A stretch of DNA of 64,000 nucleotides from an uncultured bacterium (lineage in GTDB: Bacteria > Omnitrophota > Omnitrophia > Omnitrophales > Aquincolibacteriaceae). The stretch covers positions 45,943 to 109,942 of the forward strand of contig CAZSFZ010000006.1 of assembly GCA_964606385.1 (NCBI GenBank), in the 5' to 3' direction. The translations under genes and the position numbers were made by a program. How positions within the stretch are numbered: position 1 is the stretch's first letter; each line of letters starts with the position of its first letter. Positions 1 through 64,000 of the stretch are shown here, piece after piece. The notes beneath the pieces are model-generated. The model worked only from the letters and a program-made list of their open reading frames with translations. It was not told the origin of the DNA and made no database searches.

Positions 1-707
1 CGCTTGCCTCCGTTATGTACGGCATTGAGGAGCGCAAGGGGCTGATCCTCATCACCGGCGAGGTCGGGACGGGGAAGACCACTCTTTGCAAGACGATCCT
101 GGAGCGTCTGCCGCAATCGGTCCGCACCTCCTTCATCATGAGCCCGTATTTCAGCGACATTCAGCTTCTCCAGGCGATCGTGGAGGATTTCGGCCTTCAA
201 CCGGAAAAGAAGACGCGCTTGGACATCGTGAAGAAACTGGATTCCTTTCTGATCGACCTGAGCCTCAATAACGGGAATGCGGTCCTGATCATCGATGAAG
301 CGCAGAATCTGAAGGCTCGCCAGCTTGAGCAGATCCGGCTTCTCTCAAACCTTGAAACCAAGCACGGAAAACTTCTTCAGATCGTGATCGTGGGGCAGCC
401 CGAGCTCAAGGAACATCTCGAGCGGTTCGACCTGCGCCAGCTTTACCAGCGTTTTGTGATCAAATACGAGCTGAAGCCGCTGGAGTTTGCAGATGTGAAG
501 GCTTATGTGGATTTCCGCATGGAGCACACGGGTGTGACCGGGGTTTTTATCCCGCCCGAAAGCTACCGCATGATCTACGAATTCTCGAAAGGCATCCCGC
601 GTCTTGTGAACCTGCTTTGTGATCGCGCTCTCTTACTCGGATTCGTCCGGAAGGAAAAGGTCCTGGGGACGGATGTGTTCGTCGCCGCGATGGAAGAGAT
701 CCGATGA
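1..707 (+). CDS. ExeA/GspA-like AAA+ ATPase (5' partial)
   Basis: Walker A GEVGTGKTT and Walker B LIIDEAQ. Architecture matches ExeA/GspA-type secretion-associated ATPases. The ORF runs off the window start. Confidence 0.7.
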   Translation, partial: LASVMYGIEERKGLILITGEVGTGKTTLCKTILERLPQSVRTSFIMSPYFSDIQLLQAIVEDFGLQPEKKTRLDIVKKLDSFLIDLSLNNGNAVLIIDEAQNLKARQLEQIRLLSNLETKHGKLLQIVIVGQPELKEHLERFDLRQLYQRFVIKYELKPLEFADVKAYVDFRMEHTGVTGVFIPPESYRMIYEFSKGIPRLVNLLCDRALLLGFVRKEKVLGTDVFVAAMEEIR

Positions 708-1168
708 GTATCGTTTACGATTACCTGAAGCAGATCCAGGCCAAAAAACCCCTGGATAAAGGCGCTTCTCCCGCAAATGTGTCGACTTCGCCTAAACCGG
801 CTGTAGCCGCTTCCGGAAAAAAGAACTTCTTTTCTTCCCTTGGGTTCAAAATAGGCCTGACGGTGCTGGGGCTTGCGGTGCTGGGACTGATGCTGTACTT
901 TTTCCCTCCTCGGGCGCAGCCGGGTACTTCCGCGAATCAGGGCGCGCAGGGGCAGGTCAAGCCGAGGGCGGTTAAACCCGAGGTGACCGAGAGCGGGATG
1001 GTCCTGGAAGGGATCATCTACAATCCGTCCCGGCCTTTCGCGATCATCAACGGCAAAATGCTCGAGGTCGGTGGCCGCGTCGGCGAGTATGAAGCCGCTG
1101 AGATCGCTTCCGACTATGTGATCCTGAAGAACGTGAAGGATGGTACTTCCCGTACCATCCGGTTGTAG
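704..1168 (+). CDS. GspB/ExeB-like single-pass membrane protein
   Basis: ATGA overlap with the upstream ATPase gene. One TM helix (GLTVLGLAVLGLMLYFF), a Pro/Ala-rich linker and a conserved ~60-aa C-terminal domain, as in T2SS GspB partners of GspA. Confidence 0.45.
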   Translation: MSIVYDYLKQIQAKKPLDKGASPANVSTSPKPAVAASGKKNFFSSLGFKIGLTVLGLAVLGLMLYFFPPRAQPGTSANQGAQGQVKPRAVKPEVTESGMVLEGIIYNPSRPFAIINGKMLEVGGRVGEYEAAEIASDYVILKNVKDGTSRTIRL

Positions 1169-1311
1169 GTTTCTTTCTCCCGTTATTTTAATTCATTCCA
1201 TTTTTCGACGAAGGCAGTTGCGTTCTGCGGGCTGAAGGTTTAACATACGCTTCATATCGCAGACAGTTGTAAGGGTCTAGCGGGTCCTCCGCTAGAGGGA
1301 TTTATGATGGT

Positions 1312-1365
1312 CGGGCCGCCATCTGACGTTCAAACGTCAGGTTGCGGCCTTTTTGTTTTCAGGGC
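1312..1365 (+). terminator. Rho-independent terminator after the gspA/B-like pair
   Basis: GGGCCGCC..CTGACGTTCAAACGTCAG..GCGGCC nested stem followed by TTTTTGTTTT. Confidence 0.5.
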
Positions 1366-1387
1366 CCCCATGACAAAAGGAGGTATA

Positions 1388-1501
1388 ATGGACTGGATCT
1401 TGCGTGACGGGCCTGCTTATTTGGTGGTGGTGGCCATTGTTTCCTTTATCGTATATGTGGCCGTACGGTCGCGTAGGAACGATGGGGAAAAGAAGCCTTA
1501 G
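1388..1501 (+). CDS. small single-TM protein (38 aa)
   Basis: Strong RBS AAAGGAGGtataATG. Sequence MDWILRDGPAYLVVVAIVSFIVYVAV with a basic tail. No homology is claimed. Confidence 0.4.
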   Translation: MDWILRDGPAYLVVVAIVSFIVYVAVRSRRNDGEKKP

Positions 1502-1524
1502 TAGAAAGAATTTTTCATAAGGAG

Positions 1525-2430
1525 ATGGGATCCATGGAAGCAACCGGGTGGAAGTGGGATGATTTTGTTAGAACGGCGTGGGAGAGTAAGGCCTGGAAAC
1601 CTCTCATTATCCTGATCGTGTGCTGGGGGCTTTTTATCGGCCTTCAGTTCGCGTTGAAACGGTTTGAGAAATTTCTTTCCCGTAGAGACACGCTTCGCGA
1701 AGATGAAACGACTTTACGGCTCAAAACATTCCTGCATGTCCTTGAGTGGATCGGTTCGATCCTTATCGTGGGTACGGGGCTTTACATGCTTCTCCAGAGC
1801 TTTGGCATCGACGTCGCCCCGATCCTTGCGGGGGCCGGGATCGTCGGCTTAGCGCTGGGTTTTGGGGGACAGTACCTGATCCGGGACCTTATCAACGGGA
1901 TCTTCATCCTCTTTGAAGGGCAGTTCCGCGTCAATGACGTGGTCAAGATCGGGGACCTCAGCGGGCTTGTGGAGGCCATGAATTTGCGCGTCACCCAGCT
2001 GCGCGATCTGGAGGGGCGGGTCATTTATATCCCGAACGGGGAGATCAAGACGGTCATCAATTTCACCAAAGGATATTCCCATGCCCTCTTCGACATCGGG
2101 ATCGCCTACAAGGAAAAAGTGGATGATGTGATGAATGTCATGAAAGAGGTCGCGCGGGGCATGAGAAAGGATCCCTGCTTCGGAAAACTGATCCTGGAGG
2201 ATATGGAAATGCTCGGGGTGGACGCATTCTCGGATTCCGCCGTGATCATCAAGTGCCGCATGAAAACCCTGCCCATCAAGCAATGGGAAGTCGCCCGGGA
2301 ATACCGGCGCCGCCTGAAGAACCGCTTCGATGAGCTCAAGATCGAAATACCATTTCCTCACCGGACCCTCTATTGGGGTGAGAACCAGGCTGCGGGAATT
2401 CCGAAGGCCGAGAACGGGAGAAAAGTATGA
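1525..2430 (+). CDS. mscS: mechanosensitive channel, MscS family
   Basis: RBS AAGGAGatgggatccATG. Three N-terminal TM helices and a conserved MscS core (GxxGLALGFGGQ...VxIPNG). Confidence 0.85.
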   Translation: MGSMEATGWKWDDFVRTAWESKAWKPLIILIVCWGLFIGLQFALKRFEKFLSRRDTLREDETTLRLKTFLHVLEWIGSILIVGTGLYMLLQSFGIDVAPILAGAGIVGLALGFGGQYLIRDLINGIFILFEGQFRVNDVVKIGDLSGLVEAMNLRVTQLRDLEGRVIYIPNGEIKTVINFTKGYSHALFDIGIAYKEKVDDVMNVMKEVARGMRKDPCFGKLILEDMEMLGVDAFSDSAVIIKCRMKTLPIKQWEVAREYRRRLKNRFDELKIEIPFPHRTLYWGENQAAGIPKAENGRKV

Positions 2431-4652
2431 AAATTACGCTGCGGCTGATCCTTTCGCTTCTGATCGCGACAACGATCGTGGTCGTGAGCTTTTCCTATCT
2501 TCAGGCGCAGCACGAGGAAAAACGTCTGAATGAAGAGCTCCGGCTCCGCGCCACCGTGCTTGCCAAGACCTTCAAGGAAACGGTGGAAGCCTATCTGGAA
2601 CGCACGGACCAGCCGGATCGAATCCAGAAATTCATAGAAAAATTCAAGGGGCATACCCGTCTCATCGGCTTGGTCGTGGATATGAAAGAAGGCCCGCGGC
2701 TCGCGCTGCCACCGGAGTTGGCCCAGGAAGAATTGTTCAAGAAAGATTCCCTGAAAGTCATGGAGGAGAACGCCCCCGTGGACGTGAACCGGAAGTGGGG
2801 GGAAAGAAAAGTGAATTACCACGCCGTCCCGCTTCTCAAGGACGACCAGATCGTCGGCGCTTTGGGGTTGATCCATGACCGGAGTTTTATCGTGGCCCAA
2901 ATGCATCAGTTCTGGAAAAACTCCGCGCTGACTTTTTCTATTTTAGCGGCGATCCTTTCGATCGTATCGCTTTTCGTGATCCGATGGAGTGTGACGGGCC
3001 CTATCGCCCGCATTGGCCTGATGATCCAGAAAACTCTGGGGGTCGAGTCCGGGGTCGCCCCCGCGAACGGTAAGGAGCCGGGCGGGGACATCGAGAAGCT
3101 TCTCTACGGCGTCAGCCATATGGCGGCAAGTCTTAAAGCGACCAAGCTTGATTTGATGGAGCAGTCCAGGCTTGTGAACGCTGAAGGGACCGTCTGGACT
3201 AAGGAGAGGCTCAAGGATTATCTTCGGACCAAACTTCACGGAAAACAGCTCTATGTGATCTCGAACCGGGAACCCTACATCCACCAGAAAAAAGGGAATG
3301 AGATCGAGTGCATTACTCCCGCGAGCGGCGTCGTCACGGCCCTGGACCCTGTTTTGCAGGCGACAGGCGGTCTCTGGATCGGCCACGGGGCCGGGAACGC
3401 GGACCGCGAGACCGTGGACAAGCAGAACAAGGTTCGTGTTCCGCCCTGGAAACCTTCTTTCACGCTTAAACGCATCTGGTTGAGCGAGGAAGAGGAGAAG
3501 GGGTATTACTATGGCTTTTCAAACGAAGGGCTTTGGCCGCTTTGCCACATCAGCCATGTGAGGCCGGTTTTCAGGATCGAAGATTGGTATTGTTACAAGG
3601 AAGTGAACCGGAAGTTCGCGCGGGCGCTTCTCGAGGAGCTCGACGACGATCCCCCCTTGATCCTGATCCAGGATTATCATTTCGCGCTGCTCCCTAAAAT
3701 GATCAAGGAAGAAAGGCCGGACGCCAAGATCGCGCTTTTCTGGCATATTCCGTGGCCGAATGCCGAAGCCTTCGGGATCTGCCCCTGGCAGGAAGAGATC
3801 CTGGAGGGCATGCTCGGAAGCGATATCATCGGGTTCCACACCCAATTCCACTGCAATAATTTCCTGGATACCGTGGACCGGGCGCTGGAATGCAAGATCA
3901 ACTGGGCGAATTTTGAAGTGACGCGCGGGGGCAAATCAAGCGCCGTCAAACCGTTCCCGATCAGCATTTCGGGAGCTCCCAACGTGGCGGTCCAGGAAAC
4001 CGGAAAAGATCCGGTCGAAAAACTCAGGGAAAGCCTTGGCCTCAAAGGGAAGAAGATCGGGATCGGGGTGGACCGTATCGATTATACCAAGGGTCTTTTG
4101 GAGCGTTTCCGCGCGATCGAGCGCGTTCTTGAAAAGTATCCGAATCTTCAGGGGGAGCTTGTTTTTATCGAGCTGGGGGCGCCTTCCAGGACCCTGATCG
4201 GGAGTTACCGTGATCATCTGGCCGAAGTTGAAAAACTTGCCGAAAAGATCAACCTGCGCTTCCAGAAAGGTTCCTATCGGCCCATCCTTTTTTTAGAGGA
4301 ACATCATGATCAGAAGAAAATATTCGATTTCTACCAGATGGCGGATTTTTGTTTTGTCAGTTCGCTTCATGACGGGATGAATCTTGTGGCCAAAGAGTTC
4401 GTTTCGGCGCGCGAAGATGAGGAAGGGGTGCTGATCCTTAGCCGCTTTACGGGAGCAAGTTATGAATTTTCGAGCGCCCTTCTGATCAATCCTTACGATA
4501 TCGAAGGGACCGCCGAGGCGATCCATCAGGCGCTTACGATGCTCCCGGAGGAAAAAATGGAGCGGATGCGGAAGATGCGCCAGATCGTCCGGGAATATAA
4601 CGTCTACCGCTGGGCCGCGGATATGATCACCGGGCTCGTCAAATCCTTCTGA
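2427..4652 (+). CDS. otsA: trehalose-6-phosphate synthase (GT20, OtsA) with N-terminal 2-TM extracytoplasmic sensor and HAMP-like linker
   Basis: The C-terminal ~490 aa carry classic OtsA motifs (GFSNEGLWPLCH, LIQDYHFALLP, VDRIDYTKG). The N-terminal ~250 aa have a TM helix, a ~140-aa loop, a second TM helix and an amphipathic HAMP-like segment (RWSVTGPIARIGLMIQ). ATGA overlap with mscS. Confidence 0.85.
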   Translation: MKITLRLILSLLIATTIVVVSFSYLQAQHEEKRLNEELRLRATVLAKTFKETVEAYLERTDQPDRIQKFIEKFKGHTRLIGLVVDMKEGPRLALPPELAQEELFKKDSLKVMEENAPVDVNRKWGERKVNYHAVPLLKDDQIVGALGLIHDRSFIVAQMHQFWKNSALTFSILAAILSIVSLFVIRWSVTGPIARIGLMIQKTLGVESGVAPANGKEPGGDIEKLLYGVSHMAASLKATKLDLMEQSRLVNAEGTVWTKERLKDYLRTKLHGKQLYVISNREPYIHQKKGNEIECITPASGVVTALDPVLQATGGLWIGHGAGNADRETVDKQNKVRVPPWKPSFTLKRIWLSEEEEKGYYYGFSNEGLWPLCHISHVRPVFRIEDWYCYKEVNRKFARALLEELDDDPPLILIQDYHFALLPKMIKEERPDAKIALFWHIPWPNAEAFGICPWQEEILEGMLGSDIIGFHTQFHCNNFLDTVDRALECKINWANFEVTRGGKSSAVKPFPISISGAPNVAVQETGKDPVEKLRESLGLKGKKIGIGVDRIDYTKGLLERFRAIERVLEKYPNLQGELVFIELGAPSRTLIGSYRDHLAEVEKLAEKINLRFQKGSYRPILFLEEHHDQKKIFDFYQMADFCFVSSLHDGMNLVAKEFVSAREDEEGVLILSRFTGASYEFSSALLINPYDIEGTAEAIHQALTMLPEEKMERMRKMRQIVREYNVYRWAADMITGLVKSF

Positions 4653-4661
4653 GGCGGAAGA

Positions 4662-5465
4662 ATGCGCGCGTTAACGGAAAAAATCATTTCCCGGATCGCC
4701 GCGGTGCCCGCGCTGTTTCTCTTTCTGGATTATGACGGCACCCTGACGCCCATCGCGTCCGGTCCCAGCAAGGCTCGGTTAAGTTCCCGGGTACGGCGGA
4801 TCCTGAAGAAAATCGGATCCTTGAAAGATCTCCGGCTTGCGATCGTCAGCGGCAGGTCGCTGGCGAATTTGAAGCAATATGTCCGGATCCCGGGCCTGAT
4901 CTACGCGGGGAATCACGGTTTTGAGGCCGCGGGGCCGGGGCTGGCGTACGTGCATCCCGCGGCGGCGGCTTTGGAGCCTGTTTTCCGGAAATGCACACGT
5001 CGGCTTCGGAAGATCATGGCTCCGTTCCCGGGGATCCTGATCGAACACAAGCGGTTCAGCGTCAGCGTTCATTACCGTCAGGTCCGTTCGCCCGGGAGGG
5101 TCCGGGAGGCACGACGGCTTTTGATCAAGGAACTTCGGTCGCTCCGGCACACGCCGGTCGTGCTCGCGGCGGGCAAGAAAGTGTGGGAGATCCGCCCCAC
5201 GCGGGAGTGGCACAAAGGGGAGACGGTCGCCTGGCTTTTGCGGCGCGCCGGAAACTCCGGGCGGAAAAAGTTTTTCCCCGTTTATGTCGGGGATGACACA
5301 ACGGACGAAGATGCCTTTCGCGCCATACGCAAGGTCGGGATTGGTATCAAGGTCCATTCAGGCGGGGGCCGCCGTTCTTCGGCACGCTATTTTGTCCGGT
5401 CCACGGGAGATGCGGTGCGTTTTCTGGAAAAGATCATCCGTTTAAGAATAACAAAAGGGTGCTAA
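4662..5465 (+). CDS. otsB: trehalose-6-phosphate phosphatase (HAD)
   Basis: HAD motifs LFLDYDGTL, VSGRS, GNHGFE and VGDDTTDE. Confidence 0.85.
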   Translation: MRALTEKIISRIAAVPALFLFLDYDGTLTPIASGPSKARLSSRVRRILKKIGSLKDLRLAIVSGRSLANLKQYVRIPGLIYAGNHGFEAAGPGLAYVHPAAAALEPVFRKCTRRLRKIMAPFPGILIEHKRFSVSVHYRQVRSPGRVREARRLLIKELRSLRHTPVVLAAGKKVWEIRPTREWHKGETVAWLLRRAGNSGRKKFFPVYVGDDTTDEDAFRAIRKVGIGIKVHSGGGRRSSARYFVRSTGDAVRFLEKIIRLRITKGC

Positions 5466-7097
5466 ATGCCGGGCGATCCGCTTTGGTATAAAGACGCGAT
5501 CATTTACCAGCTGCACGTCAAATCGTTCTTTGACAGCAATGAGAACGGTTTTGGTGATTTTCCCGGCCTGACCCAAAAACTGGGCTACCTTCAGGACCTC
5601 GGGATCAACTGCATCTGGCTCATGCCGTTCTACCGCTCGCCGATGAAAGATGACGGCTACGATATCGCCCACTACGAAGAAGTGGCCCCCGAATACGGGA
5701 CCATGAAAGATTTCCAGGCCTTCGTGAAGGAGGCGCACAAGCTCGGGATCAAGGTGCTGATCGAGCTTGTGATGAATCATACCTCCGACCTGCATCCGTG
5801 GTTTGCCGAGGCCCGTCCTTCCCAAAGTTCGCCGAAACGGGATTTCTACGTCTGGAGCGATGATCCGGAGAAATACAAAGATGCCCGGATCATTTTCACC
5901 GATTCCGAAAAATCCAACTGGACCCATGATCCGGTGTCGGGCCAGTATTACTGGCACCGTTTTTTCAGCCACCAGCCGGATCTGAATTACGATAACCCTC
6001 AGGTCCAAAAGGCCATGCACGATGTGCTTTTTTTCTGGCTCAAAATGGGGGTCGACGGTTTCCGTCTGGACGCGGTCCCGTATCTTTTTGAACGTGACGG
6101 CACGAATTGCGAAAATCTTCCGGAGACGCACGCTTACCTCAAGGGGCTGCGGGCCCAGCTGGATAAGGCTTTTAAGGACAAGGTGCTTTTGGCCGAAGCG
6201 AATCAGTGGCCGGCCGACGTGCGGCCCTATTTCGGGCAGGGGGATGAATGTCATATGGCATTCCATTTCCCCTTGATGCCGCGGATCTTCATGGCGATCC
6301 GGAAAGAAGATAACGCGCCGATCCTTGAGATCATGAAGCAAACGCCTTCGATCCCGGAAAATTGCCAATGGGCCCTTTTCCTCCGCAATCACGATGAGCT
6401 GACGCTTGAGATGGTGACCCAGGAGGAACGCGATTACATGTACCGGGAGTACGCGGCGGACCCCAAAGCCCGCTTGAACCTGGGGATCCGGAGGCGGTTG
6501 GCGCCTCTCATGAATAACGGGCGGAGGCAGATGGAGCTTTTGAACAGCCTTCTTTTCAGTCTTCCGGGGACGCCCATCATCTATTACGGCGATGAGATCG
6601 GGATGGGGGACAACATCCACCTGGGGGACCGGAACGGCGTCAGGACCCCGATGCAATGGAACGGGAACAAAAATGCGGGTTTTTCGACCGTGGACCCCGA
6701 TAAACTTTACGCGCCTCTCATTATCGATCCTGTTTACGGCTACCAGGCGATCAACGTGGAAGCCCAAGGCATGACCCAATCCTCTTTTCTGAATTGGACG
6801 AAACGGATGATCCGGGTGCGCAAGAGCCTGAAAGCCTTTGGTCGCGGGACGATCGAGTTCCTTCATCATAAAAATCCGAAGATCCTGGCTTATATACGCG
6901 CCTATGGGGATGAAACGCTTTTGATCGTCAACAATCTATCCCGCTATGTTCAGCCGGTGGAACTCGATCTGAAAAACTATGACGGCTGGGAACCTTTGGA
7001 GCTTTGGGGGAACGTGAAGTTCCCAAAGATCGGGGAGCTTCCTTATTTCCTGACCCTCGGGCCGCACGGGTTCTATTGGTTCCGTCTTAACAAGTGA
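5466..7097 (+). CDS. treS: trehalose synthase / maltose alpha-D-glucosyltransferase (GH13)
   Basis: LWYKDAIIYQLHVKSFFDSNENGFGDF, VMNHTSD, GFRLDAV and YYGDEIGMGDN, all typical of TreS. Starts immediately after the otsB stop. Confidence 0.85.
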   Translation: MPGDPLWYKDAIIYQLHVKSFFDSNENGFGDFPGLTQKLGYLQDLGINCIWLMPFYRSPMKDDGYDIAHYEEVAPEYGTMKDFQAFVKEAHKLGIKVLIELVMNHTSDLHPWFAEARPSQSSPKRDFYVWSDDPEKYKDARIIFTDSEKSNWTHDPVSGQYYWHRFFSHQPDLNYDNPQVQKAMHDVLFFWLKMGVDGFRLDAVPYLFERDGTNCENLPETHAYLKGLRAQLDKAFKDKVLLAEANQWPADVRPYFGQGDECHMAFHFPLMPRIFMAIRKEDNAPILEIMKQTPSIPENCQWALFLRNHDELTLEMVTQEERDYMYREYAADPKARLNLGIRRRLAPLMNNGRRQMELLNSLLFSLPGTPIIYYGDEIGMGDNIHLGDRNGVRTPMQWNGNKNAGFSTVDPDKLYAPLIIDPVYGYQAINVEAQGMTQSSFLNWTKRMIRVRKSLKAFGRGTIEFLHHKNPKILAYIRAYGDETLLIVNNLSRYVQPVELDLKNYDGWEPLELWGNVKFPKIGELPYFLTLGPHGFYWFRLNK

Positions 7098-7104
7098 GCG
7101 GGTC

Positions 7105-7209
7105 ATGAGATTGTCCGGATGGATATTCATGATCGTCAGCTGGAGCGCGATCATCGCCCTGATCGTATTTTCCTATTCAAAAGTCCTCGCCAAGAAAAAA
7201 CCTCGCTAG
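7105..7209 (+). CDS. tiny hydrophobic peptide (34 aa)
   Basis: MRLSGWIFMIVSWSAIIALIVFSYSKVLAKKKPR: a single TM helix with a KKK tail, 8 nt after the treS stop. Not on the ORF track because it is short. Speculative. Confidence 0.25.
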   Translation: MRLSGWIFMIVSWSAIIALIVFSYSKVLAKKKPR

Positions 7210-7294
7210 CCTTTCCGCTTCCGCGTCTTGATTCGCGGAATGAGTTTTGTTAGTCTTTCCTGTAGCTGTCGTCCAAGCGGAGGTCTTGAGCTTA

Positions 7295-17361: not shown

Positions 17362-17816
17362 GGTTGAGTCCTCGCGAGAAAATCATCCATCACTTTGGAC
17401 ATGGCCGCGTAGAAGCGGCTGATCACATCGTGTTCCTTGCCGCTGAACTGGTCGTAAGCTTTCAGGAGGAGATTCAGGCTTTGTTCCCGGATCTCCGTAA
17501 TGATCTTTTTACCTTTCGGAAGCATCTCAAGCAGGATCACGCGTCGGTCCTTGGTATGAGGCACGCGTTTCAGGTATTTCTTTTCTTCCAGACGGTCCAC
17601 GAGGTTCGTGACGGCCGGTTTGGTGATCTTCAGGCGGCCGCTGATCTCGGTCATGGAAACCGTCCCAAGGAGCATTAGCTGGCTGAGAAGCGTGAACTGG
17701 GAAAGGGTCAGATCAACCTTTTCCAGGATCTGGGAGTGCATGCGGGAGAATTTCGGATGAAGCTCCCTGAAATTGGCCGCAAATTCATCACGACGGACCA
17801 CCGAGACGACCTCCAT
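17358..17816 (-). CDS. MarR family transcriptional regulator
   Basis: Winged-helix motif LTLSQFTLLSQL...MTEISGRLKITKPAVTNLVDRLEEKKYLKR. Confidence 0.85.
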   Translation of the reverse strand: MEVVSVVRRDEFAANFRELHPKFSRMHSQILEKVDLTLSQFTLLSQLMLLGTVSMTEISGRLKITKPAVTNLVDRLEEKKYLKRVPHTKDRRVILLEMLPKGKKIITEIREQSLNLLLKAYDQFSGKEHDVISRFYAAMSKVMDDFLARTQP

Positions 17817-17831
17817 TGCTTAATTTATTAA

Positions 17832-17852
17832 ATAGTTAAATCATTAAACTAT
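17832..17852. promoter_or_regulatory. AT-rich palindrome, candidate MarR operator
   Basis: ATAGTTAAATCATTAAACTAT is a near-perfect inverted repeat 15 bp upstream of the marR-like start codon. Confidence 0.35.
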
Positions 17853-17910
17853 CTATGGCGTGAAGTATATCCAAAGAGGATCGGAAAAGCAAGAGGTTTG
17901 GAAGGGTTTT

Positions 17911-18543
17911 TTAACGGAAGAGACGCGCGGCCAGAATGCCGTTTAGGATGAACTGGACGGCAATGGCGGTGAGAATGAGGCCCATCAGGCGGCTGGTGAT
18001 CTTGAGCGCGATGACGCTCAGGATCTTGGAGCGTACGGCGACAAACCCCAGAATCAAAAGCGTCAGGACCGAGACAAGGACGATGTTGCCCGCCAGGATC
18101 ATCTGATGGGTAAAGGTTTCCGCTTTGTTTGTTAGCAGGATGACTGCGGTGATGGCGCCGGGTCCCGCGAGCATCGGGATGGCCATCGGAGTGATCGCAA
18201 CGTCGTGTTTGGTGATCCCTTCCGCTTTTTCCTCCTGGGTTTCTTTTAAGGCCGTACGGCGGGCTTGCAACATGTCGAGGCCGACCAGAAGCAACACGAT
18301 ACCGCCCGCGATCTCAAAGGCGGGCAGCGTGATCCCGAAAGCGGTCAGGAGCTTTTGTCCGAAGAAAAAACTCAGGATCAAAATGATGAATGTGATAAGG
18401 GAGGCCAGGCGAGCCATGTGGAGCCGTTCCTGCGGCGTATTCTGCTGGGTCATGGCGAGGAAGGCGGGGATCAGGCCCACCGGGTCCACAATGACAAATA
18501 GGGACGTAAAGGACAGGATTGCGAAATCAAAGGAATTTATCAT
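17911..18543 (-). CDS. marC: MarC family (UPF0056) membrane protein
   Basis: MINSFDFAILSFTSLFVIVDPVGLIPAFLAM is the typical MarC N-terminus. The start is taken at the internal Met of the longer track ORF. Confidence 0.75.
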   Translation of the reverse strand: MINSFDFAILSFTSLFVIVDPVGLIPAFLAMTQQNTPQERLHMARLASLITFIILILSFFFGQKLLTAFGITLPAFEIAGGIVLLLVGLDMLQARRTALKETQEEKAEGITKHDVAITPMAIPMLAGPGAITAVILLTNKAETFTHQMILAGNIVLVSVLTLLILGFVAVRSKILSVIALKITSRLMGLILTAIAVQFILNGILAARLFR

Positions 18544-18634
18544 GACCTTAGAACATCGGCAGAAAAGGGATGAGGCTTGATCGGGCCTGTACGGCGCTTG
18601 GAGGTCAGAGGGGATTATGGCATAATGAGCGTCC

Positions 18635-20092
18635 ATGAATATTTTCCGAAAAATCGTCTTCTATCTGTTTTTGGCGCTTTATCTGGTGTTGTGCCCGATC
18701 GTGATCCTCTACGCGTTTGGTTATATCTTTACGCCCAAGACCGAAGAAGGATTCGCGAAAACAGGGCTGATCCGGATCGAAACGATCCCTTCCAATGCCG
18801 CTATTTCAGTTTCAAACCGCCTTTTTGAAGAAAAGACACCCGCGACGGTCCGTAATCTCTTGCCGGGAGCGTATGATCTGAAGGTCCTGCTCCGGGGCTA
18901 CCGGCCTTGGATCCGCAGGGTGGAAGTTGAGGCGGGTAAAGCCGTCAACTTTGAAAAAGTTGTTTTAGTCCCCCAAAATGTTAAAACCAAAACTCTGATC
19001 GCGAAGCCTTTCGACGATCTTTTCCCGGTTCCCGGGACACGCTACCTGCTACTCAAAGGCGGAAAACAGGCCGGAGGTCTTATCGCCTACGACTGGAGAA
19101 ACGGGACATTCCGGACCGTTCTTCCGGATACGGCGTCTTCCGGCGCCGCAGAACTTATCAAGATCTTCAGCGTGAAAGACAGTCCGTTTGTTATCCTCGG
19201 GATCAAGGACACGCAGGGCCTGAAATTCCTGGGATGTTATTTGGATAAGGAAAAATCCGAAGTGAGAGATATCACCACTCTGTTTGGAGGGAAAGAACCT
19301 AAAGAGATCCGGTGGGAAGGTAACCATCCCGAATACCTTTTTGTGCTTCGGGGGCAGGATCTCGCGCGGCTGGATCTTGAAAAAATGACTGCGGTGCCGG
19401 ATTTTTTACCCAAGGTCCGAGGTTTCGGACTTTTTAAAGGCAAGGTGTATGCCCTTCGCGAATCCTCGATCATCCGGACCGGTGTTCATTCCAAAAAAGG
19501 CGAGGAAACGCTGGTCGAAAAAGGTGTTTTTCTTGAGAACCTTTTCCGGGGCGGGGAACAATACCGGATCGATTTTATCTCAAACCGGTCCATCTGTTTT
19601 CTCGGGAGCCGCGGGGAGCTTTTTTCAAACGTCCTGCCGTACCGTTTCGTGGATGAAGGCGTGCGGGGCTACGAGTTCGACCGGGGAGGCCGCAAGGTCG
19701 CTCTCTGGCAAGGGGGACGGGTCGGGGTGCTGGATTTTGAAAAGCCCGAGCGTAAAAAAGAATTTTTTGAGCGTGGGCCCGAGATCGAATGGCTTTTTGA
19801 AAAAGGAGCGAATATCCGTCAGGCCTACTTCGTTTATGATGCCTCCCACGTCCTTTTTTGTGATGACGACAAGATCTTTATGGCGCGGATCGGCGAGCAG
19901 TACATCTCTCTGGAAAAGATCGTCGCGGTCCGCAAGGGCAGCGGGGTCTTTTACGCCGAAAAAACCGGCAAGCTTTATTATCTGGAACCGTCGCTGGGCG
20001 AATTCGTGGCTGCGGATATCCTGCCCGAAGGTTTTACCTTCGCAAGCATGATCGACGAATTTGAAAAAGAAAGCCAGGAGGCCAGAGTATGA
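18635..20092 (+). CDS. PEGA-domain membrane-anchored protein
   Basis: N-terminal TM helix followed by a PEGA-like segment (IETIPSNAAISVSNRLFEEKTPATVRNLLPGAYDLKV). Confidence 0.6.
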   Translation: MNIFRKIVFYLFLALYLVLCPIVILYAFGYIFTPKTEEGFAKTGLIRIETIPSNAAISVSNRLFEEKTPATVRNLLPGAYDLKVLLRGYRPWIRRVEVEAGKAVNFEKVVLVPQNVKTKTLIAKPFDDLFPVPGTRYLLLKGGKQAGGLIAYDWRNGTFRTVLPDTASSGAAELIKIFSVKDSPFVILGIKDTQGLKFLGCYLDKEKSEVRDITTLFGGKEPKEIRWEGNHPEYLFVLRGQDLARLDLEKMTAVPDFLPKVRGFGLFKGKVYALRESSIIRTGVHSKKGEETLVEKGVFLENLFRGGEQYRIDFISNRSICFLGSRGELFSNVLPYRFVDEGVRGYEFDRGGRKVALWQGGRVGVLDFEKPERKKEFFERGPEIEWLFEKGANIRQAYFVYDASHVLFCDDDKIFMARIGEQYISLEKIVAVRKGSGVFYAEKTGKLYYLEPSLGEFVAADILPEGFTFASMIDEFEKESQEARV

Positions 20093-21726
20093 CGTTTCGT
20101 TATTCGCGCCAGGGACTAAGCCGGAAGCAGATGTTCCTGCAGCGTTTTTTTGAGGTGCTGCCGGGACTGACCAGCTGGACACTGATCCTGGGAATGGTGG
20201 CGCTCTCGATCGGGGCGCCCTTGATCGCCGCGATCGTCGTGATTGCCTTCATGCTGGCCTGGGTCTTGCGGCTGTTTTATATGACCATTTTTCTTCTGAT
20301 CTCCTATCTCAGGCTTCGTGTTGAAAAAGAAACAGATTGGCTTGCGCGGATCCAGGGCCTGGACCGGCTGGAGGATTACCTGAAAGCATTAAGGGCCAAA
20401 CCTGCGAAAAATAACCTGCGCCGCCGCGTTTCTCTCTGGCTGCACCGGAAAGATGTGGAACGTCTGCAAAAATCGGGGAATCCTCCGCCCCGGTCTTCGG
20501 AGATCTTCCATCTTGTCGTGATCCCCGTGATCAAGGAATCTTCCGCGGTGGTCGAATCGAACGTTCTGAGCATCGCCGGGAACAAGGTTTTTGCGCCCCG
20601 GACGGTTGTCGTGCTCGCGGTGGAATCCAGAGCAGAGGCATCCGTCCGGGAGGGCATGAGCGGGATCGCGGAGAAACATCGCGGGCGGTTCATGGACTTT
20701 TTTGTGGTGGAGCATCCGGATGGTTTGCCGGGGGAGGCACGCGTCAAAGGCGCGAACACGAGCTACGCTGCGAAAACCGCGGCACGGTATTTTGAAGAGC
20801 GCAAGATCCCGTTCGAAAATATTATCATCTCATGTTTCGACGCGGACACGGTCGTGAGTTCCGATTATTTTGCCTGCCTGACGTATTGTTTTATGAGTTG
20901 TGCCGACCGGTACCGGGCGAGTTTTCAGCCGATCCCCGTTTTTCATAACAATATCTGGGAAGTGCCCGGGTTCGCGCGCGTGGTGGAGACGGGGTCTTCT
21001 TTTTTTCAATTGATCGAAACCACGGACCCGGAGCGGCTCGTCACCTTTTCAAGTCACAGCATGAGCTTCAAGGCGCTCGTGGACGTGGGGTATTGGTCCA
21101 CGGACATGATCTCAGAAGACTCCGGGATCTTCTGGAAATCCTTTTTGCATTTTGACGGAAAGTATCAGGTGGTCCCGATGCCCATCACGCTTTCGATGGA
21201 TATCGTGGCGGCAAGTTCCTGGTGGGGGACGGTGGTGAGCCTTTACAAACAAAAGAGACGATGGGCATGGGGAGCGGAGAATTTCCCCTTGGTGATGCGG
21301 GGGTTTCTTGCCAACAAAAAGATCTCCCTTTATAACAAGATCCGTCACGGCTACAAGCTTTTTGAGGGACAGATTACTTGGGCGACCCTGCCGTTCCTGC
21401 TGACCTTTGTGGGATGGCTGCCGGTGATCTCGGCCGGAAACGAATTCTCCAATACGGTTCTCTATTACAATGCGAGCCGGTTCACGCAGACTATTTTCAG
21501 CCTCTCAACCCTTGCCCTTCTGGGAACGATCATTATGAGTCTTTGGCTCCTTCCCAAGAAGAACAAGAAATTTCCGTTCTTGTGGACTCTGATCCACGGA
21601 GTGGAATGGTTTCTTGTCCCTTTTATCCTTGTTTTTCTCAGTGCCGCACCCGCTCTTGATGCCCAGACGCGCTTGCTTCTCAATAAGCGGATGGAGTTTT
21701 GGGTCTCAGGTAAGCGAATCCGGTAA
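20089..21726 (+). CDS. membrane glycosyltransferase, GT2-like
   Basis: ATGA overlap with the PEGA gene. N- and C-terminal TM bundles around a cytoplasmic domain carrying a D-x-D-like CFDADTV motif. The family assignment is tentative. Confidence 0.5.
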   Translation: MTFRYSRQGLSRKQMFLQRFFEVLPGLTSWTLILGMVALSIGAPLIAAIVVIAFMLAWVLRLFYMTIFLLISYLRLRVEKETDWLARIQGLDRLEDYLKALRAKPAKNNLRRRVSLWLHRKDVERLQKSGNPPPRSSEIFHLVVIPVIKESSAVVESNVLSIAGNKVFAPRTVVVLAVESRAEASVREGMSGIAEKHRGRFMDFFVVEHPDGLPGEARVKGANTSYAAKTAARYFEERKIPFENIIISCFDADTVVSSDYFACLTYCFMSCADRYRASFQPIPVFHNNIWEVPGFARVVETGSSFFQLIETTDPERLVTFSSHSMSFKALVDVGYWSTDMISEDSGIFWKSFLHFDGKYQVVPMPITLSMDIVAASSWWGTVVSLYKQKRRWAWGAENFPLVMRGFLANKKISLYNKIRHGYKLFEGQITWATLPFLLTFVGWLPVISAGNEFSNTVLYYNASRFTQTIFSLSTLALLGTIIMSLWLLPKKNKKFPFLWTLIHGVEWFLVPFILVFLSAAPALDAQTRLLLNKRMEFWVSGKRIR

Positions 21727-22073
21727 CATCCTATCTTCTTCAATCTAAATAAGTTATAGCTTTATGTATCCTTATGTCTCAGTCTGGAAATATTTTTAGT
21801 CTAGGCGGGCCCATGTTTGACAGCGTTACAAGGGCAAGTTACAATTCCTTTCAGAAGTCGATATCAACTTGCGAGGTGAAACCCGAAATATTCCCCTTTC
21901 TCAGGGGTAGCACTTTGAACTCTGCGGTTAGAGTTTCAAGTGACGTGGAAGCAAAAGTATTGAAGCGCCTGTTAGTTTTGAGTAATGACCCGGGTTGTAG
22001 GGGCGATTGCTTGGAACTAAAAGGCGTTTTTTTTATCCAGAAATAAAATCCGAAGGAAAGGAGGAAACTGAAT

Positions 22074-22370
22074 ATGAAGAGCATTGCGATCCTGATTGTT
22101 GCGATTCTGCTTTGCCCGGCTTTTGCGTTTGCTGCCGATGATATGACGCCCGTGGTTGTGGATGAGGCGGTTGTCGTGGCGGAAGATGCCGAGACCGGTG
22201 ATGTGATCGCCGAAGCCGTTGAAATGGATGAAACTCTCGCTCCGATGAGCGCGAAGGACATCAAGGCTGAAGCGAAGGAAGAGATCAAGGAAGTGAAGGA
22301 AGAAGCGAAAGAAGCGATTAAGGATATCAAGGCGGAAGAGAAGGAAGCCTTGGAAGAAGTAACGCTGTAA
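22074..22370 (+). CDS. small secreted acidic K/E-repeat protein
   Basis: RBS AAAGGAGGaaactgaatATG. Signal peptide MKSIAILIVAILLCPAFAFA. The C-terminal half is KEE/KEA repeats and is probably coiled-coil. Confidence 0.45.
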   Translation: MKSIAILIVAILLCPAFAFAADDMTPVVVDEAVVVAEDAETGDVIAEAVEMDETLAPMSAKDIKAEAKEEIKEVKEEAKEAIKDIKAEEKEALEEVTL

Positions 22371-22379
22371 GACTTGCGG

Positions 22380-22662
22380 TCTGTCCGAAAGGACGGGAGC
22401 ATGATCGCCTAATTCTTGAAATGAGGGAGCGGGAGAAATAGAAACGGTGAATCTCTCCGGAAGGGGGGACGGGCTAATCTGCGGTCCGAACCAAGAACTA
22501 GACTAATCCCGTCGGCGTTGCAGATTGTTATCATCGTTAAAAATGCAAGAGGCCGGTCTTTCGGGACCGGCCTCTTGGCTATTCAAAGAAAGTTCCCAAA
22601 TCCGCGTTTTTCTGCTTTAATACGCACTCCGTTTAACCAACCTGGTGGAAAGAGAGTAGTCC
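22380..22662 (+). promoter_or_regulatory. long structured 5' leader of terC-family gene (candidate Mn2+/yybP-ykoY-type riboswitch, unverified)
   Basis: ~280-nt untranslated leader with several stems: GGGAGA..TCTCTCC, GACGGG..CCCGTC, and a perfect 12-bp hairpin AAGAGGCCGGTC-TTTCGG-GACCGGCCTCTT at 22545-22576. TerC/Alx genes are the classic context for yybP-ykoY elements. The consensus could not be verified by eye. Confidence 0.3.
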
Positions 22663-23592
22663 ATGCCCGACATTTTAGCCTGGTCGATTTTTGGTGTTAT
22701 CGTTATTGCGTTGCTTGCCTTGGATCTTGGGGTTTTTCACCGCAAGGCTCACGAGGTCAAGATGAAAGAGGCTCTTATCTGGAGCGCCGTCTGGATCGGG
22801 GTCGCCTTGCTCTTTAATTTAGGCGTCTACTTCGCAAAAGGCAAGGAACTGGCGATCCAGTTTTTGGCCGGGTATCTTCTGGAAAAATCCCTCAGCGTTG
22901 ATAATCTTTTTGTTTTTCTTCTGATCTTCAACTATTTTCATCTTCCCTCCAAATATCAGCATGAGGTCCTTTTTTGGGGCATATTGGGGGCGCTTCTTTT
23001 CCGCGCGGTCTTCATTGTTTGTGGGCTCGGGCTCTTGCATTACTTTGCCTGGATGATCTACGTGTTCGGAGCGATTTTAATCTGGACCGGAGCCAAGCTG
23101 GCCTTTGAAAAGGACAAAAAAGTCGAGCCGGAGAAGAATGTTTTTGTGAAAATGTTCCGCCGGTTCTTTCCTCTAACACAGGATTATCACGACGGAAAAT
23201 TCTTTATCCGGATCGATAAGGTCCTTTACGCCACGCCGCTCGTTGTGATCTTGCTGGTCGTAGAATCCACGGACATTGTGTTTGCGGTGGATTCTATTCC
23301 CGCGATCCTGGCGATCTCACGGGATGCTTTCATTGTTTATACCTCGAACGTTTTCGCGATCCTGGGCCTTCGGGCCCTTTATTTCGCGTTAGCTCAGCTC
23401 ATGAAGCTTTTTCATCATTTGCACTACGGGCTTTCCCTGATCCTGGTGCTGATCGGCATCAAAATGATCATTGCTCATTTTATCCACATCCCGACGGCCA
23501 TCACGCTTGGAGGCATCCTGCTTATTCTGACACTTTCAGTCGTGGCATCAATGATCTGGCCGCAGAAACCGGGGGAGTGCGGGCACAGTTAA
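22663..23592 (+). CDS. TerC family integral membrane protein (Alx/YkoY-like)
   Basis: LAGYLLEKSLSVDNLFVFLLIF and a second repeat (VESTDIVFAVDSIPAILAIS) are TerC hallmarks. Confidence 0.85.
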   Translation: MPDILAWSIFGVIVIALLALDLGVFHRKAHEVKMKEALIWSAVWIGVALLFNLGVYFAKGKELAIQFLAGYLLEKSLSVDNLFVFLLIFNYFHLPSKYQHEVLFWGILGALLFRAVFIVCGLGLLHYFAWMIYVFGAILIWTGAKLAFEKDKKVEPEKNVFVKMFRRFFPLTQDYHDGKFFIRIDKVLYATPLVVILLVVESTDIVFAVDSIPAILAISRDAFIVYTSNVFAILGLRALYFALAQLMKLFHHLHYGLSLILVLIGIKMIIAHFIHIPTAITLGGILLILTLSVVASMIWPQKPGECGHS

Positions 23593-23614
23593 GTTTTAAG
23601 AGCCGTTTCTTAAA

Positions 23615-23657
23615 TAAAAAAGCGCAGGACGGTGTCACCGCTCTGCGCTTTTTTTAT
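23615..23657. terminator. bidirectional intrinsic terminator
   Basis: AAAAAAGCGCAG...CTGCGCTTTTTTT lies between the convergent terC(+) and hppA(-) genes. Confidence 0.5.
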
Positions 23658-23674
23658 GGTTATTCTTTTAAAGA

Positions 23675-26146
23675 TCAGGCTTTTGTTGCTGCCTCGACCG
23701 GCAGTTTCGGGATCCGCATTTTGTAAAAGGACCTCCAAACGAAAATCAGGCCGATGATGAAGAAGACCACGCCGCTGATCGTGGTCGTTGCCGGATTCAT
23801 CTTGATCGCGATCTCGACGGCCAGCATGCCGAAGAGGGTCGAGAACTTGATGATCGGGTTGAGCGAGACCGATGTCGTGTCCTTGAAGGGATCTCCCACG
23901 GTGTCGCCAATGACCGTTGCCGCATGAACGGGCGTGTTTTTCTCTCCCAGATCGACCTCGACGACTTTCTTCGCGTTATCCCAGGAACCGCCCGCGTTGG
24001 CCATGAACATGGCCTGGAAAAGTCCAAAGGTGGCGATGGCGATCAGGTAGGCGATGAAGAAATAGGGATCGAACATCGCGAACGCGAGCGTGAGCATGAG
24101 CAACCCCACGAAAATATTCCACATCCCTTTTTGCGCGTACTCGGTACAGATCTTCACGACCTTGATCGAGTCTTGCCGGTCGGCTTCTTTTTTGTCGAGG
24201 TTCAGGTTCTTCTTGATGTACTCGACAGCGGAGTAGGCCCCGGTGGCCACGGCCTGGATGGAAGCGCCGCAGAACCAGAAGATCACGGCGCCGCCGCACA
24301 AGATCCCCAAAAGGACCGGCGCGGCCGTGAGCGATTCTTTTTCGTTAAGCAGGATCTCTCCGATATTCGCCGGAAGCACCTCGCCCAGCTTTGCACCGGC
24401 GACCGCGAGGGAGTGAAGATGCTCCTGCAAGAGCAGGATGATCGAAAAGATCATGGTGGTGGCTCCCGCGACGGCGGTCCCGATCAGCACGGGCTTTGCG
24501 GTAGCCTTGAAGGTATTGCCGGCCGAATCGTTGGCCTCCAGATAGTGTTTGCCTAGTTTGAAGTCAGGTTTGAATCCGAAATCCTTTTCGATCTCTTTTT
24601 CGATCCCCGGGATCGATTCCGTCTGGGCGAGTTCGAAGATCGATTGGGCGTTATCCGTCACCGGGCCGTAGGAATCCACGGCGATATTCACGGGGCCCAT
24701 ACAGAGGAACCCGTAGGCTACAAGGCCGAACGCGAAAATGGAGGCGTGCGGCATGATGTTCTGAAGCCCTGTCCCCGCGATCAAGAAGGCCCCGAACATC
24801 AGGCCCGCGATGAGGATACCCTTCCAGAAAGCTGAGAAGTAACCCGCCACGAGGCCCGAGAGGATCGTGAGCGACGCGCCGCCCTCACGGGAAGCGGTGA
24901 CGATCTCCTGGACATGTTTCGAATGGGAAGAGGTGAAGACTTTGGTGAACTCGGGAATGAGGTAAGCTGCCAAAGTGCCGCAAGTGATGATCGAAGCCAG
25001 CTTCCACCAGAGCGTCGGATCGGGAAGGTCACCGACCAAGAGGTAAGACATCCCGAACGAAGTGGAGATGCAGAGGATCGAAGCGATCTTGATCAACCGC
25101 GTGAGAGGCTCTTCGAAATCGAATTCTTTCAGGCCCTTGTATTTGCGCTCGGAGATGGCCTGGTTGATGAAGTACGAAAACCCCGACATGAAATCCATCA
25201 GGAACCGCATGGCGAAGATCCAGACGATGAGCTTTGCCTGGAGCGACGGATCTTTGATCGCGAGGGTGATGAACGAGATCAGCGCGACGCCGGTCACGCC
25301 GTAGGTCTCGAAGCCGTCCGCGGTCGGACCCACCGAGTCGCCGGCGTTGTCTCCCGTGCAGTCGGCGATGACGCCCGGGTTGCGCGGGTCATCTTCCTTG
25401 ACCTTGAAGACGATCTTCATGAGGTCGGAACCGATATCGGCGATCTTCGTGAAGATGCCTCCCGCGATCCGGAGGGCGCTCGCCCCGAGCGATTCACCGA
25501 TGGCGAATCCCAAAAAGCAATAGCCCACGATGTCGCGCGGCACGAAGAGCAGGATGATGACCATCATGACCAGTTCCACGGAGATCAGGAAAAGGCCGAC
25601 GGACATTCCGGAGCGCATGGGGATATTGACCACATCCCAGGGTTTTCCGCGGAGCGATGCGAAAGCGGTCCTTGCGTTCGCGTAGGTGTTGATGCGGATC
25701 CCGTAGTACGCGACAAGAGCGGATCCGCCCATGCCGATGACCGAAAAAAGAAGGACCAGCCCCAGGGTCGCCAGGGGTTCGTGCTTGAGGCCGAGGAAGT
25801 AGTAACTCATCGCGGCGGCGATGATCACGAACAGGATCGTGAGGAACTTCACCTGCTGTTTCAGATAGGTTTTGCAGGTCTGGAAGATCGTTTCCGCCAC
25901 ATCGAGCATCGACTTGTGGGCGGGAAGGGCCTTCACGTTAAAAAACTGGTAAAGGGATAATCCCACGGTCCCCAGGATCACCATCGCCCCGTAAAGAAGG
26001 ATCTGGAAGCCCGAGAGGCCGCCGAACATGGCGAAGTGTCCTTCATGAAGGTCCGGGATCTTGAGATCCGCTTCACTGGCCCATGCCGCGCCCTGCCCAA
26101 GAAAGATCATGCTTGAAAAAGAGAGTCGTGTGAGAAGTTTTTTCAT
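23675..26146 (-). CDS. hppA: membrane-bound H+/Na+-translocating pyrophosphatase
   Basis: 823 aa with ~16 TM helices. Conserved V-PPase motifs include GGIFTKIADIGSDL, DNVGDNVGD-like DCTGDNAGD and EYYT. Confidence 0.9.
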   Translation of the reverse strand: MKKLLTRLSFSSMIFLGQGAAWASEADLKIPDLHEGHFAMFGGLSGFQILLYGAMVILGTVGLSLYQFFNVKALPAHKSMLDVAETIFQTCKTYLKQQVKFLTILFVIIAAAMSYYFLGLKHEPLATLGLVLLFSVIGMGGSALVAYYGIRINTYANARTAFASLRGKPWDVVNIPMRSGMSVGLFLISVELVMMVIILLFVPRDIVGYCFLGFAIGESLGASALRIAGGIFTKIADIGSDLMKIVFKVKEDDPRNPGVIADCTGDNAGDSVGPTADGFETYGVTGVALISFITLAIKDPSLQAKLIVWIFAMRFLMDFMSGFSYFINQAISERKYKGLKEFDFEEPLTRLIKIASILCISTSFGMSYLLVGDLPDPTLWWKLASIITCGTLAAYLIPEFTKVFTSSHSKHVQEIVTASREGGASLTILSGLVAGYFSAFWKGILIAGLMFGAFLIAGTGLQNIMPHASIFAFGLVAYGFLCMGPVNIAVDSYGPVTDNAQSIFELAQTESIPGIEKEIEKDFGFKPDFKLGKHYLEANDSAGNTFKATAKPVLIGTAVAGATTMIFSIILLLQEHLHSLAVAGAKLGEVLPANIGEILLNEKESLTAAPVLLGILCGGAVIFWFCGASIQAVATGAYSAVEYIKKNLNLDKKEADRQDSIKVVKICTEYAQKGMWNIFVGLLMLTLAFAMFDPYFFIAYLIAIATFGLFQAMFMANAGGSWDNAKKVVEVDLGEKNTPVHAATVIGDTVGDPFKDTTSVSLNPIIKFSTLFGMLAVEIAIKMNPATTTISGVVFFIIGLIFVWRSFYKMRIPKLPVEAATKA

Positions 26147-26362
26147 ATGTCTCCTGTTGAATTAATAACTCAAGTCTTGTAGATCATTCGGGGGAATGAC
26201 AAGGAAATGCAGAGCTTAAGCTAATAATTATCTTTTGTTTTCGAAGTCGAATAAGGTTTTCGAAGGATTTATACGCGAATGGGCACTTATGATAGCGCAA
26301 TGCCGGAAAAATTCCACTCAAATCTTACTTTCGACGGGAAAGTAACGGTCAAAAGGGCTTCA

Positions 26363-26396
26363 GGCATCTATTGATTGTCCGCCTCTTTCTGCTATA
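26363..26396 (+). promoter_or_regulatory. candidate sigma70-type promoter for permease::Usp gene
   Basis: TTGATT-16 nt-TATATT in the AT-rich divergent region ~15 nt upstream of the start codon. Confidence 0.3.
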
Positions 26397-26409
26397 TTAG
26401 CGGCTCATT

Positions 26410-28137
26410 ATGGCAGTCATGATCAAACGGGTCGAAAGACCCCGTGAACTCAAATGGTATCACGCCGGCGCCATGCTCTATGGCGACTGGGGCACCTCCA
26501 AGGCTTACGTTCTCGGCATTGCTTTTGCCCTTGCCGGTCACGCCTCCTGGTTCTTCCTGGGACTGATGTCCCTTTTCATGATCCTGATCGGGATCTGTTA
26601 CATGATTGTTTGCCGTCTTTATCCGGACGGCGGCGGTGTCTATTCCTCGGTCAAACAGCGCTCTCAAACCCTTGCCGTGATCGGGTCTTTTCTTCTCGTT
26701 GCCAATTACACGGTCACCGTTTCTATCAGCGTACTGACAGCTTTCTATTATTTCAACGTTCCCAATCCTGAGGTCTGGGCGATCGGGGCGATCCTTGTGA
26801 TCGGCGCCATGAACTGGGTCGGCCCTACGAAGAGCGGGCATGTGGCGACAGCCATCGCGATCTTTGCTTCTCTCACGGCTTTGATCCTCTTTCTGTTCAC
26901 CGTCCCTCATCTCCCCAAGGTCGAATTATCGATGCCCGCGGGGGGGCTGATGAAGAACTGGTCTGTGTTTGTCGGGATCGTCCTCGCCCTTTCGGGCGTG
27001 GAGGTGATCGCCAACATGACCGGTATTATGGTGGAACCTGTCAAGAGGACCTCGCGTCGCGCAATCCTTCCCGTCATGATCGAAGTATCGGTCCTGACGT
27101 TTCTCTTAGGGGTCGCGATGAATGCTATTCCCGGGTTGACCGGACATGCCGAAGATATGCTGCGCGTGCTGGGGAACCACTTCGTGGGGTCTTGGTACGG
27201 AAATGTGATCGCTCTGGCGTTTGGATTCCTCCTCCTGTCGGCGGGCAACACAGCGATCACGGGCCTTGTGAGCATCCAGTTTGCGTTGGCCAAAGACCGT
27301 GAGCTGCCTCCTGTTTTCTCCAAGCTTAACCGTTTCGGTATGCCGTGGCTCGCGTTGATCATTGCGGTGGCGCTGCCGATCCTGGTACTGATTATCGAAA
27401 AAGACGTTCTCCATCTTGCGGCGCTTTACGCGATCGGTGTCGTGGGTGCCATTGCAATGAATCTTGCCACGAGCGCCACGAATTTTTCGATCCGTATGAA
27501 GCTTTGGGAGCGCCTGCTCCTTGGCTTGGGCGGCCTTATTACGATCTTTATTGAACTGACGATCGCCATTGAGAAGCGGGATGCTCTTTTCTTTGTTCTG
27601 ACCATCGTGGGGGTGGGTCTCGCTCTCCGTTATGCAGCCAAGATGATCGCTCCGGTGGCCATGCCGGAATTGGCCTCGACCGTCAACGTGCTGACGGTCG
27701 CGGAAGCCAAGGAGCTTTCCTCGCTTTATAAAAGCACGGCGATGGTCGCCCTTCGCTCTGTGAATCCCATTTTACTTGAGGAAGCCGCACTTCACGTCAA
27801 GGCCAAGGGAGAGAATTCGGTTTATCTGAGCTACGTGGAAGAGACGCCGCCTTCGCCGGAACTTCCGACCGAGATCGAGCCGTCGCGGGAATCCGTCGAA
27901 GTGCTCGCGAAAGCCCAGGAGGAAATGGAAAAGCACGGAATTACCGCGGTCCCGATATGGCAGATCGGGGACAATCCGGGCCGTTTGATCGCGCGCGCGG
28001 CCCAGGACCTCGATGTCAAAACAGTCGCGATCGGAGCGACCAAGCGAAGCGCCCTGATCAATCTTTTGCGCGGCGACGTCTTGCGGACCCTGGCCCACAA
28101 CCTCCGCAAAGAGTGCCATTTATTGATTGTCGGCTAG
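26410..28137 (+). CDS. APC-type permease fused to C-terminal universal stress protein (UspA) domain
   Basis: ~12 TM helices over ~430 aa, then a cytoplasmic alpha/beta UspA-like domain (VYLSYVEE...VAIGATKRSALINLLRGDV). Confidence 0.65.
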   Translation: MAVMIKRVERPRELKWYHAGAMLYGDWGTSKAYVLGIAFALAGHASWFFLGLMSLFMILIGICYMIVCRLYPDGGGVYSSVKQRSQTLAVIGSFLLVANYTVTVSISVLTAFYYFNVPNPEVWAIGAILVIGAMNWVGPTKSGHVATAIAIFASLTALILFLFTVPHLPKVELSMPAGGLMKNWSVFVGIVLALSGVEVIANMTGIMVEPVKRTSRRAILPVMIEVSVLTFLLGVAMNAIPGLTGHAEDMLRVLGNHFVGSWYGNVIALAFGFLLLSAGNTAITGLVSIQFALAKDRELPPVFSKLNRFGMPWLALIIAVALPILVLIIEKDVLHLAALYAIGVVGAIAMNLATSATNFSIRMKLWERLLLGLGGLITIFIELTIAIEKRDALFFVLTIVGVGLALRYAAKMIAPVAMPELASTVNVLTVAEAKELSSLYKSTAMVALRSVNPILLEEAALHVKAKGENSVYLSYVEETPPSPELPTEIEPSRESVEVLAKAQEEMEKHGITAVPIWQIGDNPGRLIARAAQDLDVKTVAIGATKRSALINLLRGDVLRTLAHNLRKECHLLIVG

Positions 28138-28261
28138 AGCTTTTTGGGAGTATTCTACGCACCTGGGGTCATTGCGACCTTGCTACTGTCTTGCGATAGC
28201 AAGACGCAAGGGAAGCAATCTTGGTTTTGAGATTGCCACGCCCCGAAAAACAGGGCTCGCA

Positions 28262-28600
28262 ATGACGCGAAAAAGGATTCTCATGAAAATTTCTAAGATT
28301 CTCTCGCTTTTTTCTGTTCTGATGTTTTCCGCTTCTGTGATCCTTTCCGCCGAGTGGTTCGACGGGGATGTCCAGAAAACCGACGTCGAGCACAACACGA
28401 TCGTGATCACGGAGATCGACCCCATCACGGAAGTCGAAGAAACCAAGGAGATCCTGGTCGACTCCGCTACAGTTTTTTCCGGGGTCACCTCACTGAAAGA
28501 GATCCGTGAAGACGATGACGTCACGATCGAGGCCCAGTACGACGAGCCGACCGATGCCTGGAAAGCCCTTTCCGTTGAGGTCGCCGAGGCCGGCGCGTGA
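28262..28600 (+). CDS. small secreted acidic protein
   Basis: Signal peptide MTRKRILMKISKILSLFSVLMFSASVILSA, then an acidic domain. The start was chosen at the Met preceding the signal. Weak. Confidence 0.35.
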   Translation: MTRKRILMKISKILSLFSVLMFSASVILSAEWFDGDVQKTDVEHNTIVITEIDPITEVEETKEILVDSATVFSGVTSLKEIREDDDVTIEAQYDEPTDAWKALSVEVAEAGA

Positions 28601-29508
28601 GCGCGCGAAAAAAAAGCCCCCTGTCGTCTAAAAGCCGTCCTCTGACCCTGGGCCTTCTCACCACTCCCGCCAAGGATATTTTCCGTTCTAATTACCATCG
28701 CGGTCTTTTAAGCGGTATCCTGCCGCGCATCCGGAAGGCAAGAGCGCGGCTCAAGATCATCATGATGCCGTCCCGGCCTTACGAAAGCCTGCAGGAGATC
28801 CTTTCGCGGCACCAGGTGGACGGCCTCATGATCCTGACATGGCGCTGGATCCATCCTTCCATCGCGCGTCTGATCGAAAAAACAAGTCACGCGCGTGTTC
28901 TCGTGGTCAATGACCCCGTTCCCGGTTTGCACGTGAATGCGCTTTATACGGATGTGGACACGGGCATGGCCCGGGCAGTCGCTTATCTTGCAAAAAAAGG
29001 ATACCGTAAGATCGGAATGCTCCACGGCCCGTGGGAAGTTCCGTTCGGAACAGGACGAAAAAAAGTGAATGTTCCTTTTATCGATACCCAGCTCAAAGTG
29101 CGGGGATTTCTGAAAGCACTCAAAGCCGGGCGCATTCCTTTGGATCCCGCCTGGCTGCGCTCCGGAGCTGCCAATAGCGAAGCGGAAGGGCACCGTGTTA
29201 TGAAAGGCTGGCTGCGTGAGAAGGACCTGCCGGAAGCCATCCTTTGCGGGAATGACGATCTCGCGTTCGGGGCGCTACGGGCTTTGCGCGAAGCGGGGAA
29301 GCGCGTGCCTCGCGATATGGCGTTGATCGGTTTTGATGATAATGAAAACGCGAAAAGATCCTCACCGCCGCTTACAACCCTTCGCCAGCCTCTCGCCCGG
29401 ATGGGGAAGGATGCTGCCGATATTTTGATCGGGAAGAGCAAAGGTCGGAATACGCGGCCTGTGTCAAAGAAGTACCTACCAGAACTCATTGTTCGTAAAA
29501 CAGCTTAA
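28597..29508 (+). CDS. LacI-family periplasmic-binding-fold protein lacking the N-terminal HTH domain
   Basis: The Peripla_BP_1-type core (LCGNDDLAFGALRAL...ALIGFDDNENAKRSSPPLTTLRQP) begins directly at the LGLLTTP segment. No helix-turn-helix lies upstream in any frame. Confidence 0.6.
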   Translation: MSARKKSPLSSKSRPLTLGLLTTPAKDIFRSNYHRGLLSGILPRIRKARARLKIIMMPSRPYESLQEILSRHQVDGLMILTWRWIHPSIARLIEKTSHARVLVVNDPVPGLHVNALYTDVDTGMARAVAYLAKKGYRKIGMLHGPWEVPFGTGRKKVNVPFIDTQLKVRGFLKALKAGRIPLDPAWLRSGAANSEAEGHRVMKGWLREKDLPEAILCGNDDLAFGALRALREAGKRVPRDMALIGFDDNENAKRSSPPLTTLRQPLARMGKDAADILIGKSKGRNTRPVSKKYLPELIVRKTA

Positions 29509-29651
29509 AGGCAACTGTCCCACGTGCCACGGGCCACGGCGTTTTTCGTGGAGCGTGGACCGTGTCCCCCGGTGTTCGGCTCGCGCCTTTATTTTATCTT
29601 GCGATAGCCGTAACTATATCTAAAGATCCTTCAAATTGATAAGGGGAGCGT

Positions 29652-30440
29652 ATGCTCATTGTTGCCATCGCTGTCGTGATCGCGCTTGGTTATTTCTTCT
29701 ATCCGTTCCAGCTTGCCGGGGTGCGGTCGCTCTTGAGGTATGTGACCGGCCTTTTCTGCTTCTGGATGGCCTTCTTTTTCACCATGCCGTCCGTGGAGCC
29801 TCATTTCGTTTCCCTCGCGGGCATGGTCATCCTGATCATTGCCGGCGCGCTGCTTTGCACGGACATGCTGATCGCGGCCGTGCTGTGGGCGGTCGATCTG
29901 ATCGGGAACATCTTTCATAAAACGCCCCAGCTTCCGCCTTATCTTCTGGAGATCTGGTCGGCGATGGAACGGATGGCGTCGCGCAAGGTGGGTGCGCTCA
30001 TCATCCTCCAGCGCAAACAAGCGCTTCGCCCTTTGATGAAGGGCGGGATGCCTTTTGACGCCGAGATCAAATCCGAGATCCTGGTCCCGCTTTTTCTGAC
30101 CTCCTCGCCCGTGCATGACGGAGCTCTTGTGGTGAACAAAGGCCGTGTGCAAACGGTCAAAGGCATCCTGCCGCTTGCGTCGCTTTCCAATCTCGCCCCG
30201 AGCTTCGGGACGCGTCACCGGGCCGCGATCGGCATCACGGAAAAGACCGACGCGATCGCGCTCGTGGTCTCCGAAGAACGCGGCCAGGTCAGCATCGCCT
30301 GCCACGGCTGTCTCATCCATATTGCCGACCGTGCGGAATACCTGAAGACCATGCATTGGATCCTGAAGGGGAAGAACATCCTCCGCCTCAAAGGCGCGAG
30401 TTTCATCGTCACCACCAAAGTGCTGGATGACCTGACATGA
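29652..30440 (+). CDS. cdaA: diadenylate cyclase (c-di-AMP synthase), CdaA/DacA type
   Basis: Three N-terminal TM helices plus a DAC domain with HDGALVV and GTRHRAAIGITE motifs. Confidence 0.8.
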   Translation: MLIVAIAVVIALGYFFYPFQLAGVRSLLRYVTGLFCFWMAFFFTMPSVEPHFVSLAGMVILIIAGALLCTDMLIAAVLWAVDLIGNIFHKTPQLPPYLLEIWSAMERMASRKVGALIILQRKQALRPLMKGGMPFDAEIKSEILVPLFLTSSPVHDGALVVNKGRVQTVKGILPLASLSNLAPSFGTRHRAAIGITEKTDAIALVVSEERGQVSIACHGCLIHIADRAEYLKTMHWILKGKNILRLKGASFIVTTKVLDDLT

Positions 30441-30492
30441 TGTGCTTCGGTGGAACCCACCACACCTACGAGGTGGGGTGGTGGAGAAACAT

Positions 30493-31974
30493 ATGAAAAA
30501 ATACATTCTCGCGATCGATCAGGGGACGACGGGTTCGCGGGCTATTCTTTTTGATGTGGCGGGACGAACCGTTGCAAGCGCCTACCGCGAGTTCAAGCAA
30601 TATTTTCCCAAGCCGGGCTGGGTGGAGCATGACGCCCAGGAGATCTGGCGTTCCTGCGAGACCGTGATCCGTGAAGCGGTCCGAAAAATCAAAATTTCCC
30701 CACAGGAGATCCTCGCGATCGGCATCACCAATCAGCGTGAGACCACCGTTCTGTGGGACCGCAAGACCTCAAGGCCTGTCCATCACGCCATTGTCTGGCA
30801 ATGCCGCCGTACATCAGCGATCTGCCACGCGCTTAAAAAGCACGAGCCTCTGATCCATCGAAAGACGGGTCTTGTGCTTGACCCCTATTTTTCCGGTACC
30901 AAGATCAAGTGGCTGTTGGAGCATGTTCCGGGTCTCCGGAAAAGAGCGGCTGCGGGACAGATCGCGTTCGGGACGATCGACAGCTGGCTTATCTGGAAGC
31001 TCACAGGCGGAAAATCCCATGTGACGGACCTCACGAATGCCTCGCGGACACTGCTTCTTAATATCAAGACGAAAAAGTGGGACCCGCAGCTTCTCAGGAT
31101 TTTCGGTGTTCCCTCCAAAGTATTACCGAAACTTCAGATGTCGGGATCGGTCTTTGGAACGACGGTCAATATCGCGGGGCTTCCGGCCGGCATTCCGATC
31201 GCTGGCGTGATGGGGGACCAGCAGGCCGCGCTTTACGGACAGGGTTGCTATGAACCGGGGACGAGCAAGAACACTTACGGCACGGGCTGCTTTATCATGA
31301 TGAATACGGGGAAGAAGCCGGTATCTTCAAAAGATGGATTGCTGACGACGCTGGCCTGCGATTTCAAAGGCCGGCCTGTTTATGCGCTTGAAGGCGCGGT
31401 CTTTATCGGGGGGGCGGTCGTGCAGTGGCTGCGGGATGGTCTTAAGATCATCAAGAGATCCGCGGAAAGTGAAAAGGCAGCCCGAATGTTGAAAGACACG
31501 GGTGGGGTTTATGTGGTGCCGGCCTTTGTGGGTCTTGGCGCGCCGTACTGGAAAAGCGACGCGCGCGGCCTTATCTGCGGGGTCACCCGGGGAACCACGA
31601 TGCCACATATCATTCGCGCCTGCCTGGAAGCGATCGCGTACCAGAGCCGGGATGTCTTTGACCTGATGCAAAAAGCTTTCGGAGGCCGGATCCATGAGCT
31701 CAAAGTAGATGGAGGTGCGTGCAAGAATGACCTGCTGATGCAATTCCAGGCGGATATTCTTGGAGCCAAGATCCTCCGTCCTAAAGTGATCGAACTCACG
31801 GCCCGAGGCGTGGCGCATCTTGCAGGCGTCACGATGGGGCTCTGGAAAAAAAGTCATGATCTGAAGAAACAGCATCAGGTGGACCGCATCTTTACGCCGC
31901 ACATGAACGGCCGCGAACGCGCGCGGCTCTATCAAGGATGGCTCAAGGCTGTTCAACGCGCCATGATCACATGA
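30493..31974 (+). CDS. glpK: glycerol kinase
   Basis: MKKYILAIDQGTTGSRAILFD...GWVEHDAQEIW and FGTIDSWLIWKLTGG, canonical GlpK. Confidence 0.9.
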   Translation: MKKYILAIDQGTTGSRAILFDVAGRTVASAYREFKQYFPKPGWVEHDAQEIWRSCETVIREAVRKIKISPQEILAIGITNQRETTVLWDRKTSRPVHHAIVWQCRRTSAICHALKKHEPLIHRKTGLVLDPYFSGTKIKWLLEHVPGLRKRAAAGQIAFGTIDSWLIWKLTGGKSHVTDLTNASRTLLLNIKTKKWDPQLLRIFGVPSKVLPKLQMSGSVFGTTVNIAGLPAGIPIAGVMGDQQAALYGQGCYEPGTSKNTYGTGCFIMMNTGKKPVSSKDGLLTTLACDFKGRPVYALEGAVFIGGAVVQWLRDGLKIIKRSAESEKAARMLKDTGGVYVVPAFVGLGAPYWKSDARGLICGVTRGTTMPHIIRACLEAIAYQSRDVFDLMQKAFGGRIHELKVDGGACKNDLLMQFQADILGAKILRPKVIELTARGVAHLAGVTMGLWKKSHDLKKQHQVDRIFTPHMNGRERARLYQGWLKAVQRAMIT

Positions 31975-33461
31975 TCCGCGATATTGAACGTTTCAAGCGT
32001 GCACCTTACGACCTTCTCGTCGTGGGCGGTGGCATCAACGGCGCGGCGATCGCGCACTTGGCTGCCAAGCGCGGTATGAAGGTTGCGCTGGTCGAAAAAG
32101 GCGACTTCGCGAGCGGCACCTCCAGCAAATCCACCAAGCTTATCCACGGCGGCATCCGTTATCTTGAGAATTTCGAGATCGATCTCGTCTATGAATCCCT
32201 CCAGGAACGTCATATCCAGCTTGAGGCCGCGCCGCATCTAGTGAAACCCCTTCCCTTTGTGATCCCGGTTTATAAAGGGGACAAACGGCCGCTTTGGATG
32301 ATGCAATTCGGTGTTTTTCTTTATGATCTTCTGGCGGGGAAATATCGGGTGAAACCGCGCAAGAACCTCAGCCGTGAAGAGGTCATGCGTTTGGAACCCG
32401 GGATTGAGCAGAAGGGCCTCAAAGGCGGCGTGCTTTATTATGATGCGCAGATGGATGACGCGCGGCTTTGCCTTGAAAATGTCCTGATGGCCGACCGGTA
32501 TGGAGCGCACGTTGCCAATTATGTGAAGGCGGTGTCTTTTATCAAGGAGAACGGCCGTGTCGCAGGGGTCCGGGCGTACGACATGCTGGGGATCAAGGAA
32601 TTTGATATCCGCGCGAAGCGGGTGATCTGCGCCGCAGGGCCCTGGACGAATGAGCTTTTGCGCCTGGATATTCCGAACGCGAAAAAGAAAGTCCGCACCA
32701 CGAAAGGCATCCACATTGTTTATAAAGGTGAGATCTCCAAACATGCCGTTCTGATCGGTTCCCAAAGCGACCGGCGCATTTTCTTTGTCATTCCCTGGAT
32801 GGGGAATTCTCTGATCGGGACGACGGACACGGACTATATCGCGAGTCCCGATGCCGTAAAGGTAGAAAAAGAAGATATTGATTATCTGGAGCGCGAATCC
32901 AAACGCGTTTTCCCAGGACTGAATTTCAGCAAGGAAAAAATCCTTTCGACTTTCGCGGGCTTGCGTCCCTTGATCCGGAAGGGGGGATCGCCTCGGAAGA
33001 TTTCGCGCAAACATCTTTTTTACACCTCGCAATCCGGCGTCATCTTTGTGGTGGGCGGAAAATACACGACCTACCGGAAAGTCGCCGAAGACTGCATGAA
33101 CCGCATTCACAAGATCTATGAGAAAGAGCCCTTCGCTCTTTATGGCGGCGGGATCATCGCGGAAACCGTGGAGGCGGTGGCGAAACGCTCGGGGCTGGAG
33201 TCTAAAGTCGTTCAGTCTTTGATGGACCTCTACGGGACCCGCTACAAGGATGTCCTGAAACTCGTCGAAAGTAATCCGGCATTAAAAGAAAAAGTCTCGG
33301 CCGAACCGCCCGTGATCAAGGCCCAGCTTGTCTATGCCGTCGAAGCCGAAATGGCGAGGACCGTGGAAGACATCACTGAACGCCGCCTCTCGCTTGTTTT
33401 TCAAGGGCCCGTATCCGAGCCAGCGCTTGCGGCTATCAAGGCCGTTCTTCCCAAGAAATAG
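31971..33461 (+). CDS. glpD: FAD-dependent glycerol-3-phosphate dehydrogenase
   Basis: YDLLVVGGGINGAAIA...GGIRYLE dinucleotide-binding and GlpD/GlpA motifs. ATGA overlap with glpK. Confidence 0.85.
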   Translation: MIRDIERFKRAPYDLLVVGGGINGAAIAHLAAKRGMKVALVEKGDFASGTSSKSTKLIHGGIRYLENFEIDLVYESLQERHIQLEAAPHLVKPLPFVIPVYKGDKRPLWMMQFGVFLYDLLAGKYRVKPRKNLSREEVMRLEPGIEQKGLKGGVLYYDAQMDDARLCLENVLMADRYGAHVANYVKAVSFIKENGRVAGVRAYDMLGIKEFDIRAKRVICAAGPWTNELLRLDIPNAKKKVRTTKGIHIVYKGEISKHAVLIGSQSDRRIFFVIPWMGNSLIGTTDTDYIASPDAVKVEKEDIDYLERESKRVFPGLNFSKEKILSTFAGLRPLIRKGGSPRKISRKHLFYTSQSGVIFVVGGKYTTYRKVAEDCMNRIHKIYEKEPFALYGGGIIAETVEAVAKRSGLESKVVQSLMDLYGTRYKDVLKLVESNPALKEKVSAEPPVIKAQLVYAVEAEMARTVEDITERRLSLVFQGPVSEPALAAIKAVLPKK

Positions 33462-33476
33462 AGAAAAGGAGAAAAT

Positions 33477-33806
33477 ATGGGATCAAACTGGAAACATGCA
33501 GTCACTGTCTATACGAAGATAGCGAAACTGTTTTATGTGTTTTCTATGTTTTTGCTAATTATTCCTACGGCATGTTTGCCGGTAACTAGAAATATGTTCA
33601 AATGGAATTTTCCAGCATGGAAATGGCTTCAGGATTTTGCGCAGACCCCTCAGGGGAGCTTTCTTGAATTTCCGGCAGCATTATGGCTACTGGGTGTTGC
33701 TTTTTTTATATTGGCTGTGACCATCAATATATTTGATCATTATTATCGAAAATCGAGAAAAGACGATTTTGCAGAAGGCGGTCGTCTGAAAGATGCTCAG
33801 AAATAG
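33477..33806 (+). CDS. small 2-TM membrane protein encoded in AT-rich islet
   Basis: Strong RBS AGAAAAGGAGAAAATATG. The ORF is markedly AT-richer (~40% GC) than its ~58-60% GC flanks. Two hydrophobic helices. Confidence 0.4.
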   Translation: MGSNWKHAVTVYTKIAKLFYVFSMFLLIIPTACLPVTRNMFKWNFPAWKWLQDFAQTPQGSFLEFPAALWLLGVAFFILAVTINIFDHYYRKSRKDDFAEGGRLKDAQK

Positions 33807-33908
33807 ATCGGTTGATGCCCTGCGAACGGTTTAGCTTTTCTTGCGAAAAACCTTTTCTGCCATTCAGTGGGTCCTTCCCATCAGATAAGTCCTAGCACGC
33901 CTTCCTGA

Positions 33909-33936
33909 TTGAGTTCGCGGGATTTTCTGGTAAGAT
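33909..33936 (+). promoter_or_regulatory. candidate promoter with extended -10 for ABC-F gene
   Basis: TTGAGT-16 nt-TGgTAAGAT, ~40 nt upstream of the ABC-F start. Confidence 0.35.
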
Positions 33937-33975
33937 ACGCACTCTTTTCGCATCCCTCTAACCAGGCTCCGGATC

Positions 33976-35598
33976 ATGATCTCAGCCAATGGCGTCACAC
34001 TACAATACGGGAAACGCATCCTTTTCGAGAACGTGAATATCATGTTCTCTCCGGGGAATTGCTATGGGCTGATCGGGGCGAACGGCTCCGGGAAGTCCAC
34101 GTTCCTCAAGATCCTCGCGGGCCTGATCGAGCCCAATGCCGGCTCTGTCGCGGCAGGGAAGAACGAGCGCATCTCCTTCCTTAAACAGGACCATTTTGCC
34201 TATGATGAATTTCCCGCGCTGACGACCGTGATCATGGGGCACGAACGCCTCTTCAAGATCATCAAGGAAAAAGACGAGATCTACGCCAAGCCCGACTTTT
34301 CGGACGCGGACGGGATCCGCACGGCGGAACTCGAGCATGAATTCGCGGAAATGAGCGGCTGGGACGCTGAGCCGGAGGCCGCGAAACTTCTGAGCGATCT
34401 CGGGATCCCGGACGACAAGCATCAAGTCCTGATGAAGAACCTCGAAGCGAGCGAAAAAGTTCGTGTGCTGCTTGCCCAGGCGCTTTTCGGCAATCCCGAT
34501 GTCCTGCTCCTCGACGAACCGACGAACCACCTCGATGTCGAGACCTGTATGTGGCTGGAAGATTTTCTCTATGAATTTAAAAATACCGCCATCGTCGTCT
34601 CGCACGACCGCCATTTTCTTGACCGTGTCTGCACGCACATCGCGGATATCGATTACGGCAAGATCCAGCTTTTTACCGGTAATTTTACTTTCTGGATGGA
34701 ATCGAGCCAGCTCGCGCTCAGGCAAAAACAAGAAGCGAACAAGGATATCGAAGCCCGGCGCAAGGAATTGCAGGCCTTTATTTCCCGGTTCAGCGCGAAC
34801 GCCTCCAAGTCGCGGCAGGCCACCTCCCGCAAAAAACTTCTCGAAAAATTGACGCTGGATGATATCAAGCCTTCTTCCCGCAAATACCCGTATGTCGCGT
34901 TCAAGTTCGAAAAGGATTCGGGCAATGATCTTCTCGAGATCGAAGGATTAGAGAAGTCCATTGATGGCGAACTTATGTTTAAGAACCTTGATCTCCGGGT
35001 GGATAAGGGAGAGAAGATCGCTTTTCTCGGACCGCTCGACCGTGTGAAGACCACGCTCTTTCAGGTGCTGGCGGGAGAACTTCCGGCGGATAAGGGCACT
35101 TTTAAATGGGGTGCCTCCACCACGCGGGCGTACTATCCCAAAGAAAACGGAAAATATTTTGAGACGGATCTGAGTTTGGTCGATTGGCTCCGCCAGTTCT
35201 CGAAAGAAACGGACGAGAATTTTATACGCGGCTTCCTGGGACGCATGCTTTTCTCGGGTGAGGAATCGCTCAAAAAAGCCTCGGTGCTCTCCGGCGGCGA
35301 GCGGGTGCGCTGCATGCTTTCCCGGATGATGCTTGTGAGCGCGAATGTGCTGATCCTGGACGAACCGACCAACCACTTGGACCTTGAATCGATCACCTCC
35401 CTCAACAAAGGTCTCGAAAGCTTCAAAGGGACCGTGCTTTTCTCCTCTCATGACCACCAGTTCATCCAGACGGTGGCTAACCGCATCATTGAACTCACGC
35501 CTCAAGGCATGATCGACAAGCGCGATATCACGCTCGATGATTATCTCGCGGATCCCGCGCTGAAAGCCCAGCGCGCCGCTCTTTACGCCAAGCCTTAA
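33976..35598 (+). CDS. ABC-F family ATPase (EttA/Uup-like translation factor)
   Basis: Two ABC domains (GANGSGKST/LSGGE... and a second Walker A/LSGGERVR signature) with an interdomain linker and no TM segments. Confidence 0.85.
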   Translation: MISANGVTLQYGKRILFENVNIMFSPGNCYGLIGANGSGKSTFLKILAGLIEPNAGSVAAGKNERISFLKQDHFAYDEFPALTTVIMGHERLFKIIKEKDEIYAKPDFSDADGIRTAELEHEFAEMSGWDAEPEAAKLLSDLGIPDDKHQVLMKNLEASEKVRVLLAQALFGNPDVLLLDEPTNHLDVETCMWLEDFLYEFKNTAIVVSHDRHFLDRVCTHIADIDYGKIQLFTGNFTFWMESSQLALRQKQEANKDIEARRKELQAFISRFSANASKSRQATSRKKLLEKLTLDDIKPSSRKYPYVAFKFEKDSGNDLLEIEGLEKSIDGELMFKNLDLRVDKGEKIAFLGPLDRVKTTLFQVLAGELPADKGTFKWGASTTRAYYPKENGKYFETDLSLVDWLRQFSKETDENFIRGFLGRMLFSGEESLKKASVLSGGERVRCMLSRMMLVSANVLILDEPTNHLDLESITSLNKGLESFKGTVLFSSHDHQFIQTVANRIIELTPQGMIDKRDITLDDYLADPALKAQRAALYAKP

Positions 35599-35722
35599 TT
35601 CCCGATCCAACCTCCGAGGTTGGATGGGTTTCGGCCGCAGTTTCATTCCTTGAAGTAGACGCTTTGTCTCAAGCAGGATAGAATCATCTCCTTAACGGAA
35701 GCATAAACTCAGGGAAACTCCG

Positions 35723-36751
35723 ATGAAATTGAAAATGACATTGCTTGGAACTTTTCTTTTGCTTATGTGTCTTCCTCTGGCCAAAGCGGGTGCATTCGGA
35801 GAAAGGGCCAAGGAAAGGCGTCAGGAGCGGCAGGAGCAAAAAACCGGGGTGGTGACCTTGTCGCTGGAGCATCAAGGGCTGAGGAGGACTTACGACGTGC
35901 ATGTGCCGCCTTCTTATGACGGGAAAAAGCCGATGCCTCTTGTGATGGTTTTTCATGGAGGGGGTGGAAATGCGGAGAATACCCGGAAGCAAAGCGGGAT
36001 GAATGAAAAAGCCGATCAGGAAGGTTTTATCGTGGTCTATCCGCAAGGAACAGGTGAAAAGCATTTGGGAACCATGCGGGGGACATGGAACTCCGGGAAA
36101 ACGGGCGGCGGTAAAGCTTATGAAAAAAACATCGATGATGTCGGTTTTATCAACCGCATGCTTGATGATTTGGAAAAAAGATACGCGGTCGATCCCGAGC
36201 GTATTTATGCCACCGGCATTTCGATGGGGGGGATGATCTCTTATCGCCTTGCCTGTGAATCGGCAGACCGTATCGCGGCAGTGGCCCCGGTCTCGACAGC
36301 GCTTGTTACCGAGCCTTGTGCTCCCGCGAGGCCTGTGTCGGTGCTCCATTTTCAGGGGACCGAGGACCGCCTGATCCCTTATCAGGGAGGGCCCAGCGAT
36401 CCCACGCTGCCGAAAAACGTGGTCGTGGGAGGAGCGTATCCTTCCACACAGGAGGTCATCAGCTTTTGGGCTGCCCAGGACCGTTGTCCTGCCAAACCTG
36501 AGATCACCTACCAAAAGGGAGAGGTGACCTGCGAAACTTACAGCCCTTGCGCGGGAGACACCGAAGTAACTCTTTGCTCCGTTCAGGGGGGAGGCCATAC
36601 TTGGCCCGGGACAGGAATCAAGATCCGGAGGCCTTTGGTGGATAAGATCATGGGCAAGACGACCCAGGATATTGTCGCGACCGATACGATGTGGGAGTTC
36701 TTCAAACGCCATCCTAGAAGAGCCCCAACCGATAAAAACGCAGTCGCTTAA
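35723..36751 (+). CDS. secreted alpha/beta hydrolase, PHB-depolymerase/LpqC esterase family
   Basis: Signal peptide. VMVFHGGGGN...GFIVVYPQG...GISMGGM nucleophile elbow, typical of Esterase_phd. Confidence 0.7.
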   Translation: MKLKMTLLGTFLLLMCLPLAKAGAFGERAKERRQERQEQKTGVVTLSLEHQGLRRTYDVHVPPSYDGKKPMPLVMVFHGGGGNAENTRKQSGMNEKADQEGFIVVYPQGTGEKHLGTMRGTWNSGKTGGGKAYEKNIDDVGFINRMLDDLEKRYAVDPERIYATGISMGGMISYRLACESADRIAAVAPVSTALVTEPCAPARPVSVLHFQGTEDRLIPYQGGPSDPTLPKNVVVGGAYPSTQEVISFWAAQDRCPAKPEITYQKGEVTCETYSPCAGDTEVTLCSVQGGGHTWPGTGIKIRRPLVDKIMGKTTQDIVATDTMWEFFKRHPRRAPTDKNAVA

Positions 36752-36759
36752 GGAGCCCC

Positions 36760-37542
36760 ATGCTGGCGGATATGCATCTTCATTTACAGGATATCCCGGA
36801 CATCCACATGTGCAGGAGCGTTCTGTCTCTGGCGCAAGATCTTAGGACCGGAAGGTTTATTTGTAACGGCACCCGGCCGGAGGATTGGGATGCGGTAGAG
36901 AAATTTGCGGCCGAGGACCGGCGGGTCGTTCCATTTTTCGGGGTCCATCCCTGGTTTGCTGAAAAACTTCCGGAAAACTGGCATGCCATTCTGGAAGATC
37001 TTTTAAAGAGAAGGCCGAAGGCCGGCGTCGGCGAGATCGGCCTTGATAAAGCGCGGTCGATCAACCTGATGCATCAGACCGAGATCTTCCGTCGTCAGCT
37101 CGAGACCGCGGGCCGCCTGAAGCGGCCTATCGCGATCCATTGCGTCAGGGCCTGGAGCGACCTTCTGAACGCGTTGCGGAGAAGCCTGCCGCCCCAGACG
37201 CGTTTTATGATCCATTCTTATCAGGGGTCCCGGGAAATGTTGAGGGATTTCTTAAAACTCGGAGCTTATATCTCGTTCTCATGGAAGAGCCTCCAGAGGG
37301 ACACCGAGGAATCGATCGAGCTGATGCGGGACGTCCCGATGGACCGGCTGCTTCTTGAAACGGATTTTCCTTACACGGAACCGGGACGTATCGGCGCGGA
37401 CGTGCATGATGAAAAATATTATGAAACGCTCCAGGGGGTTTATGACCTCGCGGAGCGGGCCAAGGGGATCGATGTCGAAGCGTTAGAGAAAGCGGTGTGG
37501 GAGAATGGAACAGCTTTTTTGTCTGGAACTTCTGCTCGGTAA
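36760..37542 (+). CDS. TatD family metal-dependent hydrolase
   Basis: DMHLHLQ start and conserved TatD His/Asp/Glu positions (IGEIGLD, HCVRAW, ETDFPY). Confidence 0.8.
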   Translation: MLADMHLHLQDIPDIHMCRSVLSLAQDLRTGRFICNGTRPEDWDAVEKFAAEDRRVVPFFGVHPWFAEKLPENWHAILEDLLKRRPKAGVGEIGLDKARSINLMHQTEIFRRQLETAGRLKRPIAIHCVRAWSDLLNALRRSLPPQTRFMIHSYQGSREMLRDFLKLGAYISFSWKSLQRDTEESIELMRDVPMDRLLLETDFPYTEPGRIGADVHDEKYYETLQGVYDLAERAKGIDVEALEKAVWENGTAFLSGTSAR

Positions 37543-38254
37543 GGAGAAGGTCGAACGGCTCAAAAAATCATTTGTCGTCGTGCTCGGGATCGGCGCCGTG
37601 GGCGGTTACGCGGTTGAAGCCCTTGCGCGCATGGGCGTCCGCCATCTCCGGCTCGTGGATTTTGACGCGATCAAGCCGACCAACTTCAACCGGCATCTTC
37701 TCGCGATCACGCCGAATCTCGGAAAACTGAAGACTGAGGCCGCGAAAGAACGCATCGCCATGATCAACCCTCATTGCAAGGTTGAGGTGGTCAATGCGTT
37801 TGCCGCGGAAGACACGATGGACCGCATCGTTGAAGGCGACCCGGATCTTGTGATCGACGCCGTGGATTCCCTGAACCCCAAAGTGCAGATTCTTGCTTAT
37901 TGCCATGAAAAGAAAATACCCGTAATCTCCTCCATGGGCGCCGCGCTTCGCATGAATATCTTTTCTATCAAGGCCGGCGATCTTTTTAAAACGACCGGGT
38001 GTCCTTTGGCCCGTTACGTGCGTTCCCGATTGCGCCGGCGGGGGATCAAGAAAGGCATTTTCTGTATTTATTCTGACACGCCCGTCTCCGAAGAGCCGAT
38101 CGAAAGGACTCGCATTCTCAACGCGGAACAGGATAATGAACGCGGGCGCCAGCGCATGAAGCTCGGCAGTACGCCGACCGTCACGGGGGCTTTCGGCCTC
38201 GCCGTCGCCCATCACGCGCTTCTTTATTTGATCGAGGATCTCAAGTTGCCATGA
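37505..38254 (+). CDS. tcdA: tRNA threonylcarbamoyladenosine dehydratase (ThiF/MoeB-like E1 fold)
   Basis: VVVLGIGAVGGYAVEALARMGV...LVDFD nucleotide-binding motif of the TcdA/CsdL family. Confidence 0.7.
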   Translation: MEQLFCLELLLGKEKVERLKKSFVVVLGIGAVGGYAVEALARMGVRHLRLVDFDAIKPTNFNRHLLAITPNLGKLKTEAAKERIAMINPHCKVEVVNAFAAEDTMDRIVEGDPDLVIDAVDSLNPKVQILAYCHEKKIPVISSMGAALRMNIFSIKAGDLFKTTGCPLARYVRSRLRRRGIKKGIFCIYSDTPVSEEPIERTRILNAEQDNERGRQRMKLGSTPTVTGAFGLAVAHHALLYLIEDLKLP

Positions 38255-39588
38255 AAATAAAAGAGACGATGCTATCCAGGAAATTATTCATGATCGTGCT
38301 GGCGGGATTTCTCCTTGGCGGATGCCTCACGGTGCGGTTGCCGGAGGTTCAAATAAGGCATGCGGCTGAGCCTCAGACCCTGACTTGGGAGTCGCTTGTC
38401 CGGCAGACGCTGAGTCTCAATCCGGACCTTCAGGAAGCGCGTTATCTTGTGACTTCCAGCGCCCGGAGCCGCGATATCGCGTTCGGGGATTACCTGCCCT
38501 CAGTCGATGGAGGTCTGCAACGCGATATTTCCCGCGGTACCGGTACGGGTCCTTCCGAGGACGGGTTGGGGCTGGATCTTTTGGCGCAGCAGTCACTTTT
38601 TGACGGTTTCGGTACTACCGGCAAATGGCTCAAGGCCCGCAAAGACCTTGCGGCCGTGAAGCTGGCTTACGTGGAAACCAGCGCGGAAGTCCGGTTCCGT
38701 TTAAGGTCCGCTTATGTGGATATGATCCGGTTGGAAAGGCTTCTCGCGACGAACCGCTTGATCGAAGAAAGACGGAAACAAAACGCGGAGTTGGTGAGGC
38801 TTCGCTACGAAGCGGGGCGGGAAAATCTGGGCTCGGCCTTGCGGGCGGAGGCGATCTTCGGGCAAGCTGTTTTTGATGTCAAAAAGACCGAGCGAAGCCT
38901 GGAAAGCGAAGCTCTGAGACTCGCGCGCGAAAGCGGCGGTGAATTCGTATTTCCGGTCCGCATTGAAGATGACCTTGAAAAAATGCTCCAAAATGTTTCA
39001 GCCGCGGAAGAGGATTATGCTTCTTTGGCGGAAAATACGCCCAAAGTAATGCGGCTCATCAAGACCGCGGAGGCGGCCAAAGCCACGGTGGTTTCGGCCC
39101 AATCCGCCGTGTGGCCGCAGGTAAATGGCAACTATGATTACGGTTATTCCGGAGAGAAGGCATCCAATTTAAGGGATCAAAGTTTCCTGGGGATCAACGT
39201 AACAGTACCTTTCTTTAACGGCGGGAAAAATGTGAATGCCATCCGGAAAGCGAAAGCGGACTTTGAGGCCGCTGAAAGGGCCGCGCAGGCCGCGAGGGAT
39301 GAAACGATCGCTGAATTGGCGGCGGCATGGGTGCTCTACAAAGACGCGGTTGAGTCGGTGGAGGTCCGGAAGAAATTTTTGGAAGCCGCGAGAAAGCGCG
39401 CCGAGATCATCCGGTCGGAATACGCGACGGGTCTTGTGAATTTCACGGATTTTGACGCCGCGGAGCAGGAGAACGCGAATGCCGAGAAAGAGTACGTGGA
39501 AAGTCTGGCGAATGTCTTTATTCAGCAGGCTAACTGGGAAAAGATCCGGGGGGCCACTTTGGAGGATATATATCATGAAAATAAATAA
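38251..39588 (+). CDS. TolC-like outer membrane efflux protein
   Basis: Signal/lipoprotein-like N-terminus and two OEP repeats. Confidence 0.75.
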   Translation: MKIKETMLSRKLFMIVLAGFLLGGCLTVRLPEVQIRHAAEPQTLTWESLVRQTLSLNPDLQEARYLVTSSARSRDIAFGDYLPSVDGGLQRDISRGTGTGPSEDGLGLDLLAQQSLFDGFGTTGKWLKARKDLAAVKLAYVETSAEVRFRLRSAYVDMIRLERLLATNRLIEERRKQNAELVRLRYEAGRENLGSALRAEAIFGQAVFDVKKTERSLESEALRLARESGGEFVFPVRIEDDLEKMLQNVSAAEEDYASLAENTPKVMRLIKTAEAAKATVVSAQSAVWPQVNGNYDYGYSGEKASNLRDQSFLGINVTVPFFNGGKNVNAIRKAKADFEAAERAAQAARDETIAELAAAWVLYKDAVESVEVRKKFLEAARKRAEIIRSEYATGLVNFTDFDAAEQENANAEKEYVESLANVFIQQANWEKIRGATLEDIYHENK

Positions 39589-40576
39589 TTGGCCACGGCC
39601 GGTCAAATTCGGATTGATCCTTGCGGCGGTTTTTATTTTTGTCAAAATGTTCTCTTCCTGCGGGTCCTCAAAGGATGATTGGCAGGTCGTTCGTACCGTA
39701 AAGATTGAACGGGGGGATATTTTGGTCACGGTGACGGCGACGGGAATGGTCAAGCCCTACAATCGCGTGGAGATCAAGGCGCCGATCCCGGGCCGCATTG
39801 AGGAAGTGTTGGTGCGCGAGGGAGAAGAGGTGAAACAGGGACAGACGCTTGCCCGGATGAGCTCCGTCGAGAGGGCGGCGCTTCTGGACGCGGCGCGGGC
39901 CCAGGGCGACGCGGCGGTCAAGCGGTGGGAGGAAGCCTACAAGGTCGCGCCGCTTTTGGCGCCTTTGGACGGAACGATCATCGTGCGCTCCGTGGAACCA
40001 GGACAGACGGTGACCACCGCCGATCCCGTCGTGGTGCTGTCGGACCGTTTGATCGTCGAAGCCCTGGTGGACGAAACGGATCTTTCCATGATCAAGCTCG
40101 GACTGAACACGGAGATTCGGCTGGATGCTTACCCTAAAGAGGTGTTCGCGGGGAAGGTCGACCACATCACGTTCGAAAGCAAGCTCGAGAATAATGTGAA
40201 CGTCTACGCGATCGATATCCTTCCGGAGCAGATCCCCGAATCTTTCCGGAGCGGCATGACGGCGAATGTCGTTTTCATTTCAAAAGAAGAGAAAAATGTT
40301 CTCCGCGTTCCTTCGGAAGCCGTCGTAGCATGGCCGAAAGACCTGCCCCGGCCTGACGGCGTGGTCTTTGCGGTCTATAAAAAGACTTTCGGGGGAAAAT
40401 TACAGCCGGTTCCGGTCCAGGTCGGGGAATCTGACGGACAAATGACCGAGATCAAGGAGGGATTGAAAGAGGGGGAGCCGATCGTGATCGTCCGCAAGAA
40501 AGAGAAGTCGAAATCCTCCAATCCCTTCCGGCCCGGCGGGAGTTCTAAAAAAACTGAGGCCCCGCGGCGCCCATGA
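39572..40576 (+). CDS. macA: periplasmic efflux adaptor (HlyD/MFP, MacA-like)
   Basis: TM/signal anchor, biotinyl-lipoyl-like hairpin (VKPYNRVEIKAPIPGRIEEVLV...GQTLARM) and a beta-barrel C-terminus. The start was set at the internal Met overlapping the tolC-like stop. Confidence 0.75.
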   Translation: MMKINNWPRPVKFGLILAAVFIFVKMFSSCGSSKDDWQVVRTVKIERGDILVTVTATGMVKPYNRVEIKAPIPGRIEEVLVREGEEVKQGQTLARMSSVERAALLDAARAQGDAAVKRWEEAYKVAPLLAPLDGTIIVRSVEPGQTVTTADPVVVLSDRLIVEALVDETDLSMIKLGLNTEIRLDAYPKEVFAGKVDHITFESKLENNVNVYAIDILPEQIPESFRSGMTANVVFISKEEKNVLRVPSEAVVAWPKDLPRPDGVVFAVYKKTFGGKLQPVPVQVGESDGQMTEIKEGLKEGEPIVIVRKKEKSKSSNPFRPGGSSKKTEAPRRP

Positions 40577-42534
40577 AATTGCTGGAAGTCGAGCGCATCT
40601 CCAAGACCTACAAGATCGGTGAGGTCGAGGTCCGCGCGCTTCAAGATGTTTCACTTTCGATTGGTGCCGGCGAATTTGTCGCGATCATGGGACCTTCCGG
40701 CTCCGGCAAGTCGACGCTGATGCATCTTTTGGGATTCCTCGATACCCCCGACAGCGGCAGTTTCCGCCTCGCGGGGAAGGATACGGCCCATTTAAAAGAG
40801 GAAGAGTACGCTTTTCTTCGTAATCGCGTGATCGGATTTGTATTCCAGCAATTCAATCTCATGACGCGTTCCACGGCGCTGGAAAATGTTTGTCTCCCCT
40901 TACTTTATTCTGATGACCGCAAGGGGGATCTCGAGAAGTCGCGGGACATGCTCGGGAAAGTAGGGTTGGCCGATCGTGTGGGACACCGGCCTAATGAGCT
41001 TTCCGGAGGGCAGCAGCAACGCGTGGCGATCGCCCGGTCGCTGGTGAATAAACCTCTCATGATCCTGGCGGATGAACCCACGGGGAATCTTGATTCCAAA
41101 TCCGGAACGGAGATCCTCGAGATCTTCAAGGATCTTCACAGGCAAGGCTTAACCATTGTGCTTGTCACGCACTCCGAAGAGGTCGCGGGCGCGGCGGAGC
41201 GTGTCATTCACATGCATGACGGCAAGATCCTAAGCGATAAAAAGGTTACGGTGTCCGAAAAAAAGCCCGGCGCCGGGGTCCAGTTACCGGACCTTAGCGA
41301 ATTTTCAAAAAAGAAAAAATATAATTACGAGGAGTTTCTGGAACATTTCAGGCAGGCCAGCCGTGTGGTCCTGGGGAATAAACTTAGATCGTTTCTTTCC
41401 ATGCTGGGGGTCCTGATCGGGGTGGCTTGCGTGATCACGATGCTGGCTCTGGGCCGCGGTGCCGGAGAATCGATCAAGGAGGATCTTTCCCGCATGGGAT
41501 CCAACCTTCTTTCCATCCGACCGGGATCGGTGAAAGTTCATGGGGTCGAATCCCTGGCGCCGACGCGGCTGAATTTTGAAGATGTCAAAGCGATCAGGGA
41601 GGTCCCGGCGGTCAAGCAAGTGGGACCCCAGGTCACGGGGCAGGGACAACTTGTTTTTGGGAATAAGAACTGGAACACCCGGGTGAACGGTGTGACTCCC
41701 GAGTATGCCAGCATGCGGAACCAGGAGCCGGTGTCGGGGCGGTTTTTTACCGCGGAAGAGGATCAGGGGCGCGAACGTGTGGTCCTGCTCGGCAAAACGG
41801 TCCGGGACGCGCTTTTCGGGGATGAGGAACCTTTGGGACAAATGATCAAGATCAATCGTGTCAGCTTTCAGGTCCTGGGGATCCTGCCTTCCCTGGGGTC
41901 CAATGCTTTCTGGGATCAGGATGATGTGGTCGTGATCCCTCTCAGGACCGCGATGCGCCGTCTGATGGGGAAGGATTATCTCGATCAGATCGATGTCGAG
42001 ATCACGGATCTGAAAGAGATGAGCGACGCTCAGGAAGAGATCAACGATCTGATCATCCGCAGACACCGGTTGACACCGGAGCGGTATGACAGTTTTAATA
42101 TCTGTAATTACGCGGATATTCAGGCCGCGCTCCAGAACACGACCCGGGTTTTTTCAATTCTTCTCGGAAGCGTGGCGGCGATCTCGCTCGTGGTCGGAGG
42201 GATCGGGATCATGAATATCATGCTCGTTTCCGTAAAAGAAAGGACCCGTGAGATCGGATTGCGGAAGGCCTTGGGGGCGACGCCGCGGGATATCTTGATG
42301 CAATTCCTTGTTGAGGCGGTCATGATCACATTTCTGGGAGGATTGGCGGGGATCGTGCTTGCCGGAGCGGTCTCGTGGCTGATCGCGGCCCTGGCGCAAT
42401 GGAAGATGATCATCACCCTCGATTCACTGCTTCTGGCGTTCGTTTTTTCCGCGGGGGTCGGGATCGTCTTCGGCCTCTGGCCCGCCAAACAGGCCGCGGA
42501 ACTCGACCCGATCCGGGCGCTGCGTTATGAATAA
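40573..42534 (+). CDS. macB: MacB-type ABC transporter (fused ATPase + FtsX permease)
   Basis: N-terminal ABC domain ([24 protein letters not shown]), a large periplasmic domain and four C-terminal FtsX-like TM helices. Confidence 0.9.
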
Positions 42535-43843
42535 AGCCAATATTTTTAGCGGTGTGTTCCGCGCCCTGCGGCACCGGAATTACCGGATGTTCTTTTGGGG
42601 GCATAGCACGTCGCTCATCGGAACCTGGATGCAGCAGGTGGCCCTGAGCTGGCTTGTCTATCGCATGACGAATTCGCCGTTCCTCCTGGGGATGGCCGGG
42701 TTCATGAGCCAGATCCCGACCTTTTTCTTTACGCCCTTCGCGGGTGTTTTCGCCGACCGCCACAGCCGCCGCAACATGCTTTTCCTGACGCAGGGGGCGT
42801 CGCTCGTGCAGGCCTCGATCCTCGCGTTCCTCGTGCTCACGGACCAGATCCAGGTCTGGCACATCATGGTGCTTTGTTTTTTTCTCGGCGTCATTTTCTC
42901 TTTTGATATCCCGATCCGTCAGGCTTTTACGATCGAAATGATCGAGGACCGGGAGGATCTCGGGAACGCGATCGCCCTGAATTCCACCATGCTTAACGCT
43001 GCCCGCCTCATCGGTCCCTCCATCGCAGGGATCCTGGTGGCGACGGTGGGGGAAGGTATTTGTTTTCTTTTGAACGCGGTCAGTTATATCCCGGTTCTTT
43101 TGTCGCTTGCCGCGCTGCGGGTGAAGCCGGCAGTTCTGGCGATCCGGCCGCGGCACATCCTGGCAGAACTCAAGGAAGGATTGGGCTACGCGTGTCGTTT
43201 TCTGCCGATTAAATGGATCCTGATCCTTCTTTCCATGATCAGTCTCATGGGAGTGCCTTACCAAGTACTCATGCCGGTTTTTGCCCGGGACATTTTCCAT
43301 GGCGGGGCGAACACGCTGGGTTTTCTGATGGGGATCTCCGGGTTGGGGGCGCTCATCGGAGCGATCTATCTGGCCGCGCGCAAGAGCGTGATCGGTCTTG
43401 TCGGGGTCATTACATGGACCGCGGCGCTTTTCGGGGTCGCGATCGTTCTTTTTTCTTTTTCGCACAACTTCTGGGTCGCAATGCCGATGATCCTTGCATC
43501 AGGGTTCGGGGTTATGGCCAACACCGCCGCGTGCAATATCGTTCTTCAAACAGTAGTGGATGAGGACAAACGCGGCCGCGTGATGGGCTTCTATACGATG
43601 GCTTTCATGGGAACGATGCCTTTCGGAAGTCTGTTCGCGGGTTTTCTGGCATCCAGGATCGGGGCGCCCTACACGGTCCTGATCGGAGGGATCTCATGCG
43701 TGCTTATCGCTTTTATTTTTATGAAAAAATTACCGCTTATCCGGAAAGAGATACGTCCGGTCTACGCGCAAAAAGGGATCATTCCCGAAGTGGCCCGCGG
43801 ACTTCAGGCCGCGGCGGGTATCGAAAGTCTCGGTCATGAATAA
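42527..43843 (+). CDS. MFS transporter
   Basis: 12 predicted TM helices with MFS-like loop motifs. 8-bp overlap with macB. Confidence 0.8.
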   Translation: MNKANIFSGVFRALRHRNYRMFFWGHSTSLIGTWMQQVALSWLVYRMTNSPFLLGMAGFMSQIPTFFFTPFAGVFADRHSRRNMLFLTQGASLVQASILAFLVLTDQIQVWHIMVLCFFLGVIFSFDIPIRQAFTIEMIEDREDLGNAIALNSTMLNAARLIGPSIAGILVATVGEGICFLLNAVSYIPVLLSLAALRVKPAVLAIRPRHILAELKEGLGYACRFLPIKWILILLSMISLMGVPYQVLMPVFARDIFHGGANTLGFLMGISGLGALIGAIYLAARKSVIGLVGVITWTAALFGVAIVLFSFSHNFWVAMPMILASGFGVMANTAACNIVLQTVVDEDKRGRVMGFYTMAFMGTMPFGSLFAGFLASRIGAPYTVLIGGISCVLIAFIFMKKLPLIRKEIRPVYAQKGIIPEVARGLQAAAGIESLGHE

Positions 43844-46109
43844 AAAAAAGAACTCCGAAAATGTTTCATCGCGGGGGAAGAAAAAAACGGTTTTCCGCAA
43901 GCTCTGGTCGCTTCTGCTGCCGGACGCGGTTGAGAAGATCGTCCGCTTTGAGGAAGGCGCTCCGTTCAGGACCTTGGGCGCCCATCCGGCCAAAAACGGT
44001 CCGGGCGTAACCGTTCGAGCGTTCCTGCCGCGGGCTGCCCAGGCCTGGGTCCTCAAAAGGAATGGGTCTCAGGAACGCAGGCCGATGGAAAAGATCCATC
44101 CCGCCGGTTTTTTTGAAGTTACATTCGAAAAATCCAAAACGCTCTTCCCTTATAAGATCGAGTCACGGGACGAATCGGGGTTTTCAAAAGAATTCGAGGA
44201 TCCTTACGCGTTCTTTCCCGACCGCTTGAGCGATTTTGATCTTCATCTGATCGGAGAGGGGACCCATCGCCGGAGCTACGAAAAATTCGGCAGTCATGTG
44301 GTCACGGTTAAGGGCGTCGAAGGGGTTTTCTTCACGGTTTGGGCCCCCAACGCGAAGAGCATCAGCGTGGTCGGGAATTTCAATCACTGGATTCCCGGCG
44401 CGCATCCCATGACGCGTCTTCCCACCTCGAATGTCTGGACGCTTTTTATTCCGGGACTGAAGGACGGGGAGGTCTACAAATACGCGATCCGTTCTTCCGT
44501 GGACGGGCATGTGCGTCTTAAAACCGATCCTTACGCCTTTGGGACGGAATTACGTCCCGGAAGCGCCGCCGTCGTGACGCGTCTGGACACATTCACTTGG
44601 TCAGACGACGCGTGGTTGAATAAACGGAAACAAAAGGATCTTTTCCGTTCGCCGGTCTCGATCTATGAGGTCCATCTCGGTTCCTGGAAGAGGGAACAAT
44701 CGAACGGCTGGGGGTTCCTTAATTATCGCGATCTCGCGCACCAACTGGTGGAATACGTCAAGTTCATGGGGTACACCCATATCGAGCTGATGCCTGTCAT
44801 GGAACACCCCCTGGATGAATCGTGGGGGTATCAGGTCATTAATTACTACGCTCCAACGCGCCGGTTCGGATCTCCCGAGGATTTCATGTATTTCGTGGAT
44901 TATTGCCACCGTTACGATATCGGCGTGATCCTGGACTGGGTGCCGGCCCATTTCCCGCGCGACGGACACGGCCTTTTCGATTTTGACGGCCGGCAGATCT
45001 ACGCCTCCGAAAGCTGGCGGCGGGCTGAGCAGAAAGAATGGGGGACCATGATCTTTGATTACGGGAAAAAGGAGGTCGATAATTTCCTGCTTTCGAACGC
45101 CCTTTTCTGGCTCGATAAATATCACGTGGACGGGCTTCGGGCGGATGCCGTCGCTTGCATGCTTTACCTGGACTACGCGCGGAAGCCGGGGGAATGGGAA
45201 CCTAACAAATACGGCGGGAATGCAAACCTTGAAGCGATCGAATTCCTCAAAGAGTTCAACAAAGTGGTTCACGCTTCTTTCCCCGGCGTCTTGACCATTG
45301 CTGAAGAATCCACGGCGTGGGGGGGCGTCTCAAAGCCCGTGCATCTGGGAGGTCTTGGCTTCAGCATGAAGTGGAATATGGGCTGGATGCATGACACGCT
45401 TGAATACTTTTCCAAGGACCCCGTTTTCCGCAAATTCCATCAGGGCGTGTTCCCGTTCTCAAGCCACTACGCTTTTTCGGAGAATTTCATCCTTCCGATC
45501 TCGCATGATGAGACCGTTTACGGCAAGCGGTCGCTGCTTGAGAAAATGGCAGGGGACGACTGGCAGAAGTTCGCGAACCTCCGGCTGTTCCTGACCTACC
45601 TCTTCGCGTTCCCGGGCAAGAAGCTTCTTTTTATGGGGAACGATTTCGCGCAGCGCAATGAATGGGACTTCAACCGTTCGATCGATTGGCATCTGATGCA
45701 GGCGCCCCGGCACCGGCGGGTAAATCTTTTGATTCGGGACCTTCACCGTCTTTACCGGGAGAATCCGGCCTTTCATGAAGGGGACTGCTCGGGCGGGACT
45801 TTTGAATGGATCGACTGCTCGGACGCGGACCATTCCGTCGTGAGTTTTCTGCGCTGGTCCAGGGATTACCAGCAGGTCTTGATCTTTGTGTTCAACATGA
45901 CGCCCCTGATCCTCGAACGCTACCGCATCGGGGTTCCGCGGCCGGGTTATTATCAGGAGGTCCTGAACAGCCAGGCGTTTGACTACAGCGGTTGCGGTCT
46001 CGGGAACCTCGGCGGCATTCATGCCGAGAACGTTCCGTGGCAGAGCCGCCCTTTCTCCATCAATATCCAGATCCCGCCGCTCGGGGCATTGATCTTCCGC
46101 CCCTGTTAA
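43836..46109 (+). CDS. glgB: 1,4-alpha-glucan branching enzyme
   Basis: 757 aa with a CBM48 N-terminal region and a GH13 core (GYTHIELMPVMEHP, GVILDWVPAHF, GLRADAV). Confidence 0.9.
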   Translation: MNKKKNSENVSSRGKKKTVFRKLWSLLLPDAVEKIVRFEEGAPFRTLGAHPAKNGPGVTVRAFLPRAAQAWVLKRNGSQERRPMEKIHPAGFFEVTFEKSKTLFPYKIESRDESGFSKEFEDPYAFFPDRLSDFDLHLIGEGTHRRSYEKFGSHVVTVKGVEGVFFTVWAPNAKSISVVGNFNHWIPGAHPMTRLPTSNVWTLFIPGLKDGEVYKYAIRSSVDGHVRLKTDPYAFGTELRPGSAAVVTRLDTFTWSDDAWLNKRKQKDLFRSPVSIYEVHLGSWKREQSNGWGFLNYRDLAHQLVEYVKFMGYTHIELMPVMEHPLDESWGYQVINYYAPTRRFGSPEDFMYFVDYCHRYDIGVILDWVPAHFPRDGHGLFDFDGRQIYASESWRRAEQKEWGTMIFDYGKKEVDNFLLSNALFWLDKYHVDGLRADAVACMLYLDYARKPGEWEPNKYGGNANLEAIEFLKEFNKVVHASFPGVLTIAEESTAWGGVSKPVHLGGLGFSMKWNMGWMHDTLEYFSKDPVFRKFHQGVFPFSSHYAFSENFILPISHDETVYGKRSLLEKMAGDDWQKFANLRLFLTYLFAFPGKKLLFMGNDFAQRNEWDFNRSIDWHLMQAPRHRRVNLLIRDLHRLYRENPAFHEGDCSGGTFEWIDCSDADHSVVSFLRWSRDYQQVLIFVFNMTPLILERYRIGVPRPGYYQEVLNSQAFDYSGCGLGNLGGIHAENVPWQSRPFSINIQIPPLGALIFRPC

Positions 46110-46299
46110 GTTTGTTCGGGAAAATCGGATTGATTTTTCGGGATATCCCGCTATACTTCGTTCGTTGTTCTCGTGTGGATGGTTTTTGTCCACTCGCCCT
46201 GTCCAGACTTGCTTTTGAAATTTAAGGATTGTCTGGACGGCACTAGCTACCCGTTGTATTGATTGAACGAGAGCCAGTGCTGAGCGTATGCGAAGGGTT

Positions 46300-46425
46300 T
46301 CATTGAAAATATAGAGTGACAGGTGCTGGGAAGAGAGATCTGAGAGAATGCTCTCAGGGACTCCACGGTGCCGCCGCTGTCGGTAAGGACGAAAGCGAAT
46401 CAGCCACTGCTTCGATGTAAGAGGC
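46300..46425 (+). ncRNA. cobalamin (AdoCbl) riboswitch aptamer
   Basis: GGTGCTGGGAAG...GGTGCCGCCGCTGTCGGTAAGG...AATCAGCCACTGC contains the GGGAA, GCGGTAAGG-like and GCCACTG B12-box elements. Located upstream of a TonB-dependent receptor/btu operon. Confidence 0.6.
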
Positions 46426-46565
46426 GGGAAGGCTCGCGAGTAGGCTTGCCCCGTTGAATACGGGGTAAACACTTACCTAGTCAGAATATCAGCCTGTCGC
46501 TTTTGAAATTTGAGATCGTTCGTTTGAGATCTCGTAACGCCTCCGAGCAGAGGTCAAGACAGGTC

Positions 46566-46603
46566 ACCCTTTCTTGCCCCATCGAGGCAGAAAGGGTTTT
46601 TTT
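46566..46603 (+). promoter_or_regulatory. riboswitch expression platform: hairpin sequestering the RBS of the receptor gene
   Basis: CCCTTTCTTGCC-CCATCGA-GGCAGAAAGGG. The 3' arm contains the GAAAGGG Shine-Dalgarno, followed by T7 and a GTG start at 46604. Confidence 0.5.
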
Positions 46604-48901
46604 GTGTCTAAAGTCAAAAAGATTCGGAGCGCGCATCTCCGGATGATCAGTGCGTTGTTCCTTGTTTTTTGTTTTTTGAACATCGGTTGGAGTTTTCCAT
46701 TCTTCAAAAAGAAGGAAAATAAAACGCCGGCCAATGCCGCCCAAACGGTCCAGGAATCCAAGCCGGATTCTCAGCAAACCCAGCCTCAAGTGGATGTTGC
46801 CGATCAGGGTTCCGACCAAGTAAAAAAAGCGGATACCCTTTCCGTCAACGTTATTGCTTCCAGGCTTCCTTCAACGACACAAAATATTAATGATATGCCC
46901 TCCAACGTTACCTTTAAGAGCGCCGAGGAACTCGGGTATACCAAGCCCATGACCTTTCAGGACGCAGTCCGCGACACGGAAGGCGCTATTTTCTACGATG
47001 AGGTAGGGAACGGTGTGGACTCCACTTTTTCTTTGCGCGGTTTTACGAGCTCAAGCGCGGTCGTGTTCCTTGTGGACGGCGTGCGGGTGAATGAAGTTGA
47101 CAGTAACGCGGTGAACTTTCCGCTGATCCCGATGCGGGATGTCCAGTCTATCCAGATCGAGCGTGGTTCTTCCTCCGCCGTTTACGGGAGCAATGCCTTT
47201 GCTGGGGTGGTGAATATCACGACGGGACAGCCGAGCTCGAAACCAGTCCATCTTTTTGGGGGACTCGAATGGACCAGTTTTCACGGTCTCCGTTTCAATC
47301 AAGGCGTGAGCGGCACGATCCAGGACAAGATCACGCCGCTGGGAGGTAAATTCACTTATTATTTCAACGGGGAGCGCGATGATACCCAGGGTTACCGGAA
47401 CCACTCAGAATTCCGTCTGACTTCTTTTGATATCAAGACCGCTTATGAGCTTCCGGAGGAGCAGGGCCGCTTCTTTGTGAACGTGAAGCATATGGTGGAT
47501 GGAGACCATACGCCCGGGGAGATCACCCTGCAGCAATATACGGCGGGGAACCTGCGCGCCAGCAACAAGCCCTACGATGGCCGTAAATTCTTCAACACGA
47601 TCGTTTCGCTGGGCGGGGACAAGAAATTCTGGGATGACCGGATCTTGGCGTCGATCATGTATAGTGACCGCGAGAATCGAAGGAATATTTACACTACTTA
47701 TGGGACTTTCACGGATTTGACTTACGGGTTCGATCCGTATACGGCATTTATTAACATGAAAAGCCGGGACCGCGATCTGACATGGCAGCTGAAATACGAC
47801 GATCAATGGAAATGGCTTGGGAATGAGACGCTTTTAGGGATGGAGGTCCGAAATAGCCGGCAGACTTCGGCCGAGCGGTATGCCTATCTGGGGAATATCC
47901 AGGAATCCTTGCCTCCCACGACCGATCACAGCGCGGACTATCGCAATGTCGCGATCTTTTGGCGGGAGACCTTGAAAATCTTCGACCGCATCATCCCTTA
48001 TTTCGGGATGCGGCATGATTTCAATTGGCTGAACACCCAGGACGCCATCACCCCGACGAATAATGTCAGCCAGCGGTATGACAAGTCCACGCTTTCCACG
48101 GGTGTTACCGTGAAGCCTTTCAAATGGATGGATCTTTTCGGGAATTATTCGCAAGGATTCCGTGTTCCCACCATGGATGAACTGGTCCCATGGGCGGGCG
48201 CCAATCAGGTGAACATCAACCCTGAAAAATCCAATAGCTATGAAGCGGGGACCCGGTTACGGTATAAAGACACCGTCGCCTACAAGCTCAGCTATTTTCT
48301 GATCGATGTGGAAAATGAGATCCAGTGGGATAATGTGCTGAGCCAATATTACAACATCGCTGAAACGCGCCGTTACGGGATCGAGCAGCGCGTGGATATC
48401 ACTCCCGTTCAGGAAGTGAAATTATACGGAAGTTATACCTGGATGACGGCGTTCGTCCACAGCAACGGCGGTACCAGCAGTCTTGTCCAGGGACGCTCCC
48501 TGGGGCAGGTTCCGGCGAACCGGTTCACACTCGGGGGCATCGCGACGCCTTTAAAGCGGCTGGGAACCCCGTTTGACGGTTTAAAATTGGGCTTGAACGG
48601 AGAGTTTACCGGGAAACAGCACCCGTCCAGTTATGAATCTTCGAGTCAAGCGACCCTGGACGCGACGGGAGGAGCGGGGCATTGGATCAAGGCGTATTCC
48701 GTTTGGAATTTCATCACATCTTTTGAGTGGAAAAAGAAAGAGATATATCTGAAGATCAATAACATCTTTAATGAGCGGTATTATTCCCGCGCCTATGCCG
48801 GATCCTCGTGGGGGAGTTCTCTATACCCTTTTGGGGACTATGTGTGGGTTAATCCGGGAGCCCGCCGTGAATTTGTGCTCGGAACCAAGTGGGAGTTTTA
48901 G
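46604..48901 (+). CDS. btuB: TonB-dependent outer membrane receptor (BtuB-like)
   Basis: Signal peptide, TonB-box/plug region (DTLSVNVIASR), long beta-barrel and a C-terminal aromatic residue (..KWEF). Confidence 0.85.
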   Translation: MSKVKKIRSAHLRMISALFLVFCFLNIGWSFPFFKKKENKTPANAAQTVQESKPDSQQTQPQVDVADQGSDQVKKADTLSVNVIASRLPSTTQNINDMPSNVTFKSAEELGYTKPMTFQDAVRDTEGAIFYDEVGNGVDSTFSLRGFTSSSAVVFLVDGVRVNEVDSNAVNFPLIPMRDVQSIQIERGSSSAVYGSNAFAGVVNITTGQPSSKPVHLFGGLEWTSFHGLRFNQGVSGTIQDKITPLGGKFTYYFNGERDDTQGYRNHSEFRLTSFDIKTAYELPEEQGRFFVNVKHMVDGDHTPGEITLQQYTAGNLRASNKPYDGRKFFNTIVSLGGDKKFWDDRILASIMYSDRENRRNIYTTYGTFTDLTYGFDPYTAFINMKSRDRDLTWQLKYDDQWKWLGNETLLGMEVRNSRQTSAERYAYLGNIQESLPPTTDHSADYRNVAIFWRETLKIFDRIIPYFGMRHDFNWLNTQDAITPTNNVSQRYDKSTLSTGVTVKPFKWMDLFGNYSQGFRVPTMDELVPWAGANQVNINPEKSNSYEAGTRLRYKDTVAYKLSYFLIDVENEIQWDNVLSQYYNIAETRRYGIEQRVDITPVQEVKLYGSYTWMTAFVHSNGGTSSLVQGRSLGQVPANRFTLGGIATPLKRLGTPFDGLKLGLNGEFTGKQHPSSYESSSQATLDATGGAGHWIKAYSVWNFITSFEWKKKEIYLKINNIFNERYYSRAYAGSSWGSSLYPFGDYVWVNPGARREFVLGTKWEF

Positions 48902-48912
48902 GAGCTGCTTCT

Positions 48913-49389
48913 ATGAAAAAAACAATGACCGTGTTGGGGCTGCTGTTGTTACTGATGCCGGCCCTGACCGGCGCGGAAAATGTTTCACTGCAGCCTTCCT
49001 CCGGCGAGACGGGGCAGAAAGATCCGCTCAAGATGTCTTTTCGGCCCGCCATGGAATTCATGCCCCGGCCTTCGACGGTTTTTCCGGAAAAAGAGGGGGC
49101 GGACATGGGAACCGCCATGCCTTATCTGATCGAAATGTCCAAGCCGATCACTTATCCAGGCTGGGCCCGACGGAAGGGTTTGGAAGGCCTGCTTGTGGCT
49201 GCGCTTGAGGTCCTCGAGGACGGGAGCGTGGGCAGGTGGCAGATCGTGCGGTCGACGGGAGACGAATCCCTGGACAAGGCGGCCGTAAAGAATTTCCGTA
49301 CCTGGAAGTTCCAGCCCGCTATGAAAAACGGCAAACCTGTCACGACCTGCATCCAGGTTCCTATCAACTTCGAACTGACAAAAGAATGA
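48913..49389 (+). CDS. TonB C-terminal-domain periplasmic protein
   Basis: Signal peptide MKKTMTVLGLLLLLMPALTG and a TonB_C-like domain (PITYPGWARRKGLEGLLVAALEVLEDGSV...VPINFEL). Confidence 0.6.
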   Translation: MKKTMTVLGLLLLLMPALTGAENVSLQPSSGETGQKDPLKMSFRPAMEFMPRPSTVFPEKEGADMGTAMPYLIEMSKPITYPGWARRKGLEGLLVAALEVLEDGSVGRWQIVRSTGDESLDKAAVKNFRTWKFQPAMKNGKPVTTCIQVPINFELTKE

Positions 49390-50231
49390 AATTACAAGCC
49401 TGGACGTTAGCGGGACTTCTTTTTTTTATTTCTCTGCCAGACGTTCACGCTGTGGATCCCGAAGCAAAGGCCGGCGTTCCCCAGAAGATCGTCTCCATCA
49501 ATCTTTGTTCCGACGAGCTTCTTCTTCAGCTGGTGGCGCCGGAGCGAGTGGCGGCCCTGACGAAATTCAGCGCGGATCCGGAGTTCTCGACGATCGCGGG
49601 CAAGGCGCGGGACATTAAAAAGATCCAGGGTGGGATCGAGGACGTTCAGGCTTGCGGTCCGGACCTTCTTTTGGGCGGACGGTTCAGCCATAAAGAAACG
49701 ATGCGGTTTTTCAAGAATGCCGGGATCCCGGTCCTGACCTTCGGTATTCCAAAGAATTTTGAGGATATCTATGCGGATATCCTGAGGCTTGCGGCCGCGG
49801 TAGGGGAAGCCGCGTTGGGGGATCAGATCGTGATGAGCATGAAAGAAGAACTCGTGTCGCTGCGTCCGAAGACGCCCTCGAAGCAAAAAGCTGTTTTTTT
49901 ACAAAGCGGCGGCCTGGTGCCGGGTTCGGGGACGTTCGAGAACGCCATCATGGAAGCCGCGGGCCTTGAAAATCTTGCGGCGGCTTCCGGCATCAAAGAT
50001 TACGGGAATCTTTCGCTGGAGCAATTGATCCGGATGAAGCCGGATATGCTGATCTTCGCGAGTGACCAGAAAAAACGCCCGACGGTGCGCGGTGAGGTGC
50101 TGGACCATCCCGCGATCAAGAAGGCGCTGCCTCGTGTGAAAAGCGTGACGATCCCTTCGGCGATCCTGAACTGCGGATCCCCGGCATCGGTCGAGGCGGT
50201 GAGGATCCTTGTGAAGGAAACGGTAAAATAA
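49386..50231 (+). CDS. btuF: ABC transporter periplasmic substrate-binding protein, BtuF/FhuD family (Peripla_BP_2)
   Basis: Signal peptide, then KIVSINLCSDELLLQL...PDLLLG. ATGA overlap with the upstream gene. Confidence 0.75.
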   Translation: MKLQAWTLAGLLFFISLPDVHAVDPEAKAGVPQKIVSINLCSDELLLQLVAPERVAALTKFSADPEFSTIAGKARDIKKIQGGIEDVQACGPDLLLGGRFSHKETMRFFKNAGIPVLTFGIPKNFEDIYADILRLAAAVGEAALGDQIVMSMKEELVSLRPKTPSKQKAVFLQSGGLVPGSGTFENAIMEAAGLENLAAASGIKDYGNLSLEQLIRMKPDMLIFASDQKKRPTVRGEVLDHPAIKKALPRVKSVTIPSAILNCGSPASVEAVRILVKETVK

Positions 50232-50234
50232 ATT

Positions 50235-50367
50235 CGAAATGCGAATGCCGAAGCACGAAACAAATCTAAAATCCGAATGTTCAAAAGCACAAGGCCTCTT
50301 GTTTTTCGGTTCTGATTTTGAAAATTTGAATTTGTTTCGGATTTCGTGCTTAGGATTTCGGATTTGA
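50235..50367. repeat. AT-rich imperfect palindrome inside the btu operon
   Basis: AAGCACGAAACAAA (50251-50264) is mirrored by TTTGTTTCGGATTTCGTGCTT (50331-50351). Repeated AATCCGAA/TTCGGATT words. The region is far AT-richer than the surrounding operon. Confidence 0.35.
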
Positions 50368-50380
50368 AGACAAGGCGATT

Positions 50381-51394
50381 ATGAAAAGACATCAACAGAC
50401 AAATATTTTGAAGGAAACGTCCTCATGGCTGCTTTATGGCCTGCTCGGGATCGCCTTGGCGGTCTCCTTCTTTTGGTCCTTGAGCGTTGGAGCCACGAAG
50501 ATCTCGATCTGGAACGCTGTCTTTCAGCCGTTTTCCGACGGAGCTTTCATTCTTTGGGATATCCGGTTGCCGCGGGCGGTCCTTGGCCTTCTCGTGGGCG
50601 CAACGCTCGGGCTTGCGGGCGCGGCCATGCAGGGTTTTCTCCGCAATCCGTTGGCGGAGCCCGGAGTGCTTGGCGTGACGGGGGGCGCGGCATTCGGCGC
50701 CGTGCTCGTTTTCTACACGGGGCTCTCCACTGCTTTTTCGTTGGCGCTTCCCCTGGGCGGCATTCTGGGGGCGTTTTTTTCCGTGTTCCTACTCTATCTT
50801 TTTGCCGGACGTCTCGCGAACGTTCAAACCCTGATCCTCGCGGGCGTGGCGATCAATGTCATGGCATTCTCGGGAACTTCGCTCGCGCTCAATCTCACCA
50901 AAGATCCGTACGCGGTGCTGGACATTGTTTTTTGGCAGATGGGTTCTCTCGCGGATCGGAGCTTCACGCATGTCTTTCTTATTCTGTCTTTTGTCCTGAT
51001 CGGTTGGGGATGGCTTCTGTGGGACCGTCGGGCGCTCGATGCCCTGAGCCTCGGTGAAGAAACGGCCGCGAGCTTGGGGGTGAACCTTAAAACGCTTCGC
51101 TTGAGGATGATCTTGGGAACAGCCCTTTGTGTGGGGGCGGCGGTATCAGTCTGCGGAAGTATCGGCTTTGTGGGGCTCGTGGTCCCGCATTTGCTGCGTC
51201 CTTTCGTGGGACATGAACCCGGAAAACTTCTCGGGGTTAGCGCCCTTGGTGGAGCCATCCTTCTTCTTCTCTCGGATATCGCGGTGAGGCTCGTGCCTTC
51301 GATCGTGGAGCTCAAACTCGGGGTTGTGACCTCGCTCATCGGCGCGCCGTTCTTTATCGTGTTGATCTTTAAAATGAGGCGGAAACTTTTATGA
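50381..51394 (+). CDS. btuC: FecCD-family ABC permease (BtuC-like)
   Basis: ~9-10 TM helices with FecCD conserved segments. Confidence 0.85.
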   Translation: MKRHQQTNILKETSSWLLYGLLGIALAVSFFWSLSVGATKISIWNAVFQPFSDGAFILWDIRLPRAVLGLLVGATLGLAGAAMQGFLRNPLAEPGVLGVTGGAAFGAVLVFYTGLSTAFSLALPLGGILGAFFSVFLLYLFAGRLANVQTLILAGVAINVMAFSGTSLALNLTKDPYAVLDIVFWQMGSLADRSFTHVFLILSFVLIGWGWLLWDRRALDALSLGEETAASLGVNLKTLRLRMILGTALCVGAAVSVCGSIGFVGLVVPHLLRPFVGHEPGKLLGVSALGGAILLLLSDIAVRLVPSIVELKLGVVTSLIGAPFFIVLIFKMRRKLL

Positions 51395-52161
51395 CCCTGA
51401 TCGAGGCGCGCAAGGTTTGTGTCCGGTTTGATGACGTGCCGATCCTTCAGGATGTGGACCTTGAACTCAAAAAAGGAGAGATCCTGGGACTGATCGGTCC
51501 GAACGGGGCCGGCAAATCCACCTTGTTGAAAATACTGATCGGGGAGATCGGATCTCAGTCTGGAAGTGTCAGGGTCCTGGATGGGAAGAAAGAACGCCTG
51601 GCTCAAAAGATCTCTTATCTCCCGCAAGGACAAGTCATCCATTGGCCCCTGAGCGTCCAACGGCTTGTTTCCCTCGGGCGTATCCCGCACCTGATGCCGT
51701 GGGAGCAACTGGGGCCGGAAGATGAAAGAGCGATCGCGCAGGCCATGGAGGATACGGACATCGCTCATTTGAAAGACCGTTATGTGGATCATCTGGCGGG
51801 CGGGGAGCGTAACCTCGTCCTTTTGGCCCGGGCGCTCGCGACCCAGCCTTCCGTGCTTTTGGCGGATGAGCCCGTCCAGGGGCTGGATCCCGCGCATGGT
51901 CTACAGGTGATGGAGCTTTTGTCGCGTTTCGCCGTCGCGGAGCGCGGGGTCGTCGTGGTGCTTCATGACCTGACGCTTGCCGCGCGTTTCTGTCACCGGC
52001 TTGTTTTGATCCATCAGGGTAAAGTGCTCGCGTCGGGAAAACCCGAGGAAGTTCTTTCCCCGGAGAATCTAAAGAAGAGTTATCATATCGAAGTGAAATA
52101 CGGTTCCGGCGGAGATTTCTACATTGTTCCGTGGAAAACCCTTCAAGGGAACGGGAGTTAG
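51391..52161 (+). CDS. btuD: ABC ATP-binding protein (BtuD/FecE-like)
   Basis: Walker [25 protein letters not shown] and Walker B LLADEP. ATGA overlap with btuC. Confidence 0.85.
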
Positions 52162-52167
52162 AGGACT

Positions 52168-52677
52168 ATGAAAAAAAGAAATAAAGGACTCACCCTGGTG
52201 TTTACGGGGAACGGGAAAGGGAAGACGACCGCGGCGGTAGGTTGCGCCGTGCGCATGATCAAGCACGGAAAACGCGTCGGCATGGTCCAGTTCTTCAAGC
52301 TCCCGAGCAAGCACATCCTGCCGCATTCAAAATTCAGGGTCTGGAGCTTCGGCGGGGGATTCACCTGGGCCACGGCCCATACCGAGAACGCCCAGGCCGT
52401 CCAAAAGGCGTGGGCGAAGTGCCTTGAGCTTCTCCGCAATCCGAAATATGACATGGTCATTTTTGATGAGATCAATATCGCTTTTCATTACAAATTCCTC
52501 AAAATACCTGACGCGATCCAGGCGCTCAGAGGCCGTCGTTCCTCCCAGCATGTGGTTCTGACCGGCCGGAGCGCCCCTCGGGCCATCCAGCGTTTTGCCG
52601 ATCTCGTCACCGAAATGAAGTGCGTCAAACACCCCTACGATCGCGGTATTCCCGCCCAACAAGGGATTGAATTCTAA
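52168..52677 (+). CDS. btuR: cob(I)yrinic acid a,c-diamide / cob(I)alamin adenosyltransferase (CobO/BtuR)
   Basis: GLTLVFTGNGKGKTTAAVGCAVR P-loop typical of CobA/CobO. Confidence 0.85.
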   Translation: MKKRNKGLTLVFTGNGKGKTTAAVGCAVRMIKHGKRVGMVQFFKLPSKHILPHSKFRVWSFGGGFTWATAHTENAQAVQKAWAKCLELLRNPKYDMVIFDEINIAFHYKFLKIPDAIQALRGRRSSQHVVLTGRSAPRAIQRFADLVTEMKCVKHPYDRGIPAQQGIEF

Positions 52678-52686
52678 AAAAACGTT

Positions 52687-52754
52687 AAACGGGTAACGGG
52701 AAACGGGGAGCGCATGACAAAACTCGTTTGCCGTTCCCCGTTCAGCGTTTCCCG
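52687..52754. repeat. inverted-repeat element, left copy (blocks A+B)
   Basis: AAACGGGTAACGGGAAA (52687-52703) and CGTTCCCCGTTCAGCGTTTCCCG (52732-52754). The exact reverse complements occur in reverse order at 54818-54878. The unit itself folds as a hairpin (GGGAAACG/CGTTTCCC). Confidence 0.55.
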
Positions 52755-52875
52755 GCTCTGACCTGCTTTTTCCCGCTCTGAATTTGAGGCTTACTTGGTG
52801 TATAATAAAGCCGTGGAGTCATGGGCCCGAGGCATTGTGAGGGCGCATCCTTCAAACCACAAAGGAGGTAGGGCC

Positions 52876-53280
52876 ATGATCCAGAGCGCGAAGTTAGGCA
52901 AAGAGTTCGTCGTCGTTTCAGAGAACAAGGTTGGCGCGCTTTCCAAGGTCGCGGCGTTACTCGCGGACCGCGGGATCGATATCGTGGCGATCTCGGCCCA
53001 GGCGGCCGGAGGCGTCGCGCTGATGAATTTCGTCACAGATGACGCGTTGCATACGCGGGACCTTCTCGCCAAGAAGGGACTGAAAGCCCAGGAGAACACG
53101 GTGCTGTTGCTGGAGGTTGCGGATCGGCCGGGGGTGTTGTTGAGTATCACCCGAAAACTCGCGGCCCAGAAGATCGACCTCCTCAATGTCTACGCAAGCG
53201 CGCCGGCGTCTTACGGGCCGTGTACGCTCGTGATCTCGACGAATAACAATCAGAAAGCGCTTGTGACTCTGAAGCGGTAA
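52876..53280 (+). CDS. tandem ACT-domain protein
   Basis: RBS AAAGGAGGtagggccATG. Two ~65-aa ACT-like repeats (VVVSENKVGALSKVAALLADRGIDIVAIS... and LLLEVADRPGVLLSITRKLAAQKIDLL...). Confidence 0.6.
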   Translation: MIQSAKLGKEFVVVSENKVGALSKVAALLADRGIDIVAISAQAAGGVALMNFVTDDALHTRDLLAKKGLKAQENTVLLLEVADRPGVLLSITRKLAAQKIDLLNVYASAPASYGPCTLVISTNNNQKALVTLKR

Positions 53281-53344
53281 TCCAACAACCGAATCCTCGT
53301 TCGCGGGAAGTGTTCCGGGGATTCTTTTATTTTTAAAGGGCGTT

Positions 53345-53950
53345 ATGAAAAAGTATACGGACCTCAGTTTGCAGGAATACATCGAAAAACTCGCAAGCGA
53401 CGCGCCGGTGCCGGGTGGCGGCAGTGTTTCGGCCTACGCGGGAGCCCTCGGCATGGCCCTGACGCAGATGGTCGCGCGGATCGCGCTCAAGCGCAAACCC
53501 AAAGCCGATCTGACCCCCGAGCAAAAATTCCAGGACGAGGCGAACCGCAAACGGATGCAGGAGATCGTCGATTCCCTGGAAAAGACCCGCGCGGACGCGC
53601 TCCAGGTCGTGTCGCTGGACCCCAAGGTATACGACGAGGTGATGGCGTGTTACAAAGTGAACGCGGGCCCCGAGAAGCTTGAGGACGCGCTCCAGAACGC
53701 GTTCCGTTTGCAGGCGGACCTCGCGCTGATCCTTATCATGGCGAGAGAATGGAACAGTCACATGAAGACCCTCGTGAAGGGCTCGGTCGCCAACGATCTT
53801 ATCGTCAGCGACGGTCTTCTGTCCGCCGCGTTCGAAGGGGCTTACCATACCGCGCATATTAATGTGGTCTATATGAAGAACCAGGAACGGAAGGAACGCG
53901 CCGAAAAGGCTTTGGGCGAACTCCGGAGCCGTTTTGAGAAAGGGAATTAA
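53345..53950 (+). CDS. fchA: methenyltetrahydrofolate cyclohydrolase / formiminotransferase-cyclodeaminase-like (FchA family)
   Basis: N-terminal LQEYIEKLASDAPVPGGGSVSAYAGALGMAL is the FTCD_C signature. Confidence 0.75.
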   Translation: MKKYTDLSLQEYIEKLASDAPVPGGGSVSAYAGALGMALTQMVARIALKRKPKADLTPEQKFQDEANRKRMQEIVDSLEKTRADALQVVSLDPKVYDEVMACYKVNAGPEKLEDALQNAFRLQADLALILIMAREWNSHMKTLVKGSVANDLIVSDGLLSAAFEGAYHTAHINVVYMKNQERKERAEKALGELRSRFEKGN

Positions 53951-53951
53951 A

Positions 53952-54809
53952 GTGGAAACGAAAAGACTTGAAGGAAAAACGATCGCCACGACGCTGCAGG
54001 ACAAGATCATCGAGAAGGTCAAAGCCTTCACCGGTGCGGGACTGCCGAGGCCGTCCCTGGCCGCGATCCAGACGAGTGAGGATCCGTCGGCGGTCTGGTA
54101 TATCAACAGTCAGGAAAAGCTGGCGGCCAAGCTGGGCATTGATTTTAAACGCGTGCTTCCGGATCAGGTGAAGGGCGAAAAGGCCCTGATCGAGAAGGTC
54201 CGGGAACTTGGCGCCGACAAGACCGTTCACGGGCTTTTTATTTCCATGCCCCTGCCCGCGGGGATCGACGCGGACAAAGTGCTGCTTGCGATGGATCCCA
54301 AAAAAGACGTGGAAGGCGTTCATCCCACAAGCCTCGGGCTGATCGTCCTGCGCCGCGGTAAATTGATCCCGCCGACGGCGTTCGCGGCTTACACGCTTAT
54401 CAAAGCGAGCGGCATCATGCTCCGAGGAAAACGGGCGGCGATCATCGGCCAGAGCGCCATCGTCGGAAGGCCGCTACAGCTGCTTTTGGGAGAAGCGCGG
54501 GTCACGACTTTTGTGTGCAATACCGGGACCACCGACGATGATATGAAAAAGATCGTGGGCGGAGCTGATATCGTGGTGGCGTGTTCGGGGAAACCCGGTC
54601 TTGTCAAAGGCGCTTGGATCAAGCAGGGCGCGGTGGTGATCGATGTCGGTACGACGGAAGTGGACGGGAAGCTCCAGGGGGATGTGGAATATGACGAAGC
54701 CGTGAAAAAAGCCGGTTTTATCACGCCGGTCCCCGGGGGTGTGGGGCCCCTTACCGTGACGATGCTCATGGAAAACCTCATGGCGGCGTATGAGTGGCAA
54801 ATTAAATAG
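53952..54809 (+). CDS. folD: bifunctional methylene-THF dehydrogenase / methenyl-THF cyclohydrolase
   Basis: LEGKTIA..., PLPAGID, SAIVGRP and PVPGGVGPLTV motifs. A GTG start 2 nt after the fchA stop with an upstream GAGAAAGGGA is preferred. An ATG at 53934 is the alternative. Confidence 0.9.
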   Translation: METKRLEGKTIATTLQDKIIEKVKAFTGAGLPRPSLAAIQTSEDPSAVWYINSQEKLAAKLGIDFKRVLPDQVKGEKALIEKVRELGADKTVHGLFISMPLPAGIDADKVLLAMDPKKDVEGVHPTSLGLIVLRRGKLIPPTAFAAYTLIKASGIMLRGKRAAIIGQSAIVGRPLQLLLGEARVTTFVCNTGTTDDDMKKIVGGADIVVACSGKPGLVKGAWIKQGAVVIDVGTTEVDGKLQGDVEYDEAVKKAGFITPVPGGVGPLTVTMLMENLMAAYEWQIK

Positions 54810-54817
54810 CTGGAGAA

Positions 54818-54878
54818 CGGGAAACGCTGAACGGGGAACGAAAACGGGATTGCGTTCAACATTTCCCGTTACCCGTTT
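54818..54878. repeat. inverted-repeat element, right copy (reverse complement of the left copy)
   Basis: CGGGAAACGCTGAACGGGGAACG (54818-54840) and TTTCCCGTTACCCGTTT (54862-54878). Confidence 0.55.
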
Positions 54879-54890
54879 TCCGAGAAAATC

Positions 54891-55682
54891 ATGAAACACA
54901 CACCGCAGACCATCTATTCTAAAAAGCAGGCGGGGCAGAAGATCGTTTCGCTCAGTCTTTATGATTATCCCAGCGCCAAGATCGCGGACGGGGCCGGTGT
55001 CGACGTGATCATGGTGGGGGATTCGGTCGGCATGGTGCTTCTCGGCCACGAGAATACGCTGGGCATGACCATGGAACACATGATCTATCACACCCAGGCT
55101 GTTTCGAAAGCCGTGAAACGCGCGCTTGTGGTCGCGGATATGCCGGTCCACTCCTACCACGATCCCGAAACGGCGCTTGCCAACGCGAAGCGTTTCTTGC
55201 ATGACGCCGGCGCCGATGCCGTGAAGCTCGAAGGCGGTGCCAAGGTCCAGCCTCAGATCGAAAAACTTATGACCCAGGGGATCTCCGTGATGGGACACCT
55301 GGGCATGCTTCCTCAAGGTGTCGGGGATGGGAAATACCGCGTGTTCGGCAAAGATCCGGAGGAGGCCGAGGCGATCCTGAAGGACGCGCAGCTGCTTGAC
55401 CGGCTGGGGGTCTTCTCGATCGTATTGGAGTGTGTTCCCGTGAAGCTGGCCGCGGAAATTACCCGAAGCGTCAAATGTCCCACGATCGGGATCGGCGCGG
55501 GGCCTTCGACCGACGGTCAGGTGCTGGTTTTTCACGATCTTCTTGGGATACGTTCCGGCGTGAGCCCCCGTTTTGTGAGGCGTTACGCGAACCTTGAGGC
55601 GGTCATGAAAAAAGCGGCCGCTGATTATTACAGTGACGTTCAGCACAAAAGATTCCCGTCCCAGAAGGAGAGCTTTTCGTGA
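54891..55682 (+). CDS. panB: 3-methyl-2-oxobutanoate hydroxymethyltransferase (ketopantoate hydroxymethyltransferase)
   Basis: LSLYDYPSAKIADGAGVDVIMVGDSVGMVLLGHENTL is canonical PanB. Confidence 0.9.
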   Translation: MKHTPQTIYSKKQAGQKIVSLSLYDYPSAKIADGAGVDVIMVGDSVGMVLLGHENTLGMTMEHMIYHTQAVSKAVKRALVVADMPVHSYHDPETALANAKRFLHDAGADAVKLEGGAKVQPQIEKLMTQGISVMGHLGMLPQGVGDGKYRVFGKDPEEAEAILKDAQLLDRLGVFSIVLECVPVKLAAEITRSVKCPTIGIGAGPSTDGQVLVFHDLLGIRSGVSPRFVRRYANLEAVMKKAAADYYSDVQHKRFPSQKESFS

Positions 55683-55722
55683 TGGAGGCGCAATCCTTGG
55701 TTACTTCACGAGGAAATTTATC

Positions 55723-57186
55723 ATGACCAAGGGAAAACGGATCCTGGTAGTCGAAAAAGACGACGCGACCCGGGAGCTCGTCCTGATGCGGCTCCATTCC
55801 CGCCACCACAAGGTTTTTGAAGCTTCCAAAAGTACTCAAGCCCTGAGGTTCCTTGACCGCGAGGTGCTGGACCTGATCCTTCTTTCAAGCGACATGGAGC
55901 CTGTGGGCGGCAAGATGCTGATCCAGGTCATCCGGTCCCGGTCCCATCTGATGTCAGTCCCGGTCGTCATGATCACGGATGAGTTCCAATTGACCGAACT
56001 GATGCTCGGCCATGAAAAAGGTTTTGACGATTTTCTGGTGAGGCCGTTCAGCCCGCTTGTGTTGCAATTACGCGTCAACCTGAACATCGCGAAGACGATG
56101 GAGCGGGTCGAAGCGAACGCACTCACGCACCTTCCCGGGAACCACGCGATCGAGAAGATCGTCCAGAAGAAGATCCAGGCGGGGGAGAAATTCTCGGTCC
56201 TTTATATCGACATCAATAATTTTAAGGCGTTCAACGATCATTACAGTTTCCAGAAGGGGGATGAGGCGATCCTTCAGACCGCCCGCCTTCTCGTGTCGAC
56301 CAGCCACGCCGTGGCGCGGGACGGGGAATGCTTCATCGGGCATATCGGGGGGGATGATTTTATCGTGGTGCTTCCGCCCGAACTCGAAGAGGTCTATGCG
56401 CGTCAATTCATCGACGATTTTGACCGGATCATCCCGACCTACTACAATAAAAAAGACCGGGATGCCGGCTTCATTCGCGTGGAGAACCGGCGCGGCAAAA
56501 TGGAAAATTTTCCTCTCATGTCCTGTTCGGTGGCCGGCTGCACCAACACGTACCGGAATTATGTGAACCTTCGTGAGATCGCGCAGGACGCGGCGGAGGT
56601 CAAAACGTTCCTGAAGAGCCAGCCGGGGAGCCATTACCTTCAGGATCGCCGTTCGGCCCCGATCAAAAAACTGGATGAAGCGGTCCATATCCTGGAACCG
56701 GAGATCAAGCCGCCCAAATCCAAAAAGCGCGTGGACCCGCTGGGCCAGGTCCTGGTGAGCTCCGGTTTGATCACTGAGGAGCAGCTTGACCAGGCCCTCA
56801 AACAGCACCTCCAAACGGGCCATCGTCTCGGCCAGACCCTGATCGACATGAACCTCATCTCGAGCCAGGATGTGGGGCGGATGTTGGAAAAGAAACTTAA
56901 AGTGCCTTATTTCAGTCTGAAGGGATGGACGCCGGACCCGGCCGTTTTTCATCTCTTTAACGCGGAGTTCGTGCTTCATCACCGCGCGGTCCCGATCGGT
57001 GTTTCCGAGGGTTCGGTGCGGGTCGCCATGTGCGATCCCTTCGATCTCAGGACGCTCGACGCGATCGAACGGATCACGGGCCTCAAACCCGTGCCGTACC
57101 TCGCGCTGGAAGACGAATTCGAGCGCCTCCTCGAAACCCTGGCCCCGGATACGGGCCGGGGAGCCGAACCCGTCCCGTCCATCTAG
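55723..57186 (+). CDS. response-regulator receiver + GGDEF-type (GGDDF variant) domain + C-terminal MshEN (GspE-N-like) c-di-GMP-binding domain
   Basis: REC domain (ILVVEKDD...LILLSSDM...VPVVMITD). GGDEF fold with LYIDINNFKAFND and IGGDDF in place of GG(D/E)EF. Two tandem MshEN motifs, PLGQVLVSSGLITEEQLDQALKQ and HRLGQTLIDMNLISSQDVGRMLEK, then a GspE_N-like alpha/beta subdomain. Confidence 0.8.
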   Translation: MTKGKRILVVEKDDATRELVLMRLHSRHHKVFEASKSTQALRFLDREVLDLILLSSDMEPVGGKMLIQVIRSRSHLMSVPVVMITDEFQLTELMLGHEKGFDDFLVRPFSPLVLQLRVNLNIAKTMERVEANALTHLPGNHAIEKIVQKKIQAGEKFSVLYIDINNFKAFNDHYSFQKGDEAILQTARLLVSTSHAVARDGECFIGHIGGDDFIVVLPPELEEVYARQFIDDFDRIIPTYYNKKDRDAGFIRVENRRGKMENFPLMSCSVAGCTNTYRNYVNLREIAQDAAEVKTFLKSQPGSHYLQDRRSAPIKKLDEAVHILEPEIKPPKSKKRVDPLGQVLVSSGLITEEQLDQALKQHLQTGHRLGQTLIDMNLISSQDVGRMLEKKLKVPYFSLKGWTPDPAVFHLFNAEFVLHHRAVPIGVSEGSVRVAMCDPFDLRTLDAIERITGLKPVPYLALEDEFERLLETLAPDTGRGAEPVPSI

Positions 57187-57274
57187 ATCCTCCAAAAAAA
57201 TGTAAGGAAAGTCCCCGACTGGCCGTTTTTATATATAGGCGTGGCTCGCCATCCAGGGCCGCGCGGGCGAGGCC

Positions 57275-57610
57275 ATGGGGATAGAATCTTTTCCTGAGAT
57301 CGAGAATTTTCAGAAATTACCGCGCGAAGTCATCATCAAGGGCGCCAGCACCCACTTCCACGAGGCGGAAGGGGCGTCCCTTCAAGGGATCGTCATCAAT
57401 AACATCGGTCATCCGATCAAGAATATCCGCGCCCAGCTGGTCATTTTTGATAAAAATCAGGTTCCGCTCATGGGGACCAGCGTGCCTACCGAACCGGACC
57501 ATCTTCCCCAGGGAGGGATCGCGAACTTCCATTTCCGGCTGAAAGAGCATAAGTCAGAGATTAAAAAGTACTTCCTGTACGCTAATTGGGGCTTTGACGA
57601 AACGGCATAG
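57275..57610 (+). CDS. hypothetical protein (111 aa)
   Basis: ORF only. No recognisable motif. Coding-like codon usage. Confidence 0.35.
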   Translation: MGIESFPEIENFQKLPREVIIKGASTHFHEAEGASLQGIVINNIGHPIKNIRAQLVIFDKNQVPLMGTSVPTEPDHLPQGGIANFHFRLKEHKSEIKKYFLYANWGFDETA

Positions 57611-57749
57611 CTTCGTCTTTTTGCCCTTTTGGGGGAGACGGCACTGGTACTGCGACCCTGTATAAAATTAATTGTAACGCAGCGTTTGTTCGTTTAAGCT
57701 ATATCCCTGTTTTTAGGATCTGGAATATCCCCCCAGGAGAAGGTCCCTT

Positions 57750-57953
57750 ATGGATTTTTATGTATGCCCGGTGTGCGAGGAGCATATTGAGCATGACTTG
57801 ATGGTGTTCTTGAAGCATACGGATCACCACATTATCGATGTGATCCTCAAGGAGCATCCCAAGTGGGCGCATGGGGATGGGATCTGCAAGGAATGTCTGG
57901 ATTATTACAAGAAAAGCATCGGTCATACGTCTTATATGGAAGATGCGGGGTAG
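57750..57953 (+). CDS. small zinc-ribbon protein (67 aa)
   Basis: RBS CAGGAGAAGGtcccttATG. CPVC...(45 aa)...CKEC four-Cys arrangement. Confidence 0.4.
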   Translation: MDFYVCPVCEEHIEHDLMVFLKHTDHHIIDVILKEHPKWAHGDGICKECLDYYKKSIGHTSYMEDAG

Positions 57954-57986
57954 CGGTGATCCCCGGAAGATAGGGTTTCAAGATCC

Positions 57987-58433
57987 ATGAAGAAATTTAC
58001 TTTTGTTTTCGCTCTGGTCCTGAGTTTTTTTGCGATGGGCGCGGTGCCTGCCGCCCGGAGCGCGGAAAACCTCGAGCCGGTCGCGCAGTCCAAGGCATAT
58101 CAGGATTTCCTCAAAAAACCCGCGAACGATTTTTCCAAAATGGTCTGTCTCTTGAACTATTTCCGGGTCCAGCCGGTCGTGGTCCGGTTCGAAGAGATCG
58201 ATTACACGGCCCAGTTCGCTTATCCGTTCGGGCTGACATATTTGATGACGCACTACAAGAACGAAAGTCCGGATCAGTGGGCGAGGAAGCATTGCTATCG
58301 CTCGCCTTTTAACAACACCGTCATTTTTCTCAAATTCCAGGACGGCAGTTTCCGGCCGCTCCGGGATGTGGTCCTGGAGAAATATCAGGAGCTGGAAGAG
58401 GCCCTGAAGACGCGGACCGCACAGGCCTCTTAG
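57987..58433 (+). CDS. secreted hypothetical protein (148 aa)
   Basis: Signal peptide MKKFTFVFALVLSFFAMGAVPAARSA. No assignable domain. Confidence 0.45.
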   Translation: MKKFTFVFALVLSFFAMGAVPAARSAENLEPVAQSKAYQDFLKKPANDFSKMVCLLNYFRVQPVVVRFEEIDYTAQFAYPFGLTYLMTHYKNESPDQWARKHCYRSPFNNTVIFLKFQDGSFRPLRDVVLEKYQELEEALKTRTAQAS

Positions 58434-58518
58434 GCTATTGAAGGGTGTTAAGGGTTAGGACGGTTTTGCCGTCAAACCATAACGGCTCGTCAATAACGTT
58501 TTAACGAAAGGCTCTCTT

Positions 58519-58743
58519 ATGGCAAATGATATGGATGTGAAACCCGTCAGGTCGCGCGACCTCGCGCTGGTCGGTTATGATGCGGCCACCTCGATCCTGG
58601 AAGTCGTGTTCCGGGCGGGGGGGGTGTACCGCTACAGGGAAGTCCCCGAAAGCGTGTATCACGGACTCATGTCGGCGCCTTCTCACGGGACTTTCTTCCA
58701 GAAACACATCAAGGTCCAGTACTCTTACACAAAGGTCAGCTGA
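58519..58743 (+). CDS. KTSC-domain protein
   Basis: LALVGYDAATSILEVVFRAGGVYRYREVPESVYHGLMSAPSHGTFFQKHIK matches the KTSC (PF13619) pattern. Confidence 0.6.
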   Translation: MANDMDVKPVRSRDLALVGYDAATSILEVVFRAGGVYRYREVPESVYHGLMSAPSHGTFFQKHIKVQYSYTKVS

Positions 58744-58751
58744 TCCTGATC

Positions 58752-59780
58752 ATGAAACAAAACCCGCGGGTTTTAGTTCTTCCGGTTTTTTTTGTTTTTT
58801 CCATCCTATGCCTGGGTTTCGGTCCTCTGGCTCACGCGGAGGAATTTTCGGAAACGGAGGATCCCACCGCGGAGGACCTGCAGCCTGAGCCGGAAAGTGC
58901 TCCTCCCCAGGACCCTCTACTGAAGATCGAAGCGTCGCTTGACCAGAATTCCGTCAAAAGCGGGATGATGTTCCTCGCCCATGTGCAGGCCGAGAACACA
59001 AGCGGGGACACCTCGGTCGATTTCTGGTGCAATTCCTGCTCTTATGAAAAGCACTGGGTGACGGACAACGCCGGTGTTTTCATCCAATCCTGGACCTGTA
59101 ATGAAAACACCTTTGAAGAGGTCACGCTGGATCCCGGTGAATCTTACTCGAAGAACATCATTCTCTATATCCCCAAAAAGGATGGCAGTGCCCCCGTGAC
59201 GTTCCGGTTAGGATTCAAGCGCATGAGCGAGAACGGCGATGTGGCCGAACCGATCTGGAGCGATCCTGTCACGATGAACGTGCTGGTCCCCGATGAGATG
59301 AAAGAGATCACGACTCCCGCGCCCGTCCAAAATCCTGAGCGGATCGCGGATCCGGTTCTCGCGGCAGCGACGCCTCCGGCCGAAGTGCCTACGGCACCGG
59401 CTGCGTCAACGGAACCATCCGCCGTATCGGCGCCTGGAACAGCGGAAGTGCCGGGAAATCGACCCCTTGTTTTCGAGGATCCTGGTGTCCCGATCCGCAT
59501 TCCGCCGGGGCAGGAATTCCTGATCGTTTTGGCCAGTAATCCTTCCACGGGATTCCGCTGGGAAATGACACTCCCTGAGGGCCAAAAGATCATCGAGTTT
59601 CTCAGCTCTGAGCATATCGTCTCCCAGGAAGTGATGCCGGGAGTTCCCGGCGAAGAGGTCTACAAGTTCAAGGCGGCCACCTTGGGAGAAACAAAAGCCG
59701 AGTTTGTCTATGAGCGGCCCTGGGAGCCCAAAACGGCGCCGACCCGCAAGATCTTCACGATCCTTGTTCAAGAAAATTAG
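58752..59780 (+). CDS. secreted protein with C-terminal chagasin-family (I42) peptidase-inhibitor domain
   Basis: Signal peptide, a Pro/Ala-rich linker and a C-terminal beta-sandwich with the NPSTGFRW motif (chagasin NPTTGY[RS]W). Confidence 0.55.
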   Translation: MKQNPRVLVLPVFFVFSILCLGFGPLAHAEEFSETEDPTAEDLQPEPESAPPQDPLLKIEASLDQNSVKSGMMFLAHVQAENTSGDTSVDFWCNSCSYEKHWVTDNAGVFIQSWTCNENTFEEVTLDPGESYSKNIILYIPKKDGSAPVTFRLGFKRMSENGDVAEPIWSDPVTMNVLVPDEMKEITTPAPVQNPERIADPVLAAATPPAEVPTAPAASTEPSAVSAPGTAEVPGNRPLVFEDPGVPIRIPPGQEFLIVLASNPSTGFRWEMTLPEGQKIIEFLSSEHIVSQEVMPGVPGEEVYKFKAATLGETKAEFVYERPWEPKTAPTRKIFTILVQEN

Positions 59781-59806
59781 GCCCACCTCGCTTTTTCCCG
59801 CGTTCC

Positions 59807-61192
59807 ATGCATAGCCCCCGTGTCGTCATCGTTGGCGGCGGCATTTCAGGCCTCAGCACCGCTTTTTTTCTTATGAGAGAGGTTTCTCAAAAAGGTCTCT
59901 CTCCGAGGATCACGGTCCTGGAAGGCTCCGAGCGTTTCGGCGGTGTTCTGAAAACTATCCGGCACGGGAACGTCCGGATGGAGGCGGGAGCGGACGCGTT
60001 TTACGGGGCCCGGAAAGATACCTTGGACCTTTGCGGTCTGCTGGGCCTTCAGGATGAGGTGATCCAGGCGGCTCCGTGCTTCCGGAATTTTTATTGTTTT
60101 ATTCATAAAAAGCTCATGCCGGTTCCAAATTTCCCGGATTCATTCCAAGCCGCAATCCGTTTTCTGAACGATCCCCGTCTGACTTTTTCCGCCAAAGGCA
60201 GGATGCTGCTGGAGCCCTTTGTTCCCGCAAGAAAAGAAGTCGCGGACGAAAGCCTCGCGAGTTTTATCCGCCGCCGTTTAGGCCAGGGATTCTACGAAGG
60301 GGTTGTAAGGCCATGGGTGCGAAGTGTTTATATGGCGGACCCGGAACGGCTGAGTCTGGAAGCGGTATTCCCGAAGCTCCGGCGGGCGGAGAGGGAATGC
60401 GGAAGTATTTCGGGATTATTCTTTCACGGGGATCCGGTCTCTCGAGGGGAATCATCGGGATTTTTCACGCTCAAACAGGGTCTTGAAAGTCTTGTCCGAG
60501 CGCTTGTGGAGAATCTGAAGGGGCTTGAACTGCGCCTGTCCACTCCCGTACGGCAATGTGTTCGCCGGGATGGTTGGGAGGTCTTTCTTGAGGATGGTTC
60601 CGTGGTGAAGGCCGATATCCTTTGTCTTGCCATGAACACTTGTGAAGCTTCAAGATTGCTCTCCGCGGAAGCCGCGGGGCTTGCGGAGGCGTTATTAACC
60701 ATCCCTTACGATTCGATCGCTTCCGTGAACCTTGCTTTCAAAGTCTCGGATGCGCGGTTTCTCCCGATGAACCCCGGATTTCTCATTAGCGACGCTGATA
60801 ACTCTCCTTTCTCAAGTCTCAAATATCTGGGGCACGATGCGGACGGGCAATGCGCGGTTTTCCGGGTCTTTTTGTCCGAGAGGATGACGCCAGGCCTTTT
60901 CCATGAAAGCGATGATTCGATCATTCAAAAAATCGTAGCCTTTGTGGCCGATCGTTTGGATATGAACGCGGAATTACTTTACCGCGGGGTGGAGCGGTAT
61001 CCCCAGGCGTTCCCTCAATATGAGGTGGGACATCCGGATCTGGTGTCGAAAATTGAAAAGATGTGTGCGTCACACCCCGGTCTTTTTCTGGCAGGGAACG
61101 GATTCCGCGGATTCGGGATCACCGATTGCGTTCGTCAGGCCAGAAGTATGGCTTCCGGTATCGTTGCCCGCATGTTGAGAAACCAATCCTAG
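59807..61192 (+). CDS. hemY: protoporphyrinogen/coproporphyrinogen oxidase-like FAD amine oxidase (HemY/CgoX family)
   Basis: VVIVGGGISGLSTAF...LEGSERFGGVLKTI...EAGADAF N-terminus and a GFGITDCV-like C-terminal motif. Family-level call. Confidence 0.55.
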   Translation: MHSPRVVIVGGGISGLSTAFFLMREVSQKGLSPRITVLEGSERFGGVLKTIRHGNVRMEAGADAFYGARKDTLDLCGLLGLQDEVIQAAPCFRNFYCFIHKKLMPVPNFPDSFQAAIRFLNDPRLTFSAKGRMLLEPFVPARKEVADESLASFIRRRLGQGFYEGVVRPWVRSVYMADPERLSLEAVFPKLRRAERECGSISGLFFHGDPVSRGESSGFFTLKQGLESLVRALVENLKGLELRLSTPVRQCVRRDGWEVFLEDGSVVKADILCLAMNTCEASRLLSAEAAGLAEALLTIPYDSIASVNLAFKVSDARFLPMNPGFLISDADNSPFSSLKYLGHDADGQCAVFRVFLSERMTPGLFHESDDSIIQKIVAFVADRLDMNAELLYRGVERYPQAFPQYEVGHPDLVSKIEKMCASHPGLFLAGNGFRGFGITDCVRQARSMASGIVARMLRNQS

Positions 61193-61226
61193 CAGGGATC
61201 CAGCTGATAGAGTATAATTGCCTCCC

Positions 61227-63317
61227 ATGTCATTCCGGGAACATCCCAACTCCCCAGACTGTGCCTGCTCCAAGGAGGCTTTTTCTCAAGCCCCGGGTGC
61301 GGAGTCTGTCCCTCAGCGGCTTTCCCGGTATCAACGCCTTTCCCTTTATTTGATCAAACCTTCCAAATATGATGATGAAGGTTATCTCATCCGCTATTGG
61401 AAAGGGGTCCTTCCGAGCAATACGCTGTCCTGCCTGAACGGTTTGAGCGAAGATGTCCGTGATCGCGGGGTTCTCGGGAAAGACCTTCAGTGGGAGATCC
61501 GCTTGATCGACGATACGGTCGAAAAGATCCCGTATCAGAAGATCGTCCGGCAGAGCAAAAAACCGGGGACCAAAGTGGTGGTATGCCTCGTGGGAGTCCA
61601 GTCGAACCAGGTGCCGCGCGCCGCCGATATCGCGATGAAATTCCGCAAGGACGGCCTGACGGTCATGATGGGGGGATTCCATGTGAGCGGGGTGATGGCT
61701 ACCTTGCCGGACCTGACGCCGGAACTGGTGACGCTCCAGAATGCGGGCGTAAGCCTTTCGGCGGGCGAAGCCGAGGGCGGGCACTGGGAGCAAATGCTTT
61801 CCGACGCGCTCCACGACCGTCTGAAACCTGTTTATAATTTTCTGCATGAGATCCCGGACATCTCGCGCTCTCCCTTTCCGAAGATCAATCCCAAACATCA
61901 AAGCCACTACGCCCTCCAGCATTTCGGGACGCTTGATTGCGGCCGCGGCTGTCCTTTTGGGTGCAGTTTCTGCACCGTGATCAATGTGCAGGGGCGCAAG
62001 ATGCGGTTCCGCGATGTAGACCTTTTGATCGAAACGATTCGGCAGGGTTATCGCGAACACAAGATCTCGCATTATTTTTTTACCGATGACAATTTCTGCC
62101 GTCACAAGAACTGGGAGCTGATCCTCGACCGTTTGATCGAACTCAAGGAGAAAGAGGGGATCCCGTTCCACTTTATGATGCAGCTGGATACCCAGGCGCA
62201 TACGGTGCCGAATTTCGTAGAAAAATCCGCGCGGGCCGGGTGCCGCCAGGTTTTTATCGGGATGGAAAGCCTGAACCAGGAAAATCTCAAGGCGGCCAAG
62301 AAAAGTCAGAACGATATCGAGGATTTCAAGAAACTCGTCGACTCCTTTCACGAAGTCGGGATCGTTTGCCATCTGGCGTACATTATCGGTTTTCCCCTGG
62401 ATACCGTGGAGTCGGTGAAACAGGACGTCGAGAAGCTCATGACCTTTGGCGCGGGGCAAGCCTCCTTTTTTATGATGACGCCTCTTCCGGGAGCCATGGA
62501 CTACAAGCACGCGTTCGAGCGCCGGATGTTGATGGATGCCGACCTTAATAATTTTGATGCCTTTCATGAGACCCACCGTCATCCGAGAATGAAACCCGGG
62601 GAATGGCAAGCGGCGTATGAAGCCGCATGGCAAACGTTTTACAGTACCCAGAACATGAAGGATATCCTCGCGAGGGACCTGCAGGGCGATAACTACTGGG
62701 GGATCTTCCTGAATTTTATCTGGTACAAGAATTCCATCGATGTGGAAGGCGGTCATCCGATGATCAGCGGCTTTTTCCGGCTCAAGGGACGTCTGGAACG
62801 GCGGACCGGTTATCCGGTCGAGGACCGGTGGACTTATTTCAAACGGCGTTTCTGGGAGGTTCTGCGTAATACCTGCCGGGGATGCCGGCTTTTCATGGAA
62901 TTCGAAGAAGTTTGGGTCGCGACCTGCCGCCGGAGCGCTCTTGATGAAAAGGTGGCCGCCGAGGTCGCCCGCGTGACGCAATCCGCCAAGTCATGGCGCG
63001 AACTTAGTATTTCAGAGCTCTGGCATCTTTATCAGGGGGCGGCCACCGCGCTTGAAAAAAAGAATATCTACCGCTTGCGGACCCCGTCGCGTTTCTGGAT
63101 CGGGATGATGAAATGGAACCTTTTTTCGCTGCGGCTGACAGCGTCCCGCGCCCCGCTCCAAAGGTTCTGGGACCATGCCGGGGAATGCTGGCGGCGGGGA
63201 GAAGGGTGGCGGGTGAATTATCTCCGGGCGCTCAGGGTTCTGATCGAGGAGATCGCTGTTTTTATACAGTTCGTGCTTTCGATGGTGATCTCAGGAATGA
63301 TATTGCGAAAACACTGA
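61227..63317 (+). CDS. B12-binding radical SAM protein (class B) with long C-terminal extension
   Basis: Cobalamin-binding Rossmann segment (VVVCLVGVQSN...MMGGFHVSG) then the radical SAM CGRGCPFGCSFC motif and a ~300-aa C-terminal domain. The exact start is unclear: TTG 61218 or ATG 61227. A TATAAT sits at 61213-61218. Confidence 0.8.
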   Translation: MSFREHPNSPDCACSKEAFSQAPGAESVPQRLSRYQRLSLYLIKPSKYDDEGYLIRYWKGVLPSNTLSCLNGLSEDVRDRGVLGKDLQWEIRLIDDTVEKIPYQKIVRQSKKPGTKVVVCLVGVQSNQVPRAADIAMKFRKDGLTVMMGGFHVSGVMATLPDLTPELVTLQNAGVSLSAGEAEGGHWEQMLSDALHDRLKPVYNFLHEIPDISRSPFPKINPKHQSHYALQHFGTLDCGRGCPFGCSFCTVINVQGRKMRFRDVDLLIETIRQGYREHKISHYFFTDDNFCRHKNWELILDRLIELKEKEGIPFHFMMQLDTQAHTVPNFVEKSARAGCRQVFIGMESLNQENLKAAKKSQNDIEDFKKLVDSFHEVGIVCHLAYIIGFPLDTVESVKQDVEKLMTFGAGQASFFMMTPLPGAMDYKHAFERRMLMDADLNNFDAFHETHRHPRMKPGEWQAAYEAAWQTFYSTQNMKDILARDLQGDNYWGIFLNFIWYKNSIDVEGGHPMISGFFRLKGRLERRTGYPVEDRWTYFKRRFWEVLRNTCRGCRLFMEFEEVWVATCRRSALDEKVAAEVARVTQSAKSWRELSISELWHLYQGAATALEKKNIYRLRTPSRFWIGMMKWNLFSLRLTASRAPLQRFWDHAGECWRRGEGWRVNYLRALRVLIEEIAVFIQFVLSMVISGMILRKH

Positions 63318-63365
63318 TCCTGTGCTTAGCTGTACGGAAAATCACAAGAGGAAATCGAGTTTATC

Positions 63366-64000
63366 GTGAAAGTTTATCTTATTAATCCGCGTTTTCAGCC
63401 GACCATATGGTCTTTTGAAGGCCTTCAGCCGCTCACGGGTACTCGTTTTTCCACAACGCCCCTGGGGATCGCGACGGTGGCGGCGTTGACGCCCGCGCCT
63501 TGGGAAGTCGAGATCGCCGACGAAAATGTTGAAGACATTGATTTTGAAAGTAACGCGGATCTGATCGCGCTCAGTGCTTTCAATGTGCAATATCATCGAG
63601 CTCTGGAGATCATCGCGGAGTTCAAAAAACGCGGCAAAAAGATCGCCGTGGGTGGCCCCTATAACAGCCTTTTTCCGGAAGCCTTTGAAGGAAAATGCGA
63701 TTACCGGATCGTGGGAGAGGCGGAAGAGATCTGGCCCGAATTCCTTCGTGATTTTGAAAAGGGAACGGCCCGCGAGCTCTACAAAGCTGCCGCGAAGGCG
63801 GACGTACGCAAAAGCCCGGTCCCGCGTTATGACCTGATCCGGGGCGACCGTTACAACATGTTCTCCCTCCAGACAAGCCGGGGCTGTCCCTACAATTGCG
63901 AATTCTGCGACATCATCATCATGGATGGACGTGTTCCGCGGACGAAAACGATCCCCCAGGTGCTTGCCGAAGTCGACCATTGCGTGAAACAGGGCGCCCA
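63366..64000 (+). CDS. second B12-binding radical SAM protein (3' partial)
   Basis: GTG start VKVYLINPRF..., B12-binding segment (IALSAFNVQYH...KKIAVGGPY) and a SRGCPYNCEFCD radical SAM motif. It runs off the window end and is absent from the ORF track for that reason. Confidence 0.75.
   Translation, partial: MKVYLINPRFQPTIWSFEGLQPLTGTRFSTTPLGIATVAALTPAPWEVEIADENVEDIDFESNADLIALSAFNVQYHRALEIIAEFKKRGKKIAVGGPYNSLFPEAFEGKCDYRIVGEAEEIWPEFLRDFEKGTARELYKAAAKADVRKSPVPRYDLIRGDRYNMFSLQTSRGCPYNCEFCDIIIMDGRVPRTKTIPQVLAEVDHCVKQGA

What the first reader, a model, noticed from the sequence alone, without database searches (positions are those of the whole stretch)
2427..4652. Membrane sensor/HAMP module fused to trehalose-6-phosphate synthase, inside an MscS-otsA-otsB-treS osmoprotection block
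OtsA is normally a soluble cytoplasmic GT20 enzyme. Here the full catalytic domain is preceded by ~250 aa with TM1, a ~140-aa extracytoplasmic loop, TM2 and an amphipathic HAMP-like helix (RWSVTGPIARIGLMIQ...). This is the input architecture of sensor kinases and chemoreceptors, with a biosynthetic enzyme as the output. The gene overlaps mscS (ATGA) and is followed by otsB, treS and a tiny TM peptide. The locus therefore looks like a self-contained osmosensing and trehalose-synthesis unit in which an envelope signal could gate enzyme activity directly.
Basis: partly seen in the sequence, partly recalled or inferred. Interest (0 to 1): 0.65.

Follow-up and report, generated by a model that had tools for sequence, protein, structure and literature searches.

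The report
Membrane sensor fused to trehalose synthase
A bacterial enzyme that makes the protective sugar trehalose carries, at its front end, the same membrane-spanning sensor module that signalling receptors use; the fusion is real, is conserved across many phyla, and I found no paper describing it, so an outside signal may switch sugar synthesis on directly without any change in gene expression.

Summary
ORF 2427..4652 is one 741-aa protein with these parts:
- TM1, aa ~5-27
- a 137-aa extracytoplasmic domain
- TM2, aa ~165-186
- a HAMP domain, aa ~187-240
- a helical stalk
- a complete GT20 trehalose-6-phosphate synthase, from aa ~256

The extracytoplasmic domain is a single Cache (PDC) fold. 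It is closest to the sensor domain of the kinase WalK. The whole N-terminal module aligns at 99.4% probability with a genuine HAMP-HisKA-HATPase sensor kinase. A profile of the segment after TM2 finds only HAMP domains in the PDB.

The fusion is not an assembly artefact. All 78 orthologues reconstructed from other genomes are 729-793 aa and have the same two TM segments. They come from Omnitrophota, Patescibacteria, Acidobacteriota, Geobacterales and Burkholderiales, including cultured Aquabacterium soli. Membrane-type enzymes form one clade. Soluble sister enzymes begin exactly at the fusion point (MWTKE...).

The operon mscS-otsA-otsB-treS-small TM ORF is conserved in close relatives.

Databases call these proteins only 'trehalose-6-phosphate synthase', and I found no paper on the fusion. 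That the sensor regulates the enzyme, and that the stimulus is osmotic, are both inferences. I file it as a new variant of a known kind (Cache-HAMP receptor, new metabolic output).

The parts
1525..2430 (+). MscS-family mechanosensitive channel gene, first gene of the block. Its stop codon overlaps the otsA start (ATGA).
   Evidence: Pfam MS_channel_1st/2nd/3rd. NCBIfam MscS models match below their cut-offs. Overlap read. An MscS gene lies directly upstream of the orthologue in L001-L005, L008, L021 and L023.
2427..4652 (+). Whole sensor-OtsA fusion gene (741 aa)
2439..2507 (+). TM1 (aa ~5-27), preceded by K2 and R6, so the N-terminus is cytoplasmic
   Evidence: Hydropathy. Present in all 78 orthologues. 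Lies within helix 2-59 of the AF2 model.
2508..2918 (+). Extracytoplasmic single Cache (PDC) sensor domain, aa 28-164, WalK-like. It ends in the near-invariant G144, L146 and D151 (the ..LIHDRSF motif).
   Evidence: AF2 pLDDT is 83-96 here, with a long N-terminal helix plus a five-stranded sheet. Foldseek matches WalK 4ywz with TM-score 0.76 and rmsd 2.8 A, then Cache domains of chemoreceptors. A PDB profile search finds WalK 5is1, 4ywz and 7dud at E 5e-4 to 3e-3. Pfam dCache_1, Cache_WalK and sCache_3_2 match some orthologues.
2919..2984 (+). TM2 (aa ~165-186)
2985..3146 (+). HAMP domain (aa ~187-240). AS1 is the RWSVTGPIARIGLMIQKTLG segment, carrying the signature Pro192. The connector is aa 205-220. 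AS2 is DIEKLLYGVSHMAASLKA.
   Evidence: hhalign against a Pfam-verified HAMP histidine kinase (P0123) gives prob 99.4% and E 4e-21 and spans that kinase's HAMP. The family profile's top 20 PDB hits are all HAMP domains; Af1503 scores E 0.004 in a gapless 51-aa alignment. Pfam HAMP is precomputed on relatives that are 52-68% identical. Pfam misses HAMP on the window protein itself.
3147..3191 (+). Helical stalk that continues AS2 up to the enzyme (aa ~241-255)
   Evidence: The AF2 helix runs from aa 221 or 222 to 253 or 254, at low confidence. The length from L225 to W257 is bimodal across 79 sequences, 32-33 or 24-25 residues. The two classes differ by one heptad.
3192..4652 (+). GT20 trehalose-6-phosphate synthase domain, including its own N-terminal helix (W257...L262)
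   Evidence: Pfam PF00982 E 4e-117. PDB Tps1 and OtsA hits at E 3e-77 to 5e-68. It is 32% identical to E. coli OtsA, and R281, G301, Y361, W370, D416, H440, R550, K555, R588, D649 and E657 are all kept. Soluble sister enzymes start at MWTKE....
4662..5465 (+). otsB, trehalose-6-phosphate phosphatase
   Evidence: Pfam Trehalose_PPase E 5e-50. TIGR00685 scores above its cut-off. It lies directly downstream of the orthologue in most loci.
5466..7097 (+). treS, maltose alpha-D-glucosyltransferase (trehalose synthase)
   Evidence: TIGR02456 scores 922 bits against a cut-off of 678. Conserved downstream in Omnitrophota loci L001-L010.
7105..7209 (+). 34-aa single-TM ORF, the last gene of the block
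   Evidence: Conserved in L001, L003 and L004. Called as a gene on an independent contig. No family match.
7219..7250 (+). Terminator-like hairpin followed by a T-rich tail
   Evidence: This is a consensus scan only.

Best explanation
The gene encodes a transmembrane receptor whose output is a metabolic enzyme. Two TM helices hold a WalK-like single Cache domain outside the cytoplasmic membrane. TM2 runs into a HAMP domain. The second HAMP helix continues as a stalk of fixed heptad register into a catalytically intact trehalose-6-phosphate synthase.

Proposed mechanism (inferred):
1. The protein works as a homodimer, like other Cache-HAMP receptors.
2. A stimulus at the envelope shifts TM2. 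The stimulus could be a ligand in the Cache pocket, or a physical change in membrane or periplasm that goes with water stress.
3. The HAMP bundle switches state.
4. The stalk changes the mutual arrangement or domain closure of the two GT20 domains, and so turns T6P synthesis up or down without new transcription.
5. OtsB then releases trehalose, TreS interconverts trehalose and maltose, and the co-translated MscS channel covers the opposite (hypo-osmotic) case.

Shown here: the architecture, the homology of each module, intact catalytic residues, conservation across phyla, a single origin of the fusion in the sequences sampled, and operon structure. Inferred: dimerisation, regulation of activity by the sensor, and the osmotic nature of the stimulus.
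For: Architecture: two TM segments. The AF2 model of aa 1-280 has pLDDT 81 and shows a long helix, an alpha/beta domain, a TM2-AS1 helix, a loop and an AS2 helix.

Cache:
- Foldseek's top hits are full-length WalK (E 2e-9, 266 columns) and WalK sensor-domain crystals (TM-score 0.76), followed only by Cache domains.
- The profile search finds WalK and KinD in the PDB.
- Cache-family Pfam hits appear in orthologues.

HAMP:
- The family profile aligns over 240 columns with sensor kinase P0123, whose aa 186-237 are Pfam HAMP at E 5e-13.
- A profile of the segment after TM2 hits Af1503, Tsr, NarQ and Aer HAMP domains and nothing else in its top 20.
- Pfam HAMP plus GT20 is precomputed on P0265, P0266, P0270 and P0009.

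Selection for the whole module:
- 78 of 78 orthologues keep both TM segments, the ~135-aa loop and the linker, even though identity there falls to 12-29% while GT20 stays at 52-60%.
- The stalk length is quantised by one heptad, whereas the HAMP connector varies freely. That pattern fits rigid helical coupling and does not fit a flexible tether.

Enzyme intact: all eleven catalytic or substrate-binding positions that I recall for E. coli OtsA are conserved.

Single fusion event: membrane-type sequences form one clade, and soluble sisters start at the junction.

Context: tight operon with otsB and treS, and an ATGA overlap with mscS, conserved in relatives.
Against: - There are no functional data of any kind.
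- The window protein's own HAMP gets no Pfam hit even at E<=10.
- PDB E-values for HAMP are marginal (0.004-0.05).
- AF2 confidence is low across aa 205-255 in the monomer model.
- In 47 of 79 orthologues the signature HAMP proline is replaced (SWRGW type) and AS1 is shorter, so canonical HAMP signalling may not hold across the family.
- GT-B glycosyltransferases have a self-contained active site. They lack the obligate dimer-interface chemistry that explains HAMP control of kinases and cyclases.
- Few residues of the Cache domain are conserved across phyla (R41, G144, L146, D151), so no common ligand site is evident.
- mscS linkage is limited to Omnitrophota and a few other loci.
- The OtsA score is below the NCBIfam equivalog cut-off (420 against 565).
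Confidence: 0.55

Rival explanations
1. The module is a passive anchor or scaffold. It is an evolutionary relic of a receptor that now only tethers OtsA to the inner face of the membrane, perhaps as a dimer. That could deliver trehalose where it protects lipids, or place the enzyme next to MscS or a transporter. No signal is transmitted.
For: The sensor module diverges quickly, to 12-29% identity. The HAMP proline is lost in 47 of 79 members. No conserved ligand pocket is seen. GT-B enzymes need no partner for catalysis. The HAMP region has low AF2 confidence.
Against: One TM helix would be enough for anchoring. Instead every orthologue in at least five phyla keeps a ~135-aa folded Cache domain, two TM helices and a helical linker. 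Stalk length is conserved in heptad steps, which a tether would not require. The membrane-bound AlgC, which may be tether-like, uses a Pro-rich flexible linker instead (10.1101/589796).
Confidence: 0.28
2. The module is a regulated receptor, but the cue is a specific chemical ligand bound by the Cache domain, such as a periplasmic sugar, amino acid, carboxylate or polyamine. Neither osmolarity nor envelope stress is the cue. Trehalose synthesis is then tied to nutrient status or to a host or partner signal.
For: Cache domains are typically small-molecule binders. The structural neighbours after WalK are the amino-acid, polyamine and histamine chemoreceptors PctC, Tlp3, McpU and TlpQ. The variable pocket sequence fits lineage-specific ligands. 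TreS and the link to glycogen-type carbon storage fit a metabolic role.
Against: The closest relative, the WalK sensor domain, has no established small-molecule ligand (my own knowledge). The mscS-otsBA context points to water stress. No ligand-binding motif could be identified here.
Confidence: 0.15
3. The fusion is an artefact. The N-terminal 250 aa belong to a separate gene that was joined to otsA by a frameshift or misassembly.
For: None was found. The only weak hint is that Pfam annotates nothing in aa 1-270.
Against: The identical protein occurs on independent assemblies. There are 78 orthologous single ORFs in 78 genomes, and the 120 best database hits are nearly all full length. Coding is continuous with no stop, and there is a proper SD-like motif and start.
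Confidence: 0.01

Closest known systems
WalK (YycG) and related sCache-HAMP sensor histidine kinases
   Same: The order TM1, single Cache domain, TM2, HAMP is the same. It is the best structural match (9a5d_A, 4ywz, 5is1, 7dud). There are weak NCBIfam matches to the WalK and DcuS N-termini. An uncharacterised kinase (P0123) shares the module at 31% identity.
   Different: The output is a GT20 glycosyltransferase, where the kinases have PAS, DHp and an ATPase domain. There is no phosphotransfer and no response regulator. It also lacks the cytoplasmic PAS domain of WalK.
Soluble OtsA/Tps1 trehalose-6-phosphate synthases (E. coli OtsA 1gz5, M. thermoresistibile OtsA 5jij, C. albicans Tps1 5huv)
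   Same: A complete GT-B GT20 catalytic domain with all key residues. It is partnered with OtsB.
   Different: It has a 255-aa membrane receptor module at the N-terminus. It belongs to a distinct 'SNREPYIH' subclade whose soluble members start at MWTKE. It scores below the NCBIfam OtsA equivalog cut-off.
Membrane-bound ('long') AlgC phosphomannomutase with an N-terminal dCache domain (bioRxiv 10.1101/589796)
   Same: A periplasmic Cache-superfamily domain held by two TM helices is fused directly to a cytoplasmic sugar-metabolism enzyme. It was overlooked because annotation named only the enzyme. Long and short forms coexist in nature.
   Different: [quoted passage not shown] Here there is a single Cache domain, a HAMP domain and a register-conserved helical stalk. 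The enzyme family is also different.
HAMP-coupled signalling enzymes (adenylate cyclase Rv3645-type, GGDEF/EAL proteins, PP2C phosphatases)
   Same: A transmembrane input plus HAMP drives an enzymatic domain in the same polypeptide. This comparison rests on my own knowledge of these families.
   Different: Those outputs make or destroy signalling molecules, and most need a dimeric active site. Here the output makes a bulk compatible-solute precursor with a monomeric GT-B active site.
Plant class I TPS1 with an auto-inhibitory N-terminal extension
   Same: An N-terminal extension on a GT20 T6P synthase is thought to control activity (my own knowledge).
   Different: The plant extension is soluble and unrelated in sequence, with no TM, Cache or HAMP.

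Membership tests
GT20 trehalose-6-phosphate synthase (OtsA/Tps1) | Glyco_transf_20 domain above the Pfam gathering score, full length | tested here: met
   PF00982 scores 392 bits against a cut-off of 32.5, covering aa 275-736 and profile positions 3-470 of 473.
GT20 trehalose-6-phosphate synthase (OtsA/Tps1) | Catalytic and substrate-binding residues of E. coli OtsA (R9, G22, Y76, W85, D130, H154, R262, K267, R300, D361, E369; residue list from my own memory of the crystal-structure papers) | tested here: met
   All eleven align to identical residues: R281, G301, Y361, W370, D416, H440, R550, K555, R588, D649 and E657.
GT20 trehalose-6-phosphate synthase (OtsA/Tps1) | NCBIfam equivalog score (TIGR02400 trehalose_OtsA) | tested here: not met
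   It scores 420 bits against a cut-off of 564.85. PRK14501 scores 472 against 634. The specificity for UDP-Glc plus G6P is therefore inferred from the adjacent OtsB (above its cut-off) and from residue conservation. The equivalog model does not certify it.
GT20 trehalose-6-phosphate synthase (OtsA/Tps1) | Enzyme activity (UDP/ADP-glucose + glucose-6-phosphate gives T6P) | not testable with these tools
   Needs a biochemical assay.
HAMP domain (PF00672) | Pfam HMM match above the gathering score on this protein | tested here: not met
   No HAMP hit on aa 1-276 even at E<=10. It is met in relatives: 3 of 79 orthologues (best E 3e-7), and it is precomputed on P0265, P0266, P0270 and P0009, which are 52-68% identical.
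HAMP domain (PF00672) | Homology to verified HAMP domains by profile comparison, over the full ~50-aa unit, positioned directly after the last TM helix | tested here: met
   hhalign gives prob 99.4% across the HAMP of kinase P0123. The family profile aligns without gaps to Af1503 HAMP residues 4-54 at E 0.004-0.01, and its top 20 PDB hits are all HAMP.
HAMP domain (PF00672) | Helix-connector-helix with a conserved Pro in AS1, a Gly at the end of AS1, and heptad-patterned AS2 | tested here: met
   P192 is invariant in the 25-sequence P-type alignment, alongside G204 and AS2 D221-A238 with L225, A233 and L236 near-invariant. AF2 gives helix 153-203, a loop, then helix 221-254. Across all 79 orthologues only 32 keep the Pro.
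HAMP domain (PF00672) | Parallel four-helix bundle in a homodimer | not tested
   Only monomer models could be run. pLDDT is low at aa 205-255.
Cache superfamily, single Cache (sCache/PDC) extracytoplasmic sensor | Long N-terminal helix continuous with TM1, followed by an alpha/beta PAS-like core with a five-stranded antiparallel sheet, lying between two TM helices | tested here: met
   AF2 secondary structure shows H2-59, H63-71, E79-86, E92-94, H96-100, H105-114, E118-124, E127-138 and E141-151, with pLDDT 83-96. Foldseek matches WalK 4ywz with TM-score 0.76 and rmsd 2.8 A over 143 columns.
Cache superfamily, single Cache (sCache/PDC) extracytoplasmic sensor | Sequence-profile match to a Cache family | tested here: inconclusive
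   The window protein has no Pfam Cache hit. Among orthologues, dCache_1 matches 9 of 79 (best 6e-6), Cache_WalK 6 of 79 (8e-6) and sCache_3_2 7 of 79. The family profile hits WalK sensor domains in the PDB at E 5e-4. All of these are below the curated cut-offs.
Cache superfamily, single Cache (sCache/PDC) extracytoplasmic sensor | Binds a ligand in the membrane-distal pocket | not testable with these tools
   No conserved pocket residues were identified across phyla.
Two-component sensor histidine kinase | HisKA/DHp phospho-acceptor and HATPase_c domains | tested here: not met
   Neither domain is present. Only the input module is shared, so this protein does not belong to the histidine kinase family.

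The most novel reading that the evidence does not exclude
This would be the first described class of HAMP-coupled transmembrane receptor whose direct output is a primary metabolic enzyme, a GT-B glycosyltransferase. In that reading it is a one-protein, transcription-independent switch that converts an envelope or water-stress cue into synthesis of a compatible solute. It is widespread in small-genome lineages (Omnitrophota, Patescibacteria) that have few conventional signalling systems, and it also occurs in cultivable Burkholderiales, where it can be tested.
Probability: 0.4. Interest if true: 0.75.

Novelty: new variant of a known kind. Interest (0 to 1): 0.58.

Why it matters
How bacteria switch on compatible-solute synthesis within seconds of water stress is known for only a few systems, for example K+-glutamate activation of E. 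coli OtsA and ionic-strength sensing by transporters. A receptor-enzyme fusion would give a direct and dissectable route from the envelope to sugar synthesis.

It would also widen the set of known HAMP outputs to include a monomeric-active-site GT-B enzyme. That raises the question of how a four-helix-bundle switch controls such a fold.

The family is common in uncultured, small-genome phyla. In those organisms, one-polypeptide sensing may stand in for missing two-component systems. Cultured carriers exist (Aquabacterium soli SJQ9, a Burkholderia-labelled isolate), so the question can be tested.

There is a practical point too. Thousands of database entries named only 'trehalose-6-phosphate synthase' hide a receptor module.

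Tried and rejected
- Pfam on aa 1-276 at E<=10 gave only noise (DUF7315, GAF, DUF3567). A single-sequence domain search therefore cannot settle the HAMP or Cache question, and profiles were needed.
- The first word-indexed homologue search with the N-terminus found only 5 proteins. That wrongly suggested rarity. The exhaustive HMMER search (409 representatives) and the genome scan corrected it.
- P0005 is an ABC-ATPase-annotated 327-aa protein that matches 25% of the N-terminus at 84% identity. It sits on a 1.2-kb contig. I regarded it as a probable chimeric or mis-called fragment and did not pursue it.
- I first took the invariant W257/L262 helix for a sensor-enzyme coupling element. I rejected that idea because soluble sister OtsAs begin with the same helix (MWTKExLK...), so it belongs to the enzyme.
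- The AFDB Foldseek library was unavailable.
- The sigma-70 promoter scan of 1100-7400 found none, against 3.2 expected by chance. That is uninformative for this phylum.
- Eight literature searches for any description of a TM, Cache or HAMP OtsA found nothing relevant. The 2026 paper on OtsA phylogeny in alkane-oxidising consortia does not mention membrane forms.
- The contig carrying kinase P0123 is only 1.9 kb, so it gives no taxonomic or contextual information.


Full report

Yes. ORF 2427..4652 on the + strand encodes 741 aa. Its ATG overlaps the TGA of an upstream MscS-family gene (1525..2430) as ATGA, and a GGGAG motif lies about 7 nt upstream.

Pfam finds a full-length Glyco_transf_20 domain at aa 275-736 (E 4e-117) and nothing in the first 270 residues. 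Hydropathy gives exactly two TM-grade segments, about aa 1-27 and 165-191, with about 137 residues between them. K2 and R6 come before TM1, and R186 and R195 come after TM2. That fits an N-in topology with the loop outside and the enzyme in the cytoplasm, which is where UDP-glucose and glucose-6-phosphate are found.

Downstream lie three genes:
- otsB at 4662..5465 (TIGR00685, above cut-off)
- treS at 5466..7097 (TIGR02456, 922 bits against 678)
- a 34-aa hydrophobic ORF at 7105..7209

The gaps between genes are 9, 0 and 7 nt. A terminator-like hairpin follows at 7219..7240. An independent assembly carries the identical protein and the same gene calls.

**2. It is not an artefact, and it is not unique.**

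A scan of one genome per species returned 112 relatives, of which 80 were kept. I rebuilt the ORF in 78 of them. All are 729-793 aa and all have two strongly hydrophobic segments in the same places.

They come from Omnitrophota (66-89% identity; the window clearly belongs here), Patescibacteria/CPR (Levy-, Davies-, Microgenomates, Saccharimonadales), Acidobacteriota, Geobacterales/Smithellaceae, Bdellovibrionota and Burkholderiales. The Burkholderiales include cultured Aquabacterium soli SJQ9.

An exhaustive HMMER search with aa 1-265 alone found 409 cluster representatives. Of those long enough to judge, nearly all continue into GT20. The 120 best full-length hits are ~740 aa, apart from a few partial entries. 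Their sources name them only 'trehalose-6-phosphate synthase' or 'hypothetical protein'.

**3. What the N-terminal module is.**

*(a) Extracytoplasmic domain.* AF2 with a 33-sequence alignment gives pLDDT 83-96 for aa 30-160. The model has a long helix continuous with TM1, two short helices and a five-stranded sheet. Foldseek against the PDB ranks a full-length WalK model first (E 2e-9, 266 columns). Next come WalK sensor-domain crystals (4ywz, 7dud, 5is1; TM-score 0.73-0.76, rmsd about 2.8 A). After those come only Cache domains of chemoreceptors and KinD. A sequence profile of 79 orthologues independently finds WalK (E 5e-4) and KinD in the PDB. Individual orthologues give sub-threshold Pfam hits to dCache_1, Cache_WalK, sCache_3_2 and CHASE4. 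NCBIfam gives weak hits to the N-termini of DcuS/MalK and WalK kinases. The domain is therefore a WalK-like single Cache (PDC) domain.

*(b) Segment after TM2.* The window protein itself has no Pfam HAMP hit. Three results nevertheless establish homology:
- One hit of the N-terminal search, P0123, is a genuine sensor kinase with Pfam HAMP at aa 186-237 (E 5e-13), HisKA and HATPase_c. The family profile aligns with it over 240 columns (prob 99.4%, E 4e-21). The alignment runs from TM1 through its HAMP.
- A profile of the segment after TM2 (25 P-type sequences) hits the archetypal Af1503 HAMP without gaps over 51 residues (E 0.004-0.01). It also hits Tsr, NarQ and Aer. Its top 20 PDB hits are all HAMP.
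- Relatives that are 52-68% identical carry a precomputed Pfam HAMP+GT20 annotation.

The signature features are present. These are Pro192 in AS1 (RWSVTGPIARI...), Gly204, a 16-aa connector, and AS2 (D221-A238) with conserved L225, A233 and L236. The AF2 helices at 153-203 and 221-254 match this layout.

*(c) Stalk and junction.* AS2 continues as a helix to about aa 254. A short break follows, and then a helix with invariant W257 and L262. I first read that helix as a coupling element. The closest soluble OtsAs (486-512 aa, on contigs up to 1.5 Mb) begin with exactly this helix (MWTKExLKxLI..). It therefore belongs to the enzyme, and the fusion point lies just before W257.

Across 79 sequences the distance from L225 to W257 takes only two kinds of value. 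It is 32-33 residues in 32 sequences (the P-type, which includes the window) and 24-25 in 46 sequences (the SWRGW type of Proteobacteria and Geobacterales). The two classes differ by one heptad. The AS1-plus-connector length, by contrast, ranges from 26 to 43 (the 7-column gap is visible). A linker quantised in heptads is what helical-register coupling predicts, and a flexible tether would not show it.

**4. The enzyme.**

The GT20 domain matches the solved Tps1 and OtsA structures at E 3e-77 to 5e-68. It is 32% identical to E. coli OtsA. The eleven catalytic or substrate-contacting residues I recall from the E. coli structures (R9, G22, Y76, W85, D130, H154, R262, K267, R300, D361, E369) align to identical residues. 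In window numbering these are R281, G301, Y361, W370, D416, H440, R550, K555, R588, D649 and E657. The full-length AF2 model has pLDDT above 85 through most of the domain.

The protein scores below the NCBIfam OtsA equivalog cut-off (420 against 565). The assignment of T6P synthesis therefore rests on residue conservation and on the adjacent OtsB, which is above its cut-off.

In a neighbour-joining tree of GT20 domains, all membrane-type sequences form one clade apart from the soluble ones. The few 'soluble' leaves inside that clade are N-terminally truncated fragments. In this sampling, the pattern points to one fusion event followed by spread across phyla.

**5. Context.**

otsB lies directly downstream in most loci. 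An MscS gene lies directly upstream in the nearest Omnitrophota and in L021 and L023. treS lies downstream in Omnitrophota and about 3 kb upstream in Geobacterales. The 34-aa TM ORF recurs after treS in L001, L003 and L004. The rest of the window is ordinary chromosome: RND efflux, H+-PPase, glycerol kinase and G3P dehydrogenase, among others.

**6. How it most likely works.**

Shown: a receptor-type input (sCache-TM-HAMP-stalk) is covalently joined to an intact T6P synthase. The join is under long-term selection as a unit and sits in an otsB/treS/mscS operon.

Inferred: the protein dimerises like other Cache-HAMP receptors. An envelope stimulus moves TM2 and flips the HAMP bundle. The stalk then alters the arrangement or domain closure of the GT20 domains, so that T6P synthesis changes without new transcription. 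OtsB completes trehalose synthesis, TreS interconverts it with maltose, and MscS handles downshock.

I put about 0.55 on 'the sensor regulates the enzyme'. Within that, I put less than half on the cue being osmotic or physical, as opposed to a specific ligand.

The main rival, at about 0.28, is a relic receptor that serves only as a membrane anchor or dimerisation scaffold. Points in its favour:
- the module diverges fast (12-29% identity, against 52-60% for GT20)
- the HAMP proline is lost in 47 of 79 members
- a GT-B active site has no need of a partner

Points against it:
- a folded 135-aa domain is retained everywhere
- the stalk is quantised in heptads

**7. Comparison with what is known.**

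The input module is homologous to those of WalK-type kinases, but the protein is not a kinase, because it has no DHp or ATPase domain. It is a GT20 OtsA-type enzyme, but no characterised OtsA that I know of has a membrane module.

The nearest published precedent I found is the 'long' AlgC phosphomannomutase. It consists of a dCache domain between two TM helices, a Pro-rich flexible linker and the enzyme, and it too was overlooked for decades (10.1101/589796). The present family differs in having a single Cache domain, a HAMP domain and a rigid stalk. That makes real signal transmission more plausible here.

To my knowledge, the known HAMP-coupled enzymes (cyclases, GGDEF/EAL, PP2C) all have signalling outputs.

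Eight full-text searches found no description of a TM, Cache or HAMP trehalose-6-phosphate synthase. Subscription-only literature was not searchable, so an existing description cannot be excluded.

**8. Verdict.**

- The structural interpretation is confirmed and sharpened: WalK-like sCache, HAMP, heptad stalk, fusion point at W257.
- The functional interpretation (osmosensing gate) is plausible but untested.
- The fusion is a widespread, monophyletic and apparently undescribed OtsA subfamily. I file it as a new variant of a known kind, with interest 0.58.

Noticed in passing
window 7105..7209 (+); L001 8021..8137, L003 12698..12823, L004 7236..7349: A 34-aa single-TM ORF (MRLSGWIFMIVSWSAIIALIVFSYSKVLAKKKPR) closes the operon. 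It is conserved after treS in three related Omnitrophota loci, and a terminator-like hairpin follows it. It matches no family. It could be a small membrane-protein partner of the sensor, in the way MgrB partners PhoQ, but this is untested.
   Followed up: partly
Orthologue alignment A1 (loci L001-L080), window aa 186-257: There are two subtypes of the post-TM2 module. The P-type (RWS.xGPIA) is found in Omnitrophota, Acidobacteriota and CPR. The SWRGW type is found in Proteobacteria and Geobacterales. It lacks the HAMP proline, and its stalk is exactly one heptad shorter.
   Followed up: partly
P0123 (locus L082 63..1562): A 499-aa HAMP-HisKA-HATPase_c sensor kinase shares the whole TM1-sCache-TM2-HAMP module with the OtsA family at 31% identity. 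The same input has therefore been wired to two different outputs. Its contig is only 1.9 kb, so no context is available.
   Followed up: partly
P0197-P0215 (soluble GT20 proteins of 486-512 aa): The closest soluble OtsAs start at MWTKExLK..., which is exactly the fusion junction (W257) of the membrane form. They form the sister clade.
   Followed up: yes
P0008 (913 aa): A family member has about 178 extra N-terminal residues ahead of the sensor module. Pfam gives weak SMP_2, CHASE8 and HAMP hits.
   Followed up: no
L015, L016, L017, L020, L022, L038 (Acidobacteriota): The acidobacterial orthologues are longer (766-791 aa, with a C-terminal extension). tblastn detects no adjacent otsB. In most of these loci (not L016) an MscS-like gene lies on the opposite strand 3-5 kb downstream.
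   Followed up: no
window 7247..9559 (+): A 770-aa protein fuses a polytopic membrane region to a spermidine-synthase-like domain (Pfam Spermine_synth; NCBIfam fused MFS/spermidine synthase subfamily). It lies immediately after the trehalose operon.
   Followed up: no
window 26410..28137 (+): An amino-acid permease is fused to a C-terminal universal stress protein (Usp) domain. An H+-pyrophosphatase (23675..26146, - strand) lies next to it.
   Followed up: no
window 15..1168 (+) and upstream on L081: An AAA_22 ATPase and a 154-aa ORF with no family sit just upstream of mscS. Ahead of them on the longer contig are a secretin and PilM-like genes, which looks like a pilus or secretion cluster.
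   Followed up: no

What the first reader, a model, noticed from the sequence alone, without database searches (positions are those of the whole stretch)
52687..54878. One-carbon (ACT-fchA-folD) gene cassette bracketed by ~65-nt inverted repeat elements
A 17-mer (AAACGGGTAACGGGAAA) and a 23-mer (CGTTCCCCGTTCAGCGTTTCCCG), separated by ~28 nt, lie right after btuR. Their exact reverse complements, in inverse order and separated by ~21 nt, lie right after folD. A 23-mer match plus a collinear 17-mer is far beyond chance in 64 kb. The repeats enclose exactly three genes of folate one-carbon interconversion plus an ACT regulatory protein. panB follows immediately and uses the 5,10-methylene-THF product. 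Each unit is itself a hairpin. The elements could therefore be REP/BIME-like terminators, the terminal inverted repeats of a mobilised cassette, or recombination sites allowing inversion of the module.
Basis: seen in the sequence. Interest (0 to 1): 0.6.

Follow-up and report, generated by a model that had tools for sequence, protein, structure and literature searches.

The report
Dispersed heptad-repeat hairpins, not cassette ends
The two matching inverted sequences are real, but they are two copies of a common hairpin-forming repeat built from 7-base units that sits between genes in this bacterial group (Omnitrophota) and others, and they do not mark a mobile or invertible gene cassette.

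Summary
Observation confirmed. The 17-mer and 23-mer occur exactly twice, as reverse complements, at the stated coordinates, where chance predicts about zero. Each unit is a ~70-nt imperfect hairpin. Its arms are tandem 7-nt units: AACGGGN on one arm, NCCCGTT on the other.

The cassette reading fails. The same hairpin lies beside unrelated genes in other Omnitrophota genomes. In two other loci a pair of copies brackets an unrelated gene. The closest relative (~90% nt identity, same gene order) lacks the left copy. It also carries a hairpin of a different heptad at the right site. The order fchA-folD-panB is conserved in all eleven relatives that cover it. The folD-panB spacer is a hairpin in all ten genomes with DNA, built from at least six different heptads. 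The ACT gene and the upstream neighbour vary independently of the repeats. No recombinase lies within about 5 kb, and no relative shows the module inverted.

The right copy is flipped relative to its orthologues. Best reading: a REP-like, heptamer-repeat palindromic element of the kind described in Xanthomonas and Nostoc. It probably acts as an mRNA stem-loop between cistrons. This is a new member of a known kind, of modest interest.

The parts
52679..52760 (+). Left heptad-repeat hairpin (core 52687-52754). The family's canonical polarity is on the + strand. It starts 2-10 nt after the btuR stop codon and lies upstream of the fchA-operon -10 box.
   Evidence: Exact blocks. Fold -34 to -37 kcal/mol. 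Period 7. Covariance model R1 scores 76.9 bits on + and 53.4 on -. These 87 nt are replaced by 23 unrelated nt in the closest relative L151.
54811..54885 (-). Right heptad-repeat hairpin (core 54818-54878). Canonical polarity is on the - strand, so it is flipped relative to transcription and to the orthologous copies in L135 and L140. It fills the folD-panB spacer: the stem starts 1 nt after the TAG and ends 8 nt before the panB ATG.
   Evidence: R1 scores 83 bits on - and 47 on +. Against L140 it matches 62/72 when flipped and 48/69 in the same orientation.
52168..52677 (+). btuR/cobA (corrinoid adenosyltransferase), last gene of the B12-uptake operon.
   Evidence: Pfam PF02572, E 2.6e-54. 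TIGR00708 above its cutoff. The operon is headed by a cobalamin riboswitch at 46304-46511.
52795..52806 (+). Conserved -10-like box TTGGTGTATAAT, the presumed promoter of the (ACT)-fchA-folD-panB operon.
   Evidence: Unique in the window. The same or a near-identical box lies upstream of ACT or fchA in L074/L132, L151, L152, L153 and L154. Promoter function is inferred, not tested.
52876..53280 (+). ACT-domain-pair protein (134 aa). Its presence varies among relatives.
   Evidence: Pfam ACT and ACT_8. Present in L151, L153 and L158. Absent in L152, L154, L132, L159 and the P0030 locus.
53345..53950 (+). fchA-like cyclodeaminase/cyclohydrolase (FTCD_C).
   Evidence: Pfam PF04961, E 1e-31. Homologues are named Omnitrophota cyclodeaminase/cyclohydrolase.
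53934..54809 (+). folD. The start is TTG at 53934 or GTG at 53952.
   Evidence: Pfam THF_DHG_CYH and THF_DHG_CYH_C. Gene lengths in relatives.
54891..55682 (+). panB, directly downstream of the right hairpin with no room for a promoter of its own.
   Evidence: Pfam PF02548, E 2e-101. Sequence.
50224..50369 (.). Another heptad-periodic hairpin of a different heptad (NNCGAAA / TTTCGNN), in the btuF-btuC (FecCD) spacer of the same operon.
   Evidence: Sequence. Period 7 with 4.4 copies. Fold -40.4 kcal/mol, best lag 7. Picked up by the heptad-hairpin scan.
29510..29568 (.). Another heptad-periodic hairpin (CCACGNG / CGTGGNN) in an intergenic spacer.
   Evidence: It is also the best hit to model R1 outside the two copies themselves, though weak (15.3 bits).

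Best explanation
The two units are copies of one dispersed palindromic repeat about 65-80 nt long. Its arms are 3-4 tandem heptads, AACGGGN on the 5' arm and NCCCGTT on the 3' arm, around a less conserved loop. The family has a polarity, because the 3' arm carries one irregular heptad (CGTTCCCCGTTCRRCGTTYCCCG). The left copy has the usual polarity and the right copy is flipped, which is why they read as exact reverse complements. Shown: the family sits between unrelated genes in several Omnitrophota genomes. It is gained, lost or replaced between close relatives. It belongs to a wider class of heptad-periodic hairpins found in this clade and, with the GGGRAAC unit, in Gemmatimonadota and other phyla. 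Inferred: the copies arise or spread at the DNA level. One route is heptamer slippage plus template switching within the hairpin. The other is REPIN-like copy-and-paste by a factor acting in trans. Also inferred: in the mRNA they are stable stem-loops. The left one closes the riboswitch-controlled B12-uptake transcript, as a barrier or leaky stop. The right one fills the folD-panB spacer and holds the folD stop codon and the panB start codon at the base of one stem. There it most likely tunes mRNA stability, read-through or translational coupling of panB. The pair does not define a mobile or invertible cassette.
For: Structure: exact blocks, period 7, hairpin folds.

Family: a generic heptad-hairpin pattern matched more than 119 stretches of GTDB genomes. 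By my own uniform-composition estimate about 2 are expected by chance. Several genomes have several matches. The Omnitrophota copies share the arm consensus and also a loop consensus (GAACGCAAGCCGCTTTTCG) at non-orthologous sites. Their neighbours are unrelated genes: VWA-TPR|YqeY, csoR<>tsaB, folK|panC, scramblase|histidine kinase, RF|Band7|SecA, FecR-like|acyl-CoA dehydrogenase, glgA-promoter|fchA.

Bracketing recurs elsewhere. In L054 two direct copies flank a Band7 gene. In L148 two inverted copies 2.2 kb apart flank an acyl-CoA dehydrogenase gene.

Turnover: L151 (89-93% nt identity, same gene order) has 23 unrelated nt where the window has the 87-nt left element, and it has a GGAT-type heptad hairpin at the right site. 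The folD-panB spacer is 60-89 nt and folds as a hairpin in all 10 genomes with DNA. Lag 7 is the clear best period in 8 of them (0.43-0.60); it is weak in L153 (0.32, tied with lag 6) and L159 (0.38). The heptads differ: AACGGGN, GTACGGC, GGATN/GGATG, GACTCGN, CGTTGNG.

Flip: the right copy matches L135 and L140 better when reversed. Model strand scores agree.

Precedent: intergenic G-rich heptamer repeats, often as convergent inverted pairs at conserved intergenic positions with variable sequence, are described in Xanthomonas and Nostoc (PMC4692102).
Against: Only these two copies were found in about 73 kb of the source genome. The genome-wide copy number of this organism is therefore not shown. 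No transposase or RAYT was identified, and no target-site duplication was seen, so the mode of spread is unknown. Three to four of about twelve independent Omnitrophota sites are next to folate, pantothenate or B12 genes. A specific regulatory role cannot be excluded on that basis. No expression data exist, so the RNA-level function is inference. RNA folding energies show no consistent strand preference. Covariation is absent because the arm sequence itself is conserved. RNA-level and DNA-level roles therefore cannot be told apart.
Confidence: 0.78

Rival explanations
1. The repeats are terminal inverted repeats of a mobilised ACT-fchA-folD cassette that transposes or is captured as a unit.
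For: There is perfect 17+23-nt inverted identity around three functionally related genes. The left repeat is an indel relative to the closest relative.
Against: fchA-folD-panB-(RR-GGDEF) is syntenic in all eleven relatives that cover it. The right repeat therefore lies inside a conserved block, not at a boundary. ACT is present or absent independently of the repeats. The upstream neighbour switches between btuR and glgA without them. No transposase or integrase lies within about 5 kb. No target-site duplication is visible. In L131 the sharp drop from 100% to about 80% identity falls at the ACT|fchA junction, not at a repeat. Pairs of the same family bracket unrelated genes elsewhere.
Confidence: 0.03
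2. The repeats are recombination sites that allow the 2.1-kb module to invert, as a phase-variable switch.
For: The copies are in inverted orientation. The right unit has itself changed orientation relative to its orthologues.
Against: All the relatives examined have the module in the same orientation relative to panB. There is no invertase or tyrosine recombinase nearby. Uninterrupted identity is only 17 and 23 nt. From my own knowledge, that is too short for efficient RecA recombination. The presumed promoter lies inside the segment, so inversion would cut panB off rather than switch the module.
Confidence: 0.03
3. The element is a specific cis-regulatory site, either a protein operator or an RNA element, that coordinates folate, pantothenate and one-carbon genes, possibly through the ACT protein.
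For: Copies lie at folD|panB (window, L135, L140), in the fchA 5' leader (L074/L132) and at folK|panC (L013). The arm sequence is conserved while the loop varies. The family has a polarity.
Against: Most copies adjoin unrelated genes. The relatives picked by FchA homology alone (L151-L154, L158, L159) have no copy at this locus. L132, L135 and L140 were found by searching for the element itself, so they are a biased sample. The folD|panB hairpin uses different heptads in different genomes, so no common recognition sequence exists. L074/L132 have the element but no ACT gene beside fchA. There is no Rfam match, the pan motif included.
Confidence: 0.08
4. The units are simply efficient intrinsic (Rho-independent) terminators of btuR and folD.
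For: They are GC-rich hairpins starting 1-10 nt after stop codons. The right unit is followed by UUUU. The left unit ends a riboswitch-controlled operon.
Against: The left unit has no U-tract. The consensus scan did not call either one. panB starts 8 nt after the right stem with no room for a promoter, so efficient termination would silence it. The same element lies between the promoter box and fchA in L074/L132 and in a divergent promoter region in L012.
Confidence: 0.1

Closest known systems
Intergenic G-rich heptameric repeats of Xanthomonas, (GGGAATC)n, and Nostoc, (GGGGAYT)n, also known as STRR (Rehm et al. 2015, PMC4692102)
   Same: Both are tandem 7-nt units with a G-run, strongly biased to non-coding DNA. 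They frequently occur as two convergent arrays on opposite strands that can form a stem-loop. They lie between the same genes in related genomes but vary in length and sequence. Their neighbours come from all functional classes. No function has been established.
   Different: The unit differs (AACGGGN) and so do the phyla (Omnitrophota, plus GGGRAAC in Gemmatimonadota and others). There are only about 3 units per arm, too few G-runs for a G-quadruplex. The Omnitrophota copies also share a loop consensus and a polarity, so they behave like copies of one element rather than independent repeat expansions.
REP/BIME elements and REPINs (Bertels & Rainey 2011, PMC3116915; PMC3337134)
   Same: Both are short extragenic imperfect palindromes. 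A REPIN is two conserved inverted arms around a less conserved spacer, as here. Both are dispersed between unrelated genes, occur in either orientation, and are often inside operons just after stop codons (abstracts).
   Different: There is no GTAG-type 5' motif. No RAYT gene was found in the sequence available. The arms are internally 7-nt periodic. High copy number within one genome is not shown.
Rickettsia palindromic elements (RPE; from my own knowledge, not checked in the library)
   Same: Both are hairpin-forming repeats that can sit in frame inside protein-coding genes. In L152 a heptad hairpin adds 15 aa inside BtuR.
   Different: RPEs are longer (about 100-150 nt), not heptad-periodic, and restricted to Rickettsia. 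The in-frame case here has a different heptad from the window's element.
Intercistronic mRNA stem-loops that stabilise upstream cistrons or couple translation, such as the E. coli malE-malF REP (from my own knowledge)
   Same: Both are stable hairpins that start right after a stop codon and lie within a polycistronic transcript.
   Different: No expression or decay data exist for this locus. The resemblance is positional only.

Membership tests
Heptameric intergenic repeat / inverted heptamer pair (Rehm et al. 2015 type) | At least 2 tandem 7-nt units containing a G-run | tested here: met
   Tandem Repeats Finder gives period 7 with 3.0 copies (AAACGGG) at 52687-52707 and 3.7 copies (GAACGGG) at 54815-54840. 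Lag 7 gives the highest self-identity.
Heptameric intergenic repeat / inverted heptamer pair (Rehm et al. 2015 type) | Non-coding location close to ORF ends | tested here: met
   Both units lie in spacers, 1-10 nt after stop codons.
Heptameric intergenic repeat / inverted heptamer pair (Rehm et al. 2015 type) | Two convergent arrays on opposite strands able to form a stem-loop | tested here: met
   Inverted pairs I4 and I9. Folds of -29 to -37 kcal/mol.
Heptameric intergenic repeat / inverted heptamer pair (Rehm et al. 2015 type) | Same intergenic position in relatives, with variable length and sequence | tested here: met
   The folD|panB spacer holds a hairpin in all 10 genomes, with different heptads.
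Heptameric intergenic repeat / inverted heptamer pair (Rehm et al. 2015 type) | At least four G-tracts per array (G-quadruplex potential) | tested here: not met
   There are at most three runs of GGG or longer per strand in either unit.
REP / REPIN | Imperfect palindrome made of two conserved inverted arms with a variable spacer, in extragenic DNA | tested here: met
REP / REPIN | Tens to hundreds of copies within one genome | tested here: inconclusive
   Only 2 copies were found in about 73 kb of the source genome. Single related MAGs or metagenomes yielded two or more copies on different contigs even with strict patterns. The whole source genome could not be scanned.
REP / REPIN | Cognate RAYT (IS200/IS605-like Y1 transposase) gene, usually flanked by the repeats, and a conserved GTAG-like 5' motif | not testable with these tools
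   No GTAG motif is present in the units. No transposase is seen among the neighbouring genes. A single-copy RAYT elsewhere in the genome could not be searched for.
MITE / composite transposon (mobilised cassette) | Terminal inverted repeats at the exact boundaries of a unit that is present or absent as a whole, with target-site duplication | tested here: not met
   Synteny across the right repeat is conserved in all relatives. ACT and the upstream context vary independently. No duplication flanks the indel.
Invertible DNA segment (site-specific inversion switch) | Adjacent invertase or recombinase gene, and both orientations observed | tested here: not met
   No recombinase lies within about 5 kb. 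Only one orientation is seen across the relatives. Heterogeneity within a single population could not be tested.
Intrinsic terminator | GC-rich stem with a short loop, directly followed by a U-tract | tested here: inconclusive
   Neither unit was called by the scan. The left unit has no U-tract. The right unit has UUUU, partly inside the stem.
Known structured RNA families (Rfam 15, including riboswitches and the pan motif) | Match to a covariance model at or near its gathering score | tested here: not met
   There were no hits at E<=1 over 51.5-56 kb. At E<=10 only chance miRNA-hairpin hits appeared, far below gathering scores. Ten related loci gave none.
Integron attC site | Sites in direct orientation after each cassette, with R''/R' core sites (RYYYAAC / GTTRRRY) | tested here: not met
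   The units are inverted relative to each other. The arms read GGGTAAC and GTTCCCC, which do not fit the core consensus (the consensus is from my own knowledge).

The most novel reading that the evidence does not exclude
Heptad-periodic hairpins (six paired bases and often one mismatch per 7 nt, about 60-150 nt in all) may be an undescribed, cross-phylum class of self-propagating elements with a dedicated mechanism. They would replace one another at fixed operon spacers, flip in place, enter 5' leaders, and insert in frame into genes. Each genome would carry its own set of heptads. The hairpin kept between folD and panB in every relative would then be a functional, sequence-independent device, for example one that couples panB translation to termination at folD.
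Probability: 0.2. Interest if true: 0.65.

Novelty: new member of a known kind. Interest (0 to 1): 0.33.

Why it matters
For this finding, the result removes an attractive but wrong idea: a mobile or invertible one-carbon cassette. It also warns that exact inverted matches around a gene group can be two copies of a common intergenic repeat.

More broadly, heptamer-built hairpins were described only in Xanthomonas and cyanobacteria, and their function is still unknown. Here they turn out to be abundant in Omnitrophota and Gemmatimonadota. In the Omnitrophota clade they hold a fixed position between folD and panB while their sequence turns over completely. That makes the clade a good comparative system for two questions: whether such hairpins are selected RNA structures or mutational by-products, and how they spread.

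Tried and rejected
1. Known RNA families. Rfam found nothing for either unit or for ten related loci.

2. A third copy at 52203-52227. It is the BtuR P-loop coding sequence (TGNGKGKT), so the similarity is a by-product of coding.

3. More copies in the source genome. Model R1 with filters off found none in the window or in 9.3 kb of extra sequence. Two look-ups meant to extend the window failed because the ORF starts did not match the records. A third gave only a 2.9-kb contig.

4. Literature search for the heptad strings. No paper contains them.

5. Polarity relative to transcription. About 10 copies are canonical and 3 are flipped, which is not significant, so I make no claim.

6. RNA strand preference from folding energies. 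None is consistent.

7. Phage origin. The viral contigs gave no match.

8. G-quadruplex. There are too few G-runs.

9. Target-site duplication at the left indel. None is clean. There is only a one-sided partial repeat, TTTCCCG(G)CTCTGA.

10. Covariation. None can be measured because the arm sequence itself is conserved.

11. Enrichment near folate and pantothenate genes. It is suggestive in the biased sample and absent in the sample chosen by FchA homology.
Full report

The 17-mer AAACGGGTAACGGGAAA is at 52687-52703 (+) and 54862-54878 (-). The 23-mer CGTTCCCCGTTCAGCGTTTCCCG is at 52732-52754 (+) and 54818-54840 (-). Both are exact, nothing else in 64 kb comes within 2-3 mismatches, and chance predicts 0.03 and 0.00 matches. 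The blocks are 28 nt apart on the left and 21 nt apart on the right, and the intervening sequences differ. This is the longest inverted pair in the window.

Each unit folds into a hairpin of -29 to -37 kcal/mol, z about -3 against shuffles.
- BtuR 52168-52677
- ACT-pair protein 52876-53280
- FchA-like FTCD_C protein 53345-53950
- FolD 53934 or 53952-54809
- PanB 54891-55682

A cobalamin riboswitch at 46304-46511 heads the upstream btuB-tonB-btuF-btuC-btuD-btuR operon. The left unit therefore sits at the end of a riboswitch-controlled transcript.

2. ANATOMY

Both arms are tandem 7-nt units. The 5' arm reads AACGTTA-AACGGGT-AACGGGA-AACGGGG. The 3' arm is its imperfect complement, CGTTCCC-CGTTCAG-CGTTTCC-CG. 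Tandem Repeats Finder reports period 7. Lag 7 gives by far the highest self-identity.

Such a unit has the same general form on either strand. "Orientation" is therefore defined only by the loop and by the irregular middle heptad of the 3' arm. A third apparent copy at 52203 is just the BtuR P-loop codons.

3. IT IS A FAMILY

I scanned one genome per GTDB species with AACGGGNAACGGG-N15-45-CCCGTTNNNCGTT. By my own uniform-composition estimate about 2 are expected by chance. Most hits are Gemmatimonadales. Others are Omnitrophota, Longimicrobium, Rhodanobacter/Frateuria, Hydrogenophilales, Thermoanaerobaculia and more. Several genomes have several hits.

The window's proteins place it in Candidatus Omnitrophota. 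The Omnitrophota copies share the arm consensus CGGG-N-AACGGG-N-AACGGG-N-AACG ... CGTTCCCCGTTCRRCGTTYCCCG. They also share a loop consensus at non-orthologous sites.

A covariance model built from twelve copies (R1) scores each copy 15-35 bits higher on one strand. The family therefore has a polarity. The neighbours of the Omnitrophota copies are unrelated genes:
- VWA-TPR | YqeY
- csoR <> tsaB (a divergent promoter region)
- folK | panC
- scramblase | histidine kinase
- release factor | Band7 | SecA
- FecR-like | acyl-CoA dehydrogenase
- glgA-promoter | fchA

In L054 two direct copies flank a Band7 gene. In L148 two inverted copies 2.2 kb apart flank an acyl-CoA dehydrogenase gene. Bracketing of a gene or small gene group by two copies therefore recurs with unrelated content.

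4. THE LOCUS IN RELATIVES

Relatives came from a metagenome scan for the 3' arm and, without that bias, from FchA homologues. The order fchA-folD-panB-(response regulator/GGDEF) is kept in all eleven relatives that cover it. L131 and L074 cover too little to tell. What lies upstream varies:
- btuR-ACT: window, L151, L153
- btuR without ACT: L152
- glgA-ACT: L158
- glgA without ACT: L154, L132/L074, L159, P0030

A -10-like box, TTGGTGTATAAT or a near variant, is kept upstream of ACT or fchA.

The closest relative is L151, at 89-93% nt identity in fchA, folD and panB. It has 23 unrelated nt where the window has the 87-nt left element. At the right site it has a hairpin built from GGAT-type heptads. 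L153 also lacks the left element. In L074/L132 a copy of the family lies between the promoter box and the fchA start codon, that is, in the 5' leader.

L131 is a 1-kb, low-coverage contig. It is 100% identical to the window through btuR, the left element and about the first 130 nt of ACT, then nearly identical (3, 2 and 3 mismatches in three 50-nt bins) to the end of ACT. It drops to about 80% exactly where fchA begins. If this is not an assembly chimera, it is a recombination junction that does not coincide with either repeat.

None of the six relatives chosen by FchA homology carries an AACGGGN copy at this locus.

5. THE RIGHT SITE

The folD-panB spacer is 60-89 nt and folds as a hairpin in all ten genomes with DNA. 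Lag 7 is the clear best period in eight of them (0.43-0.60). It is weak in L153 (0.32, tied with lag 6) and in L159 (0.38). The heptads differ:
- AACGGGN: window, L135, L140
- GTACGGC: L132
- GGATN or GGATG: L151, L152
- GACTCGN: L154
- CGTTGNG: L158

The stem typically starts 0-3 nt after the folD stop codon and ends 7-14 nt before the panB start codon.

The window's right copy matches the L135 and L140 copies at the same site much better when reversed: 60-62 of 72 positions against 48-49 of 69. Either the element flipped in place or it was acquired independently in the opposite orientation. I cannot tell which.

6. THE WIDER CLASS

The window has at least two more heptad-periodic hairpins built from other heptads. 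One is at 29510-29568 (CCACGNG). The other is at 50224-50369 (NNCGAAA), in the btuF-btuC spacer.

Period 7 is the commonest tandem-repeat period in this clade: 7 of 25 arrays in the window, 11 of 17 in L152 and 6 of 8 in L132. In L152 one such hairpin lies in frame inside btuR and adds 15 residues.

7. COMPARISON WITH WHAT IS KNOWN

Rehm et al. 2015 (PMC4692102) describe G-rich heptamer repeats, GGGAATC in Xanthomonas and GGGGAYT in Nostoc. These have about 185 sites per Xanthomonas genome and are strongly intergenic. In 70-75 cases they form convergent inverted pairs able to make stem-loops. They lie between the same genes in related species but vary in length and sequence, their neighbours span all functional classes, and their function is unknown. 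That is the closest described kind.

REPINs, two conserved inverted REP arms around a less conserved spacer (PMC3116915 and PMC3337134), are the closest mobile-element analogy. That analogy covers the identical arms with differing loops, but I found no RAYT. No paper in the library contains the heptad strings, and Rfam has no matching family.

8. HOW IT MOST LIKELY WORKS

Shown: the units are members of a dispersed, gain-and-loss-prone hairpin family. They are not boundaries of a mobile or invertible unit.

Inferred, at the DNA level: the copies arise or spread either by heptamer slippage plus template switching within the hairpin, or by REPIN-like copy-and-paste.

Inferred, at the RNA level: the stem-loop after btuR acts as a 3' barrier or leaky stop for the B12 operon. 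The stem-loop between folD and panB is structurally conserved in all relatives. It juxtaposes the folD stop codon and the panB start codon. It most likely tunes stability, read-through or translational coupling.

The element cannot be an efficient terminator in general. It also sits in a 5' leader, in a divergent promoter region, and 8 nt before a cistron that has no promoter of its own. Folding energies show no strand preference, and there is no covariation to separate RNA-level from DNA-level roles.

9. LIMITS

I could examine only about 73 kb of the source genome, so its copy number is not known. L132, L135 and L140 were found by searching for the element itself and are a biased sample. L131 has low coverage. 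No expression data were available.

10. VERDICT

The cassette and inversion readings are not. This is a new member of a known kind. Interest is modest for the finding as posed. It is somewhat higher for the clade-wide pattern of fixed-position hairpins whose heptads keep being replaced.

Noticed in passing
window 50224-50369: A 146-nt hairpin (-40 kcal/mol) built from NNCGAAA / TTTCGNN heptads fills the btuF-btuC (FecCD) spacer. L152 has a hairpin of a different heptad (CCAAGNN) at the same spacer.
   Followed up: partly
window 29510-29568: A heptad-periodic hairpin, (CCACGNG)x3 - GTTTTT - (CGTGGNN)x3, lies in an intergenic spacer. It is the best hit to the element model outside the two copies themselves, though weak (15 bits).
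   Followed up: partly
L152 4411-4485 (and possibly 4246-4276): A heptad hairpin, GGGACAC.../...CGTGGAT, lies in frame inside the btuR coding sequence. It adds 15 residues in a variable loop relative to the window's BtuR. This resembles the in-frame palindromic elements of Rickettsia.
   Followed up: partly
L132 3748-3776 and 3986-4060: Further GTACGGC/CGCCGTA heptad arrays lie just upstream of, and apparently inside, the 5' part of a glycosyltransferase-like ORF in the same contig that carries the GTACGGC hairpin between folD and panB.
   Followed up: no
L131 (aligned to window 52507-53514): The contig is 100% identical to the window through btuR, the left element and about the first 130 nt of ACT, nearly identical to the end of ACT, then drops to about 80% identity exactly at the start of fchA. 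This is either a recombination junction at ACT|fchA or a chimeric low-coverage contig.
   Followed up: partly
window 52795-52806; L074, L132, L151-L154: The -10-like box TTGGTGTATAAT (or a near variant) is conserved upstream of ACT or fchA in relatives with different upstream genes. The AACGGGN element lies upstream of the box in the window but downstream of it in L074/L132.
   Followed up: partly
window 52876-53280 and relatives: The ACT-pair gene is present or absent independently of whether btuR or glgA lies upstream (window, L151, L153 and L158 have it; L152, L154, L132, L159 and the P0030 locus do not).
   Followed up: partly
window 46304-46511 and 1273-1324: A cobalamin riboswitch (54 bits) lies upstream of the TonB-dependent receptor that heads the B12-uptake operon. 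An nhaA-I RNA (52 bits) lies upstream of a mechanosensitive-channel gene.
   Followed up: no
L121-L150 (e.g. L133, L139, L147, L123, L126): Many metagenome hits to the 3'-arm pattern look like one-stranded tandem arrays, (CGTTCCC CGTTCAG)n, with no complementary arm in the 65 nt upstream. They are often adjacent to arrays of other heptads (TTTCGAA, GACGTCC). The heptad therefore also exists as a plain tandem repeat.
   Followed up: no
L013 5665-5741: In Omnitrophica RIFOXYB12 the element overlaps the 3' end of the folK (HPPK) ORF, beyond the Pfam domain, and abuts panC. This is a second folate-gene | element | pantothenate-gene junction.
   Followed up: partly
window 22254-22348: A 33-nt-period tandem repeat (2.9 copies, rich in GAAG/AAGG) lies on the strand opposite the 21851-22402 (-) ORF.
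   Followed up: no

What the first reader, a model, noticed from the sequence alone, without database searches (positions are those of the whole stretch)
55723..57186. Receiver-GGDEF(GGDDF)-MshEN protein: a phosphorylation-controlled c-di-GMP cyclase-like domain fused to a c-di-GMP receptor domain
MshEN/GspE_N domains normally sit on T2SS/T4P ATPases, where the tandem RLGxxLLxxGLITxxQLxxALxxQ motifs bind c-di-GMP. Here two near-consensus motifs (PLGQVLVSSGLITEEQLDQALKQ; HRLGQTLIDMNLISSQDVGRMLEK) form the C-terminus of a REC-GGDEF protein. Its signature is GGDDF, so the fourth-position Glu is replaced and it is possibly non-catalytic. This is either a degenerate cyclase turned into a dual-input (phosphoryl + c-di-GMP) effector, or a cyclase with built-in product sensing. 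The ExeA/GspB-like pair at the window start hints at a pilus/secretion context.
Basis: partly seen in the sequence, partly recalled or inferred. Interest (0 to 1): 0.65.

Follow-up and report, generated by a model that had tools for sequence, protein, structure and literature searches.

The report
Pseudo-receiver, GGDDF cyclase, MshEN fusion protein
This is a real signalling gene conserved in Candidatus Omnitrophota that joins a probable c-di-GMP-making domain to a probable c-di-GMP-sensing domain in one protein, but its "receiver" domain has lost the phosphorylation site, so it is an interesting uncharacterised variant of known parts rather than a new kind of system.

Summary
Window 55723-57186 (+) encodes a 487-aa protein with a receiver fold (7-118), a complete GGDEF-fold domain carrying GGDDF (129-311) and a full MshEN domain (339-476).

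Three parts of the interpretation need correcting.
- The receiver cannot be phosphorylated at the canonical site. The acceptor position is Ser55 (Ser/Ala in 115/115 close relatives) and the second acidic-pocket residue is Lys12.
- GGDDF is neither an error nor a private degeneration. It is invariant in the family and marks a distinct H(I/V)GGDDF clade. That clade keeps the metal-binding and guanine-binding residues and lacks an RxxD I-site. Published in-vivo data show GGDDF enzymes can be active.
- The MshEN motifs keep 8 of 12 ligand-contact positions, but both phosphate-binding glutamines are replaced (His362, Lys391). PilF GSPII-A, a non-binder, has a similar pair. Binding of c-di-GMP is therefore plausible, not established.

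The gene sits directly after folD-panB in four related loci (panB alone in a fifth). It is not in a pilus or secretion context.

Most likely it is a phosphorylation-independent cyclase with a built-in product sensor that stands in for the missing I-site. No paper found describes this architecture.

The parts
55723..57186 (+). Complete coding sequence, 487 aa: pseudo-receiver, GGDDF domain, MshEN domain
   Evidence: ORF list; Shine-Dalgarno GAGGA at 55710-55714; domain models; 100% identical protein P0001 in public data
55741..56076 (+). Receiver-fold domain (residues 7-118) that lacks the canonical phosphoacceptor
   Evidence: Pfam Response_reg 46.5 bits; alignment to PleD and PhoB receivers; predicted beta-alpha receiver fold
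55885..55887 (+). Codon of Ser55, at the position of the phosphoacceptor Asp
   Evidence: DLILLSSDMEP aligns with PleD DIILLDVMMPG; Ser 102 / Ala 13 of 115 relatives; end of strand beta3 (residues 51-55) in the model
56107..56655 (+). GGDEF-fold domain of the H(I/V)GGDDF clade (residues 129-311)
   Evidence: Pfam GGDEF covers only the first half; the whole domain matches more than 100 cluster representatives at 40-46% identity; Foldseek aligns about 185 columns to solved GGDEF domains, TM 0.7-0.78 relative to the target
56347..56361 (+). GGDDF signature (residues 209-213), preceded by invariant Gly206-His207
   Evidence: Direct reading; invariant in 115/115 relatives and in 125 of 149 clade representatives
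56656..56736 (+). Poorly conserved, largely disordered linker (residues 312-338)
   Evidence: pLDDT below 50 for residues 328-336; mean column conservation 0.53, the lowest region
56737..56895 (+). MshEN_N four-helix bundle: motif I (339-362), 5-residue spacer (363-367), motif II (368-391)
   Evidence: NF053729 63.5-65.9 bits; residue-by-residue alignment to V. cholerae MshE 5htl; contact positions 96% conserved against 72% for other motif positions, permutation p = 0.00045
56896..57150 (+). MshEN_C (T2SSE_N1-like) subdomain (residues 392-476), including Asp438-Pro-Phe-Asp441
   Evidence: Pfam MshEN 78.9 bits; 'AMCDPFD' aligns with MshE 'AMSDPAD', which holds D108 and D111; conserved in the family
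54891..55682 (+). panB immediately upstream; conserved neighbour and probably co-transcribed
   Evidence: Pfam Pantoate_transf; panB lies directly upstream in L001, L003, L010 and L011, with gaps from a 4-nt overlap to about 100 nt

Best explanation
The gene encodes a soluble c-di-GMP signalling protein that is conserved in Candidatus Omnitrophota and is probably co-transcribed with folD-panB.

**N-terminal domain.** It has a receiver fold but has lost the phosphoacceptor Asp and one Mg-binding Asp. It most likely serves as a phosphorylation-independent dimerisation or regulatory scaffold.

**Central domain.** It is a complete GGDEF fold of a separate H(I/V)GGDDF clade. It keeps the metal-binding Asp163, the guanine-reading Asn171 and Asp180, and the acidic pair of the signature. 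It probably binds GTP and makes c-di-GMP as a dimer. It has no RxxD inhibitory site.

**C-terminal domain.** It is tethered by a flexible linker and is a full MshEN domain with a strongly conserved ligand pocket. I infer that this domain binds the enzyme's own product, or ambient c-di-GMP, and feeds back on the cyclase in place of the missing I-site.

**Shown:** the domain identities, the loss of the phosphoacceptor, the conservation pattern, the clade membership and the synteny.
**Inferred:** catalysis, c-di-GMP binding, and the existence and direction of the feedback.
For: - **Domains and fold:**
- **Pseudo-receiver:** Ser55/Ala at the acceptor position in 115/115 relatives and Lys12 in 99/115. 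More distant members of the same architecture still carry DD...D...K (P0124, P0129, P0131). The loss is therefore derived and then maintained.
- **Cyclase competence:**
  - Asp163, Lys168, Asn171, Asp172, Gly179, Asp180, Gly206, His207 and GGDDF are invariant.
  - Almost all of these (Asp180 in 41 of 44), plus Arg256, Lys298 and Arg310, stay invariant in REC-GGDDF relatives of about 40% identity; Lys294 and Ser303 are kept in 43 of 44.
  - In those relatives this domain is the only output domain.
  - A GGDDF domain (GSU1937) made cGAMP and c-di-GMP in vivo, and its GADDF mutant was inactive (PMC8835794).
  - EAL-CBS-GGDDF PA3258 showed apparent cyclase activity once its phosphodiesterase was disabled (PMC12900916).
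- **No I-site:** positions 199-203 are variable.
- **MshEN pocket:**
  - The register against MshE 5htl was verified.
  - Leu340, Gly341, Leu355, Leu359, Arg368, Leu369, Gly370, Leu388 and Asp438 are kept.
  - Contact positions are 96% conserved against 72% for the other motif positions (p = 0.00045).
  - MshEN_N is the most conserved part of the protein.
  - Helix alpha1 starts at Pro339 after a disordered linker, so the extended N-cap helix that blocks PilF GSPII-A is absent (PMC12002112).
- **Other support:** a locus holding an ortholog also encodes a canonical REC-GGEEF-HD-GYP protein, so c-di-GMP turnover exists in these organisms. NfrB and DgcJ in E. coli show that a cyclase physically coupled to an MshEN receptor is a working design (PMC8669469).
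Against: - No biochemical test exists for any member of this family.
- Both MshEN glutamines that hydrogen-bond the phosphates and 2'-OH groups are replaced (His362, Lys/Arg391). [quoted passage not shown]
- Q-to-E changes at these positions in GSPII-B cost 77- to 158-fold in affinity singly and abolish binding together (PMC11731258).
- The NCBIfam motif model also scores the non-binder above its cut-off (50.0 bits), so a model hit does not prove binding.
- Arg at motif I position 1 is Pro.
- The fourth-position Glu of GGDEF acts across the dimer. The shorter Asp could impair this (PMC8835794).
- I could not show that GSU1937 or PA3258 belong to the same clade.
- The model gives no confident contact between the domains (pTM 0.44), so the feedback step is pure inference.
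Confidence: 0.4

Rival explanations
1. Non-catalytic effector or adaptor. The GGDDF domain only binds a nucleotide such as GTP, or serves as a protein-interaction surface. The MshEN domain senses c-di-GMP made by other cyclases. The output is a change in partner binding, for example through the T2SSE_N1-like subdomain.
For: GGDDF lies outside the accepted active-site pattern [G/A/S]G[D/E]E[F/Y]. PA3258 gave no phenotype in early screens (both as quoted in PMC8835794). The clade is often fused to EAL and CBS domains (15 and 11 of 66 members), as in GTP-sensing degenerate GGDEF domains. A canonical GGEEF enzyme exists near an ortholog and could supply c-di-GMP. The receiver is also degenerate.
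Against: The metal-binding and base-binding residues and both acidic signature residues are invariant over a clade in which many members (REC-GGDDF, about 310 aa) have no other output domain. Two GGDDF proteins showed cyclase-type activity in vivo (PMC8835794, PMC12900916). No partner gene is conserved next to the gene.
Confidence: 0.3
2. [quoted passage not shown] It acts as a docking or oligomerisation module that positions an otherwise ordinary cyclase, for example at a secretion or pilus platform protein.
For: The best solved match by sequence is the non-binding GSPII-A (E = 1e-18, 33% identity), which has the same His and a basic residue at the two Gln positions (PMC12002112). The N1 subdomain of type II secretion ATPases is a known protein-binding module (established knowledge of EpsE-EpsL).
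Against: Unlike GSPII-A, this family keeps Arg368 and Gly370, which that study found essential for restoring binding. It also lacks the N-terminally extended helix. The ligand-contact positions are the most conserved positions of the motif, which is not expected for a decayed pocket. His and Lys/Arg can still donate hydrogen bonds to phosphate. No pilus or secretion genes were found in the window or in the five related loci, except one weak N_methyl prepilin-like match in L009.
Confidence: 0.2
3. One reading: a response regulator whose cyclase-like domain is switched by phosphorylation of the receiver, giving a dual phosphoryl plus c-di-GMP input.
For: The receiver fold is intact. Thr85 and a basic residue at position 107 are present. 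More distant members of the architecture keep a canonical acceptor Asp. A histidine kinase gene lies three genes downstream in L010.
Against: In this protein and 115/115 close relatives the acceptor position is Ser or Ala, and the Mg-binding position is Lys in 99/115. No histidine kinase domain turned up in the Pfam scans of the window.
Confidence: 0.05

Closest known systems
PleD / WspR / DgcR-type REC-GGDEF diguanylate cyclases
   Same: The N-terminal receiver fold is followed by a helical linker and a GGDEF-fold domain. These are the best structural matches (E about 1e-18). The metal-binding Asp and the guanine-binding Asn and Asp are conserved.
   Different: The receiver has no phosphoacceptor Asp. 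The signature is GGDDF preceded by His instead of Arg. There is no RxxD I-site. The second half of the domain is too divergent for the Pfam model. An extra C-terminal MshEN domain is present.
V. cholerae MshE N-terminal domain (MshEN, PDB 5htl) and T. thermophilus PilF GSPII domains
   Same: Both subdomains are present. There are two 24-residue motifs with a 5-residue spacer in the same register. Eight of 12 contact positions are identical and the DPxD aspartates are kept.
   Different: The domain sits at the C-terminus of a cyclase-like protein, not at the N-terminus of a T2SSE ATPase. Arg9 becomes Pro, Gln32 becomes His and Gln61 becomes Lys. The His/basic pair matches the non-binding GSPII-A rather than the binders GSPII-B and GSPII-C (PMC12002112, PMC11731258).
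E. coli NfrB (GT2-MshEN) with its dedicated cyclase DgcJ
   Same: A cyclase is physically coupled to an MshEN receptor for local c-di-GMP signalling (PMC8669469).
   Different: There the coupling is between two proteins and the MshEN domain activates a glycosyltransferase. Here the two are one polypeptide with no separate output domain.
GGDDF-motif proteins GSU1937 (TM-HAMP-GGDDF, Geobacter) and PA3258/RapA type (EAL-CBS-GGDDF, Pseudomonas)
   Same: They share the variant GGDDF signature. The same partner domains (HAMP, EAL, CBS) and Ser variants at the Asp180 position occur among the nearest clade representatives. Reports of activity in vivo exist (PMC8835794, PMC12900916).
   Different: Clade membership of these two proteins was not verified here, because their sequences could not be fetched. 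Neither carries an MshEN domain or a pseudo-receiver.
Pseudo-receivers, such as the second receiver-like adaptor domain of PleD
   Same: Receiver fold without the phosphoacceptor, used as a structural or dimerisation element (established knowledge; PleD alignment).
   Different: Here it is the only receiver-like domain, so there is no phosphorylatable partner domain in the same protein.

Membership tests
Response regulator receiver (PF00072) | Receiver (beta-alpha)5 fold and profile match | tested here: met
   46.5 bits against a cut-off of 30.2. Predicted strands 6-10, 30-34, 51-55, 81-86 and 103-107 alternate with helices. PhoB receiver TM 0.85.
Response regulator receiver (PF00072) | Phosphoacceptor Asp at the end of beta3 | tested here: not met
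   Ser55; Ser 102 / Ala 13 of 115 relatives.
Response regulator receiver (PF00072) | Acidic pair after beta1 that binds Mg2+ | tested here: not met
   Glu11-Lys12 in place of Asp-Asp; Lys in 99/115 relatives.
Response regulator receiver (PF00072) | Conserved Thr/Ser (beta4) and Lys (beta5) | tested here: inconclusive
   Thr85 is present (Thr in 76/115). Position 107 is Arg here and Lys in 100/115.
GGDEF diguanylate cyclase (PF00990) | GGDEF palm fold and profile match | tested here: met
   49.4 bits against a cut-off of 23.8, but only model positions 5-90 of 161. Foldseek covers whole GGDEF domains, TM 0.7-0.78 relative to the target.
GGDEF diguanylate cyclase (PF00990) | Active-site signature [G/A/S]G[D/E]E[F/Y] | tested here: not met
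   GGDDF, with the fourth-position Glu replaced by Asp; invariant in the family.
GGDEF diguanylate cyclase (PF00990) | Metal-binding Asp (PleD D327) and guanine-binding Asn/Asp (PleD N335, D344) | tested here: met
   Asp163, Asn171 and Asp180 align with these residues and are invariant.
GGDEF diguanylate cyclase (PF00990) | RxxD inhibitory site five residues before the signature (typical but not universal) | tested here: not met
   The required positions read D-G-E-C, and residues 199-202 are variable in the family.
GGDEF diguanylate cyclase (PF00990) | Synthesis of c-di-GMP from GTP | not testable with these tools
   The only support is indirect precedent from other GGDDF proteins (PMC8835794, PMC12900916).
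H(I/V)GGDDF clade of GGDEF-like domains (defined here) | Full-length domain similarity plus the clade's conserved residues (D163, K168, N171, D172, H207, GGDDF, R256, K294, K298, S303, R310) | tested here: met
   More than 100 representatives at 40-46% identity over residues 129-311. 125 of 149 carry GGDDF. Residue conservation shown.
MshEN domain (c-di-GMP receptor) | MshEN_N 53-residue module: two 24-residue motifs plus a 5-residue spacer | tested here: met
   NF053729 63.5-65.9 bits against a cut-off of 38. Ungapped alignment to MshE residues 9-61.
MshEN domain (c-di-GMP receptor) | MshEN_C (T2SSE_N1) subdomain | tested here: met
   PF05157 78.9 bits at residues 393-476. DPxD aligns with MshE D108 and D111.
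MshEN domain (c-di-GMP receptor) | Key residues of the strict motif RLGxxLLxxGLLxxxxLxxxLxxQ in both copies | tested here: not met
   Eight of 12 key positions are identical. Motif I position 1 is Pro, motif I position 24 is His, motif II position 24 is Lys and motif II position 17 is Val. The turn Gly of motif II (position 10) is Asn. Under the relaxed pattern of Wang et al. (PMC5013675), motif I fails at position 24 and motif II fails at position 10.
MshEN domain (c-di-GMP receptor) | Binding of c-di-GMP | not testable with these tools
   The model score does not discriminate: the non-binder PilF GSPII-A scores 50.0 bits, also above the cut-off.
T2SSE / PilB-type secretion ATPase | C-terminal T2SSE ATPase domain (PF00437) | tested here: not met
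   No such match. The protein ends 11 residues after the MshEN domain.

The most novel reading that the evidence does not exclude
The H(I/V)GGDDF domain and the Gln-to-His/Lys MshEN pocket have co-adapted into a self-contained circuit. In it the enzyme's product is sensed by its own receptor domain. That product could be c-di-GMP, or another nucleotide such as cGAMP or a linear intermediate, because Ser variants at the base-reading position occur in the clade. The sensing would set a phosphorylation-independent set-point or bistable switch. Its strict linkage to folD-panB and to haem-synthesis genes in Omnitrophota could tie it to cofactor metabolism rather than to pili or biofilm.
Probability: 0.1. 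Interest if true: 0.7.

Novelty: new variant of a known kind. Interest (0 to 1): 0.45.

Why it matters
Cyclases are usually restrained by an RxxD I-site, and MshEN domains are known as receptors on ATPases and glycosyltransferases. A conserved protein in which an I-site-less cyclase-like domain carries its own MshEN domain would be a natural test case for local, self-sensing c-di-GMP signalling.

It would also give a handle on c-di-GMP biology in the uncultured phylum Omnitrophota.

Separately, the H(I/V)GGDDF clade is about 520 cluster representatives at E below 1e-30. The Pfam GGDEF model covers only half of it, and the papers I found hold only two indirect activity reports for GGDDF proteins, neither placed in this clade here. 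Knowing whether it is active, and what it makes, would correct the common annotation rule that anything other than GG[DE]EF is inactive.

The family also offers a natural experiment on which MshEN residues are truly needed for binding.

Tried and rejected
- **Sequencing error in GGDDF:** rejected. The motif is invariant in 115/115 relatives.
- **Longer GTG start at 55633:** rejected. It overlaps panB, and a Shine-Dalgarno sequence and the homologue lengths support ATG 55723.
- **Pilus or secretion context:** Pfam scans of about 50 window ORFs found none. The five related loci show folD-panB and haem genes instead.
- **Placing GSU1937 in the clade:** I tried to fetch it with the published deletion primers. 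The first pattern gave no match and the second gave only chance matches in unrelated MAGs.
- **Promoter and terminator scan around the gene:** no more hits than shuffled sequence.
- **NCBIfam c-di-GMP motif score as a binding predictor:** rejected. The proven non-binder PilF GSPII-A also passes the cut-off.
- **Cas10-like GGDD polymerase palm:** considered. Only 3 of 66 clade members gave weak Cas10-Cmr2_palm2 hits, and the best structural matches are all diguanylate cyclases.
- **Literature:** searches for a described GGDEF-MshEN fusion, for GGDDF and for Omnitrophota c-di-GMP signalling found no description of this architecture. The 2016 catalogue of MshEN architectures does not list it.
Full report
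**1. What is in the sequence**

Window 55723-57186 (+) is an intact ORF of 487 codons. A GAGGA Shine-Dalgarno sequence lies 8 nt before the ATG, and the panB stop codon lies 40 nt upstream.

Profile searches give three significant, non-overlapping domains.
- Pfam Response_reg at residues 7-118.
- Pfam GGDEF at 133-219, which covers only the first 90 of 161 model positions.
- Pfam MshEN at 393-476, plus the NCBIfam 'c-di-GMP_motif' model at 339-390 (63.5 bits, cut-off 38).

GGDDF is encoded by ggg ggg gat gat ttt at 56347-56361.

An AlphaFold2 model built on 66 homologues has mean pLDDT 83. It shows three well-folded domains and a disordered tether at residues 328-336. Its pTM of 0.44 means the relative domain orientation is not defined.

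Foldseek against the PDB returns REC-GGDEF cyclases first (WspR 3bre, PleD, DgcR; E about 1e-18). Isolated GGDEF domains follow, aligned over about 185 columns with TM 0.7-0.78 relative to the target. PilF GSPII-A, PilF GSPII-B and MshE also match.

**2. It is a conserved family of Candidatus Omnitrophota**

A search of 5.8 billion proteins returned 959 hits. The best 120 are 55-100% identical. Almost all share the three-domain architecture (a few shorter entries lack one domain), and every entry that carries an organism name is called Candidatus Omnitrophota or Omnitrophica.

An exhaustive phmmer search with residues 125-487 against 1.84 billion cluster representatives found 12 full-length representatives (466-494 aa) at 35-66% identity that match over the whole query. 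Ten of them are listed. Shorter, apparently partial entries match in the same way.

Five loci from relatives of 41-70% identity were retrieved.
- In four of them panB lies immediately upstream. The gap ranges from a 4-nt overlap to about 100 nt.
- Three of those four also have FTCD_C and folD before panB, as the window does.
- Haem-synthesis genes (hemA, hemC, hemD, hemB, a hemY-like oxidase, or hemE) follow or flank the gene.

Pfam scans of about 50 ORFs across the window found no pilus, type II secretion, histidine kinase or other c-di-GMP domain. The ExeA-like AAA_22 gene at 15-707 is 55 kb away and is separated from the target by trehalose, efflux, transport and cobalamin-uptake genes. The suggested secretion context is not supported.

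**3. The receiver is a pseudo-receiver**

HMMER alignments to PleD and PhoB place Ser55 opposite the phosphoacceptor Asp (DLILLSSDMEP against DIILLDVMMPG). They place Glu11-Lys12 opposite the Asp-Asp pair.

In the model Ser55 ends strand beta3, which is where the acceptor sits in receivers.

Among 115 full-length relatives the acceptor position is Ser (102) or Ala (13) and never Asp. Position 12 is Lys in 99.

More distant members of the same architecture still have canonical DD...D...K receivers (P0124, P0129, P0131). So do most REC-GGDDF relatives (acceptor Asp in 31 of 44). The loss is therefore derived and has since been maintained. 'Phosphorylation-controlled' does not apply to this protein.

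**4. GGDDF marks a distinct clade, not a private degeneration**

The motif is invariant in the family. So are Asp163, Lys168, Asn171, Asp172, Gly179, Asp180, Gly206 and His207. By the PleD alignment, Asp163 corresponds to the metal ligand D327. Asn171 and Asp180 correspond to the guanine-reading N335 and D344 (PleD numbering from established knowledge). There is no conserved RxxD I-site.

In the exhaustive search, more than 100 representatives match residues 129-311 end to end at 40-46% identity. 523 representatives reach E below 1e-30. Of the 149 newly retrieved representatives among the best 150 listed, 125 carry GGDDF and nearly all have His two residues before it.

Further positions are invariant or nearly so across the REC-GGDDF relatives compared: Arg256, Lys294, Lys298, Ser303 and Arg310.

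Partner domains among 66 sampled members are REC (39), EAL (15), CBS (11) and HAMP (7). About 11 of 140 domains have Ser at the Asp180 position, as in cGAMP-making 'Hypr' GGDEF enzymes.

Two papers bear on activity.
- The TM-HAMP-GGDDF protein GSU1937 of Geobacter contributes to cGAMP synthesis. Its GGDDF domain made cGAMP and c-di-GMP in E. coli, and the GADDF mutant was dead (PMC8835794).
- The EAL-CBS-GGDDF protein PA3258 showed apparent cyclase activity once its phosphodiesterase was disabled (PMC12900916).

That these two proteins belong to the same clade is an inference from motif and architecture. I could not retrieve their sequences. On balance the domain is more likely a working nucleotide cyclase than a dead one, but this is not shown.

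**5. The MshEN domain: real, but ligand binding is uncertain**

The alignment to V. cholerae MshE (5htl) is ungapped over both motifs. It gives the following correspondences (MshE residue, then this protein):

| Status | Correspondences |
|---|---|
| Kept | L10/Leu340, G11/Gly341, L25/Leu355, L29/Leu359, R38/Arg368, L39/Leu369, G40/Gly370, L58/Leu388, D108/Asp438 |
| Conservative change | L54/Val384 |
| Replaced | R9/Pro339, Q32/His362, Q61/Lys391 |

In the family Pro339 is invariant, His362 is present in 114/115, and position 391 is always Lys or Arg.

The twelve ligand-contact positions are 96% conserved against 72% for the other motif positions (permutation p = 0.00045). MshEN_N is the most conserved segment of the protein. 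This pattern argues for a functional pocket.

Against binding:
- The two glutamines make four hydrogen bonds to the ribose-phosphate.
- Q-to-E changes in PilF GSPII-B cost 77- to 158-fold in affinity singly and abolish binding together (PMC11731258).

However, GSPII-A also lacks the Arg and Gly of motif II, and an extended N-capped helix blocks its pocket. The present protein keeps Arg368 and Gly370. Its helix alpha1 starts at Pro339, directly after a disordered linker. Pro at the first position of a motif also occurs in the binder GSPII-C (PMC11731258).

The NCBIfam motif model cannot settle the question. It scores GSPII-A at 50.0 bits, GSPII-B at 60.3, a GSPII-C segment at 59.7 and this domain at 65.9, all above the cut-off of 38.

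I rate c-di-GMP binding at about 0.6.

**6. Mechanism**

The best-supported reading is a phosphorylation-independent, probably dimeric GGDDF-type cyclase. Its tethered MshEN domain senses c-di-GMP and modulates the enzyme, taking over the role of the missing I-site.

A locus holding an ortholog also encodes a canonical REC-GGEEF-HD-GYP protein, so c-di-GMP turnover exists in these organisms. The E. coli DgcJ-NfrB pair shows that a cyclase in physical contact with an MshEN receptor is a functioning arrangement (PMC8669469). Here the two are fused.

The rivals are:
- a non-catalytic c-di-GMP effector or adaptor;
- a cyclase whose MshEN domain is a non-binding docking module;

**7. Novelty**

All three domains are known, and domain shuffling is the rule in c-di-GMP signalling. 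The 2016 catalogue of MshEN architectures lists fusions with REC, HD-GYP, CheA, CheX, adenylate cyclase, kinase and glycosyltransferase domains, but none with GGDEF. My literature searches found no description of this family. Public databases already annotate its members automatically as 'response regulator' or 'diguanylate cyclase'.

I therefore class it as a new variant of a known kind, of moderate interest. Three aspects would repay experiments:
- the cyclase-receptor fusion;
- the little-studied H(I/V)GGDDF clade;
- the natural Gln-to-His/Lys variant of the MshEN pocket.

Noticed in passing
window 46304-46511 (+), with genes 46574-52677: A cobalamin riboswitch (Rfam RF00174, 54.2 bits) precedes a TonB-dependent receptor, a Peripla_BP_2 binding protein, an ABC ATPase and a CobA/CobO/BtuR corrinoid adenosyltransferase. 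Together these look like a B12 uptake and salvage cluster just upstream of the target's neighbourhood.
   Followed up: partly
window 1273-1324 (+), before the gene at 1525-2430: An nhaA-I RNA (Rfam RF03057, 51.9 bits, full length) lies upstream of an MscS-type mechanosensitive channel gene rather than a Na+/H+ antiporter.
   Followed up: no
window 9509-12203 (-): A fused Memo-AMMECR1 protein (529 aa) lies next to a radical SAM protein. This is the three-part 'AmmeMemoRadiSam' arrangement with two parts fused.
   Followed up: no
window 2427-7097 (+): A trehalose cluster. It holds a 741-aa Glyco_transf_20 (OtsA-like) protein with an unassigned N-terminal extension of about 270 aa, a trehalose-phosphatase and an alpha-amylase-family enzyme.
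   Followed up: no
window 57275-57610 (+); L004 9634-9969: A 111-aa ORF with no Pfam match lies directly downstream of the target. It is conserved at 68% identity in the same position in a relative. It is absent from that position in L001 and L011.
   Followed up: partly
L011 14114-15437: A canonical REC-GGEEF-HD-GYP protein is encoded about 6 kb downstream of the ortholog, after a hemA-C-D-B cluster. This shows conventional c-di-GMP turnover enzymes in the phylum.
   Followed up: partly
L001 9494-15619; L011 8438-14018; window 59807-61192; L009 6009-6914: Tetrapyrrole-synthesis genes repeatedly flank the family's gene: hemA, hemC, cobA-hemD and hemB in L001 and L011, a HemY-like amine oxidase in the window, and URO-D (hemE) in L009. 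I cannot tell whether this is functional linkage or conserved gene order.
   Followed up: no
L010 13288-15443 (runs off the locus): A giant gene whose product is 3721 aa, with faint SLT and HATPase_c hits, lies near a distant family member. This fits reports of giant genes in Omnitrophota (bioRxiv 10.1101/2023.11.21.568195 listed).
   Followed up: no
window 58752-59780 (+): A 342-aa protein with a probable signal sequence carries a C-terminal chagasin-type peptidase inhibitor I42 domain.
   Followed up: no
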